Source of the DNA: Oligoflexales bacterium
Lineage (GTDB): Bacteria; Bdellovibrionota_B; Oligoflexia; Oligoflexales; JAPPIL01
Assembly: GCA_965215515.1 (NCBI GenBank)
Contig: OZ244057.1
Coordinates: 512,001 to 576,000, forward strand
DNA: 64,000 nt
Reading direction: 5' to 3'
Shown here: piece after piece, positions 1-64,000 of the stretch
Layout of the letters: each line of letters opens with the position of its first letter
Position numbering within the stretch: position 1 is the first letter of the stretch
Translations under genes and position numbers: made by a program
The notes under the pieces: model-generated
Told to the model about the DNA's origin: nothing
Seen by the model: only the letters and a program-made list of their open reading frames with translations
Databases searched by the model: none

Positions 1-2
1 AG

Positions 3-848
3 TCTTACAACGAACTGCTGTTGCGTGTGCTCACTATCTATCGTGAACAGCCTGCGCAGCGTGCTGCGTTGACTGTCCTGCTGGAGGACGTGGCAGAGAA
101 AGCCGAGTTGCACGACAGTTATTACGACTCGGTGGTGCTTGCGACGCTGGAGGGCAGTTTTATCGGGGCGGGGTTGCTGATGGTGACGCGTATGGGGGCA
201 AAGTTAATGCATCTGCTCGGTGCAGATGTCAGCAAACCGCGTTTTCGCTGGATTGCTGCATTGCTGGGGACAGGTGGGGCGATAGACACCGCAGAGGGTA
301 TACGCCTTTCGACCAGACAGCATTGGACACAACTCGGCAAGGTGGCGTTGGTGGGTGCTGCGGCGGGTTATGCTTATTATTTTGCGCAAAAGCTACGCAC
401 GCACAAACTGCCCCCCGAGGCTGTGTTGTTCGAGGTGCAGAAGGAGATTACACTCGACCTCGCCTATCGTGCCTGCGTTTTGGCGCACGAGGTCGACGAT
501 AGGGTTAGGGATAAGGACGAGCTACAGACCTACAGTGCCGAGCAGATACAGCAGGAACGTGAGGCGTTATCGGCTTTGGCCGCGCGGGTGAAGAAGATCG
601 GCCAGCAGGCTCAGCACCTGAGCGAGAGTGCTCCGAGCTTGCGTGGCAACCATCGGGTATCTTTACCGCACGCTTATCGGAACACTGACAATGGCCAGTG
701 TTCCCCCCAGGTAGCGACTGAGGGGCAAACTGTCGTCAGTATTACACCGCTGGTACAGGACATTGCCCACATCGCTGAGCAACTACAAGCGTGGAAGCGG
801 GCGATGGATGTTATTGAATATCGCCGTTTAACGCAACGAGGTAGCTGA
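3..848 (+). CDS. Hypothetical membrane protein, 5'-truncated by the window edge
   Basis: Frame is open from position 3; hydrophobic stretches (GSFIGAGLLMV, IAALLGTGG, VALVGAAAGYAYYF) and a coiled-coil-like C-terminal half; no recognisable family motif. Confidence 0.6.
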   Translation, partial: SYNELLLRVLTIYREQPAQRAALTVLLEDVAEKAELHDSYYDSVVLATLEGSFIGAGLLMVTRMGAKLMHLLGADVSKPRFRWIAALLGTGGAIDTAEGIRLSTRQHWTQLGKVALVGAAAGYAYYFAQKLRTHKLPPEAVLFEVQKEITLDLAYRACVLAHEVDDRVRDKDELQTYSAEQIQQEREALSALAARVKKIGQQAQHLSESAPSLRGNHRVSLPHAYRNTDNGQCSPQVATEGQTVVSITPLVQDIAHIAEQLQAWKRAMDVIEYRRLTQRGS

Positions 849-964
849 GAATACGATGTTGGTGATTACCATAAAAATAGTTGTTGACAGCATATGTCGG
901 TGGTGATAGCGACCATGGATCGGTGTTGTGTGACATTTAATCTATGATTTTTATAGGAGTGGTG

Positions 965-2884
965 ATGAGGTTTTTAGCGGTCGTGTTGGGATGCGCACTG
1001 TGGCATGGCGATGTGGTGCGCGCCAAGGGGCGGGGAGCGACGGGTTTAGCTCGGCGTGTTATCGGCATCGACTTGGGTACAACCAATTCGGCCATGGCCT
1101 GGGTGGACAAGAATGGTGCGCTGACTATCATTCGCAACCTTGAAGGTAGTAACATAACACCGAGTGTGGTTGACCTCGCTGAGGGAGGGGGTGTCGGTGA
1201 GTCTGCGTTAGAGTCGTTGGGGTTCTCGCCAGGGAGCGTAATTTTCTCGGTCAAGCGCCTTATGGGGCTTAGCTACGCTGAGTTGCAGGAGAGCAACCTC
1301 GCTGGAAACCTTCCCTACCAGGTCGCAGCGGGTGAAGGTGGAGTGGCCATCATAGAGGTTGACGGCCAGCAGTATTTGCCGCAGGAGGTTGCGGCGCGGG
1401 TCTTAGCGAAGCTCAAAGCAGATGCCGAAAGCGTGCTCGGCGAGGATATAAGTGAGGTGGTGATTACCGTCCCAGCTCGTTTTGATAATCGCCAAAAGCT
1501 TGCCACCAAGGAGGCGGGCGAGATCGCAGGCTTGCGTGTGCTCAGGCTGGTGGCCGAACCGACCGCCGCTGCTCTGGCGCACGGTCTCGGCAAGGGCGGG
1601 GAGAACCTTGTCGTTGTCTTCGATTTGGGAGGCGGCACGTTTGATGTCTCCGTTCTCGACATGGGGTATGCGGGTGAGGGAGAGGAGATGAGCGAAGTAC
1701 TCACCACCGAAGGTAACCCATTGCTGGGTGGCGATGACTTCGACAACAGGATTGTGCAACATCTGCTCGCTAAGTTGGAAAATAAACACGGGGTGGATGC
1801 AGTAGCCGAGTTGCGCAGTGACCAAGAGGCGATGGCTGAGTTAAAAATGGCGGCAGTCAAGGCAAAAGAGGCACTTACGGGCGGCAGAAGAGCGAATATC
1901 AGGATTAGAAATTTGGGGGAACAGTCGCTTACTGTCAGCGAGACTCTTACCCGTGTGGAGTTCGAAGGATTAATCGGTGATCTCGTTGCACAGACTATTG
2001 CCATGACCGAGAAGGCCTTGGCTAATGTCGAGATGGTTGCCGCGGATATCGACAAGGTGCTGATGGTCGGTGGTTCGACTCGTGTGCCCGCGGTCAGCGA
2101 GGCGGTGGAAGCACTGTTTGGCGTTGACAAGATAATCCGTGAGGACAATCCCGATGAAGTTGTGGCACTGGGTGCTGCGGCACTAGGGGGCGTGTTGGAG
2201 GGAAGTATCGAGGGTGTAACGCTGCTTGACACCACTTCCATGGATCTTGGTATCGGAGTGTTGGGAGGTAGATTCGAGGCAATCGTTGCGAAGGATACCA
2301 CCATCCCCACCGAAGCCCAGAAAACCTTTACTACCGCGAAAAATAACCAAACGTCGGTGACAATCCCTGTCTATCAGGGCGATGCCGAGCTGGTTGAGCA
2401 CAACGAGAAGATCGGTGAGTTTACTCTTGAGGGTATTCCACCTGCACCGCGTGGGATTCCGCAATTAGATGTGATCTTTGAAATAGATGCCAACAGTCTG
2501 CTTAAGGTCACCGCTAGGGATAAGGGCACAGGGAAGGAGAAGGAGATTACCGTAGCCGCCAATGCTATCGGTGAGGAGAGGATCGCGCAGATGCGCAAGA
2601 ATCTGGAAGAAAACAGCGAGAGGATCGAGGCTAAATTGAAATTGCTGGACGCCAGGGACAAGCTCAACAGCCTTTTGGCGCAGGCGGAAGGGGTGTTGAA
2701 TCAGGGAGGCACCGCAGCCAAATTACCGTTAGAGGCGAAGAACTCTTTAGAGCAGGCTATCGCCGCGGCCGAAAGCGCTGTCAACAGTAAGGATGTCGCG
2801 GCTATCGAGAAAGTCATCGCGGGTTTTGAGGCGCAGATCCACGCCGTGACTACTGAGCTCTACAGCCAGGGGGAACAGGGGTAG
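965..2884 (+). CDS. dnaK: Divergent Hsp70/DnaK-family chaperone with N-terminal signal-peptide-like extension
   Basis: Hsp70 motifs IGIDLGTTNS, VFDLGGGTFDVS, LGGDDFD, LMVGGSTRVP, NPDEVVALGAA, GIPPAPRG; AGGAG at 955-959 before ATG 965; leader MRFLAVVLGCALWHGDVVRA. Probably a paralogue, not the housekeeping copy. Confidence 0.93.
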   Translation: MRFLAVVLGCALWHGDVVRAKGRGATGLARRVIGIDLGTTNSAMAWVDKNGALTIIRNLEGSNITPSVVDLAEGGGVGESALESLGFSPGSVIFSVKRLMGLSYAELQESNLAGNLPYQVAAGEGGVAIIEVDGQQYLPQEVAARVLAKLKADAESVLGEDISEVVITVPARFDNRQKLATKEAGEIAGLRVLRLVAEPTAAALAHGLGKGGENLVVVFDLGGGTFDVSVLDMGYAGEGEEMSEVLTTEGNPLLGGDDFDNRIVQHLLAKLENKHGVDAVAELRSDQEAMAELKMAAVKAKEALTGGRRANIRIRNLGEQSLTVSETLTRVEFEGLIGDLVAQTIAMTEKALANVEMVAADIDKVLMVGGSTRVPAVSEAVEALFGVDKIIREDNPDEVVALGAAALGGVLEGSIEGVTLLDTTSMDLGIGVLGGRFEAIVAKDTTIPTEAQKTFTTAKNNQTSVTIPVYQGDAELVEHNEKIGEFTLEGIPPAPRGIPQLDVIFEIDANSLLKVTARDKGTGKEKEITVAANAIGEERIAQMRKNLEENSERIEAKLKLLDARDKLNSLLAQAEGVLNQGGTAAKLPLEAKNSLEQAIAAAESAVNSKDVAAIEKVIAGFEAQIHAVTTELYSQGEQG

Positions 2885-2905
2885 TGCCTATGTCGTCTCC
2901 CCTTC

Positions 2906-3568
2906 TCACGGGTGGGGGCGGTAGCGGTCGGGATGATAATCGATCAAGGCGGTATCGGGGTGAGCGAGATCGCTGCTGTCGCCGAAAGCATGCACGGTAA
3001 GCAAACCCTCCCGCACGGCTACTTCTTCGGCACGCGGCTCTGCCTTCATGTAAGCCAGACAACCGAACAGACGCATGCCCGCACAGCTCGGCAGATTGAT
3101 ATGCGGTGACGAAGCCTGCCAACGCGTATAACTGCGCAGATATTTGCCCAGAAAATACTTAACGTCACCCACCGTCAACGTTGTCTTGGTCTCGACGATG
3201 ACTATGTCCCGCTCCCCTGAAACGATGATGTCGATCTGTCCGTCTTCAGGCTTGCCGTCCTCATCCTGACAACGCACGCCGACATTGGGTAAGGCATCGT
3301 CGACGTGGAGATCGTGATGGCGGTTGAGGGTGGTAACGATGCCCGACTCGATGACAAACTCGGCTAGCTTGCCCCACATGTCGTACAACTTGCCCGTTTC
3401 TACCGCTACCACGCGGCGGTGCTCCTCCCGATCTTTGACACGCTGGGCATCGTACTCCTTGCGCGCCGCGATACGCTCCCCGCGCTCCTTCTCCAAGGCA
3501 GCCTCAAAAAGCGCGGTGAACTGTGCCAGCTTTTTGTCGATGTACGAGGGCTCTTTGTCCGCGCTCAT
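2906..3568 (-). CDS. DUF3782-like protein: coiled coil plus PD-(D/E)XK nuclease-like domain
   Basis: Charged coiled-coil N-terminus, WGKLAE segment, then QIDIIV...IVIVETKTTL nuclease-type motif. Confidence 0.65.
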   Translation of the reverse strand: MSADKEPSYIDKKLAQFTALFEAALEKERGERIAARKEYDAQRVKDREEHRRVVAVETGKLYDMWGKLAEFVIESGIVTTLNRHHDLHVDDALPNVGVRCQDEDGKPEDGQIDIIVSGERDIVIVETKTTLTVGDVKYFLGKYLRSYTRWQASSPHINLPSCAGMRLFGCLAYMKAEPRAEEVAVREGLLTVHAFGDSSDLAHPDTALIDYHPDRYRPHP

Positions 3569-3709
3569 CAGCGGGTGTCCTCGCTAATGATAAACATCAC
3601 CCCAGTCATTATACCAGCTCCGCGCCGACCAGCAAGTTTTTCTGCCCCCTACTCAGAGACATCTACATCGTTGCGAAAAGCTGGCAGGTGTATTATTTTC
3701 TCAGGTGGT

Positions 3710-4537
3710 ATGGGTTTCGTTGTTTTCGTTTTTCAATTTCTGCCGCGGCGGCTCATCTCCGCACTGATGGGCGTGTTGTTTCGCTTCCGTTGGCCGTCTC
3801 CTTTGCGTGGGGTGGTCTACGGGTTGTTTGTGCGCCTCACTCGTATCGATATGCGCGAGGCCGAGCGGGAACTCAACGTTTATCAAAGCATCGAGGAGAT
3901 TTTTTCTCGTCGTCTTGCACAGGGAGTGCGTCCTATTGCAGGCGAGATCTGTGCCCCCGTCGATGGTTTTTTGCACTGCTCGCAAGCACCGACAGGTATC
4001 CTCGGCTTTCAGGCCAAAGGCTACTACTATTCCTTACGGGAGTTGATTTATGGTGAGAGCGAGATTGAGTTTGATTTCGAGCCAGCTTGGTATATGACCT
4101 TCTACCTTGCCCCGCACAACTATCATCGGGTGCATTGTCCGCTGGCAGGGGAACTGCATGCCTTGCGTTGGATTCGCGGCGATAAGTGGCCTGTGCAGCA
4201 TGGTTTCCGCAATGCGGTGACACGTCTCTACGTGCGCAACGAACGCAAAGTATTTCGCCTGCGGCATACCGTCAGTGGGGGACAGATGTTCGTGGTAATG
4301 GTAGCGGCACTGGGAGTGGGCAACATGGTCGTTACCGCAGCCGAAACTCAGGAAAACAAGGCGGTGACTAAGTTCGATCCCGCCGTGCAACTCGCCGCAG
4401 GAGACGAGCTGGGCTACTTTACCTTGGGATCGACGGTACTTTTGATCTGCGATCAAGTGCTGGCCGACACTTACAGTTTTGTCGCGACAACACGAGATAT
4501 GCCTGTTACAATGGGGACTTCTCTTCTGAAAAAATAG
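3710..4537 (+). CDS. psd: Phosphatidylserine decarboxylase proenzyme
   Basis: FSRRL..GVRPI, APVDG, YLAPHNYHRVHCP and the LGST autocleavage motif; ATG 3710 preferred over the ORF-track start at 3419, which overlaps the opposite-strand gene. Confidence 0.92.
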   Translation: MGFVVFVFQFLPRRLISALMGVLFRFRWPSPLRGVVYGLFVRLTRIDMREAERELNVYQSIEEIFSRRLAQGVRPIAGEICAPVDGFLHCSQAPTGILGFQAKGYYYSLRELIYGESEIEFDFEPAWYMTFYLAPHNYHRVHCPLAGELHALRWIRGDKWPVQHGFRNAVTRLYVRNERKVFRLRHTVSGGQMFVVMVAALGVGNMVVTAAETQENKAVTKFDPAVQLAAGDELGYFTLGSTVLLICDQVLADTYSFVATTRDMPVTMGTSLLKK

Positions 4538-4550
4538 CCGCGTGTTAGGC

Positions 4551-5990
4551 ATGAGTGTGCAGAACAAAATTGATTTTCAGCCGCGTGATGTGCGAACGAG
4601 GATTATCTGGTCGTTTGCTCACGACATCGTCGATGAACAGCTTGCTGCAGTAGTCGCGGCGGCGCACTGCGATGCTCTGCGGCTGGTTTATTTTCAAGGC
4701 GCGCAGCACCACGGGGTGCGGTTTTTGCAAGCACTGACACGTATCCAAGGTGAGCAGCGCGTGCCTATCATGATCGACATAGCTTTGAAAATCAGAGCAA
4801 CGATCGCGGAGCTGCGCAAACCGCGCCAGCTTAAGGTGGGAGAGCGGGTCAACATCGTGCCGCGTCGCCGCGGCAAGCGCGGTGATCTCGTCATCACAAC
4901 TGACGAATGGGATGGCCTCTTCGTGCCCGAAGCGACCATCTATATCGGCACAGGCGACATCATGCTGAAATGCTTGCAGGTGGGGAGGGATGTTGTCACG
5001 GCAGAGGTGATACAGGGAGAAACAATCTACCCCCATGCTCCCCTCAAAGTGCCACGCACCGACAAAGAACTGCGAGCAAAGGATCTGACGCTGGCCGAGA
5101 TCGAGCAGTTTCTCGCTCTCGCTATCGACTTTATCGTCATCCCTGGTATCACGCTGCGAGAGGAAGTGCAAAAGTTTCGTGCTTTCCTGCACCGCAAGAG
5201 CAGTACACCGCCGTGGATGATTTTGAAAGTTGACACTTACAAGCTTTACCAAGAACTGCCACGTCTGATTGCGGAAGTCGATGGGGTGCTGATTTCACGG
5301 CGCGAGATCGCTCTGACCACCAACCCTGCCACTGTGCCTATGCTAGCTAAAGAAATTACTCAGCTATGTAGTGATCACTCCAAGCTGGTCATTACCGCCA
5401 GCGAAATTCTCGGCTCGATGCGCTACAGCCCAGTTCCAACACGTGCGGAGGTATCTGACATCGCCAATACAGTTATCGATGGCACGGATGTTATTGTGAT
5501 GCCCGAAGACCTGTGCACGAGCCGCTACTTTGAACGCTCGTTACGTCTTGTTTACGATGTCGTGGCCGATGTTGAAGCTAGCACCGTTGCCCCCAACTGG
5601 GACAAGCAAGCGCCGATAATTCGCAATGAATACGATGCCCTGGCCACCTCCGCGCTGCGCATGGCACAGCGTGTCAAGGCCAAAGCCCTGGTGTGTCTAG
5701 TGCGCAGTGGCAAGACGGTGTTGCGTCTGTCCCGTTTCGGCACCCCTATGCCTATCATCGCGGTAGCCTTCGACCGCGCGATTCTCAATCGCTTGCGCCT
5801 TGTCAGCGGTGTGCGCGGTATTTTGCTCGACAGCATCCCGTCTCTCGATGAGGTTCTGAACGTGGTCGGCGAGCAACTCAAAAAAGACAGTTTTCTGAAC
5901 AGCGGTGACCTAGTGATATTCATCACCATCTCACTGTCACCCATCGGTCACGCGGCAAGCAATCTCTTGACCGTACAGACAATTCGGTAA
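4551..5990 (+). CDS. pyk: Pyruvate kinase-family protein with divergent active site
   Basis: PTRAEVSDIAN..IDGTD, A/B/C domain layout, RSGKTVLRLSRF..PMPIIA, C-terminal SNLLTV; several canonical catalytic motifs altered (see findings). Confidence 0.8.
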   Translation: MSVQNKIDFQPRDVRTRIIWSFAHDIVDEQLAAVVAAAHCDALRLVYFQGAQHHGVRFLQALTRIQGEQRVPIMIDIALKIRATIAELRKPRQLKVGERVNIVPRRRGKRGDLVITTDEWDGLFVPEATIYIGTGDIMLKCLQVGRDVVTAEVIQGETIYPHAPLKVPRTDKELRAKDLTLAEIEQFLALAIDFIVIPGITLREEVQKFRAFLHRKSSTPPWMILKVDTYKLYQELPRLIAEVDGVLISRREIALTTNPATVPMLAKEITQLCSDHSKLVITASEILGSMRYSPVPTRAEVSDIANTVIDGTDVIVMPEDLCTSRYFERSLRLVYDVVADVEASTVAPNWDKQAPIIRNEYDALATSALRMAQRVKAKALVCLVRSGKTVLRLSRFGTPMPIIAVAFDRAILNRLRLVSGVRGILLDSIPSLDEVLNVVGEQLKKDSFLNSGDLVIFITISLSPIGHAASNLLTVQTIR

Positions 5991-5996
5991 CTAGCT

Positions 5997-7744
5997 ATGC
6001 AACAACAGTCACGTCTCTTTTGGTTTTTACGCACGTACTATTTTAGTCATCATCGCGTTCACTGCGTATTAACGACTATCATGGCATTGCTGCTCGGCGT
6101 TGTTTCGACGTTGTTCGCCGCCGCTCTCGGCCCTGCTATCTATGGTATGGTGTTCGCAGCGCCTGAGGCGAGTGTCGCGCTAGTTGCTTTGCTGGGCAAA
6201 AACTACGCCGCGGCGGCACAGGCCTTGTTCGGCATCACGACGATCAGTGCGACGCTACTAACCTGGTATCTGCCGTTATTTATTCTCGCTTGTGCCGCGC
6301 TGCGCACGGGTTTAATGGTCGGGCATGTCTTCATGTGGGAACGCTGTGGCGAGCGGGTAGGCAGGCGTTTGCGGGCGCAGTTAGTGCAGTTATTTCTGTC
6401 GCTCGATCCGCGGCAGCGCAGACAAAAAAAAAACTTCTCGCCGCAGAAAAAAACTTGGCCGCGACCATTGCCGTCGATGTGCGCATGGCACGTGATGTCA
6501 GTGCGGCGATTATCGGCGGCTTGACGCGTGAAGTAGCGCAACTGCTACTGATGTCGATGACGTTGGCACTGTTGTCGCCGCGTCTGTTCGCCATCTTTGT
6601 CGGTGGTATCGCCCCGCTGGTGCTGATATTGAAAAAACTCGGGCGTAAATTACAGCAACGTGCTACCTTGTCGTTAGACAACTACGCGACAATGACCGAA
6701 TGGCTGCAACAACGCTTGCTCGGTATTGAGACGATTAAACACTATCGCACGGAAGATCTAGAACAAGAAAAGTTTGCCCACTTAGCACGGGCACAGTTTA
6801 AAATTTTTCTGCGCACAGGCAAACTGCAAGCGATTATTCCGCAATTGACGGAAGTCTTGACCGTCACCGCGATGGCAGTAGCCCTATATTTTGCTTTGCA
6901 AGAATTACAGCACACCAGCACGGCGTTGGTGCTGGCTTTTTTCTCGACACTAGCACTGTTTGCCCAATCTTCCTCCCGCATCGGACGCTACTTCAATCAA
7001 ACCCGCGCGGGCAACGCCGCTATCGTGCGTATCTACACCTTAAAAACAGCATTAGAACAGAACACCAGCACCGCTCCACTACTAACAATTGTGCAAGGCT
7101 CACAGAAAGTACTCATCTGTGACAATATTACAGTGCACTTAGCACAACAGACAGTGCTACAAAATTTTTCATATCGTTTCGAAACAGGAGTGTTATACGG
7201 CCTACACGGTGTCGTCGGGGCTGGTAAATCGACTCTGCTACATGCCATTCTTGGTCTCCTGCCCTTGCAAGCGGGACGCATTTTTTTGCAACTGTCAGGA
7301 CCGCGGCAAAAAGGCAACGTCGCCCTGTGGTTGCCGCAAAAATTACCGCTGTGTGCAGGTGATGTTGCCAGCAATGTCTGTTACCCGTACCCTGAGCCAC
7401 ACGCGGCACGACTAACGCAAGCTTTGCTCTATGCTTGTGTACCGCGGGAGAAATGGGCTACGGTCATCGGTTTCGAACAGACCCAGCTTTCCGGCGGACA
7501 GGAGCAACGTCTCGGGATGGCACGACTTTTCTACCACAACGCCCCGCTCGTGCTGATCGACGAAGGGACATCGGCACTCGACCGACATACTGAACAGCAG
7601 GTGTTGCAGAACCTCAAAACCCTTACCCGACGAGGGATAATCGTCATCATGGCCGCCCATCGTCGTGCTGCACTGGCTAAATGCGATCGGGTGGTGGAAC
7701 TACCCCCCCCCTACTCCCCCCCCCCCCCCGATACAGACACCTAG
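5997..7744 (+). pseudogene. MsbA-like ABC exporter (TMD+NBD) split by a -1 frameshift at an A10 tract (6424-6433); may be slippage-decoded or an assembly error
   Basis: TM helices in ORF 5997-6524 continue in ORF 6290-7744 after the tract; Walker A GVVGAGKST, signature LSGGQEQR, Walker B LVLIDEGTSALD, H-loop AAHR. Confidence 0.8.
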
Positions 7745-7769
7745 AAAAAACAAAAAATTAAAAAAAAAC

Positions 7770-7797
7770 TAAAGTTAGCAGCGGGTCAAGCCGACAG
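7770..7797 (+). promoter_or_regulatory. Putative sigma28 (FliA)-type promoter
   Basis: TAAAG-N15-GCCGACAG about 30 nt upstream of the lipoprotein gene. Confidence 0.5.
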
Positions 7798-7825
7798 CTG
7801 GTCGTCGGGGTGGCTGGTTTAGCAC

Positions 7826-8977
7826 ATGGGGAGTATGATGAAATTTTTACTGACACTTACCTGCATCAGCATGGTGTGTTCCTGTCAAGAAGAGAAACAC
7901 GGAGAGGCGAGGTCTGCGCGCCAAGCGGAGGATGCCGCCGCGTCAGCAGCTGGCGGAGAAGAGGGGGATTGGCGTTATGCTAAATACAGATTCAGTCTTC
8001 AAGGCTATCATGATGTCGATACGGCGGTGCGGGTTTTGATTGAGAACAATGTGCCGACAAGATTTCAACTCAAGGATCTTACCGTGGGTAGAGAGGGTAG
8101 AGTAGTGGAGGAAGCTAACCTGAGCAAAGTAGATGTTGACAGCTCTGCTACCTCGTATGCCTTCACAGGCACGAGTGAGCTTGAGGAAGGAGATGGTGAA
8201 GATCACGGCGGCACTTACACAGGTGAAGTTACGCTAGATACAGATGGAACAGTGCCCGACGAAGGCTGTTGCGGGCTGCTAGAGTTTGTTCCCACGATCG
8301 CTGACAAGCTCATCTTTGTGGGCACAAAGCAAGGCGAAGGCTTTGGTGCGAAGGGATGGGGGGGGCTAGTCGTCAATGTTGCTGCTGATCCTGCTTCCGA
8401 TACCAGTACTGGCGGTGACGCTAATACTGGCAGTACTATCCCTGCTGCTGGTGCTATGGGGCAAGAATCCGAAGAACAAGAATCCGAAGAAGGAGAAGAA
8501 GAACCTGAAGATGATGGTAATGGACAGCAAACGAATGGTAAGGGAACATGCAGCGGATATCAGCTGGTGTTTGCAAAACAGCCCCCCAACTCAGTGCAAC
8601 GGACTCGTGCGGGAAAGCAGTTCGATATGCGGGTCGCGTTGTGGGACTGTGGTGGTGACATCGTCACAGACCACGACCCAGACTTGCGGGTTAAGCTGTG
8701 GTATAAGCACGATGGTACAGGGAAGTATAGAATCCATAGATGGCGAAGCTGCCCAGCTAAAGACTATGACAATATCGGTGCGATGAGCAACAGTGAGATT
8801 GCCAAGTGCCCAGGATTCAAGCTTTGGCGAGGACAACGCAAGTACAAGAAGATGTCATTTAGAGCGAAACACAACGTAGCTTTTACAAACTACCGCTACA
8901 AAGCTACGGTGACGGTCAATAGCATCGAGTACCACGCAGAGAGCAATGTGTTCGACGTTTTGAGGCATTCACCATAG
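7826..8977 (+). CDS. Hypothetical lipoprotein with acidic low-complexity linker and Cys-containing C-terminal domain
   Basis: MKFLLTLTCISMVCSC lipobox-like leader; E/G/D-rich linker; no family recognised. Confidence 0.7.
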   Translation: MGSMMKFLLTLTCISMVCSCQEEKHGEARSARQAEDAAASAAGGEEGDWRYAKYRFSLQGYHDVDTAVRVLIENNVPTRFQLKDLTVGREGRVVEEANLSKVDVDSSATSYAFTGTSELEEGDGEDHGGTYTGEVTLDTDGTVPDEGCCGLLEFVPTIADKLIFVGTKQGEGFGAKGWGGLVVNVAADPASDTSTGGDANTGSTIPAAGAMGQESEEQESEEGEEEPEDDGNGQQTNGKGTCSGYQLVFAKQPPNSVQRTRAGKQFDMRVALWDCGGDIVTDHDPDLRVKLWYKHDGTGKYRIHRWRSCPAKDYDNIGAMSNSEIAKCPGFKLWRGQRKYKKMSFRAKHNVAFTNYRYKATVTVNSIEYHAESNVFDVLRHSP

Positions 8978-8988
8978 CTTACCCTTAC

Positions 8989-9020
8989 TGCCGATGACAT
9001 CGACAAGTTTGTTATCGGCA
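8989..9020. terminator. Hairpin between convergent genes, possible terminator
   Basis: TGCCGATGACA...TGTTATCGGCA 11-bp inverted repeat with one G-U pair, just after the 8977 stop. Confidence 0.45.
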
Positions 9021-9108
9021 ACCTCAGTGGATTTCATCTCTATCTTTCCTGAATATCATGCACACAAGAAAATCTACCGCGTGATCGCCTTGCCAGACAG
9101 TGATACTG

Positions 9109-9579
9109 TTATCCGCCGCCTTTGATACGCCGCTGTGCGAGTTTGATGTTTTTGTGAATAAACATCGGTTTGCCGTTGCGGAAATTGCGCGGTTCACGCG
9201 CCGCTTGTGTTAGTTTGTCCAGCGCCGCGCGGTTGTGGCTGTTTCGATAGCGCAACCCCAACTGAGTGATCGCCTCAGCACGGACAACCAACGCGGCATC
9301 TCGCAGACCATCCTGCATGATGCCCTGACAGTGCTGCATCTGGCTCAGCCCGCAGCTTTTCAGCCATAAGATACGCCATGCCCACGACCAGTCGGCAAAC
9401 ACAACGCCTCGCTGTTGGTGCTTTTCCCAGATATTCTTCTGTAATTCCAGACTGTTACGCAAAAAATACTGCCATTCTTGCGGCGTAGGGTTGCGTTTTA
9501 TGTTTATTTCCAGCGCCTTAAGCGACGAAGGAGTTAAACTTAACAGCGCTCCTGCCAGCACGTAGATCGCCCCTTTCAC
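9109..9579 (-). CDS. Hypothetical exported protein with HEAT-like helical motif
   Basis: GTG 9579 after AGGAGA; signal-like VKGAIYVLAGALLSLTPSSLKA; GLRDAALVVRAEAITQLG HEAT-like segment. Confidence 0.6.
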   Translation of the reverse strand: MKGAIYVLAGALLSLTPSSLKALEINIKRNPTPQEWQYFLRNSLELQKNIWEKHQQRGVVFADWSWAWRILWLKSCGLSQMQHCQGIMQDGLRDAALVVRAEAITQLGLRYRNSHNRAALDKLTQAAREPRNFRNGKPMFIHKNIKLAQRRIKGGG

Positions 9580-9629
9580 AGCATAATCTCCTGAAATTAA
9601 AAGTAAAAACTTATATTTTGCGCACACGT

Positions 9630-9657
9630 TAAAGATATACTCTTCTCCAGCCGAAAA
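9630..9657 (+). promoter_or_regulatory. Putative sigma28 (FliA)-type promoter
   Basis: TAAAG-N15-GCCGAAAA, 80 nt upstream of the GYF-PilZ gene. Confidence 0.55.
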
Positions 9658-9736
9658 CTGATGTGAGGGGAAATAATATGAGTTTTGTGGTAGCGGCACA
9701 TCGGGAGCGGTGTAATTTGAGGGGAAGGGTGGTGTT

Positions 9737-10366
9737 ATGAGTGACTTTAACTGGTATGTTTATCAATCGGGACAACAGATGGGGCCCTTCTCTGATGCGC
9801 AAGTGCGGCAACTGCTCGCTATTAAGATGGTAGCGCAGGATGCCTTTATTTTCAAGAATGGCTGGGACGATTGGCGGAGCATTAACGATGTCTTTGGCAA
9901 TGACGGCGGCGATGTCAGTTCCCCTCCCCCCGCGCCAGCTGCTTCCCAGCCGAGCGGTGGTGTAAGCAAGCACAAAGCGGAGTCAGATAGCGGTGCTGCG
10001 CCTAACGATCCGTCCGCACGACAGCAGATGCGCATGGCACGGGTAGGCATCAAGGGGCGAGTAATTGCTCACAATGATGGGCGGGTCGTTATTTCGGGTG
10101 GTATTAACATCTCAGCTTCGGGAATTTTTGTCGAAACCGAAGTTGAGAACACAGCTCCAGGGTTTCAGGTAGGAGAGCAGATTAAGTTGACGATTAAAGC
10201 AGATGACTTGAGTTATCCCTTTAATGTGGTCGCTGAAATGATGCGCTTTAACTCCGACAGCAGCAACCATCCTACTGGTTACGGGATGAAATTTGTAGAC
10301 CTACCCGTGGAGATTAAATCTGATATAGAGAGGCTGGCGGCAGCAGGAGAACGAAAGGCAGTTTGA
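9737..10366 (+). CDS. GYF_2 (DUF4339) plus PilZ domain protein, putative c-di-GMP receptor
   Basis: N-terminal WYVYQSGQQMGPFS...FKNGWDDW; Pro-rich linker; PilZ motifs RQQMR (RxxxR), NISASG (NxSxxG) and GYGMKFV. Confidence 0.85.
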   Translation: MSDFNWYVYQSGQQMGPFSDAQVRQLLAIKMVAQDAFIFKNGWDDWRSINDVFGNDGGDVSSPPPAPAASQPSGGVSKHKAESDSGAAPNDPSARQQMRMARVGIKGRVIAHNDGRVVISGGINISASGIFVETEVENTAPGFQVGEQIKLTIKADDLSYPFNVVAEMMRFNSDSSNHPTGYGMKFVDLPVEIKSDIERLAAAGERKAV

Positions 10367-11583
10367 TGGGTAAGCTGATTACCATCAAGAGAACTTGGGG
10401 TCGAGTGACTGCACTGCACGATGCCTGTGCACTGATCGATCGGGGTGTCGTTCTGCAACGCAAGGATGCAAGACGAGTGATCGCTCGTTTCGATGCCGAA
10501 GCACAACATACCATCATCGCACGCTTTGCTGCTACTTTCTGTGCCAACCTATCCTCCTGGTCTATGGCAGAACGCACGGTTGAAAGTTTGCTCGTGTGGT
10601 TCACTTGGTCAAGAGACGATAGGGCGGTGCATGTTTTTATCGCTAAGATATGTGCTCAAGAAAATTTTCGCCGCGCTTGCTGGGTATTAACGGAAGTGGC
10701 ACTGTCTGACGAAATAAGCCAGCTTGAAGACGGCGAGCGTATTTTTGCCACGGCGGTGTCTTTTATCTGCGAATTGGGTCGTGCTCTGCACGGAGAAGAA
10801 AGCAAAGGTAAAATTTCCAGCCATGACCTACTGTGGAATCATTTGGCCACCTGGTTATCATCGCTCAGCAGCATCAACAGCGGAGCGATAAGATTATCGC
10901 TGCTCAGTTACTTCGGTGCGATGAGCAGTACAGAAACGGGCAAAAAATTTTTTAATCGTATTATGCGTCGTTTTGGTTACACGGCGCTTAATCACTTGTT
11001 TTTTCTCTTATTCAATCGCAAAAGTGAAGCGATGGCACTGGAGTATATGTTGCGTAATCTTCCCTGGGTACTGGGTGGCGATTATTTTGCCCAAGAAACG
11101 CTGGGGGCAATTTTGCAACACTACATGTATCGTTACCCTGAACGTTCCTTGTTATTTTTGCGCACTTTTACCGACGAATTATTCGCCCGTCCTCCTGCCA
11201 ACGACGTGACCAAACGTGCGTGGCAACGAGAGGTCAGACAGTCTTTGCTCAGGCATCTGGCCTCGCTTTATCTTGTCATTTCCAAAATCAATCAACGTCC
11301 TCTCGTGCCAGATTTTATCGAGGTGCTGAACAGGTTTAGAGGTGAGAAAGCTTTCTCCGAGACGCTGAGTACACTGCGCAATACTAGAGCACTTAAACCC
11401 TATTTTCGTTCATGGCTTGCTCTTGCCGTGCGTGATGACATCAAAATTTACGTCTCCAGACCCGCGCGCAAACGCGGTCGCCGTCCCTCCTTTGCCAGAA
11501 CAAAAAAAACTGGTCTGTCTACCTTGGAGATGGTTGCTTCTCTGTGTGACAACGATATTGTTAGAGAAAGAAAAGCATCTTAG
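10366..11583 (+). CDS. Hypothetical all-helical protein, translationally coupled to the PilZ gene
   Basis: About 405-aa ORF; start overlaps the upstream stop (TGATG); no motif recognised. Confidence 0.65.
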   Translation: MGKLITIKRTWGRVTALHDACALIDRGVVLQRKDARRVIARFDAEAQHTIIARFAATFCANLSSWSMAERTVESLLVWFTWSRDDRAVHVFIAKICAQENFRRACWVLTEVALSDEISQLEDGERIFATAVSFICELGRALHGEESKGKISSHDLLWNHLATWLSSLSSINSGAIRLSLLSYFGAMSSTETGKKFFNRIMRRFGYTALNHLFFLLFNRKSEAMALEYMLRNLPWVLGGDYFAQETLGAILQHYMYRYPERSLLFLRTFTDELFARPPANDVTKRAWQREVRQSLLRHLASLYLVISKINQRPLVPDFIEVLNRFRGEKAFSETLSTLRNTRALKPYFRSWLALAVRDDIKIYVSRPARKRGRRPSFARTKKTGLSTLEMVASLCDNDIVRERKAS

Positions 11584-11629
11584 GGTTGAGGGGTGTGAAG
11601 TTGTCAGTTCAGCTTGTTTGTGAGTATAC

Positions 11630-13243
11630 TTGTTGTTAGGAAATGAGGTGGTGTGCGTGCTGTTGGCATTAAGGTGTTTTTGTCTATTTTTGTATCTGTT
11701 AACAGTCAGTTACTCCTGTATAATGAGACCCTCTGCCTCGTGGCCCGAAGCGCCGAACACCCGCGAAGCTCGCGAACAGGAGGCTTTTTTTAACAGCCAC
11801 TGGTGGGATGATGCTTATGTTATGAAATTCAGTGACCTGCCCTCTCGCGGTAAGGCACGCAGACAACCTTACTCAGGGTACTGGTATCCATACAATAAGG
11901 GCGGCACGGCAACGGTACTTGCTCACGGCGGGGAAACGGCTTTGCGGAAGTATGACCGAGCCTTCGGCACGAAGGCGCTAAGCTGGGAGCAAAGATACCA
12001 CAGCGACGCTAATGCACCCCGATGGACGGGACACTGCCACGGCTTTGCCGCTGCGTCACAACTTCTCCCAGCACCGCTCACTAAGGTAACGAAAGGTGGG
12101 GTAACCTTTACCCCTGCTGAGATCAAAACCTTGCTGGCAGAGCTGCATGCACACGCGGAGATGCACATGCTTGGCGGGCGGCGGTGTAACAATGTCAACA
12201 TGCAGAATGCCATCCGTGGGGTAGGTAGCACATTATGTCCTCCGGGTTTTATAAGCACTATGACGGCGAACCGCAGTCTCGTCTGCATCCCCGCGAAAGA
12301 CCTTTCTACACAGGAGTTGAACAGCTGCGAAGATGTCAACGCGGGCACGTTTCATCTTGCCCTAGCCAATTGGGTGGGTAGACGCGAGCAGATTATTTTG
12401 TTTGATGAGGAATCTGGCCAACAGGTTTGGAACTATCCGTTATTCGAGTATACCGTGGGGGACAAGTCTGGGTATATCAGCAAAGAAAACGCACTGCGTC
12501 TCGTATCTCAATACCATAGACCTGCTCAGCCGCGGGGCTACTACCCATTCAACAGAAAGGCAACTTCTTTTTATTATACCGAGATGCATGTTTCCTATGC
12601 CAAATCCGTTGACGAAACCGATGCGGGAGAACTACATGTAGGAGGCAAAGTTTATACCTATATCTTGGAAATAGACAACTTCGGTGACATCGTGGGTGGC
12701 GAATGGGTGGGAAATAGCTATCGTGATCACCCTGATTTTTTGTGGATTGCCCTTGAGCCACGACAGTCACTTACCGAGGATGAGGCAAGACAGAGGCTTC
12801 TTCCCCACGCTTTCCAGATTTATCGCAACACGGTAAGAACACGTTCTAATCCCTACCTTCAGGTTGACACCGTGCTGGATCTCTGGGCAGCATCGATTGG
12901 AGAGGAGCCAGGGTACAGGCTCGACCCGATCGAGTTACCTGACCATAGTGCTGCTTGGGGACGAGGCAAAGGGCAGCGTTTTAGTGTTTTGTTGGATGGC
13001 GACATCAATGGCAGTGTTTTTTTGGGTAAAGAGATCGCTCTTACCGTTACTTTGATGGATGCACAGGATCGCGATAGTGTGCAGGTAAGTGTTAATAACA
13101 GCACTATCGAACCTGACAGCCGTAGCAACTTAGTGCTTAATTTTGTGGTGTCCCCTCGCCCTGGCCTCAATATTCTGCGTATTGCTTTTGATGATACTGG
13201 TAGCTCTGGAGAGGAAAAATTTATTTTCCACGCCGTGTTGTAG
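11630..13243 (+). CDS. Transglutaminase-elicitor (Phytophthora GP42-like) family exported protein
   Basis: PYSGYWYP, KYDRAF, WTGHCHGFAAAS, DVNAGTFHL, QVWNYP, YTYILE...IVGGEW, DHPDFLW; hydrophobic Cys-containing leader; exact start uncertain. Confidence 0.8.
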   Translation: MLLGNEVVCVLLALRCFCLFLYLLTVSYSCIMRPSASWPEAPNTREAREQEAFFNSHWWDDAYVMKFSDLPSRGKARRQPYSGYWYPYNKGGTATVLAHGGETALRKYDRAFGTKALSWEQRYHSDANAPRWTGHCHGFAAASQLLPAPLTKVTKGGVTFTPAEIKTLLAELHAHAEMHMLGGRRCNNVNMQNAIRGVGSTLCPPGFISTMTANRSLVCIPAKDLSTQELNSCEDVNAGTFHLALANWVGRREQIILFDEESGQQVWNYPLFEYTVGDKSGYISKENALRLVSQYHRPAQPRGYYPFNRKATSFYYTEMHVSYAKSVDETDAGELHVGGKVYTYILEIDNFGDIVGGEWVGNSYRDHPDFLWIALEPRQSLTEDEARQRLLPHAFQIYRNTVRTRSNPYLQVDTVLDLWAASIGEEPGYRLDPIELPDHSAAWGRGKGQRFSVLLDGDINGSVFLGKEIALTVTLMDAQDRDSVQVSVNNSTIEPDSRSNLVLNFVVSPRPGLNILRIAFDDTGSSGEEKFIFHAVL

Positions 13244-13297
13244 TTAGTCGCCAGCACTACCCCATGACTTCCTTTCTTTGTAAGAACACAAACCATC

Positions 13298-13305
13298 GCC
13301 GATAA
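13298..13305 (+). promoter_or_regulatory. Sigma28-type -10 element upstream of pilB
   Basis: Exact GCCGATAA; the -35 match (TAAG at 13281) has short spacing. Confidence 0.4.
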
Positions 13306-13374
13306 TTGATCTAATTTTATCCAGTTAAATCACCGCCGACAAAGAATGAGCTTAACTGTAGCCACCTTTTTCCG

Positions 13375-15111
13375 ATGGCGCGAGCGGGACGTTGTGATAA
13401 ACGAAATATAGCATCGGCTGTGATAGAAAAGAGTTTGGCAAAAAAATTAGCAGAAAACGGTCTTTCTGAGCAAGATTTGGTGGCCGCGCACGCACGCATC
13501 AAGGAGCAGGGTGTCTCGTTGATGTACGCCCTGGAGCATACGGGTAAAATTGACGAGCAGCGTTTATTGTCTATCATGTCTGAATATTACCGAACACCCA
13601 AAGTAGATCTGAGTAAAATGAATCTGCAATCTGCTGTGATTAGCCTCATTCCCGCATCGTTAGCAGAGGGTTTTCGGATCATCCCTATCGATCGATTAGG
13701 CAACAGCATTATGATTGCAACAGGAAATCCTAGGAACTTATCGGTCACTGAAAAAGTGCGTTTTGCAACGGGCTATTTTGCACAACTTGTACTCGCTTCG
13801 GAAAGTGCTCTGTCAACAGCACTGCAAAAATACTACCCCTCTAAAAAAGCTTTGGCATCCGAAAAAAAAAGCAAAGTAGCAAGTAAAAATGTGTTATTGA
13901 AAGATAGAATTATCATTCAAACACGAGGAGCGAGCTACGATAGCAAAGTAGTAGAATTAGCTGATAGTGTGCTAACAAAATGTTTTCAACTGGGAGCATC
14001 TGATATTCACGTTGAACCATACGCAGACCACACACGTATCAGACTGAGAATAGATGGTACGCTTACAGAAGCCGCACGAGTTGAATCCGATCAGCAAAGT
14101 GCTCTGATCGCACGCTATAAAGTAATGAGCAGCATGGATATTTCCGAAACAAGATTGCCACAGGATAGTAGCCTCACAGTTGCAATTGATAACGTGCCAC
14201 TCGATTTTCGCGTCAGCACCATGCCCACAATATATGGGGAAAAAATCGTCATGCGTCTTTTGGATCAGTCAGGATTAAAAGTGGATATGGGTGATCTGGG
14301 CTTTGAAAAAAAAGAATTGGATATATTCCATTCTGCCATTCATAGACCCTGGGGTATTGTACTAGTAACAGGGCCGACTGGTTCAGGCAAGACAACAACA
14401 CTGTATTCTGCTCTATCTGAGCTTAACAATGTCGAAGTAAACATCCTTACTGCTGAAGATCCAGTTGAATACAATATCGAAGGGATCAACCAGGTGGAAA
14501 TTAAAACCAAAATTGATTTTAATTTTGCCAAAATTTTGCGATCTTTTTTGCGCCAAGATCCTGATGTGATTATGGTAGGTGAGATAAGGGATGTAGAAAC
14601 TGCTTCTATTGCTGTCAACGCTGCCCTAACAGGGCACTTGGTAATGTCAACCTTGCACACCAATAATTCGTACGAAACCATAACCCGTTTGCTCAACATG
14701 GGAGTTAGGCCTCATGAACTTGTAGGTGCACTGCTATGCATTGTTGCACAACGCTTGATGCGTAAACTTTGTCAAGAATGCAAGATTGTCGATGAAAACG
14801 CTACTCCTGCCTATCTTGTCAGCCTAGGTATTCGCAAAGAGTATGCTCACAAAATTAAAGTTTATAAAGGAAAGGGATGTATCTTTTGTAAAAATATGGG
14901 GTTCAAAGGACGTGTTGCCATTCATGAGGTTTTACGCATGACTTCAAAGCTCCACGACGCTATCGTGCAAAACGCATCCGCAGCAGAACTGAAACAAGTT
15001 GGTATCAGCACTGGCATGCGTACCCTGCGACAAGCAGCCCTGATAAAGATGGCAAACGGCATTGTCTCCGCCGCAGAAGTAGTAAAAGTTACCATTTCAG
15101 ATACCGATTAG
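13375..15111 (+). CDS. pilB: Type IV pilus assembly ATPase PilB
   Basis: ASDIHVEP, RLRIDG, GPTGSGKTTTLY, AEDPVEY, LRQDPDVIMVGEIRD, TGHLVMSTLHTN, CxxC...CxxC; real start may be GTG 13420. Confidence 0.95.
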   Translation: MARAGRCDKRNIASAVIEKSLAKKLAENGLSEQDLVAAHARIKEQGVSLMYALEHTGKIDEQRLLSIMSEYYRTPKVDLSKMNLQSAVISLIPASLAEGFRIIPIDRLGNSIMIATGNPRNLSVTEKVRFATGYFAQLVLASESALSTALQKYYPSKKALASEKKSKVASKNVLLKDRIIIQTRGASYDSKVVELADSVLTKCFQLGASDIHVEPYADHTRIRLRIDGTLTEAARVESDQQSALIARYKVMSSMDISETRLPQDSSLTVAIDNVPLDFRVSTMPTIYGEKIVMRLLDQSGLKVDMGDLGFEKKELDIFHSAIHRPWGIVLVTGPTGSGKTTTLYSALSELNNVEVNILTAEDPVEYNIEGINQVEIKTKIDFNFAKILRSFLRQDPDVIMVGEIRDVETASIAVNAALTGHLVMSTLHTNNSYETITRLLNMGVRPHELVGALLCIVAQRLMRKLCQECKIVDENATPAYLVSLGIRKEYAHKIKVYKGKGCIFCKNMGFKGRVAIHEVLRMTSKLHDAIVQNASAAELKQVGISTGMRTLRQAALIKMANGIVSAAEVVKVTISDTD

Positions 15112-15120
15112 AGGAAAGCC

Positions 15121-16215
15121 ATGAACTACACCCTAACTCAACTTTTAGAAACTCTTGTACTACAAAAGGGCAGCGACTTACATTTATCTGTTGCTTCACC
15201 GCCGCGCTTTAGAATCGACGGCAAACTGCATCCAATCAACGTCGATAACTTAACCTCACAAGACGTAGGCGAGTTATGTTACAGTGTGTTAACCGAAGAA
15301 CAGAAAAAAAATCTCGAAGTCGATAATGAGATAGACTTTTCTTTCTCAGTTGAAGGCATAGGACGTTTTCGTGCCAACGTTTTTTTACAAAAAGAAACCA
15401 TTGCAGGTGTTTTTCGTGCCGTTCCTCTGGCTATCAAATCGCTGGAAGAACTTGGTTTACCCCCCGTATTCAGAGCATTGGCAAGCACTCCACGCGGTTT
15501 AGTGTTAGTGACAGGGCCAACAGGGTCAGGGAAATCAACTACACTGGCAGCAATGGTCGACTTCATCAATAGAGACCGTCGCGATCATATTATGACTATC
15601 GAAGATCCAATTGAATTTTTACATTCTTCCAAAAAATGTCTAGTTAATCAACGTGAGGTAGGCAAAGATACTAAATCATTTCAACGCGCTTTGAAAAGCG
15701 TTCTTCGCCAAGATCCTGACGTTGTGCTGATCGGAGAGTTGCGCGATCTAGAGTCAACCATGCAAGCTGTAACTGTCGCTGAAACAGGACACCTTGTCCT
15801 CGGCACGTTGCACACTAACTCTGCTGTCACCTCCCTCAATCGTCTCATCGATATTTTTCCTTCTGAACAACAACCGATGATAAGAACACAACTAGCACTT
15901 AATCTCAGTGCTGTCGTCTCACAGCTGTTAATCCCCTCCATCAAAGGAGGAAGAGCACTAGCACTGGAGATTATGATTCCTAACATCGCTATCCGTAGCT
16001 TGATTCGTGAAAACAAAATTCACCAGTTATACTCTGCCATACAAATCGGGCAAGAACAAACAAGAATGCAGACGATGAACCAATCACTGTTAGCATTATG
16101 GGAAAGTAACATTATCTCTTATGAAGAAGCCTTGAGCAAAAGTTCTAGCCCAGATGAATTATTGGGCATGATGGAAGAATCTCCTCAGTGGCAAGCTAAA
16201 AACACAAAGGGGTAG
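15121..16215 (+). CDS. pilT: Type IV pilus retraction ATPase PilT
   Basis: GSDLHL, GPTGSGKSTTLAA, TIEDPIEF, NQREVG, LRQDPDV, AETGHLVLGTLHT, AIRSLIRE motif. Confidence 0.96.
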   Translation: MNYTLTQLLETLVLQKGSDLHLSVASPPRFRIDGKLHPINVDNLTSQDVGELCYSVLTEEQKKNLEVDNEIDFSFSVEGIGRFRANVFLQKETIAGVFRAVPLAIKSLEELGLPPVFRALASTPRGLVLVTGPTGSGKSTTLAAMVDFINRDRRDHIMTIEDPIEFLHSSKKCLVNQREVGKDTKSFQRALKSVLRQDPDVVLIGELRDLESTMQAVTVAETGHLVLGTLHTNSAVTSLNRLIDIFPSEQQPMIRTQLALNLSAVVSQLLIPSIKGGRALALEIMIPNIAIRSLIRENKIHQLYSAIQIGQEQTRMQTMNQSLLALWESNIISYEEALSKSSSPDELLGMMEESPQWQAKNTKG

Positions 16216-16222
16216 TTAATAA

Positions 16223-17491
16223 GTGGTCGCCTATAGTTACAAAGCACGTGATCGTAACGGACATCTGCGTTATGGAGAAATTGAAGCTGACTCGAAAAAT
16301 TTCGTCAGAGTACAGCTACGCCGTATGCGCCTAGTCCCCCTCTCTATAAAAGCAGAACAAATTTCCGCACGATCGAATACACCCCGCCTCTCACTGGAAT
16401 TCTTCTATTACAAAGACAAAAATGGACAACTACAGCTTCGTTTGGGCTACGAATGGCCAAAAACGCGCGAGCTCGCCATCTTCTCCCGTCAATTTTCTTC
16501 CATGTTGTCAAGTGGCGTAGCAATGATGAAATGCTTGGAAATATTACGCGAGCAACAAAAGCTACGCGAATTCGGCATAGCAATCGAAACCATTCGTCGC
16601 GAAGTGGAGAGCGGCAAATCTCTCGGAGAAAGCTTAGAACTATATCCAAACGTCTTCAAGCCACTCTACGTTGCCATGGTTAAAATCGGCGAAACCAGCG
16701 GCAGCCTCGATGCAATTATGCGTAAACTCAGTGAATATCTTGATAAAATTTCCAAAATTATTAGCCAGATAAAATCGGCCCTGTACTACCCTGTAATCGT
16801 AGTGATTATGTCCATCTCCATCATTGTCGGTATGCTGGTTTATGTCGTACCAGTGTTTGCCAAACAATTTCAAAGTGCGGGACACGAGCTACCCGCTCTG
16901 ACACGCTGGGTAATCTCGTTTTCCGACTTTCTCCGCGACTACTATGTTATATTTGTCCCCATCCTAGTAGGTATTGCCATCGGCATCAGGATGCTATTAA
17001 AGACAGAACAAGGGAAGAGATTTTATGATAAGTATATGATGAAAATGCCCGCAATTGGCAAACTTATTCATAAAACGGTGGTTGCCAGGTTCTGCTACAC
17101 CCTCTCGGCCACGCTGTCTGGTGGTGTTAATATGCTCGATTCTTTGCTGATCTGTGCCGCGTCCGCAGATAACAAGATCGTCGAAGAAAATATCGTGGCA
17201 GTAAAAAACAAAGTGGAAGTGGGCGCAACTCTGTCAGACTCAATGCGGGAAACAATCATCTTCCCCAGTATGGTTACCTCTATGATCGAAGTCGGCGAAC
17301 AAACAGGCGCATTGGACGCGATGTTAGCCAAAATTGCCGAAATTTTCGAAGAAGAAGTCGAAGAACAAGTTAAAGCACTGTTGTCGTTGATCGAACCGCT
17401 AACCATCGTCGTCATCGGTGTCTGCATCGGCTTCATCGTTACCGCCATGTACCTACCCATCTTCGACATGGCAAAAACTGTCGGCGGATAG
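16223..17491 (+). CDS. pilC: Type IV pilus inner-membrane platform protein PilC
   Basis: FSRQFSSML.SG, GETSGSLD, IKSALYYP, VGEQTGALD, LIEPL, AMYLPIF; follows pilB-pilT. Confidence 0.95.
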   Translation: MVAYSYKARDRNGHLRYGEIEADSKNFVRVQLRRMRLVPLSIKAEQISARSNTPRLSLEFFYYKDKNGQLQLRLGYEWPKTRELAIFSRQFSSMLSSGVAMMKCLEILREQQKLREFGIAIETIRREVESGKSLGESLELYPNVFKPLYVAMVKIGETSGSLDAIMRKLSEYLDKISKIISQIKSALYYPVIVVIMSISIIVGMLVYVVPVFAKQFQSAGHELPALTRWVISFSDFLRDYYVIFVPILVGIAIGIRMLLKTEQGKRFYDKYMMKMPAIGKLIHKTVVARFCYTLSATLSGGVNMLDSLLICAASADNKIVEENIVAVKNKVEVGATLSDSMRETIIFPSMVTSMIEVGEQTGALDAMLAKIAEIFEEEVEEQVKALLSLIEPLTIVVIGVCIGFIVTAMYLPIFDMAKTVGG

Positions 17492-17599
17492 GTTGGCAAA
17501 AAAAACTAGCTAAGTTAAACTGCCGCGCAGCGCAGGAACAGGAAAACGACAGGGAGTCGGTGAACCACATACCGCAACAACCGCTGGGCAAAATACCCC

Positions 17600-19732
17600 A
17601 TGGACAATAAAATCGCCATTATCGGCATGGCAGGCGTGTTCCCGCGCGCCGCCGACCTCGACGCTTATTGGCATAACATCACCCACAAAGTCGATGCCAT
17701 CACCCCCTTGCCTCCGACACACTGGCGCTCAGAAGACTACTACTCCGCCGATCCGACCCGAGCAGACCACGTCTACATCACCAAAGGTGGTTTTCTCCCC
17801 ACCCTGCCCTTCGATCTGCGAGAATTTGGGATCGCACCACGCACCATCACCGCTATCGACACCGCACAACTGCTAGGTTTGCTGGTGGCAAAGAATGCTC
17901 TGCACGATGCGGGCTACGGCGCGGAACGCACTTTCGATCGTGCCCGTACCAACGTTATCTTCGGCGCGACGGGAGCACAAGAACTGGTCATCCCTCTCGC
18001 TGCCCGTCTCGGCCACCCGCACTGGCGACGCGCGCTGCACAAAGCAGGTATTGCCGACGCTCAGGCAGAAGCTATCGTTAACGACATTGCCAACTCCTAC
18101 GTCAGCTGGCAGGAAGCCTCGTTCCCAGGCCTGCTCGGTAACGTTATCGCAGGCCGCGTCGCCAACCGCTTCGATCTGCGCGGCAGCAACTGTGCGGTCG
18201 ATGCCGCTTGTGCCAGCTCGCTCGCGGCCCTGAGACTCGCTTGCCTCGAATTGCACAGCCACAGCTGCGATCTTGCCCTCTGCGGAGGAGTCGATACCTT
18301 CAACGACATCTTCATGTACATGTGCTTCGCCCGCACCCACGCGCTCGCCCCCGACGGCAAAGCAAAAGCCTACGACCGTCATGCCGACGGTACAACCATC
18401 GGCGAGGGGGCGGGAGCGCTGCTCCTCAAACGCTACGACGATGCCCTAGCCGCGGAAGACCACATCTACGCCATCATCAGAAATATCGGTAGTGCCAGCG
18501 ACGGACGCGGCCCCGCCATCTACGAGCCGAGTCGCGACGGGCAGGTAGCCGCCCTGCGTAACGCTTGCCACGGCATCGACCCTGCTTCCATCACGCTCCT
18601 CGAAGGACATGGCACAGGCACACGCGTCGGCGACCACATCGAACTGCAAGCACTGCACGAAGTTTTTCGTCGCCCCACAGCACAAAAAAAATACTGTGCC
18701 CTCGGTTCAGTCAAATCACAGATCGGCCACACCAAAGCCGCAGCAGGGATGGCAGGCATTATCAAAGCCGCTCTTGCCCTGCACCACCGCGTGTTGCCAC
18801 CCACCATCAATTGCGACGACCCTCACCCCCTGTTAGCCGACGGCGACTCACCCTTCTACCTCAACACCACCAGCCGTGCTTGGGAAGCTGACCCGCAACA
18901 CCCCCGTCGTGCAGGAGTGAGCTCGTTCGGTTTCGGCGGCAGCAACTTTCACTGTCTGCTCGAAGAAAACCCCACCCCCAACCCACGTCCACCCCGTACC
19001 GCACCGCCAAACACGAACAGAGAAAACTTTGTCATCACCATCAACGGAGCGAACCTTAAAGACGTTGACTTGTTGTCCGCAACTGCGGATAATGGCGGCC
19101 GCGTGAATTACGAGCACGGTCGCAGCATGTCAGATACACAACCGACAAACGACACGGCGAGCAGCGCAGACAACAAGCCAGATGCCGTCACCCAAGCGGC
19201 AATCGCCGCCGTGCAGCACATACAGACACGCGCTGCCGACCTGCATGCTAAGTTTCTCGATATCCAGAATACCTCGCTGCAAACGCTGAACGACATCGTC
19301 AACCAGCGTCGCGCCACTCCCGACAGCATACCTGACCACCTCAGCCTCCCCAGTGAAGTCACACCCCCACCCACCCACCCACCCGCACCTACAGCTGTCA
19401 CCGCTGACCCTGCACCTGTCGTTCCTGCGACAACATCCAGTGCCGACCCCCAACTCAACGGCCGAGCCACCCCCACCGCTAACGGGCACGACAATGATCT
19501 GCATACCTCGCTACTCGCGGTCGTGGCACAAAAAACAGGCTACCCCGAAGACATGCTGACGTTGGACATGAAAATCGAAGAAGACCTCGGTATCGATTCC
19601 ATCAAACGAGTCGAGATCCTCTCCGCCTTGAAGGACAAACACCCACAACTCGAAGCCGCCGATGAACAACTTATCACCGCCACCTCATTGCATGATATTC
19701 TTGACTTCTGCCAAACTGAAAAAAAAAAGTAG
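17600..19732 (+). CDS. PfaA-like iterative PKS/FAS subunit: KS, linker and a single ACP (no AT, no KR)
   Basis: KS motifs DAACASSL, EGHGTGT, GSVKSQIGHTKAAAG, GVSSFGFGGSNFH; Pfa-type ACP QKTGYPEDML...DLGIDSIKRVEIL; ends TEKKK* on an A10 tract. Confidence 0.9.
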   Translation: MDNKIAIIGMAGVFPRAADLDAYWHNITHKVDAITPLPPTHWRSEDYYSADPTRADHVYITKGGFLPTLPFDLREFGIAPRTITAIDTAQLLGLLVAKNALHDAGYGAERTFDRARTNVIFGATGAQELVIPLAARLGHPHWRRALHKAGIADAQAEAIVNDIANSYVSWQEASFPGLLGNVIAGRVANRFDLRGSNCAVDAACASSLAALRLACLELHSHSCDLALCGGVDTFNDIFMYMCFARTHALAPDGKAKAYDRHADGTTIGEGAGALLLKRYDDALAAEDHIYAIIRNIGSASDGRGPAIYEPSRDGQVAALRNACHGIDPASITLLEGHGTGTRVGDHIELQALHEVFRRPTAQKKYCALGSVKSQIGHTKAAAGMAGIIKAALALHHRVLPPTINCDDPHPLLADGDSPFYLNTTSRAWEADPQHPRRAGVSSFGFGGSNFHCLLEENPTPNPRPPRTAPPNTNRENFVITINGANLKDVDLLSATADNGGRVNYEHGRSMSDTQPTNDTASSADNKPDAVTQAAIAAVQHIQTRAADLHAKFLDIQNTSLQTLNDIVNQRRATPDSIPDHLSLPSEVTPPPTHPPAPTAVTADPAPVVPATTSSADPQLNGRATPTANGHDNDLHTSLLAVVAQKTGYPEDMLTLDMKIEEDLGIDSIKRVEILSALKDKHPQLEAADEQLITATSLHDILDFCQTEKKK

Positions 19733-19749
19733 CACCAGCCGCCTCGCCC

Positions 19750-20529
19750 GTGTTCAACCTTGACACTACCACCTTCCCTGCACTGCAAGACCACATGCTC
19801 GACGCACGCATCGTCGTGCCCGCCGCCCTCGCTTTGACGCGCTTGCGCAGCTACGCCGAAAGCGTTACCGCCTGTGCCCAACGACATCTAACAGCCTTTC
19901 AGGTGTTGCACGGTGTGACCTTCCCCTCCACCGCGACGGTGCAACTAACCCTGCGCAGCCAACAAAGCACCCCTGACACCTGCCGCGTCGGTCTGTACCA
20001 CAACCAGCGTGCCTGCTACCGCGCCCTGGCCATGCACAACACCACCCCGCCGTTACCGAGTAGTCGCTTGCCGCCGCAGTTACACCTGCACGATAGCGAC
20101 CTCAGCACCGTCTACCGCGAAATTTTATTTCACGGCCCGCGCTGGCAGCTGCTCACCGCCATCTCCGCACCGCATGCGCAGACGAGCAGTGCTGCATTCG
20201 TTATTCCCGCCACGCTGGAACGTGAAACCGCCATGATCGATGCCGCTCTGCAGTTAGCCATCGTCCACATTCACCGTCGCTACCGAAAAACCTTCAGTTT
20301 GCCCGCAGCCATCGGCAGTTACCGTCTCTTCAACCCCGCACCGCCATCCCAGGGCACTCTTACCGTGCGTGTCACCGCACGCCACAACGCCCACGTGCTG
20401 CTCGATGCCGATATTACCCACCATACCCGCTTGCTTGCCCGTCTCGATGCCATCGAGATGATTCAAGGACGACGGCGGGGTGTGTCACCTACTGTGCAGG
20501 AACAATGCGCCACCACCACACCCAAGTAG
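19750..20529 (+). CDS. PKS-type dehydratase (PS-DH) domain; the -1-frame continuation of the KS-ACP gene
   Basis: LQDHMLDARIVVP (HxxxGxxxxP-like), LFHGPRWQ, IDAALQL, SLP; frame is open back through the A10 tract at 19719-19728. Confidence 0.8.
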   Translation: MFNLDTTTFPALQDHMLDARIVVPAALALTRLRSYAESVTACAQRHLTAFQVLHGVTFPSTATVQLTLRSQQSTPDTCRVGLYHNQRACYRALAMHNTTPPLPSSRLPPQLHLHDSDLSTVYREILFHGPRWQLLTAISAPHAQTSSAAFVIPATLERETAMIDAALQLAIVHIHRRYRKTFSLPAAIGSYRLFNPAPPSQGTLTVRVTARHNAHVLLDADITHHTRLLARLDAIEMIQGRRRGVSPTVQEQCATTTPK

Positions 20530-23500
20530 CTGTCGTCGGAATGGGCGGGATCTTCCCTGCCTGCCGCAATCTTGACGATTTCTGGCAACTGTTGCAAGAT
20601 AGACGCACTACCGCACGCCCCCTCCCCCCTAACCGCAGCGGGAAACCACGCGCACAGCTGCATCATCCCCATCACCCCGCCCCCGATAAATTTATTTCAC
20701 CCTACGCTTGTTTGCTCGACGATAGCTTGCTAGCCAACACCCATGTACCAGAAAAATTCGGACGTGATCCCCTCGTTACCTTGACCCTCGCCGCCACCCA
20801 GCAGGCGCTCGACGATACCCGCTCGTGGCCACACAAAATCGACCGCCACACCACTAACGTCATCATCGGCCACGTCCTACTACCGACCGAACACAGTTCC
20901 AAACTCAGCGAACAATTCTATTTTCCTGACAAATACGTCCACAATCCGATCGATCCGTGTAACCGCTACGCAGCCGACTTACCCGCCATCGCTATTCAGC
21001 AACACTTCGCACTGCACGGTGACCGTTTTTGTCTCGATGCCGCCTGTGCTTCAACCTTGTACGCATTGAAGTTAGCCATGGACGACCTACTGGCCGTGCG
21101 TGCCTCGACCGTCATTTGCGGCGGCGTGTTGCGCGCTGACGGGCTCTACCCCCAGATGGGTTTTACCCAACTGCAAGCTCTCTCGCCACGCGGTCGTTGT
21201 CTGCCCTTTACGGCCGAAGCCGACGGGCTGCTTGTCGGCGAAGGTGCGGGTATCTTCGTGCTCAAACGCCTGCACGATGCCTTGGCTGAAGGCGATCGCA
21301 TACACGGCATCATCCGTGCCGTCGGGTTGAGCAACGATGTGCAGGGCAATATTCTCGCCCCCGACCGCCACGGCCAATTGCAGGCCATGCACAATGCCTA
21401 CCGTATAGGAGGAGTGTCCCCGTCTGAGATAGATTACATCGAATGTCATGCCACAGGTGCACCTCGTGGCGATACGGTGGAAATTGCTAGCCTGGCTGAA
21501 CTTTTCTGTTCCGAGCGCCGCGCAAAAGATGACCGTGCTCACATCCTCGGCACGGTCAAGGGCAATATCGGCCATCTCCTCACCGCCGCGGGGGCTGCGG
21601 GGTTGGCTAAAATTCTGCTCTCTCTACACCACAACTCCGTTCCTCCCAACATCGGTGCCCATAACCCTGCCTCCCAGCTCGTGGGCACACCCTTCATTTT
21701 CAGCGACCGCGCCCAACGCTGGGAGAGCGCAAAAAATAAACCGCGCTGTGCCGCACTCAGCGGATTCGGATTCGGTGGCATCAACGCTCATCTTATCGTG
21801 GAAGAATATCGCGACGAGCAGCGGCAACCCTCGCGGGCAAAGGCACAGTCCCTGACATCGCACCGCCTCGTGCGAGATACCTCTATCGCTGTTATCGGGA
21901 TCGCCGCACATTGCGGCGCGCTCACCGATGTAGCACAGCTGCAGGCAGAAATTTTTGCACCCCCCCCAATTACCGCATCCAAGCATATCGCTGCTAGTCA
22001 TGCTCCTCTCACCCGTTACCGTCTGCCACCCGCACAGATACAAGAAATGCTGCCGCAACAGCTGCTGATGCTCAACACCGCCTGTGCTGCTGCGGACATG
22101 GTGGGCAAAAACAAACTACCCGCGAGCACGGGCATCTATATCGGTCTCGGTCTCGATTGCCATACAGGGCATTTCTTCGTGCGTTGGCAACAGGGCGACG
22201 TGCGGTGGCCACCCTTGACTTATGGACGCACTCTCGGTGCGTTGGGGAGCATCGTTGCCAGCCGTATCGCTCGTGTGCTGGCTTGTAATGCCCCCGCTTT
22301 TACGGTGTCCAGCGATGCTAGCAGCGGCCTCAAGGCCTGCGCACTGGCCTGCGCCGCCTTGCACGCCCGAGAAATTACTACTGCCATCGTCGGTGCGGTT
22401 GACTTCGCTTGCCATCCTCTCAATATCTACGCCCGAGGTCCTAATCCGCATGGCTATGGTGATGCGGCTTGTGCCCTCGTACTCAAGCCTTTACCTGCTG
22501 CTCAGCGCGACCACGATCGGGTACTGGCTATCATCAGCACTACTGCTGACCACAAGTTCCGCACTATCGGCACAACTGACAGCATTGTCCGTCACCGCGG
22601 CGACTGTGGTTATGCGCATGGTTTACTCGAACTCACTTACGGCATTATGTGTGCGGCACGAGGCGAACATGTTCAGGTTAGGGTTCGAGATCGTGACGGC
22701 TATACGCGCCTTGTTCATTTACGACCACCGCCGCAACCGACGACCTTGCCGACATCGATCTCGGCAAAAAACACGGCACAGATTACCTTGACGACACCGA
22801 CTCTGACCGTCGCTGAGCGCACTAGCTACAGTTACCAACAGTGTTTGACCTTCGCCCGCGGCCGTGCTGCCGCGGTGCTGGGCGAGAAGTTCGCCGCCTA
22901 CGATCGTTACCCTGTGCGTGTCCGTCTGCCAGACGAGCCGCTGCTACTTTGTCACCGCATTTTGCATTGCGACGGGCAAGAACAGGCGAACGACATCGCG
23001 GCCGCCCGTGGTTATGTGCAAACGGCTCATGATGTGCGTGACGACGCGTGGTATCTCGATCACCATCACATTCCTTTGAGTATTGCGGTCGAAGCGGGTC
23101 AGGCGGATTTGTTTCTTTGTTCGCAGCTCGGTATTGATTTTCTCAATCGAGGTCAAGCTGTCTACCGTCTGCTCGATGCCGAGATTACCTGTGCCCAGCC
23201 TTTGCCATCGCCTCCTGCAACCATCATCTATGATATCAACATCGACCGTTTCTTTAAGTATGGCACGAGTTGGTTTTTTAATTTCCGTTTCACTGCCAAA
23301 GTCGATGGCGAGTTGCTTTTGGAGATGGCAAACGGCTGTGCGGGTTTTTTCACCGCCGCGCAGCTCGCCGCAGGTCGTGGTATTCCTAGGCTCGAGCGCA
23401 GGCAGCAAGCCCCCCCGCGGTTGTCCCCGACTGCCGCTTGGCCCTTGACTTGGTCGGGCAACGAGACCTACGACGCATCACAGCTTGCATTCTTGCGGGC

Positions 23501-25073
23501 GGGGCAGCTGGGAAAATGTTTCGGCAGTTCTTGCGAGGCTTTCAACAAAATCAGCAATCCCTGTCGTTTACCGCACGGACGCATGCAGCTTATCGACCGT
23601 ATTACTGCTTTGCAAGCCGAGGGGGGTGACTATGGCAATGGTCTTGTTGTCAGCGAACACGACATCGTGTCTGAGGCTTGGTATCTCACCTGTCACTTCG
23701 TCGATGATCGTGTCATGCCAGGCACATTGATGTATGAGTGTGCACTACAGACGTTGCGTGTCTACACCATGCGACGCGGTTGGGTCTGCGAGGCAGGGGA
23801 CTATCGTAGTGATGCTGTCGCGGGTGTTAAGACGACTCTCAAGTGTCGCGGTCAAGTTACTGACAGGCACAAAACGTTGCGTTGTGCTGTTCATCTCAAA
23901 ACCAGCGGCGGTAGTCCTGCGCCTTTCTGTATTGCCGATGCCTATCTTTATGTCGATGGCATGTGTGCTGTCAGTTTCACCGACATGTCGTTACAGCTTA
24001 CTGATTTCCCTCTGTCTTCTCGTGCCACCGCCGAAGTTTTTTGTCGTAACGAGCAAATTCTACAGTTTGCGGAGGGCGATCCTACCCGCTGTTTTGGGGA
24101 GCGTTATGCGGTGTTCAGGCACAAACGCAAGGTGGCGCGGTTACCGCGTCCGCCTTACAAGTTTCTCGATCGTATCGTCACCGCTAGTCCGCAACCTGCT
24201 GAGTTTACTGCCGATGCTAGCTGTACGGCTGAGTATGATTTGTCTCCTGAGCTCGCTTACCTCACGGCTCAGGGACAGCTACCGTTTTGTCTGTTGCTGG
24301 AAATAGGTTTGCAGCCTTGTGGTTGGCTAGCCGCCTATATCGGTTGTGCGTTGCAGTCGGAACAAGATCTGTCCTTCCGCAATCTCGATGGGCGAGGCAC
24401 GCAACATCAGTTTGTCTCTCGTGGTGCGGGCACGCTTACTACCGAGGTTCGCCTGACTAGGCTGGTACAGGCGATGGGTATGATTCTCTGTAATTTCTCC
24501 TTAGCTGTCAGTGCTGCCGCACAAAAAGTTTACACTGCCACTACGGGTTTCGGTTTTTTTACGCCTGCGGCTCTCGCGGCGCAGACGGGAATCGGGGGGG
24601 TGCGGCTTAGCCAGTTACCGCCACAAAAAAAGTTTCCTTATCCTCTTGATTTGGTGGATAATGGGCTAAGGATGATAGACACGCTTGATTTTTTCGACCC
24701 GTGCGGGGGGGTGCGGCGGCTGGGTTTGGTGCGAGGGCATAAGCTTGTCGATGCGCGAGCTTGGTTTTTTCGGGCGCATTTTTATCAAGATCCAGTTGTG
24801 CCTGGTTCGCTGGGGCTTGAGTCGTTGTTGCAGTTGTATGTGTTGTTGGCGCGGGAGCATTGGGGCACGAGCAGCGTGATGGCTTTGGGGTATCCGCATC
24901 TCTGGAGTTACCGTGGCCAGGTTGTGCCTACTCAGACGTGCATGACGACACAACTCGAAGTTACTGCCGTTGACCAGCAACGCCGTATCATGCGAGGTGA
25001 TGGTCTGTTTGCGGTTGATGGTTTGGTTATCTACCGCATGACTGATTTTGCCGTTGAGGCGGCTGATGCTTGA
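20505..25073 (+). CDS. PfaC-like subunit: KS, reduced chain-length factor and FabA-type DH domains
   Basis: KS DAACASTL, ECHATG, GNIGHLLTAAG, GFGFGGINAH; second KS-like domain lacks the catalytic Cys; hotdog motifs EAGQADLFL, CHFVDDRVMPGTLMYE, LEIGLQPCG, AHFYQDPVVPGSLGLE. Confidence 0.9.
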   Translation: MRHHHTQVAVVGMGGIFPACRNLDDFWQLLQDRRTTARPLPPNRSGKPRAQLHHPHHPAPDKFISPYACLLDDSLLANTHVPEKFGRDPLVTLTLAATQQALDDTRSWPHKIDRHTTNVIIGHVLLPTEHSSKLSEQFYFPDKYVHNPIDPCNRYAADLPAIAIQQHFALHGDRFCLDAACASTLYALKLAMDDLLAVRASTVICGGVLRADGLYPQMGFTQLQALSPRGRCLPFTAEADGLLVGEGAGIFVLKRLHDALAEGDRIHGIIRAVGLSNDVQGNILAPDRHGQLQAMHNAYRIGGVSPSEIDYIECHATGAPRGDTVEIASLAELFCSERRAKDDRAHILGTVKGNIGHLLTAAGAAGLAKILLSLHHNSVPPNIGAHNPASQLVGTPFIFSDRAQRWESAKNKPRCAALSGFGFGGINAHLIVEEYRDEQRQPSRAKAQSLTSHRLVRDTSIAVIGIAAHCGALTDVAQLQAEIFAPPPITASKHIAASHAPLTRYRLPPAQIQEMLPQQLLMLNTACAAADMVGKNKLPASTGIYIGLGLDCHTGHFFVRWQQGDVRWPPLTYGRTLGALGSIVASRIARVLACNAPAFTVSSDASSGLKACALACAALHAREITTAIVGAVDFACHPLNIYARGPNPHGYGDAACALVLKPLPAAQRDHDRVLAIISTTADHKFRTIGTTDSIVRHRGDCGYAHGLLELTYGIMCAARGEHVQVRVRDRDGYTRLVHLRPPPQPTTLPTSISAKNTAQITLTTPTLTVAERTSYSYQQCLTFARGRAAAVLGEKFAAYDRYPVRVRLPDEPLLLCHRILHCDGQEQANDIAAARGYVQTAHDVRDDAWYLDHHHIPLSIAVEAGQADLFLCSQLGIDFLNRGQAVYRLLDAEITCAQPLPSPPATIIYDINIDRFFKYGTSWFFNFRFTAKVDGELLLEMANGCAGFFTAAQLAAGRGIPRLERRQQAPPRLSPTAAWPLTWSGNETYDASQLAFLRAGQLGKCFGSSCEAFNKISNPCRLPHGRMQLIDRITALQAEGGDYGNGLVVSEHDIVSEAWYLTCHFVDDRVMPGTLMYECALQTLRVYTMRRGWVCEAGDYRSDAVAGVKTTLKCRGQVTDRHKTLRCAVHLKTSGGSPAPFCIADAYLYVDGMCAVSFTDMSLQLTDFPLSSRATAEVFCRNEQILQFAEGDPTRCFGERYAVFRHKRKVARLPRPPYKFLDRIVTASPQPAEFTADASCTAEYDLSPELAYLTAQGQLPFCLLLEIGLQPCGWLAAYIGCALQSEQDLSFRNLDGRGTQHQFVSRGAGTLTTEVRLTRLVQAMGMILCNFSLAVSAAAQKVYTATTGFGFFTPAALAAQTGIGGVRLSQLPPQKKFPYPLDLVDNGLRMIDTLDFFDPCGGVRRLGLVRGHKLVDARAWFFRAHFYQDPVVPGSLGLESLLQLYVLLAREHWGTSSVMALGYPHLWSYRGQVVPTQTCMTTQLEVTAVDQQRRIMRGDGLFAVDGLVIYRMTDFAVEAADA

Positions 25074-27288
25074 TGCAAGTGTCAGCGAGTGGTGGGGAAA
25101 GTTAAAAAGTTTCGCTGCCGAGGATGATGACGACCTCAGTCGGTTGTTAGTTTGGGTTGTGCTTGCCGCAATCTTTTTCATCTACTGGTATGTTGGGCTG
25201 CGGTATTTCATTTTTGCGGGCGCGGCTTATGGCGCGGACAACTCCTCTCATCTTGCCGAGATAATAAAAGTTGCCGCGGCGATGCGTGAAGGGCGCTTCG
25301 ATGCTTTTTGGTTTTCGCAAGTAAATCTCGGTTATCCTCTTTTTCAGAACTACAATGTGTTGCCTTATCTTTTGATGGGGGCGTTGGTTGCGGTGACGCA
25401 GACTTTTTGGCAACCGATGCATGTCTATAACACTTCTGTAATTTTTTTGCATGCGCTTGTCCCTTTGTGTTGGTATGTCAGTGCCCGTCTGATGCGTTTG
25501 CCGCGCTTGATCTCGCTGTGTTTTGCGCTGTTCTCCGTGTTCATGAGGGAGTACACGATGTTTGGGCCTCATGCAGGTACGACGATGGGGATGGGGCTTT
25601 ACACCCAGCTGTGGGCGTTACCGTTGTTGCCGTCGGTGCTTGCCTGCTACTATCGTTTTTTGGTGTTAGCGACACGCGATGGTATGCTAGCCACTATTGT
25701 TATGCACAGTCTACTGTGTTCCATCCATAATCTGTTTGGTTTTTTCGCGGGTATCGGTGGGTTATGGTTTTTTATTTTGTGTCGTAAAGGCTGGAGGAGG
25801 TATCTTTGCAGTCAAGTGGTTATTATTTCGCTATTTTCTTATTGGATTGTGGCATGGTTCGGTAACAGTATTTATCTGATAAAGATTCATCTCATCGATC
25901 ATCCTATTTACAGTGATGGTTTTGTCCTTACCGTCAAGTACTTGGTCGAGGGTTATTTATTTGATGATGAGCGTTCGTTTCCTTTGCTTACTTTACTGGT
26001 GGGCGTAGGTATGTTGGTAACTTTGCGCACGCAGACGGTGTTGCGTGCGTGGGCGGTGTATTTTTTTCTTTGCGGCATTGCTATGTGGTTGTATGCGCCA
26101 GGTGATAGTTTGCTTGCTCGTGTCATTCCTTTTTTTCAAGAAATACCTTATCGTCGTTATGCTACTATCATACAGGTAGGTGGGGCGTTGCTCGGTGCGT
26201 GGGGGGCGGGTTATTTGTTGTCGAAGGCTGCGCGTGTGTTTTCTCTTGTGCTTAATATTTCTGCTACGACGATTATGCGTGATTTGGCGGTCATTACGGC
26301 TGTTTTGTTATCTGTGCAACATCTTAATTTAGCGCGTCAGACATTTCGCAGTATGTTTATCGATGTAGATTTTGTTGCCGCGGCGAAATTTTTGCAACGC
26401 GAGCCGCACGCTCGTTTCCTTGTCCATGATAAATTCGGGACGGGCAGTCATTTTTTTAGAAACCTCATGCCGTTGCTTGCCGATCGTGCGCAACTTACCA
26501 CTTATGCTCGTGGTATTCGTGATTCGTTATCGTCTTATTACACCACGAGGTTTGATTTTGCGCCTTTATCTGCCGAACTGTTCAATGTGCGTTATCTGAT
26601 CAGTAACGGCAGACAGATACCGCTTTACCTGCGGGATGGTTTTGCTTTACGCCAGCAGTTTGGGCGTATCCGTGTTTATGTTGTTGATCGTGCTTATGGT
26701 TATTTTGATGTGGTGCAGAGTACTTTTGCCGTCGCTGCTTATACTAGTGAGACGGCGGTAGAATACCTTCGTCGTTACACACGGCGTTTTTATCGTCACG
26801 GGGTATTGCCGCGTTTGGTGCACGAGCCGCCTGAGGATATGCCTTATGTTAGTTTTGAGGGGGGCGAGTCGCGTTATTATTTGCAGGCTGGCGGTGTTGC
26901 GGTTGAGGGCAAGCGGTTCATGGCTGAGCTGCTCAAAAAAGGTATGCCGCGTTATCCTGGTCAGCGTATTCAGGAGAAGGTCAGCGATCATGTTTATCGG
27001 GCGACGTTGAGTCTTGACACATCTGCGTATTTGTTGCTCAAGGTTTCTTATCATCATGGCTGGCATGCGACTGTCAATGGCGAGTCGACTACTGTGTATG
27101 CTGTTGCTCCTAATCTGATGGCGGTGTCGTTGCCTGCGGGGCAGCATACGGTTGTTTTTAGTTACCGCGCTGATTTACTCCCGCGGGTGTTGTTTTTGCT
27201 GTGTGTGTTAGCCTGGTTGGTCTTGTTGGGGTGGTTGTTGTTTATGTTGCGGCGTGGTGTTGGTGTTAGGTTGGGTAGAGACAACTAG
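25066..27288 (+). CDS. Polytopic membrane protein, PTPS-related/YfhO-like (GT-C-fold glycosyltransferase candidate)
   Basis: DNSSHL, WFSQVNLGYPLFQNY, many TM helices, YfhO-type tail LLKVSYHHGWHATVNG...LMAVSLPAGQHTVVFSY; ATG 25066 overlaps the pfaC-like stop. Confidence 0.75.
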   Translation: MLDASVSEWWGKLKSFAAEDDDDLSRLLVWVVLAAIFFIYWYVGLRYFIFAGAAYGADNSSHLAEIIKVAAAMREGRFDAFWFSQVNLGYPLFQNYNVLPYLLMGALVAVTQTFWQPMHVYNTSVIFLHALVPLCWYVSARLMRLPRLISLCFALFSVFMREYTMFGPHAGTTMGMGLYTQLWALPLLPSVLACYYRFLVLATRDGMLATIVMHSLLCSIHNLFGFFAGIGGLWFFILCRKGWRRYLCSQVVIISLFSYWIVAWFGNSIYLIKIHLIDHPIYSDGFVLTVKYLVEGYLFDDERSFPLLTLLVGVGMLVTLRTQTVLRAWAVYFFLCGIAMWLYAPGDSLLARVIPFFQEIPYRRYATIIQVGGALLGAWGAGYLLSKAARVFSLVLNISATTIMRDLAVITAVLLSVQHLNLARQTFRSMFIDVDFVAAAKFLQREPHARFLVHDKFGTGSHFFRNLMPLLADRAQLTTYARGIRDSLSSYYTTRFDFAPLSAELFNVRYLISNGRQIPLYLRDGFALRQQFGRIRVYVVDRAYGYFDVVQSTFAVAAYTSETAVEYLRRYTRRFYRHGVLPRLVHEPPEDMPYVSFEGGESRYYLQAGGVAVEGKRFMAELLKKGMPRYPGQRIQEKVSDHVYRATLSLDTSAYLLLKVSYHHGWHATVNGESTTVYAVAPNLMAVSLPAGQHTVVFSYRADLLPRVLFLLCVLAWLVLLGWLLFMLRRGVGVRLGRDN

Positions 27289-29010
27289 GGTACTGTTGAG
27301 CCATGAGAGCAGTACCTCGATATGGTATTTCTGTAGAATCATCCGTGCTTGGGTAAGGTGAAAATTTTTGCTTGGTTCGTGTTTATTGGTGTTGTTGTGG
27401 GTTGTGCTGATGGTAACGAACAGTTGTTTGTTTTTGAGGGTGGTGTGGCTGATGATTTCGGTTGCTGTCGGCGTTTCGGGGAGAAAGACTTTGTACAGGT
27501 GGTAGAAGGCGGCCGCGAGTGTGGTGGGGGCTGCCTGTAGACGATAATCGGCATCGAAACGGTTGATAAATGTTATCCGTTGCGGTGTGTTTATTTTGGT
27601 GGTCAGTTCTTGTGCTTGGCACAGTACTGAGGTGAATTTTATTGTTAGTACTGTTGCGTGGCGGGCGAGTATCTTGCTCCAAAACTGCAGGGGGATGAGG
27701 ATGTTGCGTGTTTGGCTGCTCAGTTGGCGGGTAAAGCTCAGTGTGTTGCTCAAGGAGAGGTAGGTTTCTTCTGTTAGTGCTGCCAGGTGGCGCATGTCTT
27801 TCTCTAGTTGTAGCAAAAAATTTTCTTGCTCGGCGTTGTAGTAAGCGCCGAGAAAATCGGCCACATGTCTTTGTTTAAATTCTTGTTGCCATTTGCGGCT
27901 CAACTGTAGCAATGGTTTCAGTTGTTGGCGGTGGACGGCGAAGATCGCGGCACGCAAGTCCTGTGCGTTGTCTCTTATGGCGATGTTGTTAGTTACGAAG
28001 TGGGCGCTGCATTGTGCGGCTTGTTCGACTACTGAGCGTGCGAGTGTTTGTTGTGTCAGTGTGTGGCGCAAGTGTTGGTTTTCTTTGTGAGCACGTGCTA
28101 GCAGTTTGTTCTTGACGGCAATTTGTTTTTTGGTGCTGCTGAGGTGGTGTAGTTGTGCCTGCAGTGTTCTGCTGAAGTTGAGGAGGGTGTGTTGCACGAG
28201 TGTGTTTTGGGCTTTGCTTTGTGGCTGTTCACTGGCGGTGGGTTGTTCGCTCCAGGTAGCGAGGTGTTGCAGGTCACTGCGCAGTGCGTGTGTGCGGCGG
28301 CGGGCGAGGAGGTAGAGCGTGGCGCACAGTACGGTCAGAGTTATATATAGCAGTGTCTGTAGCCAGAGCAGCAGGTGTTGGTAGTGTGGTGCGTGTTCGA
28401 ACAGGTGGTTGAGGTAGGTTTGGGTGTAGACAAAGCGTGCAGGTGTATCGTCTGTATTGTGCGGTAGCAGACGGGTAGCTGGTAGGTTTGCGCGCAGGGT
28501 TGCTAGTGGTAGTTGTTGGGCGAGCCATTTTTCGTGCAGCGGCAGGGTGAGCAGTATTGCCCCTGCTGTTCGGGGGAAGGCGTGCAGGTGTGCGAGTTGC
28601 GGTGGCTCGGAGGTGGTGAAGGTGATTGCTTGTCCGCGGCGCAGGGTGTGGCACAACTTTTGTGTGTGTGCAGGTGGGTGAGGCGCACCGTAGAGGAGTG
28701 TGCATTTTTTACCGAAGATGGCGACTTGTCCATATTCTGTGTGTGCGGTGGCTGTGTTAATGCTCTGTTGGGCGGAGTGGGTTAGTTGCCAGGCGATGTG
28801 TTTGTAGAGACTTTTATCGTTTGCCAGTTTAGTGCCTGCTTCCTGCAAGGCGTGTTGTGCGTGTTGCAGTGTGTGCTGTAGTTCTGTTTGCAAACGCTTA
28901 CTTTGCCAATAGTGTGTGTGCAGGCGGTCGCGGGCCTGGCCGACAAGTGCGAGCAACCCCAGCAGGACGAACAGCAGGCAGAAACCACCCAGCTGGTGTT
29001 GCATGTGCAC
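27208..29010 (-). CDS. Hypothetical membrane protein with degenerate sensor-kinase-like layout
   Basis: Two TM segments flank a periplasmic region, then coiled coils and a C-terminal region only faintly resembling HATPase (FHLTQARMILQKYHIEV); very Q/H/T-rich. Confidence 0.55.
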   Translation of the reverse strand: MHMQHQLGGFCLLFVLLGLLALVGQARDRLHTHYWQSKRLQTELQHTLQHAQHALQEAGTKLANDKSLYKHIAWQLTHSAQQSINTATAHTEYGQVAIFGKKCTLLYGAPHPPAHTQKLCHTLRRGQAITFTTSEPPQLAHLHAFPRTAGAILLTLPLHEKWLAQQLPLATLRANLPATRLLPHNTDDTPARFVYTQTYLNHLFEHAPHYQHLLLWLQTLLYITLTVLCATLYLLARRRTHALRSDLQHLATWSEQPTASEQPQSKAQNTLVQHTLLNFSRTLQAQLHHLSSTKKQIAVKNKLLARAHKENQHLRHTLTQQTLARSVVEQAAQCSAHFVTNNIAIRDNAQDLRAAIFAVHRQQLKPLLQLSRKWQQEFKQRHVADFLGAYYNAEQENFLLQLEKDMRHLAALTEETYLSLSNTLSFTRQLSSQTRNILIPLQFWSKILARHATVLTIKFTSVLCQAQELTTKINTPQRITFINRFDADYRLQAAPTTLAAAFYHLYKVFLPETPTATEIISHTTLKNKQLFVTISTTHNNTNKHEPSKNFHLTQARMILQKYHIEVLLSWLNSTLVVSTQPNTNTTPQHKQQPPQQDQPG

Positions 29011-29164
29011 TCCAGTTCTGTGGCGTGATGACTATGATTATATCATATCCGCAAGAGCTATGATGCCAGCACTATCCCGATTCCATGCATCCACGACCAG
29101 GCAAAGGGTGTTTCTATTTATTTATTTAATACTATCATAAAGTTACAATTTTTATGTTTTTATG

Positions 29165-29182
29165 CTTGACTAAACGGTCAAG
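29165..29182. promoter_or_regulatory. Palindrome in an AT-rich divergent promoter region, possible operator
   Basis: CTTGAC-TAAACG-GTCAAG overlapping a TTGACT -35-like hexamer. Confidence 0.35.
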
Positions 29183-29220
29183 TTTTTAATATCAAAGAGA
29201 CGTATTGTTAACCTTCTTTA

Positions 29221-29757
29221 GTGAGGTGTGTTATGAGGATCTTTTTTTCAACATCGGTGATGGCCTGTCTTCTGCTGCCGAGCGTGGTGCAGGCTAAAAG
29301 TGCGAAGGAAGACTCGGTGTTTTCGCTCACTGCGGTCGCGGGGGCCGAGGGCGGTTATTGCGTGCTCAAGACCGACACGAGCAGTGGTGAGGTCAAACTG
29401 CTCACACAGTCAGGGGCATTGAGCAAAGAACAGTTGGGGCAGGCACTTTTAAGAAGCAGTGCCTGGACTAGAATCCTGGTCTTTGCGGGGCCAGATGCTC
29501 TCTTGCCCTATTTCTACCGCAAGATGGTGGTGAAGACCATTACTGAAGGGGATGGAATCAATGCACACAGTTATGGGACTTTTGCGAAACGACAAGCGCT
29601 GGCAATGGTAAATCCTCCGATCGTGGGACCGATTCGCTTCTTAAAAGATGCTATGACGAGAAAAGAAAGCACAGTCAGGGAGGGCAACCTGATTGTAGAA
29701 CGCGTGCTCGGACAGGCTCAAGAACCTGCCTACCCAGGTGGTTGCGACCACATCTGA
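29221..29757 (+). CDS. Hypothetical secreted protein
   Basis: Signal peptide MRIFFSTSVMACLLLPSVVQA after GAGGTG; followed by a hairpin. Confidence 0.7.
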   Translation: MRCVMRIFFSTSVMACLLLPSVVQAKSAKEDSVFSLTAVAGAEGGYCVLKTDTSSGEVKLLTQSGALSKEQLGQALLRSSAWTRILVFAGPDALLPYFYRKMVVKTITEGDGINAHSYGTFAKRQALAMVNPPIVGPIRFLKDAMTRKESTVREGNLIVERVLGQAQEPAYPGGCDHI

Positions 29758-29773
29758 TCTGACCCGCCCCCGC

Positions 29774-29818
29774 AGGGAAGAGGTGCACGGCCTCTTCCCT
29801 CCCCCCTGTTTTTGTTTT
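29774..29818 (+). terminator. Probable intrinsic terminator
   Basis: AGGGAAGAGG / CCTCTTCCCT 10-bp perfect stem, 7-nt loop, T-rich tract shortly downstream. Confidence 0.6.
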
Positions 29819-29880
29819 GCGGACAGCACCATTCCAAAACCAAAACCCCTAACCGACGACGATGGGTACGTGGCTTTTTG

Positions 29881-30000
29881 TTAGGTGCGTTTGCCGTGGG
29901 GGCTGAGTGCTCGCTTGCGCATGACGCGGGATTTTTTCTTCGCCTTCAGGCGGTTGGTTTTGCCACGGCGTTTACCCTGGTAGTTGCGTTTTGTGTTCAT
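29881..30000 (-). CDS. 39-aa highly basic small protein (below the ORF-track cutoff)
   Basis: Hand translation MNTKRNYQGKRRGKTNRLKAKKKSRVMRKRALSPHGKRT*; AAGGAGG 7 nt upstream of the ATG. Confidence 0.7.
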   Translation of the reverse strand: MNTKRNYQGKRRGKTNRLKAKKKSRVMRKRALSPHGKRT

Positions 30001-30038
30001 CGTCCGTCCTCCTTCGGGCGGGCATGCTGACATAGTTT

Positions 30039-30067
30039 TTGACATTTGGGAAGGATAATTTTAGAAT
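30039..30067 (+). promoter_or_regulatory. Sigma70-type promoter
   Basis: TTGACA-N17-TAGAAT upstream of the GNAT gene. Confidence 0.7.
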
Positions 30068-30113
30068 GATCGGGATGCTATTTGGGGTTGGTGTTCACGG
30101 AAGCAGGTGCTTT

Positions 30114-30692
30114 ATGCCTGAGCCCAGTGTTTGGAGGGAAGCTATCGACGAGCCGCGTGTTGGTGACGAGCATGTTGTTATCGAGAGGTTATCGGCCGTC
30201 AGTGAGCCGTTCATCGTTGAATTGATCAAGCGCAACCTCGAGCCGTTTGAGGAGTCGGGCAATGTCTTGGCGGCGACTTTCCGCCGTTTAGAGAGTCTCA
30301 GGGAGGTTTATGGCGAGGAGGGGGCGTGCTTTTTTGTGGCACGGGATCGCGGGCTGGACAAGTTTATCGGCGGGGTCGGTTTAGGCTCGCTGCATGGCTT
30401 GCCTGCTTCGGAGGGTTTTGGTGAGATCAGGGATTTGGTGTTGGAAAAGTCCTACCGCGGGCGAGGTATCGGGGCGAAACTGCTGGGGATGAGCATCGAC
30501 AGGGCGATAAGTCTTGGCTACGAGAAACTCTACTTGGAGACAGTCCCGAATATGGTCACGGCGCGTCGTCTCTTCCAGCGTTTTGGGTTTCGGCCTGTGA
30601 CCTCCAAGCTGAAGGGTAAGCTGGTGACTCCTCCGCCTGCAGGCGATATAGATTGTTACTATTTGCTAGACATTCAAAACTTGAACCGTTGA
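30114..30692 (+). CDS. GNAT-family N-acetyltransferase
   Basis: GEIRDLVLEKSYRGRGIGAKLL motif A, LYLET, ARRLFQRFGF; ATG 30114 fits the upstream promoter. Confidence 0.88.
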   Translation: MPEPSVWREAIDEPRVGDEHVVIERLSAVSEPFIVELIKRNLEPFEESGNVLAATFRRLESLREVYGEEGACFFVARDRGLDKFIGGVGLGSLHGLPASEGFGEIRDLVLEKSYRGRGIGAKLLGMSIDRAISLGYEKLYLETVPNMVTARRLFQRFGFRPVTSKLKGKLVTPPPAGDIDCYYLLDIQNLNR

Positions 30693-30699
30693 GGGACAG

Positions 30700-30864
30700 A
30701 TGGCTTCACCGATGCGACAGACAAGAGTCCGCCGTGCCATGAAGAAAGCAGCACGTGGCAAGAGGCGCAAGAATCACCTCAGACAACACGGCAGCACGCC
30801 ACCGCGTCTACCGATGAGAGGCAAAGAAGCCGTCTGTAGTGCGCAAACCCCAGGAACTGCGTAG
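30700..30864 (+). CDS. 54-aa highly basic small protein (below the ORF-track cutoff)
   Basis: Hand translation MASPMRQTRVRRAMKKAARGKRRKNHLRQHGSTPPRLPMRGKEAVCSAQTPGTA*; GAGGG RBS; 7 nt after the GNAT stop. Confidence 0.65.
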   Translation: MASPMRQTRVRRAMKKAARGKRRKNHLRQHGSTPPRLPMRGKEAVCSAQTPGTA

Positions 30865-30893
30865 ACGCGGCACTGGATTTTAGCGTCCTCGCG

Positions 30894-31859
30894 CTACTCG
30901 TGTATGAGTGTTGCTAGTTGGGTGGTGATCATTTTGTCAGGCAAGGCTCCGTAGCCATCTTTGACGACGATCCGTTGTCCTTCCGCAGAGAGAACGTAGC
31001 GCAGAAATTCCTGCACCAGGCGTGGTAGTGGTTTATGAGGGTGGCGGATGACGTAGATATAGAGTGAGCGGCCGAGTGGGTAAGCCTTCTTCACCGTGTT
31101 GGCAAAGGTGGGGTTGACTGCGGGTGACTCGTCGCTCTTGCGCAGCGGCAGGGCGCGCACGTCGCTGGTTTTGTAGCCGATACCTGAATAACCGATACCG
31201 TAGAGATCGCCCCCCACGCCGTTTACTACCGAAGCCGAGCCAGGTTGTTCTTTCACTTTGTCTTTGAAATCACCCTTGAACAGCGCAGCTTTTTTGAAAA
31301 AACCGTATGTGCCCGATGCCGAGTTACGCCCATAGAGACTGAGCGGGGCACGTGCCCACTTACCCGTCAGACCGAGCTGTCCCCATGTTCTGATGTCGTG
31401 TTTAGCACCGCCGCGTCGACTGCGGGAAAAGATAGCATCGACTTGTGGCAGAGAGAGGCTGGTGATGGGGTTGTCCTTGTGCACATAGATTGCGAGACTG
31501 TCGATGGCCACTGCGTAGCGGGTTGGTTTGAATCCGTACTTGCTGGTGAAGGCATCCACCTCGCTGTGTTTCATGGCGCGTGACATCGGTGCAAGTTGTG
31601 CCACCCCTTCGATCAGGGCGGGCGGAGCGGTGCTCGATCCTTTACCTTCCACTTGTATATGCACGTTGCGGTAATGCTTGCGGAAACCCTCACCCCACAG
31701 CGTCATCAAGTTGTTGAGGGTGTCAGAGCCGACACTGCTGAGCCTGCCGCTAACCCCCGCTTGCTTGCGATAGGAAACAGCACCACCCACCTTTCGCAGT
31801 CCGTCAGAGCCCAGCACGAGCGGGACGAGCACTACCACAAACGCAGCCATACGGTACAC
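30894..31859 (-). CDS. pstS: Phosphate ABC transporter substrate-binding protein
   Basis: SVGSDTL, EGKGSSTAPPALIEG, MSR, GRNSASGTYGFFK, GIGYSGIGY, YPLGRSLYIYV; start near 31859/31850 rather than 32030. Confidence 0.92.
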   Translation of the reverse strand: MYRMAAFVVVLVPLVLGSDGLRKVGGAVSYRKQAGVSGRLSSVGSDTLNNLMTLWGEGFRKHYRNVHIQVEGKGSSTAPPALIEGVAQLAPMSRAMKHSEVDAFTSKYGFKPTRYAVAIDSLAIYVHKDNPITSLSLPQVDAIFSRSRRGGAKHDIRTWGQLGLTGKWARAPLSLYGRNSASGTYGFFKKAALFKGDFKDKVKEQPGSASVVNGVGGDLYGIGYSGIGYKTSDVRALPLRKSDESPAVNPTFANTVKKAYPLGRSLYIYVIRHPHKPLPRLVQEFLRYVLSAEGQRIVVKDGYGALPDKMITTQLATLIHE

Positions 31860-32010
31860 GATAACAACCCCACCTCGAGCTAAGCCGCGCTTGCACCGTA
31901 GCGAAAATTTTGTCCAAGAGCAACTTCTCTTCTGTAGATGCCCCTCTCTCTTAGGTTCTGTCCTGTAGACAGTCCCTCTCCCCTCATCTGCACTATTCTC
32001 CACCTGACGA

Positions 32011-33177
32011 TCAGCTTTTTTGCAGCTCATGCTTAATGTCAGCTAGCTCTTTTGTGCTAACCTGTGTAACGTCACAGATCTGCTTGTCAGGCATACCTCT
32101 CGCCAACATCCGCGCGACAACATCCCGCTGCTTCTGCTCTACGCCCTTGCGCATACCTTGCTCGATCCCTTGCTCGATACCCTGCTCGATACCCTGCTCG
32201 ATACCTTGCTCGATACCTTGCTCGATACCTTGCTCGATACCCTGCTCGATACCTTGCTCGATACCTTGCTCGATACCCTGCTCGATACCCTGCTCGATAC
32301 CTTGCCGCTTGCCCTTGCGCATACCCTGCCGTATGCCCTCTTGTCTCGCTCTATCAAGGCCAAATTCCATCTCTGGCATCAGTCTCTCTTCCTCCTTCAG
32401 GTGTGGAAAACGCTTACGTTCAATCTCCGCAAACCCCCTCACGTCGTACCCCTTATCGGCACATTCGTAGTAGTCCATTAACACATTGAGCATAAACTCT
32501 CGCTCCTGTTGTGGCAACAGGCGTGCCTTCTTGAGAATCTTGACCACTACCTCTTCGTCCATATCCCAGTAGTTACGTATGCCGAACAACGCCAAGCTCA
32601 CCACCTCGCCTCCGCGGCGCATGCGACGGTAGGATAAATCGTGTAAGTTCACTAAAGGACAAGCAAAATTGGCAATTTTCTTCAGTTGCCGCCTCAACTC
32701 TTCGGGTGCACCCTGCTTTTGCAGTGCCCAACTAAGGTAATCGGAGGGGATAACTGCTCTCTTGTCCTTGCCACAGGTGACGATGATGGGGAGGATGATG
32801 CCGCCTGTCTGTTGGGCGATCTCGTTGTAATAGCCCAGCATCTGCAGGATGGTGTCGTTGTCACGGTAACTCTTGTGCTCCAAGATGATAGTGATGATGA
32901 CACGGGCTTTGGAAGGCCACAACGGCACTTCCAGTACGATGTCAGCTCTGCGTTCCTGTCCCTTCCTTCCCGCTGCGGTGCTTTCGGTGATCTGCAGCGC
33001 GGGCCAATTGAAGATGGTGTAGAAGCTAGGGGAAAGCAAGACCTGTAGCAAGGCACGGCAGTGTTCGGGACGCTTGAAGATTGTCTTGAAGACGCTGTCA
33101 TGAGGGTGGGAGTGACGGGCTTTGGCAGCCTTGTGGCGCTGTCTTTTCTGCCCTATGCGTCTTCGTCGCCCAATCAT
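32011..33177 (-). CDS. Rpn-family recombination-promoting nuclease / YhgA-like putative transposase
   Basis: HPHDSVFK, RRADIVL, ILEHKSY, QMLGYY, ILPIIV; C-terminal (GIEQ)n repeats and VARMLARGM...ICDVTQVS tail. Confidence 0.9.
   Translation of the reverse strand: MIGRRRRIGQKRQRHKAAKARHSHPHDSVFKTIFKRPEHCRALLQVLLSPSFYTIFNWPALQITESTAAGRKGQERRADIVLEVPLWPSKARVIITIILEHKSYRDNDTILQMLGYYNEIAQQTGGIILPIIVTCGKDKRAVIPSDYLSWALQKQGAPEELRRQLKKIANFACPLVNLHDLSYRRMRRGGEVVSLALFGIRNYWDMDEEVVVKILKKARLLPQQEREFMLNVLMDYYECADKGYDVRGFAEIERKRFPHLKEEERLMPEMEFGLDRARQEGIRQGMRKGKRQGIEQGIEQGIEQGIEQGIEQGIEQGIEQGIEQGIEQGIEQGIEQGIEQGMRKGVEQKQRDVVARMLARGMPDKQICDVTQVSTKELADIKHELQKS
32159..32302. repeat. 12 x 12-bp tandem repeat (TGCTCGATACC[C/T]) encoding (GIEQ)12 in Rpn
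   Basis: Twelve CTCGAT cores at 12-nt spacing from 32161 to 32293. Confidence 0.95.
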
Positions 33178-33268
33178 GTTCACCCTGTCATGCTGTGCTC
33201 GATATTTTAACACGAGACTGAGCCTGAGTTTCGCCTCCAAAATTGTAAAGCATTGATATTATTAAAGT

Positions 33269-34078
33269 TTATGAGACACGGGGCACGGGCAGTTTTACGA
33301 GGTTGCAGAAATTATGCAACACTTGTCGGCGTGCTTCCGTCTCACTGAGGCTACGGACGGTGGCCAGGTGTGCGATAGTGAGCGCGACATTCTGCGGCTC
33401 ATTGCGTGTGCCGCGCACGGGGGCAAGCCACGGGGCATCGGTCTCGGTTAAAATATACTCGATAGGCAAAGTGGCAAGCATGCGTTGAAACCCTTGATGG
33501 ACATGTGAGTTGGTAGGGATAGAAAAATAATAACCCTGTTCTTCCGCCAAGCGTTGCGCGAGTTTTGTTTTGCCGCAAAAACAGTGCAAATTGACACGGC
33601 GCACCCCGTGATGCACAAGTATTTCCGCGATACGGCGTTCACGTTTACGGCTGTGCACAATGACGGGCAAATCATGCTGCATGGCAATTGCACACAACTC
33701 CAGAAAGACCCGCTCCTGTGCGGCGAAAGTCTCCTCCCCGACCAAATGCCCGTCAAGACCACACTCGCCAATGGCAAGCAGCTTGCCCTGAGCAGCCTGT
33801 GTCGCGATGAAAGCAACCTCATCAGCGACGGAAAAATGTTCTACAGCATACGTGTGGGGCAACATGTCCACCACAGCCTCGACAGGGTAGATGCCGAGGG
33901 CAGGCTGCACCACCTCGTACTGTTCCGCCATCGCCAAAATAGCACGGTTAGACCGCGGCTCAAGACCGTTGACGACGATATGACTCAAACCACGGGTAAC
34001 CGCCTTAGCGATTACCATGTCAAGATCAGCAGCGAAACGCGCATGCGTCAGATGAGTGTGGATATCGATGTAAGACAT
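33269..34078 (-). CDS. tatD: TatD-family hydrolase
   Basis: YIDIHTHL, AIGECGLD, PVIVHSRK, LHCF, LTETDAPW, RNEP. Confidence 0.93.
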   Translation of the reverse strand: MSYIDIHTHLTHARFAADLDMVIAKAVTRGLSHIVVNGLEPRSNRAILAMAEQYEVVQPALGIYPVEAVVDMLPHTYAVEHFSVADEVAFIATQAAQGKLLAIGECGLDGHLVGEETFAAQERVFLELCAIAMQHDLPVIVHSRKRERRIAEILVHHGVRRVNLHCFCGKTKLAQRLAEEQGYYFSIPTNSHVHQGFQRMLATLPIEYILTETDAPWLAPVRGTRNEPQNVALTIAHLATVRSLSETEARRQVLHNFCNLVKLPVPRVS

Positions 34079-35099
34079 ACACGCGCCTCAGCAAAGCAAA
34101 CAACAGCGGCAACGACAATACCATTAAACCATAACGAGAAGCCGCTGGCGAGGACGAGATTGTGCCACACCCACCGCCAAAATCAGCATCGTCGCGGGCA
34201 GAAGCCACCTCCGCAACTTGCGTCGTGATACCGAGATAACCATGCGCAGATCTGCGCGTGTCAATTATCTGCGCGACAGCCTGACGGACGATGTTCGCAG
34301 GCACCGCGAAACCCACATTATCGCCACCGTCGATGCTTGCCGTATTGACCCCCACCACCCGTCCTTGCATATTGAGCAGGGGGCCACCGCTATTGCCTGG
34401 GTTAAGCGCGGCATCGGTTTGAATGAAATTGCCCACAGCCGTATGGCCATCCAAGTTGCCACGGTTTAAAGCCGACACAATGCCTTTAGAAACACTGCCC
34501 CTGAGAGCATACGGGGCTCCTAAAGCTATCACGCTCTCCCCCACCTCTAGACTACCGCTGTCGTCGATCAATGCCAACTGAGCAAACCCCTCAGGGTTGA
34601 AACCACTGACCTGCACAACCGCAATGTCCGTGTCCTCGTCCACACCCACCACCGCCACCGCGCCAACACCTTCGCCGTTCGCTAACTTCAGAGTGGTATA
34701 TATATTGCCCGCGACAACATGCGCATTGGTAACGACATAGCCATTCTCGAGATCGACAAAAAAACCCGAACCCCTCACAGGATAGATCGCGAGCGAGTCG
34801 GGCCGCTCAGGAAGACGACGCGGCCAAGGAAAAATGTGCCGAGCCAACTCAAGCAAACTCGGCCCAACTTCCTCCGCGAGGTCATTCTCACGCATGCCAG
34901 CGATGAACACCAATGCCTTGCTCGCCTCTCGCACGATCTCAGGTACAGTAAGGTTCAGCTCCTTCCCCCTCTCTAGAGGAAAATCATAAGCCTGCAGCCC
35001 CGTTGCCAGTAGCATCATTATCAGACAACGGGTAATGTTTTGAATAAGCAACTGTTTTTCTCCATTAAAAAATATAAAATAACCATGTAGTTGTATCAT
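34026..35099 (-). CDS. HtrA/DegP-like trypsin serine protease without PDZ, with GGGC-TM-RR C-terminal sorting signal
   Basis: GSGFFVD, VTNAHVV, DIAVV, IQTDAALNPGNSGGPL; ends GGGCGTI...GLMVLSLPLLFALLRR; start uncertain (probably about 35018-35050). Confidence 0.88.
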   Translation of the reverse strand: MIQLHGYFIFFNGEKQLLIQNITRCLIMMLLATGLQAYDFPLERGKELNLTVPEIVREASKALVFIAGMRENDLAEEVGPSLLELARHIFPWPRRLPERPDSLAIYPVRGSGFFVDLENGYVVTNAHVVAGNIYTTLKLANGEGVGAVAVVGVDEDTDIAVVQVSGFNPEGFAQLALIDDSGSLEVGESVIALGAPYALRGSVSKGIVSALNRGNLDGHTAVGNFIQTDAALNPGNSGGPLLNMQGRVVGVNTASIDGGDNVGFAVPANIVRQAVAQIIDTRRSAHGYLGITTQVAEVASARDDADFGGGCGTISSSPAASRYGLMVLSLPLLFALLRRVYVLHRYPHSSDACAFRC

Positions 35100-35179
35100 A
35101 TATTTTTTTTAAGCAAAGATTATAAAGGTAAAGTCTTATAATTACAGGGAGGTGACCTCAGCCTTGCTGCGCTGCTGCA

Positions 35180-35890
35180 TCACAATTCCGCCGCGGCACA
35201 GCCTGTGGCGGGGGAGGCGTGGTCGTTAAGGTAGGCACTGATGTCATTCATGTGCCCGCGCACAGCGTTTGCCCAGCCGTTGTCGGAGGCGTACATGCAG
35301 CTCATCCCCGCCAACGATGCGCCACAATCTTGTCTGCTACAGCCTCCCTGGCGGGAATAGCGTGGGAAGTGTGCGGGTGGGTCGCAGGATTTGTAGAAGC
35401 GCCCGTCAGGACTCAGGTAGGAGTGCTTGATGCGATTGAAGACAGTATTGAAGCCTTGCGTGTAGGAAACGAAGGTCGCAGCACGATATTCTTGACCATC
35501 GACGGCATTCCAGCCCCAGAGGTTGTGTCTCCCACGTGCGATAGAGCTAGTACCCCAGCCTGACTCGTGAATAGACAGCGCCAGGGCGAAGATAGGGTTG
35601 ATGCCATACAGTTCCTTAACCAGCATCAAGCCACGCAGTAGATCATCGATATCACCCTGCCCCTTGCCCTCCTGCTTGAACGGTGTGGTCGCATAACGGC
35701 GGGCAAGGTTTTTGTTCAGCACGTAGGTACGCAAGGCATCGATGGTGGTCGTATCGGCTTGCAACAAGTCCCTGCTGTAAACATCACCACAAGGCAGACC
35801 ATCGCCACACGCAAATTTAGTCAAGGCATGCGTCTCACCCCTACCACATCCGTGCAATACCAGAAAGGAGAAAGCTAACAACACCTGCAT
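35180..35890 (-). CDS. Glucosaminidase (GH73-type peptidoglycan hydrolase) lipoprotein
   Basis: YGINPIFALALSIHESGWGTS, HNLWGWNAVD, YASDNGWA; lipobox LVLHGC after ATG 35890. Confidence 0.85.
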   Translation of the reverse strand: MQVLLAFSFLVLHGCGRGETHALTKFACGDGLPCGDVYSRDLLQADTTTIDALRTYVLNKNLARRYATTPFKQEGKGQGDIDDLLRGLMLVKELYGINPIFALALSIHESGWGTSSIARGRHNLWGWNAVDGQEYRAATFVSYTQGFNTVFNRIKHSYLSPDGRFYKSCDPPAHFPRYSRQGGCSRQDCGASLAGMSCMYASDNGWANAVRGHMNDISAYLNDHASPATGCAAAEL

Positions 35891-36024
35891 CAACACACCC
35901 GACCATCCGCGCGTTATATCTACAATTCTAACATGTTCCGCCCCTCCACACGTATTTGTCTCCCTCAGCAGAGGCAACTTCTGCAGCTGCAACTATCTAA
36001 AATAAAACAAACAATTAGCTGAGC

Positions 36025-36051
36025 TAAAGCTCTCTCCAGAAATTCCGAAGT
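36025..36051 (+). promoter_or_regulatory. Putative sigma28-type promoter
   Basis: TAAA-N15-TCCGAAGT upstream of the 36092 gene. Confidence 0.4.
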
Positions 36052-36091
36052 GTCGGCACGGAGTAGGCCCTGAGGAAAGGAGGAAAGCAGC

Positions 36092-36622
36092 GTGAAAATT
36101 TTGTCGCTGTCCATCGCCGTGTTGCTGTGTACTAGTGCCAGCATCGCCCTAGCTGAAGAGCACGTCGCTCACGAGCATACTGACCAGCACAGTGTGCCAA
36201 CAGATGGCGATGAGTTGGTGGAGATGCCCCTGCGCCGCTACATCATAGGCGGAGCAGTAGGTACACTCTTCGGTTTTGGTATCGGGCACGCAGTGCAGAA
36301 ACGCTATCTTGCCGACGGCTGGCTGTATACCCTAGGTGAGCTCAGCGGTGCAGTACTGATGGGAACAGGCTTTTTTCACACACACGTCTGCAAAAAGGAA
36401 GAAGGTCTCGACCGTGCTAGCTGTACCGATCGCGGTGAAATGATGGCCTTCGCTGGCTATCTCATGGTTGCAGGCTGGAGAGTTGCGGAGATCGTCAACG
36501 TGTGGCTGCCGCCCGAAGACCGCTATCTCATCGTCGACGGACAAGCACGGCGCAATAAACCGCGTGTGCTGCCCGTCTTCAATACCTGGTCATACGGCCT
36601 GGCACTCATCACGCCGCTGTAG
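36092..36622 (+). CDS. Exported membrane protein with Borrelia P13-like motif
   Basis: AAGGAGG RBS; signal peptide; GTLFGFGIGHAVQ motif followed by hydrophobic helices. Confidence 0.6.
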   Translation: MKILSLSIAVLLCTSASIALAEEHVAHEHTDQHSVPTDGDELVEMPLRRYIIGGAVGTLFGFGIGHAVQKRYLADGWLYTLGELSGAVLMGTGFFHTHVCKKEEGLDRASCTDRGEMMAFAGYLMVAGWRVAEIVNVWLPPEDRYLIVDGQARRNKPRVLPVFNTWSYGLALITPL

Positions 36623-36685
36623 ACTGCGTGTTTGCCACGATGCCCGTGTCGCTCAGGCATTCAGCGAGTGCAGCGAGTGCAGCGA

Positions 36686-37102
36686 TCACTGAACACTGAA
36701 CGCACTAAACGGCGGTTTATACGGCGGCGGGACATCCTGTGCAGGTTTTGTCAGCTCAGGGGAAGAATACCCAGCGGGCCTACCGTGAATCATACGATCT
36801 GACAGCAGCTCTTGATATTTTACCGCAAGGGGCATATCTGCACGCAGGAAGACCTCCATCTCCTCTGGAGAACGAGGGTTAACCCTCAACAAGGCCCTAT
36901 ACGCCGCAGACATTTCCCCGATGACAAGCCTAGCCTGTGGCAGCGAACTGACCTGCCCTACCGCATTGCGCAACAGACCGACACCACCCTGAACCGTACC
37001 GCCCGCACACAACGCACCCCCACACGCCAGCAGGCACGCCAGCCTCTTCGCCAAAACTCCCCCCACCATGCCGATTCCTCCATAAAATATTAAAAACAAC
37101 AA
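36686..37102 (-). CDS. Hypothetical protein, possibly secreted
   Basis: Fills the intergenic space; GGAGG before internal ATG (MVGGVLAKRLACLLAC) with a signal-like leader. Confidence 0.5.
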   Translation of the reverse strand: MLFLIFYGGIGMVGGVLAKRLACLLACGGALCAGGTVQGGVGLLRNAVGQVSSLPQARLVIGEMSAAYRALLRVNPRSPEEMEVFLRADMPLAVKYQELLSDRMIHGRPAGYSSPELTKPAQDVPPPYKPPFSAFSVQ

Positions 37103-37242
37103 ACATTGCTCTTCTATCTGTGATATAACTATGCTGTCAAGCCTTTTTTTTTAAAAAATATATTACCGACAGAGCTTGAGGGTCGAGCTTACCTTGCCGA
37201 CAAGGGGGGCGGGGTAGGTTAAGCACTGCGGTAGGGCCGGTC

Positions 37243-38871
37243 ATGTCGTCTCCTACGGTCAAGCAATTGCAGACAAAACTGTATCGGCAAGCACGCTCTG
37301 CTGCGCAGGAGTTGATTGCAGGTGACGATGTTGCCATCATCGGATATTCACGCAAATTTGAACAAAGTCTACCTCGCCGTTTCAAAAAAATAAATCGTGA
37401 AGATTTTTTTACAGGTATTGTTAGTGCTGACATTATTCTGTACGGTGATTTTCACACGCTCAAGCAGTCACAAAAAGGTTTCGTATGTCTACTGCAGGAA
37501 TTAGCAGTGTTCGATCCTGCACGCCCACGTCTTATCGCGATGGAAGCTTTTCAAGCCACCCAGCAAGATGTGCTGGATAAATTTCAACAACAAAAAATCG
37601 ACGAGCAGCAATTTTTGCAAAGCGTAGATTACGAAAAAACTTGGGGGTTTCCGTGGCAAAATTACCAGCGTATCGTTGCCTATGCGATCGCGGAAAAAAT
37701 TCCCATCTTCGGCATCAACAGTGTGAAAAGCAAAGGTAAAAACAAACTCACCCAACGTGATCGTTTCTGCGCTCGAAAACTTGCCCAACTGACACAGCGA
37801 TTTCCGCACCATCAAATACTGTGCATCACAGGTGAATACCATCTTGCTGACCAACAACTGCCTGCGGCGTTAACAAATAGTCTGCAAAAAACAAAAACCA
37901 AATACAAAAAAGTTGTGCGTATTGTTGCTAACATAGATCAGTATTATTTTGGTTTAAACTTTCCCTCCGAGTTCACTATTAGCCACTACCTCTACTTGAA
38001 AAAAAATCTCTACTGCTTGATGGATACACCCCCGTGGGTAAAGTGGCATTCCTATACTTTTTGGGAAGAGCAACGCAGCGATAGTGAACAACTAGATAGC
38101 AGTGAACGACTCTATAACGAAATTATGATCGATCTTGATTACCATGTGTTATCGCTGGTGTCTGATTTGGTTAAGTTTTTTAAATTTTCCAGCAATCCCG
38201 TCATCCTAACTTTGTTCAATATTGTCTCTGGCGAGCCAGAAAAAATTATTCGTCAAGCACAGCGACAAAAACTTGTTTCACCCTGTGAGTTAAAAGCAGT
38301 AGCTGTGCGTCTAGCACTGGATGAATTTTTTTATGTTGATAAAAGCAAAACAATTTTGTTGACAAAAATATCGCTCAATAATCTTGCCGAAGCTGCGGGA
38401 CAGTTTCTCTATGAGACCGTTGCACGGGCAAATTTTAAAAAAACTGCGCTCAATAACTTTTACCAACGAGTAATAAGATTTTCTCTCGGTATTCTTTGCT
38501 CTAAAATTATCAATCCCAAACGTAAGCTTACCAACTACTATCGTTACGTCGATATCGCCCAAGGCAAAGAACATGTCGATCGTGAACAGCGTGAGGTCGC
38601 ACGTGAAATTGTGCGTTTCCACAGCTGGATGTTGCACCGTGTCGAGCACTGTGATGGGCACATTGTGCGTCATCTCCAGCGCACGGTAGCGATGGATGAA
38701 CGAGTTGCGTTTGAAATCTCCAAAGCACTGGGGAAGATTATCGGGGTAAAAATTTATCGACAAACGATCAAGCATCACACGCCCGCGGCGGAAATACGAG
38801 AGCTTTTTCAGCCACAACCACCCTCACACCAGCCCTGGCATGTGGTAGTCGCCATGTATCGCTGTTTTTAG
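37243..38871 (+). CDS. ChaN/Tiki-superfamily domain protein with C-terminal extension
   Basis: IILYGDFHT, IAMEAF, WGFPWQNY, RDRFCA, ITGEYHL; no signal peptide seen. Confidence 0.7.
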   Translation: MSSPTVKQLQTKLYRQARSAAQELIAGDDVAIIGYSRKFEQSLPRRFKKINREDFFTGIVSADIILYGDFHTLKQSQKGFVCLLQELAVFDPARPRLIAMEAFQATQQDVLDKFQQQKIDEQQFLQSVDYEKTWGFPWQNYQRIVAYAIAEKIPIFGINSVKSKGKNKLTQRDRFCARKLAQLTQRFPHHQILCITGEYHLADQQLPAALTNSLQKTKTKYKKVVRIVANIDQYYFGLNFPSEFTISHYLYLKKNLYCLMDTPPWVKWHSYTFWEEQRSDSEQLDSSERLYNEIMIDLDYHVLSLVSDLVKFFKFSSNPVILTLFNIVSGEPEKIIRQAQRQKLVSPCELKAVAVRLALDEFFYVDKSKTILLTKISLNNLAEAAGQFLYETVARANFKKTALNNFYQRVIRFSLGILCSKIINPKRKLTNYYRYVDIAQGKEHVDREQREVAREIVRFHSWMLHRVEHCDGHIVRHLQRTVAMDERVAFEISKALGKIIGVKIYRQTIKHHTPAAEIRELFQPQPPSHQPWHVVVAMYRCF

Positions 38872-39389
38872 TTTTGCAGAGAGGTATCTACACTACCAAA
38901 CAAGCAGGCTTTATCCCCGCCCCCTCGGCTATTCACCAACTCACTACCGTGCGACGCGGCGGTGAGAACGATGGCGGGCTTGTGAACGACTTCGATGCCG
39001 CCCTGCGGCAGAAGGTGCAGTGAGCTACGGTCATGGTAGCCCCGCTGGTAGTAGACACGGCGCACCGAGCCGAGGTTAATAAGACGCTTGGCACAGCGTG
39101 CGCACGGCAGATGTGTGACGAAAACAAGCTTGTCTTGCGCTCGCGGTGTATCACAGTGGATGACCGCGTTTTCTTCCGAGTGCAAGCAACCGCAGTTTCC
39201 CCGCTCGTCACGATCACAGCAGTTGGGCAAACCGCGCGCATTGCCGTTGTAGCCGATGGCCAGCACCTTGTGATAGTCCGTAGTAGTGATGACCGTACCC
39301 ACCTGCAGACGCTTGCAAGTCGAACGCTGTGCTAAGTGTTGTGCAAAGGCGAGAAATATGTCCTCGAACGCAGGGCGAGCAGCAACCAT
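38868..39389 (-). CDS. dCMP deaminase / ComEB-family zinc deaminase
   Basis: RSTCKRLQVG, IGYNG, HSEENA, PCARCAK. Confidence 0.9.
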   Translation of the reverse strand: MVAARPAFEDIFLAFAQHLAQRSTCKRLQVGTVITTTDYHKVLAIGYNGNARGLPNCCDRDERGNCGCLHSEENAVIHCDTPRAQDKLVFVTHLPCARCAKRLINLGSVRRVYYQRGYHDRSSLHLLPQGGIEVVHKPAIVLTAASHGSELVNSRGGGDKACLFGSVDTSLQN

Positions 39390-39392
39390 AGC

Positions 39393-39668
39393 TTAAGGCG
39401 AGCAGACCTTCTTCAGCAAAAGGTGCAGGCGTTTGGTTCTGCGTGCAACGGTGTTCTTGGGCAGAATGTTCTTGCGCCAGGCACGTGCCAGCAACGACTG
39501 TGCGGTACGGAAGACAGACTGAAGCTGGTCCTGATCGATGTCGGCCGCGCTGGCTGCCGTGCGAAAGTTTTTCACCGCGGTGCGTACCCGCGACAGGTAC
39601 TGCTTGTTGCGCAGTTGGCGTTGGTGATCGGTCTTGATGCGTTTCTTGGCTGATTTGTGATGTGCCAT
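39393..39668 (-). CDS. rpsT: 30S ribosomal protein S20
   Basis: MAHHKSAKKRIK...RNKQYLSRVRTAVK...ILPKNTVARR. Confidence 0.95.
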   Translation of the reverse strand: MAHHKSAKKRIKTDHQRQLRNKQYLSRVRTAVKNFRTAASAADIDQDQLQSVFRTAQSLLARAWRKNILPKNTVARRTKRLHLLLKKVCSP

Positions 39669-39689
39669 GTGCTCACTTAATACTTGTGT

Positions 39690-39890
39690 TTACGTCGCAG
39701 CAGCCTTGCGCTGCCCCCCGCGTTTGATCGCAACCTTGCCGCTTCTGGCTGATTTCGTGGGGGCAGTCTTAGGGGCAACAACCGTCCTGGCGGTGACAGT
39801 TGCCCGCAACCTTCTCTGCTGCTCCTTGCGGCGTTTCTGCCCGCGGCGGCGAAGCATCTTTGCAGTACGGCGATTATCACCCCGTCCCAC
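39690..39890 (-). CDS. 66-aa basic protein with Thx(bTHX)-like N-terminus inside the r-protein operon
   Basis: MGRGDNRRTAKMLRRRGQKRRK; GTG start overlaps the rpmB TAG by 1 nt; ends 21 nt before rpsT. Confidence 0.7.
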   Translation of the reverse strand: MGRGDNRRTAKMLRRRGQKRRKEQQRRLRATVTARTVVAPKTAPTKSARSGKVAIKRGGQRKAAAT

Positions 39891-40117
39891 TACCCCTGTC
39901 CTCCCTTGGACGCGACATAGTTATCAATCCCCACCTTATCCAGCGTGCGCAAAGTCGCAGCCGCCACCCGCAAGGTCACGAAACGCCCTCGTGCAGGCGA
40001 CCAGATCCGCTTGCGGTGCAAATTAGGCAGAAAACGATGCCGCCGCCTGTTTTTGGCATGCGACACACGGCAACCGCTCTGTACTCCCCTCGCACTCAAT
40101 TGACAACGCCTTGCCAT
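39890..40117 (-). CDS. rpmB: 50S ribosomal protein L28
   Basis: MARRCQL...VSHAKN...RFLPNLHRKRIW...LRVAAATLRTLDKVG. Confidence 0.95.
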   Translation of the reverse strand: MARRCQLSARGVQSGCRVSHAKNRRRHRFLPNLHRKRIWSPARGRFVTLRVAAATLRTLDKVGIDNYVASKGGQG

Positions 40118-40126
40118 TCCTCATCC

Positions 40127-40423
40127 CTACCAGCGATCAGAAACACCCGCCGCGGCCGCCGACGCGGTCATTTCACCCGCAAAACCACGTTCAGTGCAGT
40201 GCGAGACCGTGTACGGCAACAAGGCCAGATAGCGGGCACGCTTGACCGCCTTAGCTATTTTACGCTGCTGCGCTGCCGTTGCTCCTGAGATACGACTGGG
40301 AATTATCTTGCCACGATCGGTGATGAAACGCTTCAGAATGTCAGGACGGCGGTAATCGATCAGCACATCGGGGTCGAGAAACTTCTTGCGACGCGGTAAC
40401 AGCCGTCGGCGCTTCTTGTACAT
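40127..40423 (-). CDS. rpsR: 30S ribosomal protein S18 (Zn-free type)
   Basis: [26 protein letters not shown]...[19 protein letters not shown]. Confidence 0.96.
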
Positions 40424-40748
40424 AAGGACTAACTCCACCAAACCTCACGGGCGGGGAGGATAGATAAGGCGAGAGAAAATTGCAAGTTTTTTATGCCCCC
40501 TTGTTAACTTCTGCCGACAACATCACTCTCAAGCATCGCCTATCTTGACATGGCGCACCAGATGACAAAGAAAGAAACCCGCACAGGGGAATTTAAGCAT
40601 TGTCTTGTCCCCCTACCGTGTGTTAGCCCTGGCGGGCCTTGCGTGGACATGTGATGACTTACACTTACGCGATCTTGTACGTGTGTGATCCCGATGGTTT
40701 TTTAGTGGACATTGGCTCGCCGCTGGATGCTGCTTAAGGCTACGCAGA

Positions 40749-42029
40749 ATGGGTATCCTCGGTGTTGTCGTTTTTACGGGTATCTGCTGGTTGTTTTCCG
40801 ACGCACGGCGACACATCAGCGTGCACGTGCTGGTCTGGGGGATGGCACTGCAATTTGTGCTAGCCTTCTTGGTGCTCGGTATACCCGCCTGGCACGTTCC
40901 TGGGGTGTTGCAACCGTTGTTTGCCGCACTGGGCAGCGCGGTAATCGCGTTGCTGGGCTTTTCGCTGGAAGGCATTCGATTTCTTTTCGGTGATCTGGCC
41001 GATAGCGAGAAATCTGGTTTTATTCTCGCCCTCCAAGTGCTGATGGTCATCCCGTTTTTCGCCGCACTGATGGCGGTACTTAACCACTGGGGAGTATTGC
41101 AAAGAGTTGTCTATTTTTTGGGCAAATTGATGCAAAAGACGATGCATCTCAGCGGTGCGGAGTCACTGGCAGTGGCAGCCAATATCTTTGTCGGGCAAAC
41201 CGACGCTCCACTCGTCATCCGCCCTTATCTAGCGAACTTAACCCGTTCGGAGCTGTTGTGCTTGATGGTAGGTGGCTTGGCCACCACCTCGGGCACAATC
41301 CTCGCGGCCTACGTCGGGGTGTTGCAGAACGCAGTCCCCGATGTCGCCGAACACCTGCTTACCGCCAGTGTGATGTCAGCCCCCGCCGCCCTGCTGGCCG
41401 CTAAACTGCTTATCCCCGAAACCGAGACTCCCCAAACCGCGGGTAACGTGACGGCGGTCACAACTACCACTATCGATAGCTGTAATACCATCGATGCCGC
41501 GGCCACGGGAGCGAGGGAAGGTCTCTACCTGGCTTTCAACGTCACTGCCATGCTACTCGCCTTCATCGGACTCGTGGCACTGCTCAATGCTGTGCTCGGC
41601 GGTGCAGGCGAGTGGATCGGTTTCGACAGCTGGGGCAAGGGACTAGTTCCTGCAGGCAGAGATGCGCAACTGAGCCTGCAAATCATCTTCGGTTGGATCT
41701 GCGCTCCGCTCGTGTGGATGATGGGTGTGCCCTGGTCTGAAGCGCTCGTCGCGGGCATACTGCTGGGGGAAAAGATAGTCCTTAACGAATTCGTCGCCTA
41801 CCTGAGTCTCTCTCAACTGGAAGGAGTGCTCACACCGCGCTCAGCGATCATCATGTCGTATGCCCTGTGCGGTTTCGCTAACTTCAGCTCGATCGGTATT
41901 CTCATCGGCGGTATCGGTAGTCTCGCGCCTGAACGCCAACACGACGTTGCCCGTCTCGGTCTCCGTGCCCTGCTCGGCGGCACGATCGCAGCGATGATTA
42001 CCGCCGCAATCGCAGGGCTGTTCATCTAA
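40749..42029 (+). CDS. nupC: Concentrative nucleoside transporter (NupC/CNT family)
   Basis: SGAESL..AANIFVGQT, PLVIRPYL, TASVMSAPAAL, GEKIVLNEFVAY, YALCGFANFSSIGI. Confidence 0.93.
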   Translation: MGILGVVVFTGICWLFSDARRHISVHVLVWGMALQFVLAFLVLGIPAWHVPGVLQPLFAALGSAVIALLGFSLEGIRFLFGDLADSEKSGFILALQVLMVIPFFAALMAVLNHWGVLQRVVYFLGKLMQKTMHLSGAESLAVAANIFVGQTDAPLVIRPYLANLTRSELLCLMVGGLATTSGTILAAYVGVLQNAVPDVAEHLLTASVMSAPAALLAAKLLIPETETPQTAGNVTAVTTTTIDSCNTIDAAATGAREGLYLAFNVTAMLLAFIGLVALLNAVLGGAGEWIGFDSWGKGLVPAGRDAQLSLQIIFGWICAPLVWMMGVPWSEALVAGILLGEKIVLNEFVAYLSLSQLEGVLTPRSAIIMSYALCGFANFSSIGILIGGIGSLAPERQHDVARLGLRALLGGTIAAMITAAIAGLFI

Positions 42030-42146
42030 CCACCCTGTCCGCGGGGCTTTGCTAAATAAGGATGGCGCGCGGCAGGTTTTTTGCTATGCTGACGAGCAGA
42101 AGGTGGTTGCCAGCCACTTTGAATGTGATTTTCACCCCCTGCGCCG

Positions 42147-43739
42147 ATGAACATGAACATTGCCGACCTGCTCAATACACACGCCGCACAGCACCCCTCT
42201 CGTATCTGCTTGTTGCGCGCCCACGGCAAAAACTGGCAACAGCTCAACTACATACAGCTGGCACGGCGTGTCGCCCAAACCGCCCACCGTCTCCAGACAT
42301 TGGGAGTGCAAGCAGGAGCCAAAACCCTACTGGCGTTACCACCAACCCTGGATTTTTTTGTGCTGGTCTACGCCCTGTTCAAAATCGGCGCAGTGCCCGT
42401 CTTCATCGACCCACGTATGGGGCGCGCGAATTTACGCCGCTGTCTGCACCAGGTACAACTCGACTTGCTCATCGCCTCCGCAGCAGTGCGTCTGTGGCTG
42501 CGCGTCATCGCCGCCCTCCGCAGCACACACACCCTCAACCCCTCCACCTGCTTGCGTCCCACCACCGCCTCCTCCACCCCCAGCTGGCAGGCAAGGAAGA
42601 GAAGCATCGCCGCCATAACTTTCACGAGCGGCAGCACAGGCACACCGAAAGGCGTGCTTTATACGCATCATATCCTCGCCGCCCAACTCGCCGCTTTACG
42701 CGACATGTTTGCTATCAAAGGCGACAGCTACGACCTCGCCACCTTCCCGCTCTTCGCCCTCTTCGGCCCGCTGCTGGGTCGCACAACGGTACTCGCCGCG
42801 ATGGACATGACTCGCCCTGCCCGCGTCAAACCCACACGGTTAATTACCGCCATCAACCGCTACCACATCGCCTCGATGTTCTGCTCGCCTGCCGTGCTCG
42901 ATAAACTCGCCACCTACGGCAGACAACACGGGATCAGCCTGCCATCCCTGCGCCAGATAATTTGCGCGGGCGCACCCGTCAATCCTCGCATCTTGCACAC
43001 CGTCGCCCCGCTGTTAGCAGTAGACACCGAGATCTTCACCCCCTACGGGGCGACCGAAGCCCTACCCGTGGCACTCATCGGCAGTCGGACGATTATGCGT
43101 ACCACCGCCCCCGCGACAGCACGCGGTGCAGGCATCTGTATCGGCAAACCCCTCGCCACAGTCGATGTCAGGATAATTAAAATTTATGACGGTGCATTGC
43201 CGTACGATAAAGATTTCCACACCGCCCCAGGGGACATAGGCGAGATCACCGTCAGTGCTCCGTGGCTGTCACACTCTTATCACGAGAACACCGCCGCCGA
43301 TAACGAAGCAAGATACACCCACGGAGGTAAAATCTACCATCGCATGGGTGATCTCGGCTACTACGACAAGGAAGGGCAACTGTGGTACTGCGGACGCAAA
43401 TCACAGCGTGTGCGCTGCAGTGCGGGCACGCTGTATACCGTATGCTGTGAGGGAATTTTCAACGCCCACACCGCGGTAAAATGCAGCGCACTGATCGCCA
43501 TCAAAGTGCAAGGACAACGACAGGCTGGTGTGTGCGTAGAAACTCTGCACAAACTAGCAGCGCAGCAACGGCAAAAGCTACGGCGAGAATTACAACAACT
43601 AGCACGGAAATTCAAAACTACTGCCGCGATCACGCATTTTTACTTCTTAAAAAAATTGCCCGTCGATAGACGACACAACGCCAAAATTTTGCGAGAACAA
43701 CTGACACACAAGATAGGTAAACGTCTTGTCTCCCCCTAA
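42147..43739 (+). CDS. oleC: OleC-like AMP-dependent ligase (beta-lactone synthetase family)
   Basis: GAVPVFIDPRMG, FTSGSTGTPKGV, DLATFPLFALF, MDMTRPA, TPYGATEALPV, HRMGDLG, GRKSQRV, LPVDRRHNAKI; adjacent to an oleD-like gene. Confidence 0.85.
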   Translation: MNMNIADLLNTHAAQHPSRICLLRAHGKNWQQLNYIQLARRVAQTAHRLQTLGVQAGAKTLLALPPTLDFFVLVYALFKIGAVPVFIDPRMGRANLRRCLHQVQLDLLIASAAVRLWLRVIAALRSTHTLNPSTCLRPTTASSTPSWQARKRSIAAITFTSGSTGTPKGVLYTHHILAAQLAALRDMFAIKGDSYDLATFPLFALFGPLLGRTTVLAAMDMTRPARVKPTRLITAINRYHIASMFCSPAVLDKLATYGRQHGISLPSLRQIICAGAPVNPRILHTVAPLLAVDTEIFTPYGATEALPVALIGSRTIMRTTAPATARGAGICIGKPLATVDVRIIKIYDGALPYDKDFHTAPGDIGEITVSAPWLSHSYHENTAADNEARYTHGGKIYHRMGDLGYYDKEGQLWYCGRKSQRVRCSAGTLYTVCCEGIFNAHTAVKCSALIAIKVQGQRQAGVCVETLHKLAAQQRQKLRRELQQLARKFKTTAAITHFYFLKKLPVDRRHNAKILREQLTHKIGKRLVSP

Positions 43740-44733
43740 CTCCATGCATGCCCTCGTAACAGGAGGGGGCGGGTTTCTCGGTCTAGAACTGGTCAAACAA
43801 TTGTTGGCCGCGGGTTATCGAGTACGTTCGTTTGCACGCCAACATCATGCCGTTCTCGACCGACTCGGTGTCGCTAGTGTGCGCGGCGACCTCACCCATG
43901 CCGAGGCCGTACAACGCGCCGTACAAGGGGTCGATATTGTCTTTCACGTTGCGGCACGCGCAGGAGTGTGGGGCAAACGACAGCTGTACTACGACACCAA
44001 CGTCATCGGCACACAACATGTCGTGGCGGCTTGCTTGCGACACAAAACGAAATACCTTATCTATACGGGCAGTCCGAGCGTTACCTTCGACGGGCGAGCA
44101 CAGGAAGGTGTTAACGAGGACACGCCCTACACACAAAAATTTTTCTGTGCCTACCAAGAGACAAAAACCATCGCGGAACGTTATGCTCTACAAAATCGTT
44201 GTCCCGACCTCTACACGGTGGCCTTGCGTCCACATCTGATCTGGGGGGTAGGTGATCCGCATTTTTTGCCGCGCTTGCTGGCACACAGTAAACGTCTGCG
44301 TTTTATCGGCGAAGGCACAAACCTTATCGACACGACTTACGTCAGCGATGCTGCCGCGGCACACGTGTGCGCCGCGCAAGCTCTGCGCCACAATCATGCC
44401 CTCAGTGGACGCAGTTATTTTATCAGCGGCGGAGAACCGCAGCGCGTGTCCGTCTTTCTCAACGCCCTGCTCACCGCATGCGGACGGCCTGCGCGGCACA
44501 AAAAAATTCCGCGGCGCATCGGCTTGTGTCTCGGCACACTGTGCGAAACGATCTTTCGTGCACTAGGTAGTCAGCGTGAACCGCCGCTGACGTATTTTGT
44601 CGCGGCACAGCTGGCGAAGGCACACTGGTATGACATCAGCAGAGCAAAACAAGAGCTGGGTTACAACCCCCAAGTATCGTTGACACAGGGTTGTGCCTGG
44701 CTGCGAGAAGAGCACAGACGGGCGAAGTATTGA
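43726..44733 (+). CDS. oleD: OleD-like NAD(P)-dependent 2-alkyl-3-oxoalkanoate reductase (3-beta-HSD family)
   Basis: VTGGGGFLG, FHVAARAGVWG, SPSVTFDG, YQETK (YxxxK), LRPHLIWGVGDPH. Confidence 0.85.
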   Translation: MSPPNSMHALVTGGGGFLGLELVKQLLAAGYRVRSFARQHHAVLDRLGVASVRGDLTHAEAVQRAVQGVDIVFHVAARAGVWGKRQLYYDTNVIGTQHVVAACLRHKTKYLIYTGSPSVTFDGRAQEGVNEDTPYTQKFFCAYQETKTIAERYALQNRCPDLYTVALRPHLIWGVGDPHFLPRLLAHSKRLRFIGEGTNLIDTTYVSDAAAAHVCAAQALRHNHALSGRSYFISGGEPQRVSVFLNALLTACGRPARHKKIPRRIGLCLGTLCETIFRALGSQREPPLTYFVAAQLAKAHWYDISRAKQELGYNPQVSLTQGCAWLREEHRRAKY

Positions 44734-44808
44734 CATTACCTGCTGATCGATGTTTAAAGCGTCGGCGCGACGAACGGCACGCGGTGTTAACGGGCAACGG
44801 GATTAACC

Positions 44809-45519
44809 ATGATAACTAAAGAAATCACGTACGAGCACGGCAGAACAACCCTCGCGGGCTACCTCGCCCATCGGGAAGATGACGCACCCCTCCCCGCGGT
44901 ACTGATCTGCCATGCGTGGAAGGGACGAGACCAGTACGTGTGTGACAAGGCGGTCGCACTGGCTAAAAACGGCTATGTCGGCTTTGCTCTCGATGTTTAC
45001 GGCCAGGGGGTGCTCGGCACGAGTGTGGAAGAAAACACCCGCCTGATGACTCCCTTCATGGAGGATCGAGACTTCCTGCTTCAGCGTCTGCTGGCTGGTT
45101 ATGAGACACTGTGTCAGTTGCCACAGGTGGATGAACAACGCATCGCAGCTATCGGCTACTGTTTTGGCGGGCTGTGTGCTCTCGATCTCATGCGTACGGG
45201 CACGCGCCTGCGCGGCGTAGTAAGTCTGCACGGCTTGTTAACCCCGCGGGGCAAAGACAACAACGTTAGCCAGACCGCCACCAGAGCACTGGTACTGCAC
45301 GGTGGCAGCGATCCGATGGTTAGTCTTGACGACGTGGTGGCTTTCCACGGCGAGATGCAAAAAATGCAGGCTGAGTGGCAACTGCACATGTATAGCGACG
45401 CACAGCACGCCTTCACTAATCCCGACGCACATGACCAGCAACTCGGCACCGTCTACAACGAGCGTGCCGCGGCTCACGCCGACTTCTTGCTGCAGCGTTT
45501 TTTACGAGAAGTTTTTTAA
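44809..45519 (+). CDS. Dienelactone hydrolase family protein
   Basis: PAVLICHAW, GYCFGG nucleophile elbow, LHGGSDPMV, HAFTNP. Confidence 0.92.
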   Translation: MITKEITYEHGRTTLAGYLAHREDDAPLPAVLICHAWKGRDQYVCDKAVALAKNGYVGFALDVYGQGVLGTSVEENTRLMTPFMEDRDFLLQRLLAGYETLCQLPQVDEQRIAAIGYCFGGLCALDLMRTGTRLRGVVSLHGLLTPRGKDNNVSQTATRALVLHGGSDPMVSLDDVVAFHGEMQKMQAEWQLHMYSDAQHAFTNPDAHDQQLGTVYNERAAAHADFLLQRFLREVF

Positions 45520-45584
45520 CGCGCGACAACACCGCTAGCACCCACAAGAAGCTTGCGTGCAGTAACGCAGTGGCTGACCCTGGC

Positions 45585-47231
45585 TTAAACATCGGACAGC
45601 ATATCACGCATCGCTCGTCCTGAGGGATCAGCTTTGGTTGCGAAACGCTGATCCCACTCCAAAGCCGCGGCTGACGAGCAGGCGATGCTTTTTTCGTGAG
45701 GTACACAGTCGAGAGTGTGTGTGGCGAAAGATTGTGCGTAAAGCTGACGATAGAGGTATTCTTCTTTGGTGCGAGGGGTTTTGCGGGGAAAATCTTGCGC
45801 ACGAGCGGCGAACTGCTGATCGTTTATCTCTTTCTCCGCATGTGCTTGCAAAGCATCTATCCAGCGATAGCCGACCCCATCGGAAAACTGCTCTTTCTGT
45901 CGCCACACGATGGCATGCGGCAGGTAAGCGGCGAAAGCCTGACGCAAGACATGTTTCTCCATACGTGTGCCGCGGGGCATTTTTATCTGAGGCTGCATGT
46001 TCATGGCACGATTGAGAAAATCAATATCGAGAAACGGGACACGTGCCTCCACTCCCCACGCTGCCATCGCTTTGTTAACACGCAGACAGTCGTAGCGATG
46101 CAGTGCTTTAATCTTGCGCAGTATCTCGCGCTGAAACTCCTGCTCGTTAGGGGCACGGTGAAAATACAGATAACCGCCGAACACTTCATCCGCTCCTTCA
46201 CCCGACAACACCATCTTGATCCCCATCGCTTTGATCTTACGTGCCAACAAATACATCGGCACGGACGCACGCACCGTCGTGATGTCAAACGTTTCGATGT
46301 GGTAGATGACATCGGCAAGTGCATCCAAACCTTCCTGCTCCGTAAAGGTAAAGGCATGGTGAGCAGTGCCGATATGCTCTGCCACCACCTGTGCGGCCGC
46401 AAGATCAGGAGCGTCAGGCAAACCGATGGTGAACGAGTGCAGGCGTGGCCACCACGCCGCGCTGCCATCTTCAACCCGTTGGGCGGCAAAACGTGCGGCG
46501 ATAGCGGCGATAAGCGACGAGTCCACCCCCCCAGAGATGAGCAGACCGAAAGGTACATCACACATCAACTGGCGGTGCACCGCTTCCTCCAGGGCAAGAC
46601 GCATACGTTTGGGAGTGGTGTACCTTTGCGGCAAGGAAAAATCGCGCTGCAGCCAGCCTGGCCTGAACCAACGCTGTAGTTTACCATCGAGCAGTGCGTG
46701 CCCTGGGGGAAATTCCCACACCCTCGTGCAGACATCGGTGATCGCCTTCAACTCGGAGGCGACGAAGAGGTTATGCTCACAGTCACGTCCGTAGTAAAGC
46801 GGCACAACCCCGATCGCATCTCTGGCCACGAGATAACTGTGGCGATGGCGATCGTAAAGTACGAAAGCAAAGATACCATTCAGGGCGCGCAGAAAATCAA
46901 CTCCCTGCTCTTCGTAAAGATACATCAAGATCTCGCAATCGGAGGAGGTCTTGAAGTTGTGCTGTCTGCTCAAAAAGCCGCGCAGCTCGCGGTGATTGTA
47001 AATCTCGCCGTTGACGCAGAGTACCTTGCCACTGTCGCTCTGTAACGGCTGTGCACCGCTCTCGACATCGACGATCGCCAAGCGTTCATGTGCCAACACC
47101 GCTCGCTCGTCCGCATAAATCCCGCTCCAATCAGGGCCGCGATGACGCAGACGACGGGCAAGCTGCAAGGCGCGTGTCCGCAAATCACGCGGGCTACGGG
47201 TTATTTCGAGAATTGCCACTACCGCACACAT
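45585..47231 (-). CDS. asnB: Asparagine synthase B (glutamine-hydrolysing)
   Basis: N-terminal MC, RHRGPDWSG, VNGEIYNH, SGGVDSS, SGEGADEVFGGY, EARVPFLD, RQKEQFSDGVG. Confidence 0.96.
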   Translation of the reverse strand: MCAVVAILEITRSPRDLRTRALQLARRLRHRGPDWSGIYADERAVLAHERLAIVDVESGAQPLQSDSGKVLCVNGEIYNHRELRGFLSRQHNFKTSSDCEILMYLYEEQGVDFLRALNGIFAFVLYDRHRHSYLVARDAIGVVPLYYGRDCEHNLFVASELKAITDVCTRVWEFPPGHALLDGKLQRWFRPGWLQRDFSLPQRYTTPKRMRLALEEAVHRQLMCDVPFGLLISGGVDSSLIAAIAARFAAQRVEDGSAAWWPRLHSFTIGLPDAPDLAAAQVVAEHIGTAHHAFTFTEQEGLDALADVIYHIETFDITTVRASVPMYLLARKIKAMGIKMVLSGEGADEVFGGYLYFHRAPNEQEFQREILRKIKALHRYDCLRVNKAMAAWGVEARVPFLDIDFLNRAMNMQPQIKMPRGTRMEKHVLRQAFAAYLPHAIVWRQKEQFSDGVGYRWIDALQAHAEKEINDQQFAARAQDFPRKTPRTKEEYLYRQLYAQSFATHTLDCVPHEKSIACSSAAALEWDQRFATKADPSGRAMRDMLSDV

Positions 47232-47289
47232 ACCCGAAAAGGGTATGATACAATTTGGGTTTCTGCGAGTTATTTTTAAAGGTCGCGCG

Positions 47290-47886
47290 GTGAAAAACAT
47301 CGCCATCTACTATCGTGTGTCGACCGAACGGCAGGATTTGCGTAGCCAAACAGAGGCAATCGAGAGCTGGCTAGCCAAGCGAGACCAACAACCCCAGAAG
47401 GTTTACACTTTCAAGGACACGGGCTATTCAGGCAGCCACCAAAACCGCCCTGCTTACCGTGACCTGATGAAGCTTGCCATCAACGGACGCATCGACACCA
47501 TCGTTGTCTACCGCCTCGACCGTTTTAGCCGCAGTGCCAGCAACGCTATCCGCACCTTGTTGGAACTCGACGACTACGGTGTAGCGTTCGTCAGTGTCAC
47601 GCAGCCTGTACTGAGTCTCGGTCACGACAATCCCTTTCGGCGCACGATGCTCGCGGCTTTCGCCGAGATCGCGGAGATAGAGCGCGACACCATCGTCGCA
47701 CGTGTTAAGTCAGGCTTGCAAGCAGCCCGCAAACGCGGCATTAAGCTCGGTCGTCCCTCGAAAGGCACCGCCGAGCTCCTAGCCCGCGTGCGTTCCCTGC
47801 GTCGGCAAGGGCTATCATACCGCGCCATTGCCGCACGCGTGCAGCTGAGCAAAGGCAAAGTGCACAACATGCTCAACCAGCGATAG
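47290..47886 (+). CDS. Small serine recombinase (resolvase/invertase) with C-terminal HTH
   Basis: YYRVSTERQ, DTGYSG...RP, YRLDRFSRS, FAEIAEIER, GLQAARKRGIKLGRP, GLSYRAIA. Confidence 0.93.
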   Translation: MKNIAIYYRVSTERQDLRSQTEAIESWLAKRDQQPQKVYTFKDTGYSGSHQNRPAYRDLMKLAINGRIDTIVVYRLDRFSRSASNAIRTLLELDDYGVAFVSVTQPVLSLGHDNPFRRTMLAAFAEIAEIERDTIVARVKSGLQAARKRGIKLGRPSKGTAELLARVRSLRRQGLSYRAIAARVQLSKGKVHNMLNQR

Positions 47887-48040
47887 TGATAAGTAAGCAC
47901 CACCGTTAGGCTAACACGAGCAGCACATCACCCTCCATCCCGCGTGTCAGCAAACAAAAGCTTGCATTTCTGTCTTAGCTGTGTTACGCGCCGCAGCGAT
48001 ACTTGCTGCAGGAAATTTGTTTTTGTTACTGGAGGGATCG

Positions 48041-51016
48041 ATGCAGTTTCTAATTGTGTTGGCAGTGCTGACTGTGAGCAGTACGGCTCTGTGCCGCAAC
48101 GTGCAGTTGCCTAGAGGCGTGGCGGGCAAGGTGCATCTGTTGCATCGTCTGATTATGGCGGGGGAGCAGACGGAGCTGGTACGTTTGCTGTCGCAGCTGC
48201 AACGACATGTCAACGACGGTGACCATGAAGGGCATACGCCGCTGCACTGGGCTGTCTATGCAGACGACCTCGACAGCGCAAAATCTCTGCTGAAGTACAA
48301 AGCTGATCCCAATATCGCGGATAAATACGGGCGCACAGCGCTACACGAGGCAGCACGGGTGGGCAGCAACGAGATGCTCAACCTCCTGATAGACAGTGGC
48401 GGTGATCCTGAAGCACCTGACGAACAGTACGGCTGGGATGCCCTCTTCTGGGCGGCGTACTCGGGCACTAAGGAGTCGCTGCAAACGTTGATAGAGCGGG
48501 TCGGTTCGCAGCACGAGAAGACGGGTGAGAAGACGGGTGGTGCCGACATTTACGCTGTCGTCTTGCAACAAGACGATCCCAGTAAAATGTCGGGCGAGGA
48601 CAACGACAAGATAGCCAAGGTGGAGCTGTTGCTGGCTGCGGGGGTTGTGCCCGACATCGGCGTGGCGATGATGCTAGTCCCGTTGGAAAAGATGACATCG
48701 CTAGCTGCAGTGTTCAATGCTCACGCGGGTGAGGTAGAGTTCAACACTTCTAATATCAATGGCATAGATCCAAGGAACTGGAAGACCTTGCTGATGAAGG
48801 CGATGGCGGCAGGAAGTGTTCCCGCCGCGGAGTTTTTGCTCCGTCAGGGGGCGGACCCCCATGCGGTCGACGGGAAAGGCCGTCATGTCCTCATCTCCGA
48901 CTACCAGAAGGGCGCACAGCTGGAGATAGCGAAGCTCTTGCTCGAACATGGGGTCGAAGTGCAGAACGCAGGTGTCGAGGCAGCCTTCTACGCAGCTCTG
49001 AGGCACGATGACGTGGAACTAGCAGAATTGCTGTTGGCGAAGGTGACAGAAGATGGCGAAAACCCCGTGCCCGATGCATGGGTCATTTTTCGCGGCGTAC
49101 CTAACGTGGGCTTAGCACCCGCGATACAGTTAGCGAAGAGTGAGGAGATGCAGGAGCTGTTGCTGCTGTACGGTCTGGGCGAGCAAGACAGACTGAATGC
49201 GATCGTGCGCACCCTCGAACAGAGAGTTAAACAAAAACAGGGCGGTAGCGTTACACGAGAAACGGCGCGCTCCGTGCCTGATTTTCTGATAGACTTCAAC
49301 GCCCTCGCCGCGGCGGGCAAGTTTAAGCCCGTCATCGGCCGCGAACGGGAAATACAACAGGTGATCACGGCGCTGGCCCGCAAGGAGAAAAACAACCCGC
49401 TGCTGGTCGGGGAGGCTGGTGTCGGCAAGACCGCCATCGTCGAAGGCCTGACGCAGCGTATCGTCGCGGGAGACGTGCCCCCTATCATGCGCGACAAGAC
49501 CGTCTACGCCCTAGACATGGGTTTATTGCTCGCCGACAACATGCATCGCGGTCAGCTCGAAGCTGTCATCACCGAAGAGCTGTTACCTTTCATCGCCGAA
49601 AACGAGAGTAATGCCATTCTTTTCGTCGATGAGATCCATCAGCTCATCAGTTCAGCGGCGGCACGGGGGATCGCGGACTTGTTGAAACCTGCCCTGGCGC
49701 GGGGGGACATACACTGCATCGGTGCGACGACGCAGGACGATTATCAGCAACACATTATGCTGGACAGTGCGTTAGAGAGACGTTTCTTCCCTGTCACCGT
49801 CGCCGAGCCGTCGGTCGCAGACACGATCGCTATCGTCAGCGGCTTGAAGAGGGTGTATGAACAGCACCACGGCATTACCATCAGCGACAGTGCCGTACAG
49901 GGTGCGGTAAAACTTGCTGACCAGTATATCACTAACCGCTACCATCCCGACAAAGCCATCGATCTGATCGACATGGCGGCGGCAAAAGTCGTGGTCAATG
50001 AAGGCAAAGATCTGCAATTTTTACAGGTAGCTGAAGTCGTCGCCGACGTGACGGGCGTGGCGGTGGAACGCATCTTGATCCGTCCCCAGGATAAGGTTGA
50101 CCGACTGTTGCCTTTTATGCAGCGACGTATCTTTGGACAGGACGAGGGATTGGAAGAAATCGCCAGATACCTTTCCCCTTTTCTCATGGGGGTCGGCGAT
50201 CAGGACAGACCTGCGTCGCTGTTGCTGCTGGGGCCGACTGGAGTTGGCAAGACAGAAACGGCAAAGGTGCTGGCGGAACATTTTTTCGGAGCAGATGACA
50301 ACCTGATCAACATCAACCTCAGCGAATACCGCGAGAGACACGATGTCGCGAGTCTGATCGGTGCTCCCTCAGGTTACATCGGCTACGAACAAGGTGGTAT
50401 TCTGACCGAAGCCGTGCGCCGTAAACCCTTCTCGGTGGTGTTGTTCGATGAAATAGGCGAGGCACACCCAGATTTTGCTGGCATTCTGTTAAAAATTCTC
50501 GATGAGGGTGAGCTTACCGACAAGAGAGGACGTACGACCAATTTTAGAAACACCATTATCGTCATCACAGGCAACACCGAGACCAGCAAAAGCCGTGGCA
50601 GTGTCGGTTTCAAAGCGGGGACGGAACAGGCATCCCCCAGTGGCGTGAGTGCGAGCCAAGTCCCGATACAGGCCAAATTGCAAGGGCGTTTAGGAAAAAT
50701 TATCACCTACGCTTCCTTGCCAGCAGAAGTGATGGGGAGACTGATCAGCAAAGAACTCGCCCGTTTCAATGCCCAACTGGCACAAAAAAACATCTCTATA
50801 TCGCTCACCGCTACCTTGCGTAAACATTTGCGTGAACGGGGTTATAAACCTGAACTGGGAGCGAGGTCACTGCAAAACATGCTTGTGGAGTTGGTGGAAA
50901 GTCCGCTGTCAGCTAAGCTTGCCACCGGTGAATTGCAAGAAAATCGCCACTACCGTATCGGCATCAGAAACGGCAAGATAACGATTAAGGAACAACCCGC
51001 AACACGTCAAAAATAA
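48041..51016 (+). CDS. Signal peptide, ankyrin repeats and two-NBD Clp/Hsp100 AAA+ ATPase (ClpA-like)
   Basis: GGAGGG RBS; leader MQFLIVLAVLTVSSTALC; ankyrin motifs GHTPLHWAV, GRTALHEAA, KTLLMKA...LLRQGADP; NBD1 GEAGVGKT/LFVDEIH/ALERRF; NBD2 GPTGVGKT/GYIGY/VLFDEI/GARSL. Confidence 0.9.
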   Translation: MQFLIVLAVLTVSSTALCRNVQLPRGVAGKVHLLHRLIMAGEQTELVRLLSQLQRHVNDGDHEGHTPLHWAVYADDLDSAKSLLKYKADPNIADKYGRTALHEAARVGSNEMLNLLIDSGGDPEAPDEQYGWDALFWAAYSGTKESLQTLIERVGSQHEKTGEKTGGADIYAVVLQQDDPSKMSGEDNDKIAKVELLLAAGVVPDIGVAMMLVPLEKMTSLAAVFNAHAGEVEFNTSNINGIDPRNWKTLLMKAMAAGSVPAAEFLLRQGADPHAVDGKGRHVLISDYQKGAQLEIAKLLLEHGVEVQNAGVEAAFYAALRHDDVELAELLLAKVTEDGENPVPDAWVIFRGVPNVGLAPAIQLAKSEEMQELLLLYGLGEQDRLNAIVRTLEQRVKQKQGGSVTRETARSVPDFLIDFNALAAAGKFKPVIGREREIQQVITALARKEKNNPLLVGEAGVGKTAIVEGLTQRIVAGDVPPIMRDKTVYALDMGLLLADNMHRGQLEAVITEELLPFIAENESNAILFVDEIHQLISSAAARGIADLLKPALARGDIHCIGATTQDDYQQHIMLDSALERRFFPVTVAEPSVADTIAIVSGLKRVYEQHHGITISDSAVQGAVKLADQYITNRYHPDKAIDLIDMAAAKVVVNEGKDLQFLQVAEVVADVTGVAVERILIRPQDKVDRLLPFMQRRIFGQDEGLEEIARYLSPFLMGVGDQDRPASLLLLGPTGVGKTETAKVLAEHFFGADDNLININLSEYRERHDVASLIGAPSGYIGYEQGGILTEAVRRKPFSVVLFDEIGEAHPDFAGILLKILDEGELTDKRGRTTNFRNTIIVITGNTETSKSRGSVGFKAGTEQASPSGVSASQVPIQAKLQGRLGKIITYASLPAEVMGRLISKELARFNAQLAQKNISISLTATLRKHLRERGYKPELGARSLQNMLVELVESPLSAKLATGELQENRHYRIGIRNGKITIKEQPATRQK

Positions 51017-51062
51017 AAACTCAGTGGCTACCACACCGCTTGTGCTGCACAATTAGCAAAAA

Positions 51063-52670
51063 TTGTGGGTGCAAACGATGTGGTTTGCTCTTTGGACAGG
51101 AGGCTTTCTCGCTGGCTGGTTGCTGGCTAGGGTCGGGCAGTTTGACTTCTTGTCGTGGTCATGGTTGGCCTTTTTGCTGGCGTTGCTGCTGTTGCCGCGG
51201 GCGCGCCATGCCTGGCTGTGGGCGGCTGTCGGTCTTTGTTTCGGCAGTTACCACAGTGCACCCTTCCCCAGCCAACCCCTCGCAGCTGTGCGCAGTGTAC
51301 AGCATAATCCCTTGCAATTTTTTTACAGCCCCACCATCGCCACCACCAGCACCCAGGCACGCTGGCAGGTAAGGAGCTATCCACACAGTCAGGGTAGCGT
51401 GCCTGAAAGCGCAGGGAAACAACCCCACTTCATCTTCCCCCGCCCGCCACATTTGCGTGCGGAGCTAGCAAGCGGCGAACAAGCCAGGCGGAGCGCAGCG
51501 GAGCTAACAAGCGGCGAACAAGCCAGGCGGAGCGCAGCGGAGCTAGCAAGCGGCGAACAAGCCAGGCGGAGCGCAGCGGAGCTAACAAGCGGCGAACAAG
51601 CCAGGCGGAGCGCAGCGGAGCTAACAAGCGGCGAACAAGCCAGGCGGAGCGCAGCGGAGCTAACAAGCGGCGAACAAGCCAGGCGGAGCGCAGCGGAGCT
51701 AGCAAGCGGCGAACAAGCCAGGCGTGCCTCGCCTCCACCGCTCGTGCACACGATGCGCCGCTATCTTTTGCGCCAAGCTGACAACCTATGCGAGCCAGTA
51801 CACAGCTGGATTGTCAGCATCACGCTGGGCAAACGCAAGGACATGCCACACCCCTGGCGGGAGGCGTTTCGTCTGCTCGGTTTGTTTCACGTTCTGGTAA
51901 TCAGCGGGTTGCACATCACCATCATCGCGATGGGAGGTAAAAAACTGCTCGACCTTACCCTGCGTTCCCTCTACGTCGTGCGTCTGTTGACTCCTAACAG
52001 TTGGCTGCTGCTGACCAAACTGGCCAGTCTGTTGAGTTGCCTGCTGATTCTGTTTTACGGTTGTCTGGTCGGTTTCTCCGCCCCCGCACAACGTGCAGTG
52101 CTGTTGTTCCTCGCCCACCAAGGTTGTGCCCTAGGGGAACATCACGTTTCCCTGACGGAGAAGATCAAGCTGGTGTTCTTCTTGCAGATGTTGCTTTTTC
52201 CCATCGGGTTCTTATCCGACTCGTTGCTGCTCAGCTGGGGGGCTTACCTCATCGTGCTGCACTGTTTTCGAGAAGTGAAGCATGCACAGTCGTGTGGCGG
52301 CAAGCTTGCCGCCACGCTGCGTTCCCAGTTGCTCATCACGGCTCTTATTCTGTGTTTTTTCAGGGAGTTGAGTGTCTTGTCGATTCCGCTCAACATCTTG
52401 CTACTGCCTTTCATCCCCTATCTGGTGATGAGCGGGTTTCTGTTGCTGTTGTTGCCTGCGAGTACACCTCTCGCGGGGTGGATCGAGTACTCGCACCTGT
52501 TCTTTCTGCAACAAATTGCCCGTCTCGCTGAAATAGCCTCTACTTACAGCTGGTTAATCATCGACCTGCACGATAGCCCTCCTCTGCGGGTCGGTCTGTT
52601 CGTCATTTTGATCCTTATGGTCTTAAGGAGAAGCATGTTTGTGACGAAAAGGGATGCGGGGCGAAGTTAG
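51063..52670 (+). CDS. comEC: ComEC/Rec2-family competence protein (no metallo-beta-lactamase domain) with internal tandem repeat
   Basis: GLFHVLVISGLHI, SAPAQRA, LSIPLNILLLP; multiple TM helices. Confidence 0.85.
   Translation: MWVQTMWFALWTGGFLAGWLLARVGQFDFLSWSWLAFLLALLLLPRARHAWLWAAVGLCFGSYHSAPFPSQPLAAVRSVQHNPLQFFYSPTIATTSTQARWQVRSYPHSQGSVPESAGKQPHFIFPRPPHLRAELASGEQARRSAAELTSGEQARRSAAELASGEQARRSAAELTSGEQARRSAAELTSGEQARRSAAELTSGEQARRSAAELASGEQARRASPPPLVHTMRRYLLRQADNLCEPVHSWIVSITLGKRKDMPHPWREAFRLLGLFHVLVISGLHITIIAMGGKKLLDLTLRSLYVVRLLTPNSWLLLTKLASLLSCLLILFYGCLVGFSAPAQRAVLLFLAHQGCALGEHHVSLTEKIKLVFFLQMLLFPIGFLSDSLLLSWGAYLIVLHCFREVKHAQSCGGKLAATLRSQLLITALILCFFRELSVLSIPLNILLLPFIPYLVMSGFLLLLLPASTPLAGWIEYSHLFFLQQIARLAEIASTYSWLIIDLHDSPPLRVGLFVILILMVLRRSMFVTKRDAGRS
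51459..51724 (+). repeat. About 6.8 x 39-bp tandem repeat encoding AEL(A/T)SGEQARRSA
   Basis: Unit GCGGAGCTA[G/A]CAAGCGGCGAACAAGCCAGGCGGAGCGCA at 51459, 51498, 51537, 51576, 51615, 51654, 51693; one variable position. Confidence 0.95.
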
Positions 52671-52680
52671 GAGGTGACAA

Positions 52681-53100
52681 TTGAACATCGGAAAAAATTG
52701 GCAGGGACAGAGAGTACTTATCGTCGATGATGCCAAAGTGGTAAGAACTGCGGTGGGCAGGATATACACCGAAGCGGGCTTACACGTCTGCGGTGAGGCG
52801 GAAAACGGGCTGCGGGCACTGGATTTTCTGGAGAAAAATTCCGTAGACCTGCTCAGCCTAGACGTGATCATGCCAGAGATGAACGGCATCGATTGCTTGC
52901 GCCGCATTAAACGCATCGGGATGCCGTTACGCACGGTCTTTTTGAGCTGTCTCTTCGACGACCGCAAGGTCGTGGCGCGCCTGCAGGAAGAATTTTCTGA
53001 TGTCGCCTTCGTGAGCAAACCGTTGACCAGAGAAAGCCTTGCCCAAGCACTGCACCATCTCTCTGGCACTGGACGTAGGGAGATGGCGATGAGTGCTTGA
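52681..53100 (+). CDS. Single-domain response regulator (CheY-like)
   Basis: VLIVDD, GEAENG, LDVIMPEMNG, FLS, FVSKP; AGGAGGT RBS. Confidence 0.9.
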   Translation: MNIGKNWQGQRVLIVDDAKVVRTAVGRIYTEAGLHVCGEAENGLRALDFLEKNSVDLLSLDVIMPEMNGIDCLRRIKRIGMPLRTVFLSCLFDDRKVVARLQEEFSDVAFVSKPLTRESLAQALHHLSGTGRREMAMSA

Positions 53101-53125
53101 TGTTCCCCCGCTTCGGTACACACAG

Positions 53126-53186
53126 TTGCCGAGCGCGAGTTTTTGTGCTACTCTCCGCCGCTCGTACAGTCCACAGGAATTTGTGG
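53126..53186 (+). promoter_or_regulatory. Putative sigma70 promoter and NrdR-box-like palindrome upstream of nrdJ
   Basis: TTGCCG-N17-TACTCT with extended TG; 16-bp CCACAGGAATTTGTGG at 53171-53186. Confidence 0.45.
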
Positions 53187-53340
53187 TGCGAGCCTCGTGG
53201 TCGCCGATTTTCGCGGTGGACGGCCGCGTTTTTTTCTGTTAGACTGGCCAGAATTTTAATAAATCATGACTCGTGAGGAACGTGATGTTGGTTGCGGCGC
53301 TACGCTTTGTCCTATTGTTGTCTCTTAACTCGGCACGTCC

Positions 53341-56300
53341 ATGAGGGTGGCGAGACTTTTTACAGCCCACAAAACCAGCCCGTACGATGGTTTGGAGTTC
53401 GAACAGCGCCAATCTGAACTGAAAAACCCCGACGGCAGTGGAGCGAGTGCGGCACTAGAGGTTACCGTCCCCAAAAGCTGGAGCAATGTTGCCTCCGACA
53501 TTATGGCACAGAAATATTTTCGGCGGCGTGGTGTTCCCGAACAGGGAGCGGAGAAGGATGCACGGCAGGTGTTTCATCGTCTCGCAGGGTGCTGGCGGTA
53601 TTGGGGGGAGAAACACGGCTATTTTGACAGTACCGAGAGCGCCGCGGCTTTCTACGATGAAGCCTGCTTCATGCTGGCACATCAGTACGGTGCGCCGAAC
53701 AGCCCGCAATGGTTCAACACAGGCCTGCACTTCGCCTACGGACTGGAGGGGCCGCCACAAGGTCACTACTACGTCACACAGAGCGGCGAGATCGTCGCGT
53801 CGGATAACGCTTACGAACGGCCACAGCCACATGCCTGCTTCATCCAAGCGGTACGGGACAATCTCGTCAGCGAGGGTGGCATCATGGATTTGTGGGCGAA
53901 GGAAGCACGCCTCTTCAAGTACGGTAGCGGGACGGGGACTAACTTCAGCAGTCTGCGGGGCAGAGGTGAGCCGTTGTCGGGGGGTGGAGTGTCCTCGGGC
54001 TTGATGTCGTTCTTGCGCGTCGGGGATCGTGCTGCAGGAGCGATCAAGAGCGGCGGCACAACGCGTCGTGCCGCGAAGATGGTCTGTCTCGATATCGACC
54101 ACCCCGACGTTGAGGATTTCGTCAACTGGAAACTGCACGAAGAACAGAAAGTAGCCGCCCTGGTCGCGGGGGCACAGGCTCTCAAACAGCATCTGGAGAG
54201 GGTGCTCGTAGCTTGCCAGCAAGGTGGCAAGGTCTCAGCCGAGAGCTGCGATGCGAGCCGCAACAAGGTGTTGGGCAAGGCTTGTCGTGCCGCACAGCAA
54301 GCACACGTGCCGCCCAACTACATCGCTAGAGTGCTGGAGTTGGCACGGCAGGGTCATACGCAGATAGATGTGCAGAGTTTTGACACCGACTGGAATTCGG
54401 AAGCTTACCAAACTGTCGCGGGACAGAATTCCAACAACTCGGTACGCATCAAGAACGCTTTCATGCAAGTTTTGGCAGAGAAACAAGATTGGGCGTTGAC
54501 TGCCCGCAGCGATGGTAGTGTCGTGCGCCGCGTGTCTGCGACGCAGTTGTGGAACGATATTTGTTTCGCCGCCTGGTCGTGCGCCGACCCAGGCTTACAG
54601 TTCGACGACACCATCAACGAGTGGCATACCTGTCCTCAAGACGGGAGAATCAGAGCTTCCAATCCTTGTTCGGAGTACATGTTTCTCGACGATACGGCCT
54701 GTAACCTCGCATCGCTCAACCTACTCAAGTTTTACGATTATGCGCGGGGCACTTTCAACGTCGAGGCTTTCCGTCACGCCTGCCGCCTATGGACGGTGGT
54801 GCTCGACATTTCGGTGCAGATGGCACAGTTTCCTAGCCGTGAGATCGCTCGCCAGAGCTGGAACTATCGCACCCTCGGTCTCGGTTATGCCAATATCGGC
54901 GCACTGTTGATGACGATGGGCATTCCTTATGGCAGCGAGCGTGCCACCGCCATCGGTGCGGCATTGACCGCGTTGATGACCGCAGAAGCTTACCGCACCA
55001 GTGCGGAATTGGCACAGCAACTTGCTCCGTTTCCGCGCTTTGCGGCCAATCGTGCCGACATGTTGCGGGTTATCGGCAATCATCGTGCCGCTACCCACGC
55101 TGAACTACCGTTCGACAAACTATCTTGCCAACCGCAGCGGATTGCCGCCGAGCACTGTCCCCCCTACCTGCTGGCCGCCGCCCAGCAGTGTTGGGACGAA
55201 GCATTGGCACTCGGTACACAGTATGGCTACCGCAATGCTCAGACGACCGTCATCGCACCGACAGGCACAATCGGGTTGCTGATGGATTGCGACACGACAG
55301 GCATCGAGCCTGATTATGCGCTGGTCAAATACAAAAAACTGGCGGGAGGTGGTTATTTCAAAATTATCAACCAATCTGTGCCTCGTGCCCTGCAACCGCT
55401 CGGTTATCGCCCTCAACAGATCAAAGAAATCGTTACCTATTGTGTAGGGCACGGCACGTTAGCAGAAGCACCCCACATTAACTTTGCGAGCTTGAAAGAA
55501 AAGGGTTTCACCGATGACATGTTGGTCACACTCAATGCTAAGATGCCACATATTTTTGATATTTCTTTTGCTTTCACCAAATGGACGTTGGGCGAGAGGT
55601 TTTGTGTCGAAACTCTGAAAATCGAGCGTGCACTGCTCGACGATCCGACTTGCAACATTTTGCCCCACATCGGCTTTTCGGCCGCGGAAATCGCCGCCGC
55701 GAATGAATATGTCTGTGGCACGATGACTTTGGAGGGTGCACCTCATCTACGAGAAGAGCATCTCGCGGTGTTCGACTGTGCCAACAAATGTGGACGACAG
55801 GGGAAACGTTATATTTCTCCCTCCAAGCATCTCGCGATGTTGGCGGCAGCACAGCCACATGTATCGGGTGCGATCAGCAAAACGATCAACTTGCCTTACG
55901 AAGCGACGTTGGCCGATATCGACCGTGTTTATCGGCAGGCGTGGGCATCGATGATCAAGGCGATTGCTCTTTATCGTGATGGCTCGAAACTCAGCCAGCC
56001 ACTGGCCACACAGCAAAGCGAGTGGTACGAGGAGGGCGTGGATGTGCGGGGCGTGGGGGAAGATTTGGTGCGTTTCCACAAGGGAACGCGACGGCATCTG
56101 CCCAACAAGCGTTCAGGCTACACGCAAAAGGTGAAGATAGAGGGGCACAATATTTATTTGCGCACGGGTGAATATGAAAACGGCGATCTAGGGGAAATTT
56201 TTCTCGACATGAATAAGGAGGGCACGTTGCTCGGTGGCATCATGAACAGCTTTGCCATCGCGGTCAGTCTTGGTCTGCAGTACGGCGTACCGCTCGATGA

Positions 56301-56628
56301 GTTCGTCGATGTCTTCACCTTCAGTCGTTTTGAGCCGAGCGGTTTGGTGTTAGGGCACAATAACATCAAGCACTCCACTTCTATTATAGATTTTCTGTTT
56401 CGAGATTTGGCGATCAATTATCTCGATCGCGGCGATTTGAGCAACACCCCTCATAAGGAGCGGCTACTAAAGTCCGAAACCCAGCTGGCTCTCGCGGCAC
56501 CGTTGGAACAGGCACGTGCCAGCGGCTATGCAGGTGAGCCTTGCCCTAGCTGCAACTCATTGACTCTGGTGCGCAACGGCTCGTGCCTGAAGTGTTTAAG
56601 CTGCGGCGAGACAACGGGCTGCAGTTAG
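53341..56628 (+). CDS. nrdJ: Class II (adenosylcobalamin-dependent) ribonucleotide reductase
   Basis: PNSPQWFN, PQPHACFI, KSGGTTRRAAKM, SNPCSEY, TACNLASLN, IAPTGTI, GAISKTIN, ALYRDGSK, C-terminal CxxC...CxxCG.TTGCS. Confidence 0.96.
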   Translation: MRVARLFTAHKTSPYDGLEFEQRQSELKNPDGSGASAALEVTVPKSWSNVASDIMAQKYFRRRGVPEQGAEKDARQVFHRLAGCWRYWGEKHGYFDSTESAAAFYDEACFMLAHQYGAPNSPQWFNTGLHFAYGLEGPPQGHYYVTQSGEIVASDNAYERPQPHACFIQAVRDNLVSEGGIMDLWAKEARLFKYGSGTGTNFSSLRGRGEPLSGGGVSSGLMSFLRVGDRAAGAIKSGGTTRRAAKMVCLDIDHPDVEDFVNWKLHEEQKVAALVAGAQALKQHLERVLVACQQGGKVSAESCDASRNKVLGKACRAAQQAHVPPNYIARVLELARQGHTQIDVQSFDTDWNSEAYQTVAGQNSNNSVRIKNAFMQVLAEKQDWALTARSDGSVVRRVSATQLWNDICFAAWSCADPGLQFDDTINEWHTCPQDGRIRASNPCSEYMFLDDTACNLASLNLLKFYDYARGTFNVEAFRHACRLWTVVLDISVQMAQFPSREIARQSWNYRTLGLGYANIGALLMTMGIPYGSERATAIGAALTALMTAEAYRTSAELAQQLAPFPRFAANRADMLRVIGNHRAATHAELPFDKLSCQPQRIAAEHCPPYLLAAAQQCWDEALALGTQYGYRNAQTTVIAPTGTIGLLMDCDTTGIEPDYALVKYKKLAGGGYFKIINQSVPRALQPLGYRPQQIKEIVTYCVGHGTLAEAPHINFASLKEKGFTDDMLVTLNAKMPHIFDISFAFTKWTLGERFCVETLKIERALLDDPTCNILPHIGFSAAEIAAANEYVCGTMTLEGAPHLREEHLAVFDCANKCGRQGKRYISPSKHLAMLAAAQPHVSGAISKTINLPYEATLADIDRVYRQAWASMIKAIALYRDGSKLSQPLATQQSEWYEEGVDVRGVGEDLVRFHKGTRRHLPNKRSGYTQKVKIEGHNIYLRTGEYENGDLGEIFLDMNKEGTLLGGIMNSFAIAVSLGLQYGVPLDEFVDVFTFSRFEPSGLVLGHNNIKHSTSIIDFLFRDLAINYLDRGDLSNTPHKERLLKSETQLALAAPLEQARASGYAGEPCPSCNSLTLVRNGSCLKCLSCGETTGCS

Positions 56629-56667
56629 GCAGGCTTCCTTGACACGGGTGGACACTCAGCGCAACAC

Positions 56668-57822
56668 TCATCCCGCGCTGCTTGCCACCACGTTACGTAT
56701 CACAGCCGCCATGCGTGCGATGTCATGCCGATCGCCCTGGGTGGTAAAACTGGCACGAACCGCATTGCTCGCAGCATTTTCCCCATAGCCCATCGCCTTG
56801 AGGACGCGGCTACTGCGGGCTATTCCTGAAGAACAAGCACTGCCGCTGGAGACAGCAAACCCCGCGAGATCGAGAGCCACAACCAGGTCTTCACCACGCA
56901 CACCGTCGATATGGAAGCTTACCGTGTTAGGCAAACAGTGTGCTGGATCACCGTGCAAAACAGCATGCGGGATGTCAGCGAGGGCAGCACACAGCGTGTC
57001 CTTGAGTTGTTGCACATGCTGGCAGACATGCGGAAGCCGTTCCGCTAAGGCTGCGACGATGAGGCCGAAGGAGATGATGCCGCTGAGGTTTTCCGTGCCT
57101 GCCCGCCGCTGCTGTTCTTGCGAGCCGCCGCTTATCTGGGCGGGTAACGCGTGGCTGTCCTTGACGTAAAGACCGCCGCAGCCTTTCAATGCTCCCAGTT
57201 TATGAGCCGAGAAGGCAGCACTGTCGATGACGGTGCGAGCGAAACAACCCCGCAGATCGAGTTTACCCAATGTCTGCACCGCATCGCAGTGCACATGTAT
57301 CTGCGGTTGTAGTTCCTTCACCAGTTGTGCGAGTGCCGCAACATCGTTAATGACCCCCGTTTCGCTATTAGCGTGCGTCAAACAGACCAGCACGGTGTCA
57401 TCGCAGAGCAGCGAGGCAAGTGCGGCACGTTGCACGATACCGTGACGATCGAGAGGTATCTTGTCGATACGGCACAGACCTTGTTCGTGCAAGCACGTTG
57501 CCGTAGTACGTACCGAGGGGTGGTCGCCCGCGGTATAGACAATATGCGGTGTTTTTTTGCCCGCCGCCAGCCGTGCCCGTATGACGAGATTGTTGCTCTC
57601 CGTGCCGCCAGAGGTGAAGACGAACTGCTCACTGCCTATCTGGAGATAGTCGCAGATAGCACGGCGCGCTTCTTCCAACGCGATGCGTGCCTTACGTCCG
57701 CACGTATGAACGCTCGACGGGTTACCGTCCGCAGCGAGCAGACGCGCACACACCTGCGCGAGATGACGGCTGGTAACGGGTAGACCCGCATTGGCATCGG
57801 CGTAGAGAATTTTTTTGCTCAT
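56668..57822 (-). CDS. iscS: Cysteine desulfurase (IscS/NifS family)
   Basis: GNPSSVH, FTSGGTESNN, NSETGV, HCDAVQ, SAHKLG, RAGTEN, SSGSACSSG. Confidence 0.92.
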   Translation of the reverse strand: MSKKILYADANAGLPVTSRHLAQVCARLLAADGNPSSVHTCGRKARIALEEARRAICDYLQIGSEQFVFTSGGTESNNLVIRARLAAGKKTPHIVYTAGDHPSVRTTATCLHEQGLCRIDKIPLDRHGIVQRAALASLLCDDTVLVCLTHANSETGVINDVAALAQLVKELQPQIHVHCDAVQTLGKLDLRGCFARTVIDSAAFSAHKLGALKGCGGLYVKDSHALPAQISGGSQEQQRRAGTENLSGIISFGLIVAALAERLPHVCQHVQQLKDTLCAALADIPHAVLHGDPAHCLPNTVSFHIDGVRGEDLVVALDLAGFAVSSGSACSSGIARSSRVLKAMGYGENAASNAVRASFTTQGDRHDIARMAAVIRNVVASSAG

Positions 57823-60302
57823 CGCACTGCGGTCACCAAAGCGAGCACGTCCTTCTTGCGTAAACGTTGCGGGGCAGGCACAGGACGAGCAACGGGCAAC
57901 AGTCTAGCGCAGACGAGAGCCTCGCGCATGTTAGCTACGAGGTGAAAGGAAAGCGCACGCAACACCTCGTCGGGCACATCCAGTAGATCACGCACATTGG
58001 CACGCGGTAAGATGATCTCCTTCTTGCGGTAGCGGAAAGCCGCGAGCATTTTCTCTTTGATGCCGCCAACAGGCAATACTTGCCCACGCAGGGTTATCTC
58101 GCCGCTGACGGCAAGGCTAGCTCTTAGCTTGCGGCGGGTCAGGAGGCTGGTTAAGGCCAGCAACACCGCCAAACCAGCACTGGGGCCGTCCTTGGGAGTT
58201 GCCCCGTCGGGCAGATGCACATGCAAGCGTGAGTTTTCCAAGCAGGAAGTAGCGATACCTAGTTCTTCTGCCAGAGCGGTGATTACCGAACGTGCCATCG
58301 CCGCACTTTCCTGCATCACCTTGCCAGGTAGCCCCGTCAGCAGTAGCCCGCCGTTTTTATCCGTCATCTGCATCGTCTCGACATACATGATTTCACCCCC
58401 GAAGGCGGTGCAAGCCAGTCCGATCGCGACCCCAGGCGGGAGGCTCAGATCGTTCGGTTCAGCGTGATAGAGCGGTGTACCGAGATGCTGTGCGATGTCA
58501 GCGGCGTTGAGTGTCGCGGGAATGTCCTGCTGCGTGGCGACATGCTGTCTGATGACCTTGCGCCCAACGTCTTCTATCTTACGTTGGAGCTGACGCACAC
58601 CTGCCTCTTGGGTGTAGTTTTTGATGATAGTGAACAGTGCCTCCTTATCAAAACTGAAACGGCGCGGCGCGATGTGTAGTTTTTTTCTGATTTGCGGCAA
58701 GAGATGTTTCTGGGCAATTTTTATCTTCTCCTGATCGCTGTAGGAAGACAGTGCGACGATTTCCATGCGACTCAACAGCGGGGTAGGAATCGTGCTGCTA
58801 TCGTTCGCGGTAGCCACGAACAAAATACCCGACAGATCGAAAGGCACATCGAGATAAAGATCCTTGAAAGCCTTGTTCTGCTGGTAATCTAACACCTCCA
58901 GCAGCGCGGCTTGTACATCGTTGTGCTTGTCGCGGTTACCGAGTTTGTCGAGTTCGTCGAGCAGAATGACCGCACTGCTATCACCGACTTGCTTGATGGC
59001 TTGCATGATACGCCCTGGCATCGCCCCTACGTAGGTACGGCGCAGACCACGGATCTCGATCTCCTCCCGCATGCCGCCGAGAGAAATTTTAACCATCTTG
59101 CGTTGCAGTGCATCGGCAATCGATCTGACCAGAGAAGTCTTGCCTACGCCAGGCGGCCCGACGAACAGCAGTATCTGTCCCTCGATTTTGCGTTTGTGGA
59201 TTATCACCGCGAGGTGTTCGAGAATACGTTCCTTGATGGCAGTAAGGCCGAAGTGGTTTTTATCAAGTATCCTCATGGCCTTAGCCAAATCAGGCAGCAC
59301 AAAGGGTTTGCTGTGCCAGGGCAGGTCTTTCAACCAGCTGAGGTACTGGTGTGAAATCATGTACTCGCTAGAACCGTAGGGGGCGAGGTCGATTTTCTCT
59401 AGCTCGCTGAAGACGACCTCACGCACCTGCGGGGGCAGGTCGGCAGACTGCAGTGCGTGTGTCAAACTCTTGACCTCCGCACTGTGCTCGTCGAGGTCAG
59501 CGAGTTCGCCCTGCAGAGTCTTGATCTGTTCTCTGACAAAGTTAGCGCGTTCGCCCGCGGTGATCTGCTCCTCGACTTGTTTCTGAATGTCGGACGAATA
59601 CTTGAGCAGTTCGACTTCACGTTGCAGGTATTTGCTGGTCAGGGCGAGGCGGGTGGTAAGCTGTGGCAACGACAACAGCGGCAGTTGTTCTTCGTAGGTC
59701 ATGGTCAGGTGCGGGGCGAGCAAATCGCAGAGACGATGCGGATCTTCGGTGCTGCTCAACAGCAGAGCACGGGTCTTGTTGTCGATGTTCTCGTTTAATT
59801 TCAATAACTTCGACAACGAAGCACGTATACTGCTGACTTGGCGCAGAATACGGCGGGAGGAGACACGGGCACTGTTCTCGATCGGTCTCACTACCGAATG
59901 ATAGCCATCGCCCTCTCTGCGTGCCAGCGAAGAGACGAACATACGGCGGACACCTCGCACCAGATAACCCTTCTCACCGTCATCGAGGTTGAGAGACTTG
60001 ACCAGCTTGGCTTCTATGCCTACCTGGCAGAAATCAGGCGAGTGTGTATCCCTATCGGTCAACGAGATAAACACGAAACCATCACGCTTGGCTTTCTGCA
60101 AATTCTGGCTCTTGCGCAACCACAGACGGGAAGGCATGTCGAGGTCGTCACTGGCCAACGTCGTCTGCCCTGAGGGAAACACGATACGCTTCTTTATGGC
60201 ACAAGCATTTAATTTTATTGTATTTTTCTCGGCACGTGGCACTTGCAAAGCCGTTGCAGTTTCAAGGTGAAAAGACTTTAAATACTTAGCGACGGTATAC
60301 AT
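57819..60302 (-). CDS. lon: ATP-dependent Lon protease
   Basis: GPPGVGKTS, RRTYVGAMPG, LLDELDK, PKDGPSAG (Ser), GGIKEK (Lys); divergent N-domain. Confidence 0.95.
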   Translation of the reverse strand: MYTVAKYLKSFHLETATALQVPRAEKNTIKLNACAIKKRIVFPSGQTTLASDDLDMPSRLWLRKSQNLQKAKRDGFVFISLTDRDTHSPDFCQVGIEAKLVKSLNLDDGEKGYLVRGVRRMFVSSLARREGDGYHSVVRPIENSARVSSRRILRQVSSIRASLSKLLKLNENIDNKTRALLLSSTEDPHRLCDLLAPHLTMTYEEQLPLLSLPQLTTRLALTSKYLQREVELLKYSSDIQKQVEEQITAGERANFVREQIKTLQGELADLDEHSAEVKSLTHALQSADLPPQVREVVFSELEKIDLAPYGSSEYMISHQYLSWLKDLPWHSKPFVLPDLAKAMRILDKNHFGLTAIKERILEHLAVIIHKRKIEGQILLFVGPPGVGKTSLVRSIADALQRKMVKISLGGMREEIEIRGLRRTYVGAMPGRIMQAIKQVGDSSAVILLDELDKLGNRDKHNDVQAALLEVLDYQQNKAFKDLYLDVPFDLSGILFVATANDSSTIPTPLLSRMEIVALSSYSDQEKIKIAQKHLLPQIRKKLHIAPRRFSFDKEALFTIIKNYTQEAGVRQLQRKIEDVGRKVIRQHVATQQDIPATLNAADIAQHLGTPLYHAEPNDLSLPPGVAIGLACTAFGGEIMYVETMQMTDKNGGLLLTGLPGKVMQESAAMARSVITALAEELGIATSCLENSRLHVHLPDGATPKDGPSAGLAVLLALTSLLTRRKLRASLAVSGEITLRGQVLPVGGIKEKMLAAFRYRKKEIILPRANVRDLLDVPDEVLRALSFHLVANMREALVCARLLPVARPVPAPQRLRKKDVLALVTAVR

Positions 60303-60525
60303 GACACCACTTCTGCAACAGGTGGGAGGGGCAGCGCCCGACAGGTGATAAAAATACCTGCCGAGTATTTTCGTTGTCAAGACGGTTTCGGGTTTTCTGC
60401 TGGGAAGATGGGGGCATCTACACGAGTTTTGTGCTTGAGGTTAAGCACTACCCGTGCCAAACACGTTCGTCTCAGCTGTTTATTTCCTGTATTGTGGCCA
60501 GACTGAGCTTGTGAGGTAGCGGTTT

Positions 60526-61407
60526 GTGGTCGTCGCCCGAGACAGAATAGTAGCCATCGTCGGCCCCACGGCGGCGGGCAAAAGTGCGTTGGCCATGCGT
60601 CTCGCACAGCAACTGCGGGCAGAGATAGTCATCTGTGACTCGGTGCAGGTTTACCGCGGTTTTGACATCGGTGCAGTCAAACCGAGTGTCGCGGCACGAC
60701 GGCAGGTTGTACACCACCTCATCGACAGCGTAGAGGCACACGAAGACTACAGTGCGGGGCGTTATCGCCGTGCGGCACGGGCGGTGATCGCCACCATCCT
60801 GGCTCGCGGGCACAGGGCACTGGTAGTGGGCGGCTGCGGTCTCTACTGGCGTGCTTTGCTGGGGCACGAATGGCACGACACTCCTCCCGCGGCGGCGCAG
60901 CTGCGGGCGGAATTGGCTTGCCTGAGCAACGTTCAGCTAGTGCAGCGTTTGCGCGCCCTCGATCCGTCACGCGCGGTGGAGGTGCATCCTGCCGATCGTG
61001 TGCGGTTGCTGCGGGCGATCGAGATTGCACAGGTGAGTGGCAAGGCACGGCACGAGTTACCGCGGGCGGTTGGCACAACCCTGTCGCCACGGGTCATTTA
61101 TCTCAAACCCGCGCGGGAGGAACTGCATCGTCGTATCGCCGCCCGCACACGAGGTATACTCGCCGCGGGGTTGGTGACGGAGGTTAAGGCATTGCTGGCG
61201 AGCGGTTGCCCTCCACATGCTAAACCGATGCAGAGTATCGGCTATCGGCAGGTCGTTGCCTACTTGCAAGGGGAGTTAGCGGAGGGAGAGTTGGCGACGA
61301 GAATTATTTACGCGACGCGCCAATATGCTAAACGTCAGATGACCTGGTTCAATAAGAGCGAGTACGATGTCTGTGTTGCGGCGGGGGAAGAGTTTGCATG
61401 TCTATGA
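60526..61407 (+). CDS. miaA: tRNA dimethylallyltransferase
   Basis: GPTAAGKS, DSVQVYRGFDIG, VGGCGLY, SIGY, TRQYAKRQMTWF. Confidence 0.96.
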   Translation: MVVARDRIVAIVGPTAAGKSALAMRLAQQLRAEIVICDSVQVYRGFDIGAVKPSVAARRQVVHHLIDSVEAHEDYSAGRYRRAARAVIATILARGHRALVVGGCGLYWRALLGHEWHDTPPAAAQLRAELACLSNVQLVQRLRALDPSRAVEVHPADRVRLLRAIEIAQVSGKARHELPRAVGTTLSPRVIYLKPAREELHRRIAARTRGILAAGLVTEVKALLASGCPPHAKPMQSIGYRQVVAYLQGELAEGELATRIIYATRQYAKRQMTWFNKSEYDVCVAAGEEFACL

Positions 61408-63389
61408 CCTGGCAAAAACTGAGCGACTACTTGCGCGCGATGGTCATCGATGCTGTGCAAGAAGCGCAGAGCGGACATATCGGCGGGGCACTGTCGGCGA
61501 TGGACGTGGCCACCGTGTTGTTCGCGGACTATCTGCGCTACGATCCCGATGAGCCGCAGTGGCGATGGCGTGATCGCTTTATTTTGAGTGCAGGGCATCT
61601 GTCGATGTTGCTCTATGCCTTACATTACGCCATCGGTTACCTCAAACGAGAAGACCTGCACAACTTTCGCCAACTCCATTCTCGTACCCCTGGCCATCCT
61701 GAACAGCACTTCCCTGCGGTGGAATGCACGACGGGGCCGCTCGGTCAGGGGGCGGCGATGGCGGTGGGATTTGCCGTTGCCGCACTGCATCAGCGGGCGA
61801 AGTTCGGCGCGGAGCTGTGCGATCAGCAGATCGTCGCCCTGTTGGGTGATGGCTGCATGCAGGAGGGAGTTACTTTAGCGGCGGCTTCTTATGCGGGACA
61901 TCTTGCGCTGGCGAATTTGACTTGGCTTTACGACAAGAACAACCGCCAAATTTCAGGTGCCATCGAGCGTGTCACTTCCGACGATTATCCTAGAATTTTC
62001 GCTGGTTTCGGCTGGCAAGTGGTAAGTATCGACGGGCATAATTACGAGCAGATCGACGCTGCTTTGCGGTTAATCCGTCAGCCGCGTCGCCAGCCGCTGT
62101 TGGTTATCTGTAATACGGTGCTGAGCAAGGGCACGCATACGGTCGAGGGTGACCATCGTTATCACGGTGCACCTCTGCCCGCACGGGAAGCGCAGCTCAG
62201 CCGTAAGATGCTCGGTGTGGAGGGCGAGACGAAATTTTATTGGCCTGTGGCGGCACGAGATTTTTGGCGAAGCAAAATGTGTGTTCAGCGTGCGTGGGTG
62301 CGGAGAAAAAATGCGTGTTGGAGGGAAAAGCTGGCCGACAAGAACTTTGCCGCGGCTTGGCAACAGCATTATCGGGACGAAGTTGATTTCCGTGCTGTAC
62401 CGTATCTGGCTTGGTCGCAGAAAAAGCAGGCGACACGCAAGGCTTTCGGTATAATTTTGCGTCACTATGCTGCGTATTTGCCGACCTTGATGGGCGGTAG
62501 TGCTGACTTAGAACCGTCCAACATGACGGCGGAATTCAACACTTACGGCGGTGAGTTCAGTGCTGCGCAGCGTGCGGGTCGGGGTTTGGCTTTCGGTGTG
62601 CGGGAATTTCCCATGGCGGCTATCGTCAACGGCATGGCATTGTTCGGCGGTACGTTGCCTTTTGCTGCCACCTTTCTGTGTTTCTCCGACTATATGCGAC
62701 CTGCGCTGCGGTTGGCGGCGATGCAGCGTCTGCGGGTGATATATGAGTTCACTCACGACTCTTTCTTGGTCGGCGAAGACGGGCCAACTCACCAGCCTGT
62801 CGAGCATTTGGCGAGTTTGCGCGCGATTCCTGGCCTGCGTGTCGTCCGTCCCGCCGATGCCGAGGAGACGGAAGTGTTGTTCCGTCAGGCGGTGAATAGC
62901 TCCTTGCCTACTGTCTTTTGCTTGACGAGGCAAGACGTGCCATTGTTGTCACGCACCGCTGCCCAGCGTGCTGACATTGCTCGCGGTGCTTATGTGCTGG
63001 CAGGCGAGGAGGCACATGATTTGCTGTTCATCGCGACGGGTAGCGAAGTGGTACTAGCATTGCGGGTTGCCGCACGTCTTCGTGCACAGGGTTTACGTGC
63101 ACGTGTTGTCTCGATGCCTTGTCGTGAAATTTTTGCCCAGCAGGAACGTGCCTACCGTGCGCGGGTATTGCCTGCGACGCAACGTAAGCGGGTAGTCATC
63201 GAAGCGGGAATCGCACAGGGTTGGGAGGGTTATCGGGGCGATGCGGGGTTGTGTATCAGCATCGAGCAGTTCGGCAAAAGTGCTCCTGGGGAAGACCTTG
63301 CCGCCTACTTCGGCTTCACGGTCGATGCCGTCGTGACGCGAGTGCTGCAATTTTTCTTTCGAGAAAATAAACCGCACGGTGCAGTTTAA
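61398..63389 (+). CDS. tkt: Transketolase
   Basis: SGHIGG, RDRFILSAGH, TPGHPE, TTGPLGQG, GDGCMQEG, GSADL, FGVREF, THDS..VGEDGPTHQP. Confidence 0.97.
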   Translation: MSMTWQKLSDYLRAMVIDAVQEAQSGHIGGALSAMDVATVLFADYLRYDPDEPQWRWRDRFILSAGHLSMLLYALHYAIGYLKREDLHNFRQLHSRTPGHPEQHFPAVECTTGPLGQGAAMAVGFAVAALHQRAKFGAELCDQQIVALLGDGCMQEGVTLAAASYAGHLALANLTWLYDKNNRQISGAIERVTSDDYPRIFAGFGWQVVSIDGHNYEQIDAALRLIRQPRRQPLLVICNTVLSKGTHTVEGDHRYHGAPLPAREAQLSRKMLGVEGETKFYWPVAARDFWRSKMCVQRAWVRRKNACWREKLADKNFAAAWQQHYRDEVDFRAVPYLAWSQKKQATRKAFGIILRHYAAYLPTLMGGSADLEPSNMTAEFNTYGGEFSAAQRAGRGLAFGVREFPMAAIVNGMALFGGTLPFAATFLCFSDYMRPALRLAAMQRLRVIYEFTHDSFLVGEDGPTHQPVEHLASLRAIPGLRVVRPADAEETEVLFRQAVNSSLPTVFCLTRQDVPLLSRTAAQRADIARGAYVLAGEEAHDLLFIATGSEVVLALRVAARLRAQGLRARVVSMPCREIFAQQERAYRARVLPATQRKRVVIEAGIAQGWEGYRGDAGLCISIEQFGKSAPGEDLAAYFGFTVDAVVTRVLQFFFRENKPHGAV

Positions 63390-63491
63390 CCACATCCATT
63401 GTAGCCACTAACCTCTTGAAGTTCATACAGACAGAAAAAATCCTACTGCCAGGCGGTGAAAATGCCGATAGCGCTGCGCGGGGGGGGTGTA

Positions 63492-63977
63492 GTGAAGAAG
63501 TTTGGTAAGAAGTTGTTGTTTGGATTCAGCCTCGTCGAACTGATGGCCGCGGTCTCGATTGTCGCTGTCCTCGTCGCTCTCGCCCTACCGCGTTTCCGTG
63601 TTTTCTTGGCCCGCAGTCGCATGGCGGAGGCGAAGACTAACCTGGGTATTATTTACGGGCTCCAGCAGTCGTATAAAGCGGAATATGAGGCATTCGGTAC
63701 GATAGCGGGTGGTGGTATGGGGTGTGGAATAGCAAATGGCTGTCGGACTACAGCAGATGGCAGCAATGCGAAAAACGAACTCGGTTTTAGGGTTACCGAC
63801 TGTGGCGAGTTGCGCTACCTGTACACGAGCAGTATTTCTAATCTTAGCAACGCTAGAGCCAGCGGTGTTGGTAGATGCAAGATTTATCCCGATTGTGCTG
63901 AAGTGGATCAATGGAATATGAACGCAAACAGGGAGCTAGGTCACCCCACGAATGTCGTCAGGGCATGCGACGAGTAA
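63492..63977 (+). CDS. Type IV pilin-like protein
   Basis: Class III signal KKFGKKLLFG/FSLVELMAAVSIVAVLVALALP; EAKTNL; Cys-rich C-terminal region. Confidence 0.9.
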   Translation: MKKFGKKLLFGFSLVELMAAVSIVAVLVALALPRFRVFLARSRMAEAKTNLGIIYGLQQSYKAEYEAFGTIAGGGMGCGIANGCRTTADGSNAKNELGFRVTDCGELRYLYTSSISNLSNARASGVGRCKIYPDCAEVDQWNMNANRELGHPTNVVRACDE

Positions 63978-64000
63978 ACGAGTAAAGGTATATGGGTAAC

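Follow-up and report, generated by a model that had tools for sequence, protein, structure and literature searches.

Where does a bacterial Hsp70 work when it begins with what looks like a signal peptide? The question is raised by a gene, here called C, in a 64,000-nucleotide stretch (the window) of the 2.18-Mb genome of an Oligoflexales bacterium. To our knowledge, bacterial Hsp70 systems are regarded as confined to the cytoplasm, and ATP-driven chaperones are not known from the envelope. No paper was found by a full-text literature search for "periplasmic Hsp70", and excerpted passages of a 2021 review of bacterial Hsp70 machines discuss signal sequences for organellar Hsp70s only (PMC8215388).

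Gene C occupies positions 965..2884 of the + strand, stop codon included, and encodes 639 amino acids. The protein matched Pfam PF00012 with 544.1 bits (cut-off, 20.6) over profile positions 1-598 of 599, and it aligned to residues 3-588 of E. coli DnaK (2KHO), its closest solved relative (442 bits, versus 385 bits for BiP). On the same strand, the nucleotide-binding (ATPase) domain (aa 31-417; 1055..2215) aligns to DnaK residues 3-388, the interdomain linker VTLLD (2216..2230) is the counterpart of DnaK VLLLD 389-393, and positions 2231..2881 encode the substrate-binding beta domain and the helical lid of an Hsp70. Residues D36, K97, E198, D220, T225, and D227 are invariant in the alignment of C with its relatives; by mapping through 2KHO, we take them to be the catalytic and nucleotide-binding residues D8, K70, E171, D194, T199, and D201 of DnaK. 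R194, the equivalent of DnaK R167, is present as well. With these residues intact, C would need an ATP-containing compartment. Thus, as far as its sequence tells, C is a complete, ATP-competent Hsp70.

C is a paralogue, as the earlier note on this DNA had proposed, since a search for a separate dnaK found a canonical one elsewhere in the genome (640 aa, MSKIIGIDLGTT, 821 bits to PF00012; G000:C1:951740-953518), with which C shares 42% identity. Its scores fell below the NCBIfam cut-offs for DnaK equivalogs (NF001413, 585.2 versus 648; TIGR02350, 553.9 versus 822.55) and for HscA (NF003520, 452.9 versus 620; TIGR01991, 447.9 versus 708.55). The acidic DnaK tail is indeed missing from C, the canonical protein being longer by about 40 C-terminal residues, and no CIRCE match was found within the window with up to 3 mismatches allowed. 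The three motifs that the note had listed as drifted (VPARFDNRQK, LVAEPT, and VTLLDTTSMD) all occur in C, but VAEPT is also found in the canonical DnaK of the same genome (RIVAEPT) and is therefore a trait of the lineage rather than of the paralogue.

The ATG at 965 held up as the start codon: a Shine-Dalgarno motif, AGGAG (955..959, + strand), lies 5 nt upstream of it, and there is no in-frame ATG between it and IGIDLGTT. Starting from another ATG, at 944 (MIFIGVV...), was discarded because a second genome (G001) does not conserve the extension and similar letters in other genomes fall on the Shine-Dalgarno region. In-frame GTG or TTG codons occur downstream at 983, 986, 1013, and 1016. The GTGs at 1013 and 1016, together with the scores under the DnaK equivalog cut-offs, are what speaks for C being an ordinary cytosolic DnaK duplicate that starts at a downstream GTG, or a decaying gene. 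We regard this as very improbable. The GTGs have no preceding Shine-Dalgarno motif, whereas the C orthologues of all three genomes compared (G000, which contains the window, G001, and G002) keep the ATG with an SD-like motif in front of it. Over the 20 leader codons, differences in the three genomes numbered 11, 10, and 7 at third positions, 5, 3, and 6 at first positions, and 7, 5, and 2 at second positions, which indicated that the leader evolves as coding sequence, with changes mostly at third positions. The open reading frame and its catalytic residues are intact, and G000 has lost a paralogous module (module 2, described below) yet kept the one that contains C.

The leader (aa 1-20, MRFLAVVLGCALWHGDVVRA; 965..1024, + strand) is kept in 10/10 members of the C clade, namely, C and all nine close homologues (55-62% identity), as the earlier note's reading required. 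It consists of one basic residue and 11 hydrophobic residues followed by W-x-G-D and V-R-A; L8, L12, A20, D/E16, and A/V at -3 are found in all 10 clade members and W13 in 9. Sec signals combine a basic n-region, a hydrophobic core of 7 to 15 residues, a helix breaker, and small residues at -3 and -1. C has this n-h-c layout (MR / FLAVVLGCALW / HGDVVRA), and the leaders of its clade show G at -6, V/A at -3, and A at -1 without exception (10/10). The hydrophobic core of C-type leaders is 11 to 13 residues long, and no 19-residue leader window of C reached KD 1.2, so that the leader is too short for the bilayer (a transmembrane anchor has about 18 or more hydrophobic residues), as cleaved Sec signals typically are. 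A lipoprotein reading of VLGC was discarded, the cysteine being present in only 1/10 clade members.

A neutral or acidic mature start was not found in C. Sequence comparison delimited a basic junction, KGRGATGLAR (aa 21-30; 1025..1054, + strand), with K at +1 and R at +3; the clade members other than C have about 25 additional residues at the junction (RRxLARKIMELN..LAGMNV). K/R within +1 to +3 occurs in 9/10 clade members. Over the 15 residues that come next after the leader, the net charge sums to +4, a value of at least +4 being reached by 12 of the 441 signal-peptide-like N-termini of this genome (C included), and at least two K/R within +1 to +5 were found in 22 of the 441. A basic start directly after the leader is also seen in at least one further protein of this genome that is probably exported; basic residues in this place are thus not exclusive to nonexported proteins. 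No other protein in G000 carries the C leader pattern. These data indicated that, by sequence, the leader of C is real, conserved, and signal-peptide-like, while its cleavage and export are putative.

C is the last gene of a three-gene cluster, A-B-C, whose order is identical in G000, G001, and G002. Gene A (G000:C1:506445-510194, wholly upstream of the window) encodes a 1249-aa J-domain protein with a signal peptide, hydrophobic helices, and the J-domain at the C-terminus. Gene B (G000:C1:510191-512848; its 3' end is 1..848 of the window, + strand) encodes an 885-aa protein in which a signal peptide precedes hydrophobic helices rich in glycine and in which one pair of Cys residues is conserved. 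A and B share 4 nt of coding sequence (ATGA). The earlier note had seen no dnaJ next to C; this is true inside the window, but a J-domain gene, A, is located two genes upstream; it stops 1.8 kb short of the window start and was missed because it is beyond the window edge. Its suggestion that C is partly uncoupled from native co-chaperones had to be abandoned, as C ends a conserved operon-like cluster that includes the gene of a dedicated J-domain protein. The genome carries one GrpE only. Among 95 genomes of the order, B homologues were restricted to 4, which belong to a single family. A scan of the cluster for promoters and terminators gave counts not above those of shuffled sequences (5 versus a mean of 5.3, and 12 versus 10.5), and PADLOC anti-phage defense models assigned no family to A, B, C, or the downstream gene product (4 proteins). 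The best explanation of the cluster is a dedicated, lineage-specific, envelope-directed chaperone module in which C would be the Hsp70 motor.

The J-domain, at the extreme C-terminus of A, matched PF00226 with 59.8 bits (cut-off, 27.8) and contains the HPD motif (YHPDKNPGD), and a model of this region retrieved J-domains only from the PDB with Foldseek (probability, 1.00). HPD is intact in 9/13 A-type homologues and degenerate in 4 (DPL, HSN, HSD, and HTD). In A, the signal peptide is followed by about 740 aa predicted to form a periplasmic domain, then by three conserved hydrophobic helices, and finally by some 345 aa of helical tail with the J-domain at its end; B has a signal peptide followed by about six weakly hydrophobic, glycine-rich helices, and its bulk is predicted to lie outside the cytoplasm. 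Acidic or neutral residues follow both signal peptides (DDEPS and GDSVVY). Positive-inside reasoning predicts that the J-domain of A is in the cytoplasm; the helices of A and B are marginally hydrophobic (KD19, 1.2 to 1.8) with pLDDT below 52, so that this topology is not secure. Pfam gave no family for B, for A' (the A protein of module 2), or for 15 remote B-profile matches, Foldseek found nothing in the PDB for B at E ≤ 0.001, the ESM Atlas yielded no usable match for B, and none of 94 pattern matches from metagenome contigs scanned with the B alignment was confirmed. A complex prediction of the A tail with its J-domain (345 aa) and C residues 21-639, run without controls, scored 0.11 against a mark of 0.32 and counts neither way.

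Related chaperones of the lineage bear on the side of the membrane. Module 2 contains an Hsp70, C', with a leader and a true transmembrane helix, and its A' is devoid of a J-domain. A small J-protein of G000 (L020 1180-1683) likewise has a leader and a transmembrane helix, then a basic stretch. The helices have KD19 values of 2.44 and 1.95 in C' and 1.81 in the small J-protein, and this combination of leader and helix would place the basic stretch and the chaperone domain of both in the cytoplasm. In six proteins of the lineage, the residues that link the last hydrophobic segment to the chaperone domain are strongly basic, namely, in the small J-protein of G000, C', C, its counterpart C3 in a further genome (G003), A (after its third helix), and Jp of G002. 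Jp is an extra, separate J-protein with a C-type leader and no transmembrane helix, and the leaders of the G002 Hsp70 and Jp are nearly superimposable (M1, K2, L4, L8, I9, W13, D16, and A20 identical). A leader common to an Hsp70 and a J-protein, with a pattern unique in G000, is more readily explained by a docking site used by both than by a generic signal peptide. The leader of C3 ends in AFA and is followed by P; a proline at +1 blocks signal peptidase I. As a separate observation, the leader and the transmembrane helix of C' both end in W and then D, and the C leader may be homologous to either. In the A tree, two HPD-less proteins (DPL and HSN) are sister to the G001 protein (SH-aLRT, 100), and two Hsp70s in which R167 is replaced by L occupy the matching position in the C tree; loss of HPD in A may thus covary with the R167 change in C.

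The observed paralogy, leader conservation, gene cluster, HPD-bearing J-domain, and intact catalytic residues frame the question of where C works. At a probability of roughly 0.5, we favor membrane docking of C at the cytoplasmic face of the inner membrane. The short hydrophobic leader would then be a docking or anchoring helix rather than a cleaved export signal, and C would sit on or beside an A/B complex, presumably at the cytoplasmic side, where the J-domain of A would trigger its ATPase. There, C could hold, pull, or remodel a polypeptide, candidate clients being cytoplasmic loops, or A and B during their own insertion or export. The basic segment after the leader, the intact ATPase residues, the predicted topology of A, and the transmembrane-anchored Hsp70 of the paralogous module argue for the cytoplasmic face; the signal-peptide-like geometry, the cysteine signature, and the weak A/B topology argue against it.

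C may instead be truly exported, as the earlier note had proposed, a reading that we hold only tentatively. Here, the Sec signal would be cleaved after A20 and all three proteins would leave the cytoplasm, the weak hydrophobic helices of A failing to stop transfer; A, B, and C would then act where ATP is available, whether in the periplasm, if the host supplies ATP to it, or, after a further secretion step, within a host cell. They would form a bacterial parallel to BiP and the ER J-proteins or to the Hsp70/Hsp40 set that a parasite exports. The canonical n-h-c geometry with its conserved -3/-1 site and the signal-peptide-like start of all three cluster proteins are in line with export. So is the distribution of cysteines. 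Outside the leader, C is Cys-free in 10/10 clade members, whereas 18/18 canonical DnaKs examined have at least one Cys; 25/26 A homologues lack Cys beyond residue 22, tail and J-domain included, and 26/26 B homologues have exactly one conserved pair. In this genome (Cys content, 1.6%), 31/581 frames of at least 400 aa are without Cys after residue 45, and 27 of these 31 have a hydrophobic N-terminus and are taken as signal-peptide-bearing. The pattern of A, B, and C thus looks like an exported-protein signature; C' of G001, predicted to be cytoplasmic, is likewise Cys-free. Further, Jp has the same leader and no transmembrane helix, C resembles C' minus that helix, and the genome is small for the order (mostly 2 to 7 Mb) and encodes LRR proteins, which together hint at host association. 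Against export, basic residues just after a signal hinder Sec export in E. coli, and K/R within +1 to +3 is the rule in the C clade; the basic start of the A tail and the way in which C' and the small J-protein are built indicate the cytoplasmic face; the conserved W13 and D/E16 and the sharing of the leader with Jp would be unneeded by a generic signal peptide; and there is the single GrpE. We know of no ATP in the bacterial periplasm and of no source that would supply it. ATP/ADP translocase (PF03219) was unmatched in this genome, a result that is uninformative since the control matched in no genome. The full version, in which a complete Hsp70 is exported by Sec along with J-domain proteins to act in a host cell or a host-ATP-fed periplasm, perhaps as the motor that pulls for an A/B translocon, appears rather doubtful to us.

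The signal-peptide-like leader and the basic junction could also be reconciled, together with an ATP-dependent ATPase, if the leader engaged SecYEG or YidC and the junction stalled transfer, so that C would serve as an export chaperone at the cytoplasmic opening of the translocon. C would keep the large, Cys-free A and B unfolded during their export, being recruited up to the end by the C-terminal J-domain of A. The size of A and B (1249 and 885 aa), their signal peptides and aggregation-prone hydrophobic helices, the place of the J-domain at the very end of A, and the combination in module 2 of a transmembrane-anchored Hsp70 with an A' devoid of a J-domain would all suit this arrangement. It is pure inference, and the leader-bearing Hsp70 of G003 lies on a contig without A or B; we consider it improbable.

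A small group of Oligoflexales bacteria thus has a second Hsp70 whose signal-like leader is conserved and whose gene is linked to those of a giant J-domain envelope protein and a second, uncharacterized membrane protein. If C acts at the cytoplasmic face, the cluster would represent a new type of membrane-docked Hsp70 machine, with sister modules that have a true transmembrane anchor; if C is exported, the rule that bacterial Hsp70s are strictly cytoplasmic would be overturned, and Sec export of Hsp70 with J-proteins would give bacteria their first counterpart to BiP/ERdj or to the parasite Hsp70/Hsp40 set. Either way, A, B, and the leader-Hsp70s are three undescribed protein families.

Among known systems, the canonical DnaK-DnaJ-GrpE machine shares with C the order of nucleotide-binding domain, linker, substrate-binding domain, and lid, the catalytic residues, and R167, whereas C adds a leader and a dedicated J-protein, lacks the acidic tail and cysteines, and has VPARFDN for VPAYFND and VTLLD for VLLLD. 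E. coli HscC is an Hsp70 paralogue whose gene adjoins those of the membrane J-proteins DjlB and DjlC and which, in excerpts of the review, is thought to act at the plasma membrane (PMC8215388). The likeness lies in a specialized Hsp70, scoring below DnaK equivalogs, with the gene of its own membrane J-protein nearby. HscC is shorter (550 to 580 aa) and has no N-terminal hydrophobic leader, while C is full-length and DnaK-like at 639 aa; DjlB and DjlC are small and tail-anchored, while A has 1249 aa and a signal peptide; and the HscC system has no counterpart of gene B. DjlA holds its J-domain at the cytoplasmic face of the inner membrane through a transmembrane helix followed by a basic juxtamembrane stretch, an architecture resembled by the small J-protein of G000. 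Both of these have a true transmembrane helix, in contrast to the 11- to 13-residue hydrophobic core of C.

Chaperones are also sent into host cells, as with Plasmodium falciparum Hsp70-x and its exported Hsp40s and with Pseudomonas syringae HopI1, which has a C-terminal J-domain; Hsp70-x belongs to a eukaryotic parasite and HopI1 is a type III effector, whereas the Sec-type leader is the only such feature of C. ER BiP with Sec63/ERdj and mitochondrial Hsp70 with Pam18 are targeted Hsp70s that work with a membrane-embedded J-protein at a membrane complex. C differs from BiP in its descent from bacterial DnaK, as the 442 versus 385 bits suggest, and in having no retention signal; it resembles both organellar systems in its N-terminal targeting-like sequence and its membrane J-protein, its own compartment being putative.

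The Hsp70 paralogue (gene C; window 965-2884, + strand) is an intact open reading frame of 639 aa, whose ATG at 965 begins 5 nt downstream of a Shine-Dalgarno AGGAG (955-959, +). No in-frame ATG occurs between this start and the IGIDLGTT motif, as the earlier note had stated; in-frame GTG and TTG codons are present, however. The protein matched Pfam HSP70 end to end (544 bits) and aligned with residues 3-588 of E. coli DnaK (2KHO), but it reached none of the NCBIfam cut-offs for DnaK or HscA. The source genome, a single contig of 2.18 Mb with 52.6% G+C, encodes a canonical DnaK elsewhere (640 aa, N-terminus MSKIIGIDLGTT, acidic tail, 821 bits). The drifted motifs listed in the earlier note were all found in gene C, but 'VAEPT' also occurs in this genome's canonical DnaK and is therefore a trait of the lineage, not of the paralogue. 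The reported absence of CIRCE held throughout the window with up to 3 mismatches allowed. Gene C is a real feature, distinct from an ordinary DnaK duplicate. Elsewhere in the genome lie the genes for the housekeeping DnaJ, for a single GrpE and for a small J-protein. The canonical dnaK (within G000:C1:950240-955018) adjoins neither grpE nor dnaJ, indicating that heat-shock genes are scattered here; its neighbours appear by eye to encode proteins of leucine-rich-repeat, ThyX-like and GIY-YIG/exonuclease-like type.

Searching 5.8 billion proteins yielded nine close homologues of gene C (55-62% identity), the next matches being ordinary DnaKs at no more than 47%. All nine begin M-[KR]-hydrophobic(10)-W-x-[GS]-[DE]-x-x-[RL]-A. 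Within the clade, L8, L12, A20, an acidic residue at position 16 and A/V at -3 are each present in 10/10 members, and W13 in 9/10. G000 (the source genome) and two relatives, G001 and G002, share the ATG and an SD-like motif, and most differences among their 20 leader codons fall in third positions. In the other clade members, leader and ATPase are separated by about 25 additional residues, basic and amphipathic, which G000 has lost. Neither outcome that the earlier note had named against its claim was found, since this is not the genome's only dnaK and 9/9 homologues keep the leader. Judged by this conservation, the leader is real, and that the gene is an artefact or in decay is highly improbable.

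A J-domain match lay a short way upstream of the window, and the DNA there revealed three co-directional genes, A, B and C. Gene A (G000:C1:506445-510194; 1249 aa) encodes a classical signal peptide (KGKGKK-IAHLLAVVSLLASPAAG-DDEPS), hydrophobic helices conserved at about residues 772-902 and, C-terminally, a helical tail followed by a J-domain with HPD (PF00226, 59.8 bits). Gene B (885 aa; 3' end at window 1-848) encodes a signal peptide and several glycine-rich hydrophobic helices. The A and B coding regions overlap via ATGA, the B-to-C gap is 116 nt, and the order is identical in G001 and G002. Downstream of the Hsp70 lies a convergent 220-aa gene (window 2906-3568, -) with a weak match to the nuclease-related NERD domain (17.5 bits, below the cut-off), which we place outside the module because it was not found at that position in G001 or G002. 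The genes that follow, for a phosphatidylserine decarboxylase (3419-4537, +; 125 bits) and a divergent pyruvate-kinase-like protein (4542-5990, +; 91.5 and 66.7 bits), are ordinary housekeeping context.

The module has a narrow distribution. Only 26 members of each of the two families, A and B, were found among the 5.8 billion proteins; B homologues occurred in 4 of 95 genomes of the order, namely the four of one family, and C-type Hsp70s in 3 of 41 relatives searched. A B profile run against 1.84 billion representatives gave 75 matches at E ≤ 0.001, the weak ones covering one half of B, N- or C-terminal; all six that were fetched begin with signal-like sequences, and a Pfam scan of 15 matches identified no credible family in any. 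Phylogenetically, the C clade is monophyletic (SH-aLRT 99) and placed outside the Oligoflexales housekeeping DnaK clade.

G001 and G002 also carry a second paralogous module, A'-B'-C'. No J-domain was detected in A'. C' comprises a leader, a short charged loop, a true TM helix (19-residue hydropathy scores 2.44 and 1.95), a basic stretch and the ATPase, which by standard topology reasoning would be cytoplasmic. The small J-protein of G000 (G000:C1:1372158-1375316, locus positions 1180-1683, +; 167 aa) has a similar layout, with leader, short loop, TM helix and a very basic stretch before the J-domain. That J-domain resembles the one of gene A, and a probable lipoprotein gene follows with a 4-nt overlap. 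Upstream of gene A in G002, an additional 487-aa J-protein (G002:C1:688000-703000, positions 1524-2984, +) bears a leader that can almost be superimposed on the leader of the Hsp70 in G002; a homologue of the tail that follows A's helices comes next, and then a J-domain (41.7 bits). G003, from another genus, encodes a leader-only Hsp70 on a contig that has neither A nor B. Only fragments of the second module persist in G000 while the first is intact, indicating that the latter is being maintained. These remnants (G000:C1:830000-840000, positions 4627-5784 and 6262-6864, both -) include a 386-aa frame in which a B'-like N-terminus, 50% identical to residues 9-136 of B, is joined to an Hsp70 fragment, and a nearby 201-aa A'-like fragment; they adjoin large genes whose products appear Cas3-/Cas5-like by eye only. 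In the A family, a conserved C-terminal motif follows the J-domain region, IDAYLRQYLHGEGS in the A type and HYLKHGYFKGGGS in the A' type; this extreme C-terminal motif was seen in P0151-P0161 and P0168-P0174, and gene A of G000, which stops directly after the J-domain, lacks it. Just downstream of the G001 Hsp70 (locus L017, 8090-8962, 9474-11165 and 11218-11691, -), a 563-aa transposase-like gene separates full and truncated copies of one 290-aa signal-peptide-bearing gene, a pattern suggestive of an insertion accompanied by partial duplication.

The earlier note had proposed an exported, BiP-like Hsp70. Consistent with this, the leader is built like a signal peptide, and its core of 11-13 residues is too short for a TM helix. 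Cysteine usage agrees: large G000 frames average 1.6% Cys, just 31 of 581 are without it after residue 45 (27 of these 31 with a hydrophobic N-terminus), and it is absent outside the leader in 10/10 gene C clade members, while 18/18 canonical DnaKs contain it. A is likewise Cys-free beyond residue 22 in 25/26 homologues, J-tail included, and B holds exactly one conserved Cys pair in 26/26 family members (C762 and C837 in gene B; window ~477-479 and 702-704). Spaced ~73-78 residues apart in the C-terminal domain of otherwise nearly Cys-free proteins, this single pair suggests a disulfide in a putatively outside-facing domain. The C' protein of G001 is also Cys-free, however, which weakens the Cys argument for gene C.

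Other evidence speaks against export. ATPase residues are kept throughout the gene C clade and the J-contact arginine in most members, implying a need for ATP. Net charge over the 15 residues that follow the leader is +4, a value reached by 12 of 441 signal-peptide-like N-termini in G000, whereas the true signal peptides of A and B precede acidic or neutral residues. The order of hydrophobic segment, basic stretch and chaperone domain is seen again in C', in the small J-protein and in the tail of A, and there it would indicate a cytoplasmic position. The conserved W13 and D/E16, together with a leader common to one Hsp70 and one J-protein, suggest a specific docking helix over a generic signal, and the leader of the G003 Hsp70 ends in AFA followed by P, an ending that would resist signal peptidase. 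We favor a membrane-docked motor on the cytoplasmic face (probability about 0.5); true export of the Hsp70 is a tentative alternative, and an export chaperone docked at the translocon is unlikely. The topology of A and B is one that we infer, as their helices are only marginally hydrophobic and AlphaFold pLDDT there is below 52; in the tail and J-domain of A it is 80-93.

Of 13 A-type proteins, 9 have an intact HPD; in the other four the motif is destroyed or altered. In the A tree, the two proteins with DPL and HSN are sister to the G001 protein, and in the C tree the two Hsp70s whose J-contact arginine is replaced by Leu sit at the matching position. This hints at co-variation of A and C, in which HPD loss and the arginine-to-Leu change would probably represent one evolutionary event.

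Full-text searches for the phrase 'periplasmic Hsp70' returned no paper, and no signal-peptide-bearing bacterial Hsp70 was described among the matches listed in the literature searches. A term search likewise found neither 'signal peptide' nor 'periplasm' in two papers on DnaK paralogues and J-domain proteins. We class gene C as a variant of the specialised 'Hsp70 plus membrane J-protein' theme; the closest example described is HscC with DjlB/DjlC (PMC8215388).

Follow-up and report, generated by a model that had tools for sequence, protein, structure and literature searches.

To our knowledge, the textbook view is that the bacterial periplasm is without ATP and therefore without Hsp70, Hsp100 or Clp protease. 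Among the described relatives and look-alikes of the protein analysed here, ClpA of E. coli (e.g. 1ksf, 6w1z) has two AAA+ rings without an M-domain, preceded by a Clp_N domain (double Clp-N repeat). HSP101 of Plasmodium enters the secretory pathway via a signal peptide. In the account of PMC7282954, this protein (ClpB2) unfolds cargo in the parasitophorous vacuole as part of the PTEX translocon. In the accounts consulted, human Skd3 (CLPB, ANKCLP) is a mitochondrial intermembrane-space disaggregase, active outside the usual compartment of Clp ATPases (PMC7343390), with a single nucleotide-binding domain (NBD) and an origin as a holozoan fusion (PMC4339202).

The gene considered here lies in a 64,000-nucleotide stretch of contig OZ244057.1 (the window) from the genome G000, a small-genome relative of Bdellovibrio. 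Its product, P0001, is composed of an 18-residue hydrophobic leader, an ankyrin/helical-repeat domain of about 365 aa and two intact Clp/Hsp100 AAA+ modules, and no earlier description of such a protein was found in literature searches. The family with this architecture consists of 14 protein clusters and is present in all four genomes of one Oligoflexia-like family and in none of the 37 other genomes of the order; the genomes of that family are small (1.9-3.1 Mb), and G000 is the smallest. As the best explanation of the whole, with a chance judged somewhat better than even, P0001 would be an exported ClpA-like protein and part of a lineage-specific set of leader-bearing, ATP-dependent proteostasis machines comprising Hsp70, two Hsp100 types and ClpP.

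Gene and domain order of P0001

The open reading frame at 48041..51016 (+) encodes 991 aa, with the stop codon ending at 51016. A Shine-Dalgarno-like GGAGGG was read directly at 48031..48036 (+), with 5 nt between its GGAGG core and the ATG at 48041, in agreement with the strong ribosome-binding site given in the preliminary description, of which all sequence-level statements on P0001 were confirmed. Translation from an in-frame GTG at 47981 was rejected, since the start Met of P0001 (+/- one residue) is also the start in 12 of 13 database homologues (the exception, P0005, was called short) and, in the two orthologues checked from the same genus (those of G001 and G002), the corresponding Met is not preceded by an in-frame start. 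A search for a sigma-70-like promoter at the gene was negative.

The leader (residues 1-18, MQFLIVLAVLTVSSTALC) is encoded at 48041..48094 (+) and the ankyrin/helical-repeat N-domain (residues 30-395) at 48128..49225 (+). The latter was delimited by Pfam Ank families, matched at residues 54-155 and 248-341 in line with the several ankyrin repeats noted before, and by an AF2 model in which the domain is a helical solenoid with pLDDT mostly at 75-94. Residues 1-29 were modelled with pLDDT below 50 and with a helix at 3-11 only. Clp_N (PF02861) gave no Pfam match in P0001, and the ankyrin repeats occupy its place.

Pfam matches in the remainder of the protein were AAA at 454-581, AAA_lid_9 at 591-658, AAA_2 at 725-885 and ClpB_D2-small at 893-973, so that P0001, with two AAA+ modules, AAA_lid_9 after NBD1 and ClpB_D2-small after NBD2, is a class I (two-ring) Hsp100/Clp protein. 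NBD1 with its lid (residues 411-655) is encoded at 49271..50005 (+), with Walker A at 49409-49432 and Walker B (DE) at 49628-49633, and NBD2 with the D2-small domain (residues 690-985) at 50108..50995 (+), with Walker A at 50231-50254 and Walker B at 50447-50452. The motif columns were read by alignment with the ClpA and ClpC-like proteins of the same genome; Walker A/B, sensor-1, sensor-2 and arginine fingers are present in both modules and are invariant columns across the 14 family members, which bears out the earlier reading of intact Walker motifs.

The pore loops of the two modules have fared differently, as had been noted from the sequence. At the NBD1 position P0001 reads DNMHRG vs SRYRG of ClpA, with His502 (codon at 49544..49546, +) in place of the tyrosine by alignment with the ClpA of the same genome; among the 14 members the residue there is Y (3), F (4), L (3), A (2), I (1) or H (1), and the GAG loop of NBD1 is deleted in 13. 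The NBD2 pore loop GAPSGYIGY (residues 774-782, 50360..50386, +) is kept, with Tyr779 invariant. The VGF tripeptide (residues 855-857, 50603..50611, +) occupies the alignment column of IGF in the ClpA of the same genome, that is, the ClpP-docking loop, as proposed before; it lies in a flexible loop (residues 847-873, pLDDT below 50 by AF2), and the motif [IVL]G[FY] is found in 13/14 members (ISF in P0013). A complex prediction of NBD2 (residues 690-991) with two copies of the ClpP1 of the same genome gave scores of 0.16 and 0.13 vs a mark of 0.32, and these carry no weight either way.

Relation to ClpA, ClpB, Skd3 and HSP101

P0001 residues 412-975 are collinear with residues 169-735 of E. coli ClpA, with which P0001 shares the two rings without an M-domain and an IGF/IGL-type loop at the place of VGF. 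The absence of the M-domain was concluded because the match of the ClpA model to P0001 is continuous (399-970) and that of the ClpB model falls into two parts; the linker between NBD1 and NBD2 is also of the same length as in the ClpA of G000. The assignment as ClpA-type thus holds for the architecture, with NBD2 on the ClpA side of a tree split (SH-aLRT 98), but not for membership: P0001 scores 554.3 bits against ClpA (TIGR02639), below the cut-off of 993.15, carries a leader and an ankyrin domain instead of Clp_N, does not group with ClpA in the NBD1 tree and has lost the pore-1 tyrosine, with the GAG loop deleted in most of its family. Against ClpB (TIGR03346) the score is 585.6 bits vs a cut-off of 1232.1, with the M-domain missing from the match.

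Skd3 is the nearest look-alike of P0001 in the protein atlas, with the same order of targeting sequence, ankyrin domain and Clp-type AAA+ module. It differs in having one NBD vs two, and the similarity is confined to NBD2. Descent from Skd3 was ruled out, as Skd3 chains score 141-150 bits against P0001, below the isolated NBD2 of ClpB at 247 bits. The likeness was therefore read as probable convergence rather than shared descent, and P0001 would represent an independent, bacterial case of the ankyrin-plus-Clp design of human Skd3.

HSP101/PTEX entries (PDB 6e10 and 6e11) were among the structure matches to P0001. HSP101 is, like P0001, a two-ring Hsp100, and it works outside its producing cell; it differs in being eukaryotic and ClpB-like, in having both an N-domain and an M-domain but neither ankyrin repeats nor a ClpP loop, and in being coupled to the EXP2 pore.

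Leaders on P0001 and on other machines of the lineage

A hydrophobic N-terminus like that of P0001 is found in 13/14 family members and in the G003 orthologue, far above chance, and by alignment its hydrophobic core is 9-11 residues long across the family. One of G, S, D, E or P occupies -5/-6. Of the 14 members, 11 carry A and 3 carry V at -3, and at -1 there are 11 with C, 2 with G and 1 with A; the G003 orthologue reads LQA↓R (arrows mark proposed cuts). These features (short hydrophobic core, polar/helix-breaking c-region, small -3/-1 residues) are those of a predicted Sec/signal peptidase I signal, with the site ALC↓RN proposed for P0001. A lipoprotein (signal peptidase II) signal was rejected because L or W, not G/A/S, precedes the Cys and because the Cys is replaced (G, G, A) in 3/14 members, and a Tat signal because a twin-arginine motif is absent from the family leaders.

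The uncharged stretch of the leader does not exceed 16-18 residues and is only about 11 residues in P0003 and P0006, which have Asp and Glu, respectively, at -5. K/R in the n-region is present in 7/13 members and in the G003 orthologue; P0001, beginning with MQ, has none, and 5 of the 13 full N-termini of the family lack it as well. Downstream, the first 18 residues of the putative mature P0001 have a net charge of +4 (R19, R25, K30 and R36 follow the hydrophobic stretch), and for the family as a whole the net charge of the flank C-terminal to the leader ranges from +1 to +4; the mature starts of the three secretins of the same genome are acidic or neutral. A basic +1 residue is not rare in the genome, since 89 leader-like open reading frames found by a rough regular-expression screen continue with R or K. 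A rule-based signal-peptide scan with mature-charge statistics flagged 410 of 1888 open reading frames and was too permissive to discriminate.

The leader on P0001 is not a one-off, and what is new is the presence of the same leader pattern on a second Hsp100 type, on ClpP and on Hsp70 in this lineage. The second Hsp100 type occurs in G001 and G002. Its leaders have the ends VLA↓R and AQA↓R, and it forms one clade with the P0001 family in both NBD trees (SH-aLRT 99). The leader-bearing ClpP of G002 and G003 is a canonical ClpP1 whose only difference is an N-terminal signal-peptide-like extension (...FKLSA↓RPPNAALVPVVVE and ...MQVAA↓RAPQSALVPVVVE, respectively), after which the canonical start follows without its Met. 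It is absent from G000 and G001, whose two ClpPs carry no leader; the VGF loop of P0001 is for that reason without an exported partner in G000. The earlier suggestion of delivery to a ClpP was refined accordingly, in that a leader-bearing ClpP made by the bacterium itself, which G000 lacks, may be the partner instead of a host ClpP.

A leader-bearing Hsp70 paralogue (MRFLAVVLGCALWHGDVVRA↓KGRG..., followed by a full Hsp70) is encoded at 965..2884 (+) in the same window as P0001, and was found in G000, G001 and G002. Its leader has a hydrophobic core of 10-11 residues and an Asp-containing c-region ending ARA or VRA. Directly upstream, the 3' end of the gene of an 885-aa leader-bearing protein occupies 1..848 (+), its start preceding the window. 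A J-domain protein encoded upstream of the leader-bearing Hsp70 has about three internal hydrophobic segments, so its J-domain may face the cytoplasm. Within a single narrow lineage, a signal-peptide-like leader has been gained by four kinds of ATP-dependent machine, each with its catalytic motifs kept, and the export claimed in the preliminary description has gained comparative support from the conservation of the leader and from these parallel cases; together they suggest ATP-driven protein quality control outside the cytoplasm.

Working compartment and genomic setting

A cleaved Sec signal on P0001 is judged probable and was favoured over a membrane anchor keeping the motor cytoplasmic, because the leaders have in common short hydrophobic cores, c-regions that are polar or break the helix, and small -3/-1 residues. 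P0001 would then be made with a cleavable Sec-type signal peptide, with the predicted cut after Cys18, be moved across the inner membrane and assemble in its mature form into a double-ring hexamer resembling that of ClpA. In this hexamer the ankyrin domain would sit on top and pick the clients and the NBD2 tyrosine loop would pull the substrate, while NBD1, its pore loops decayed, would mainly bind ATP and keep the ring assembled. A ClpP-type peptidase, where one exists, would be docked by the flexible [IVL]G[FY] loop. The working compartment may be the periplasm, with porins letting in host ATP, or it may lie outside the cell or in a host and be reached e.g. via a type II secretion system. 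An exit route would be available, since one secretin of the genome exceeds the GspD cut-off (414 vs 351 bits). Counted against export were the n-region of P0001 without K/R and its basic early mature region, the VGF loop without an exported partner in G000 and the possible cytoplasmic J-domain. We also know of no ATP source outside the inner membrane, which counts against export as well.

Some of these points would be accommodated by an uncleaved N-out/C-in anchor holding the ankyrin crown and the AAA+ rings on the cytoplasmic face, where membrane-proximal clients would be fed to cytoplasmic ClpP1 or ClpP2. The models for such an arrangement, here built from a Clp ATPase, are FtsH and Msp1/ATAD1, which resemble P0001 in having a hydrophobic segment at the N-terminus ahead of the AAA+ motor and differ in belonging to other AAA+ clades and in having one ring and true transmembrane helices. 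ATP and both ClpPs of the genome are cytoplasmic, the uncharged n-region of P0001 and the basic residues behind its hydrophobic stretch fit the positive-inside rule, the flank is net positive throughout the family, and the IGF-type loop is conserved though G000 has no leader-bearing ClpP. The anchor is nevertheless judged improbable: the uncharged stretches are short for one (in P0003 and P0006 above all), there is no reason for an anchor to keep small -3/-1 residues, and about half of the members, with the G003 orthologue, do have K/R in the n-region. In the parallel case of ClpP, an extension that stayed attached would block docking because it sits on the axial face where the ATPase docks, and the core of the Hsp70 leader is only 10-11 residues long, with Asp in the c-region that follows. 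It is far less probable again that the leader is vestigial in G000, P0001 being a soluble cytoplasmic Clp ATPase whose N-terminus directs nothing; this would agree with the MQ n-region, the strongly basic early mature region and the loss of other leader-bearing Clp components from the smallest genome of the family, but the hydrophobic core and c-region of P0001 are as well kept as in its relatives, and G000 still encodes the leader-bearing Hsp70.

As a special case of export, put forward in the preliminary description and rather unlikely in our judgement, P0001 would leave the cell after Sec and act in the cytosol of a eukaryotic host or of bacterial prey, unfolding ankyrin-chosen targets alone or on a foreign ClpP. 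With the N-domain of P0001 as the query, 67 ankyrin matches were obtained in the sister genome G002, which suggests an association with eukaryotes; the GspD-type secretin, five VirB10/TrbI-family matches, the small genomes and the lack of an exported ClpP in G000 point the same way. Against it, no secretion signal other than the Sec leader was recognised on P0001, a search for a type III secretion or flagellar export gate was negative, and the P0001 gene is the sole gene common to the 20-kb neighbourhoods in G000, G001 and G002, so that no conserved partner gene ties it to a secretion system. The leader-bearing ClpP of two sister genomes also points to a self-contained system rather than to the hijacking of a foreign ClpP.

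More broadly than the export of P0001 itself, and as a tentative reading with a chance well under even, the lineage may run a complete ATP-dependent chaperone/protease network outside the cytoplasmic membrane (Hsp70 with a membrane J-protein, two Hsp100 kinds and ClpP), in the periplasm with host or prey ATP entering via porins or after release into a host. Such a network would be a bacterial counterpart of the endoplasmic reticulum, the mitochondrial intermembrane space and the PTEX system of malaria parasites, and an exception to the rule of no ATP-driven protein quality control in the bacterial envelope. If the leaders work, there is either an ATP-supplied extracytoplasmic space or an export of whole unfolding and degrading machines to host or prey, and either outcome would be new biology. 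A search for a TLC-type nucleotide transporter gave no match, and the control genomes of the same search also gave none.

A serine recombinase (resolvase) gene at 47245..47886 (+) lies just upstream of the P0001 gene and is not conserved beside the orthologues; the GC content around the P0001 gene is unremarkable. A HMMER search with the 410-aa N-terminus was dominated by giant ankyrin proteins, and among the 150 matches listed a single 1-406 stretch was obtained in P0010 only. Scanning of genome contigs with generic Walker-A patterns yielded 80 loci of the ordinary Clp family (ClpB-like) and not one member of the P0001 family, and tblastn of the genome's own ClpC-like protein against those 80 loci revealed no taxonomic signal, as all matches were 39-46% identical.

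Gene structure and distribution of the ankyrin-Hsp100 family

P0001, an Hsp100 protein of 991 residues with a signal-peptide-like leader, ankyrin repeats and two AAA+ modules (NBD1 and NBD2), is encoded at window 48041-51016 (+). In the window sequence, the frame ending at 51016 was already open from GTG 47981, and a GGAGGG box at 48031-48036 is followed by ATG 48041. The same-genus orthologues in G001 and G002 (two checked) had no in-frame start 5' of the equivalent Met, and the N-terminus lay at this Met or at most one residue away in 12 of the 13 database homologues. Ankyrin families were assigned by Pfam to residues 54-155 and 248-341, AAA to 454-581, AAA_lid_9 to 591-658, AAA_2 to 725-885 and ClpB_D2-small to 893-973, with no Clp_N match in P0001. 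P0001 fell short of the NCBIfam cut-offs for both ClpA (993 bits) and ClpB (1232 bits): it scored 554 bits with the former model, over one stretch (399-970), and 586 bits with the latter, split into two stretches, and was regarded as a member of neither. The AlphaFold2 model, based on the 14-sequence family alignment (mean pLDDT 76), contained a confident helical-repeat domain (residues 30-395) and low-confidence parts at 1-29, 396-410, 775-785 (NBD2 pore loop) and 847-873 (VGF-bearing loop).

The 13 homologues were full-length (39-65% identity) and were obtained in the first search of a 5.8-billion-protein collection, in which every other match listed was an ordinary Clp ATPase aligned over the AAA+ part only. 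When residues 1-405 were used as the query, no further protein with ankyrin, AAA_2 and D2-small was found among the 120 matches listed. The window's own genome (G000, a single contig of 2.18 Mb, 52.6% GC) was placed in or near class Oligoflexia because its RpoC shared 73% identity with proteins labelled Oligoflexus, Pseudobacteriovorax, Oligoflexales and Bdellovibrionota. Orthologues were surveyed with the 400-aa N-terminus of P0001 and were present in all three other genomes of the taxonomic family (G001, G002 and G003) and in none of the order's remaining 37 genomes, which gave generic ankyrin matches only; the same query gave 67 ankyrin matches in G002. No conserved neighbour genes were found beside the P0001 gene.

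Motor motifs and a second leader-bearing Hsp100 type

The 14 family members were aligned with the ClpA and ClpC-like proteins of G000, which also encodes two leaderless ClpPs. Both AAA+ modules retained the Walker A/B, sensor and arginine-finger residues, and the linker between them was of ClpA length, so the M-domain is absent. The pore-1 tyrosine position of NBD1 was occupied by His502 in P0001 and varied across the family (Y 3, F 4, L 3, A 2, I 1, H 1), and the GAG loop after it was deleted in 13 of 14 members; Tyr779 of the NBD2 motif GAPSGYIGY was invariant. This pattern suggests NBD2 as the putative pulling ring, with NBD1 mainly structural. [IVL]G[FY] stood in the exact column of the IGF of ClpA in 13 members (ISF in the remaining one, P0013), which suggests that a ClpP-type partner may be used by the family now or was used in the past. 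The housekeeping ClpC-like ATPase (L112, G000:C1:2045505-2047973) also has no NBD1 pore tyrosine (GAKVQGEFEE) and reads VGI at the ClpP-loop position.

Three further leader-bearing Hsp100 genes were found in G002, two in tandem and with ankyrin repeats (L146:1580-4468 and L146:4681-7584, both +) and a third (L147:1517-3559, +) for a protein of 680 aa without ankyrin repeats, starting MKFLLVVLLISVTAPVLA/RW (a solidus marks the proposed cut). One gene of this second type was found in G001 (L149), and among 121 genomes searched in the class the type was detected in 2; only the two tandem copies had ankyrin repeats. Its NBD1 retained the aromatic pore loop (K[WY]VG), and its NBD2 had neither a GYVG loop nor an IGF-type loop. 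In quick IQ-TREE searches with 54 sequences of our choice, the target family and the second type formed one clade in both the NBD1 and NBD2 trees (SH-aLRT 99), and ClpA with both types was separated from ClpB and ClpC in the NBD2 tree (support 98).

Skd3/ANKCLP, a holozoan fusion according to PMC4339202 and PMC7343390, had weak similarity to P0001. HSP101 of Plasmodium PTEX is, according to PMC7282954, an Hsp100 at work outside its producer and, on that account, the closest functional precedent.

Leaders of ClpP, Hsp70 and J-domain proteins, and possible export or anchoring

A third ClpP, in which canonical ClpP1 is extended at its N-terminus by a leader (about 30 residues), was found in G002 (L166:1492-2181 = G002:C1:1221519-1222202, -) and in G003 (L180:1498-2178 on G003:C197, +), with the Ser/His/Asp triad intact and no Met where the canonical start would be. 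Among 121 genomes of the class, a stop-free match through this leader was obtained in these two only; G000 and G001 have no such ClpP. A full-length Hsp70 paralogue (window 965-2884, +) starts MRFLAVVLGCALWHGDVVRA/KGRG, and its leader is kept in G001 and G002; canonical DnaK is additionally present in each of the three genomes (G000:C1:951731-953527 in G000). The Hsp70 gene is directly preceded by genes for a protein of 1249 aa with a C-terminal J-domain and HPD motif (G000:C1:506445-510194) and an 885-aa protein without Pfam match (G000:C1:510191-512848, ending at window 848), and all three products have signal-peptide-like leaders. About three hydrophobic segments lie within the 1249-aa protein, and its J-domain could therefore be on either side of the membrane. 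A 167-aa J-domain protein (G000:C1:1373337-1373840, L202:337-840) has the leader MRFLIVLVVLSLSCGA/R, almost identical to that of the target family, and a second hydrophobic segment between leader and J-domain.

Leaders on the second Hsp100 type, ClpP and Hsp70 in the same lineage are new here. Full-text literature searches retrieved no paper on a periplasmic Hsp70, DnaK, AAA+ or ClpP, and no relevant earlier work was found in titles and abstract openings or in passages of PMC7313196.

In the target family, the N-terminus was hydrophobic in 13 of 14 members (P0005 was called short), with a core of 9-11 residues, G, S, D, E or P at -5 or -6, A (11) or V (3) at -3, and C (11), G (2) or A (1) at -1; the G003 leader ends ...SSGGLQA/RQ. 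The pattern fits a putative signal peptidase I site. A lipobox or Tat signal was rejected, as the pattern does not fit either. Counting against a classic signal were the n-region, with K or R in only 7 of 13 members and none in P0001, the basic residue right after the putative cut (R in 8, K in 1, H in 1), and the net charge of +4 over the first 18 putative mature residues of P0001, unlike the acidic or neutral start of the three G000 secretins. A basic residue after the leader is not unusual in G000, since a rough screen gave 89 leader-like ORFs with R or K in the next position.

For all four kinds of machine, cleavable Sec signals are somewhat favoured, because of the ClpP docking face, the shape of the Hsp70 leader and the leader pattern of the target family: an uncleaved leader on ClpP would occupy the face at which the ATPase docks, and the Hsp70 leader cannot span a membrane, being too short and having too polar a c-region. 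The main rival, an N-out/C-in anchor that would hold the motor on the cytoplasmic side together with ClpP1 and ClpP2, would explain both how ATP is supplied and why P0001 has a basic flank, and would leave the leader shape unexplained; it is considered rather unlikely. With cleaved signals, the working compartment might be the periplasm, receiving host ATP via porins, or the proteins might be released via a type II secretion system. A GspD-type secretin and five VirB10/TrbI-family matches are present in G000, in which no FHIPEP export gate was found.

Other genes of the window and genome

A ComEC-like gene (window 51063-52670), whose product is a Competence-family membrane protein, contains a 39-nt tandem repeat (51459-51724; 6.8 copies, 98% matches) that encodes the 13-aa unit AEL[AT]SGEQARRSA within the N-terminal part. 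About 14 loci on G000:C1 (e.g. 240226-243342, 1038329-1041451 and 1915798-1919355) encode large proteins (635-1185 aa) with the common pilin-like N-terminus MMVAVAVIGILVALALPRYHAFLAQARRGEAKSNL..., and at least four of them adjoin a lipoprotein-like gene whose product starts MM[QK]LLTILSFVLLTSC. Window 17600-27288 and 42147-44733 hold PfaA-like polyunsaturated fatty acid/polyketide synthase genes, a gene for a beta-lactone synthetase of OleC type and one of the 3-beta-HSD family, a set which suggests synthesis of long-chain olefin or PUFA lipid in a small genome.
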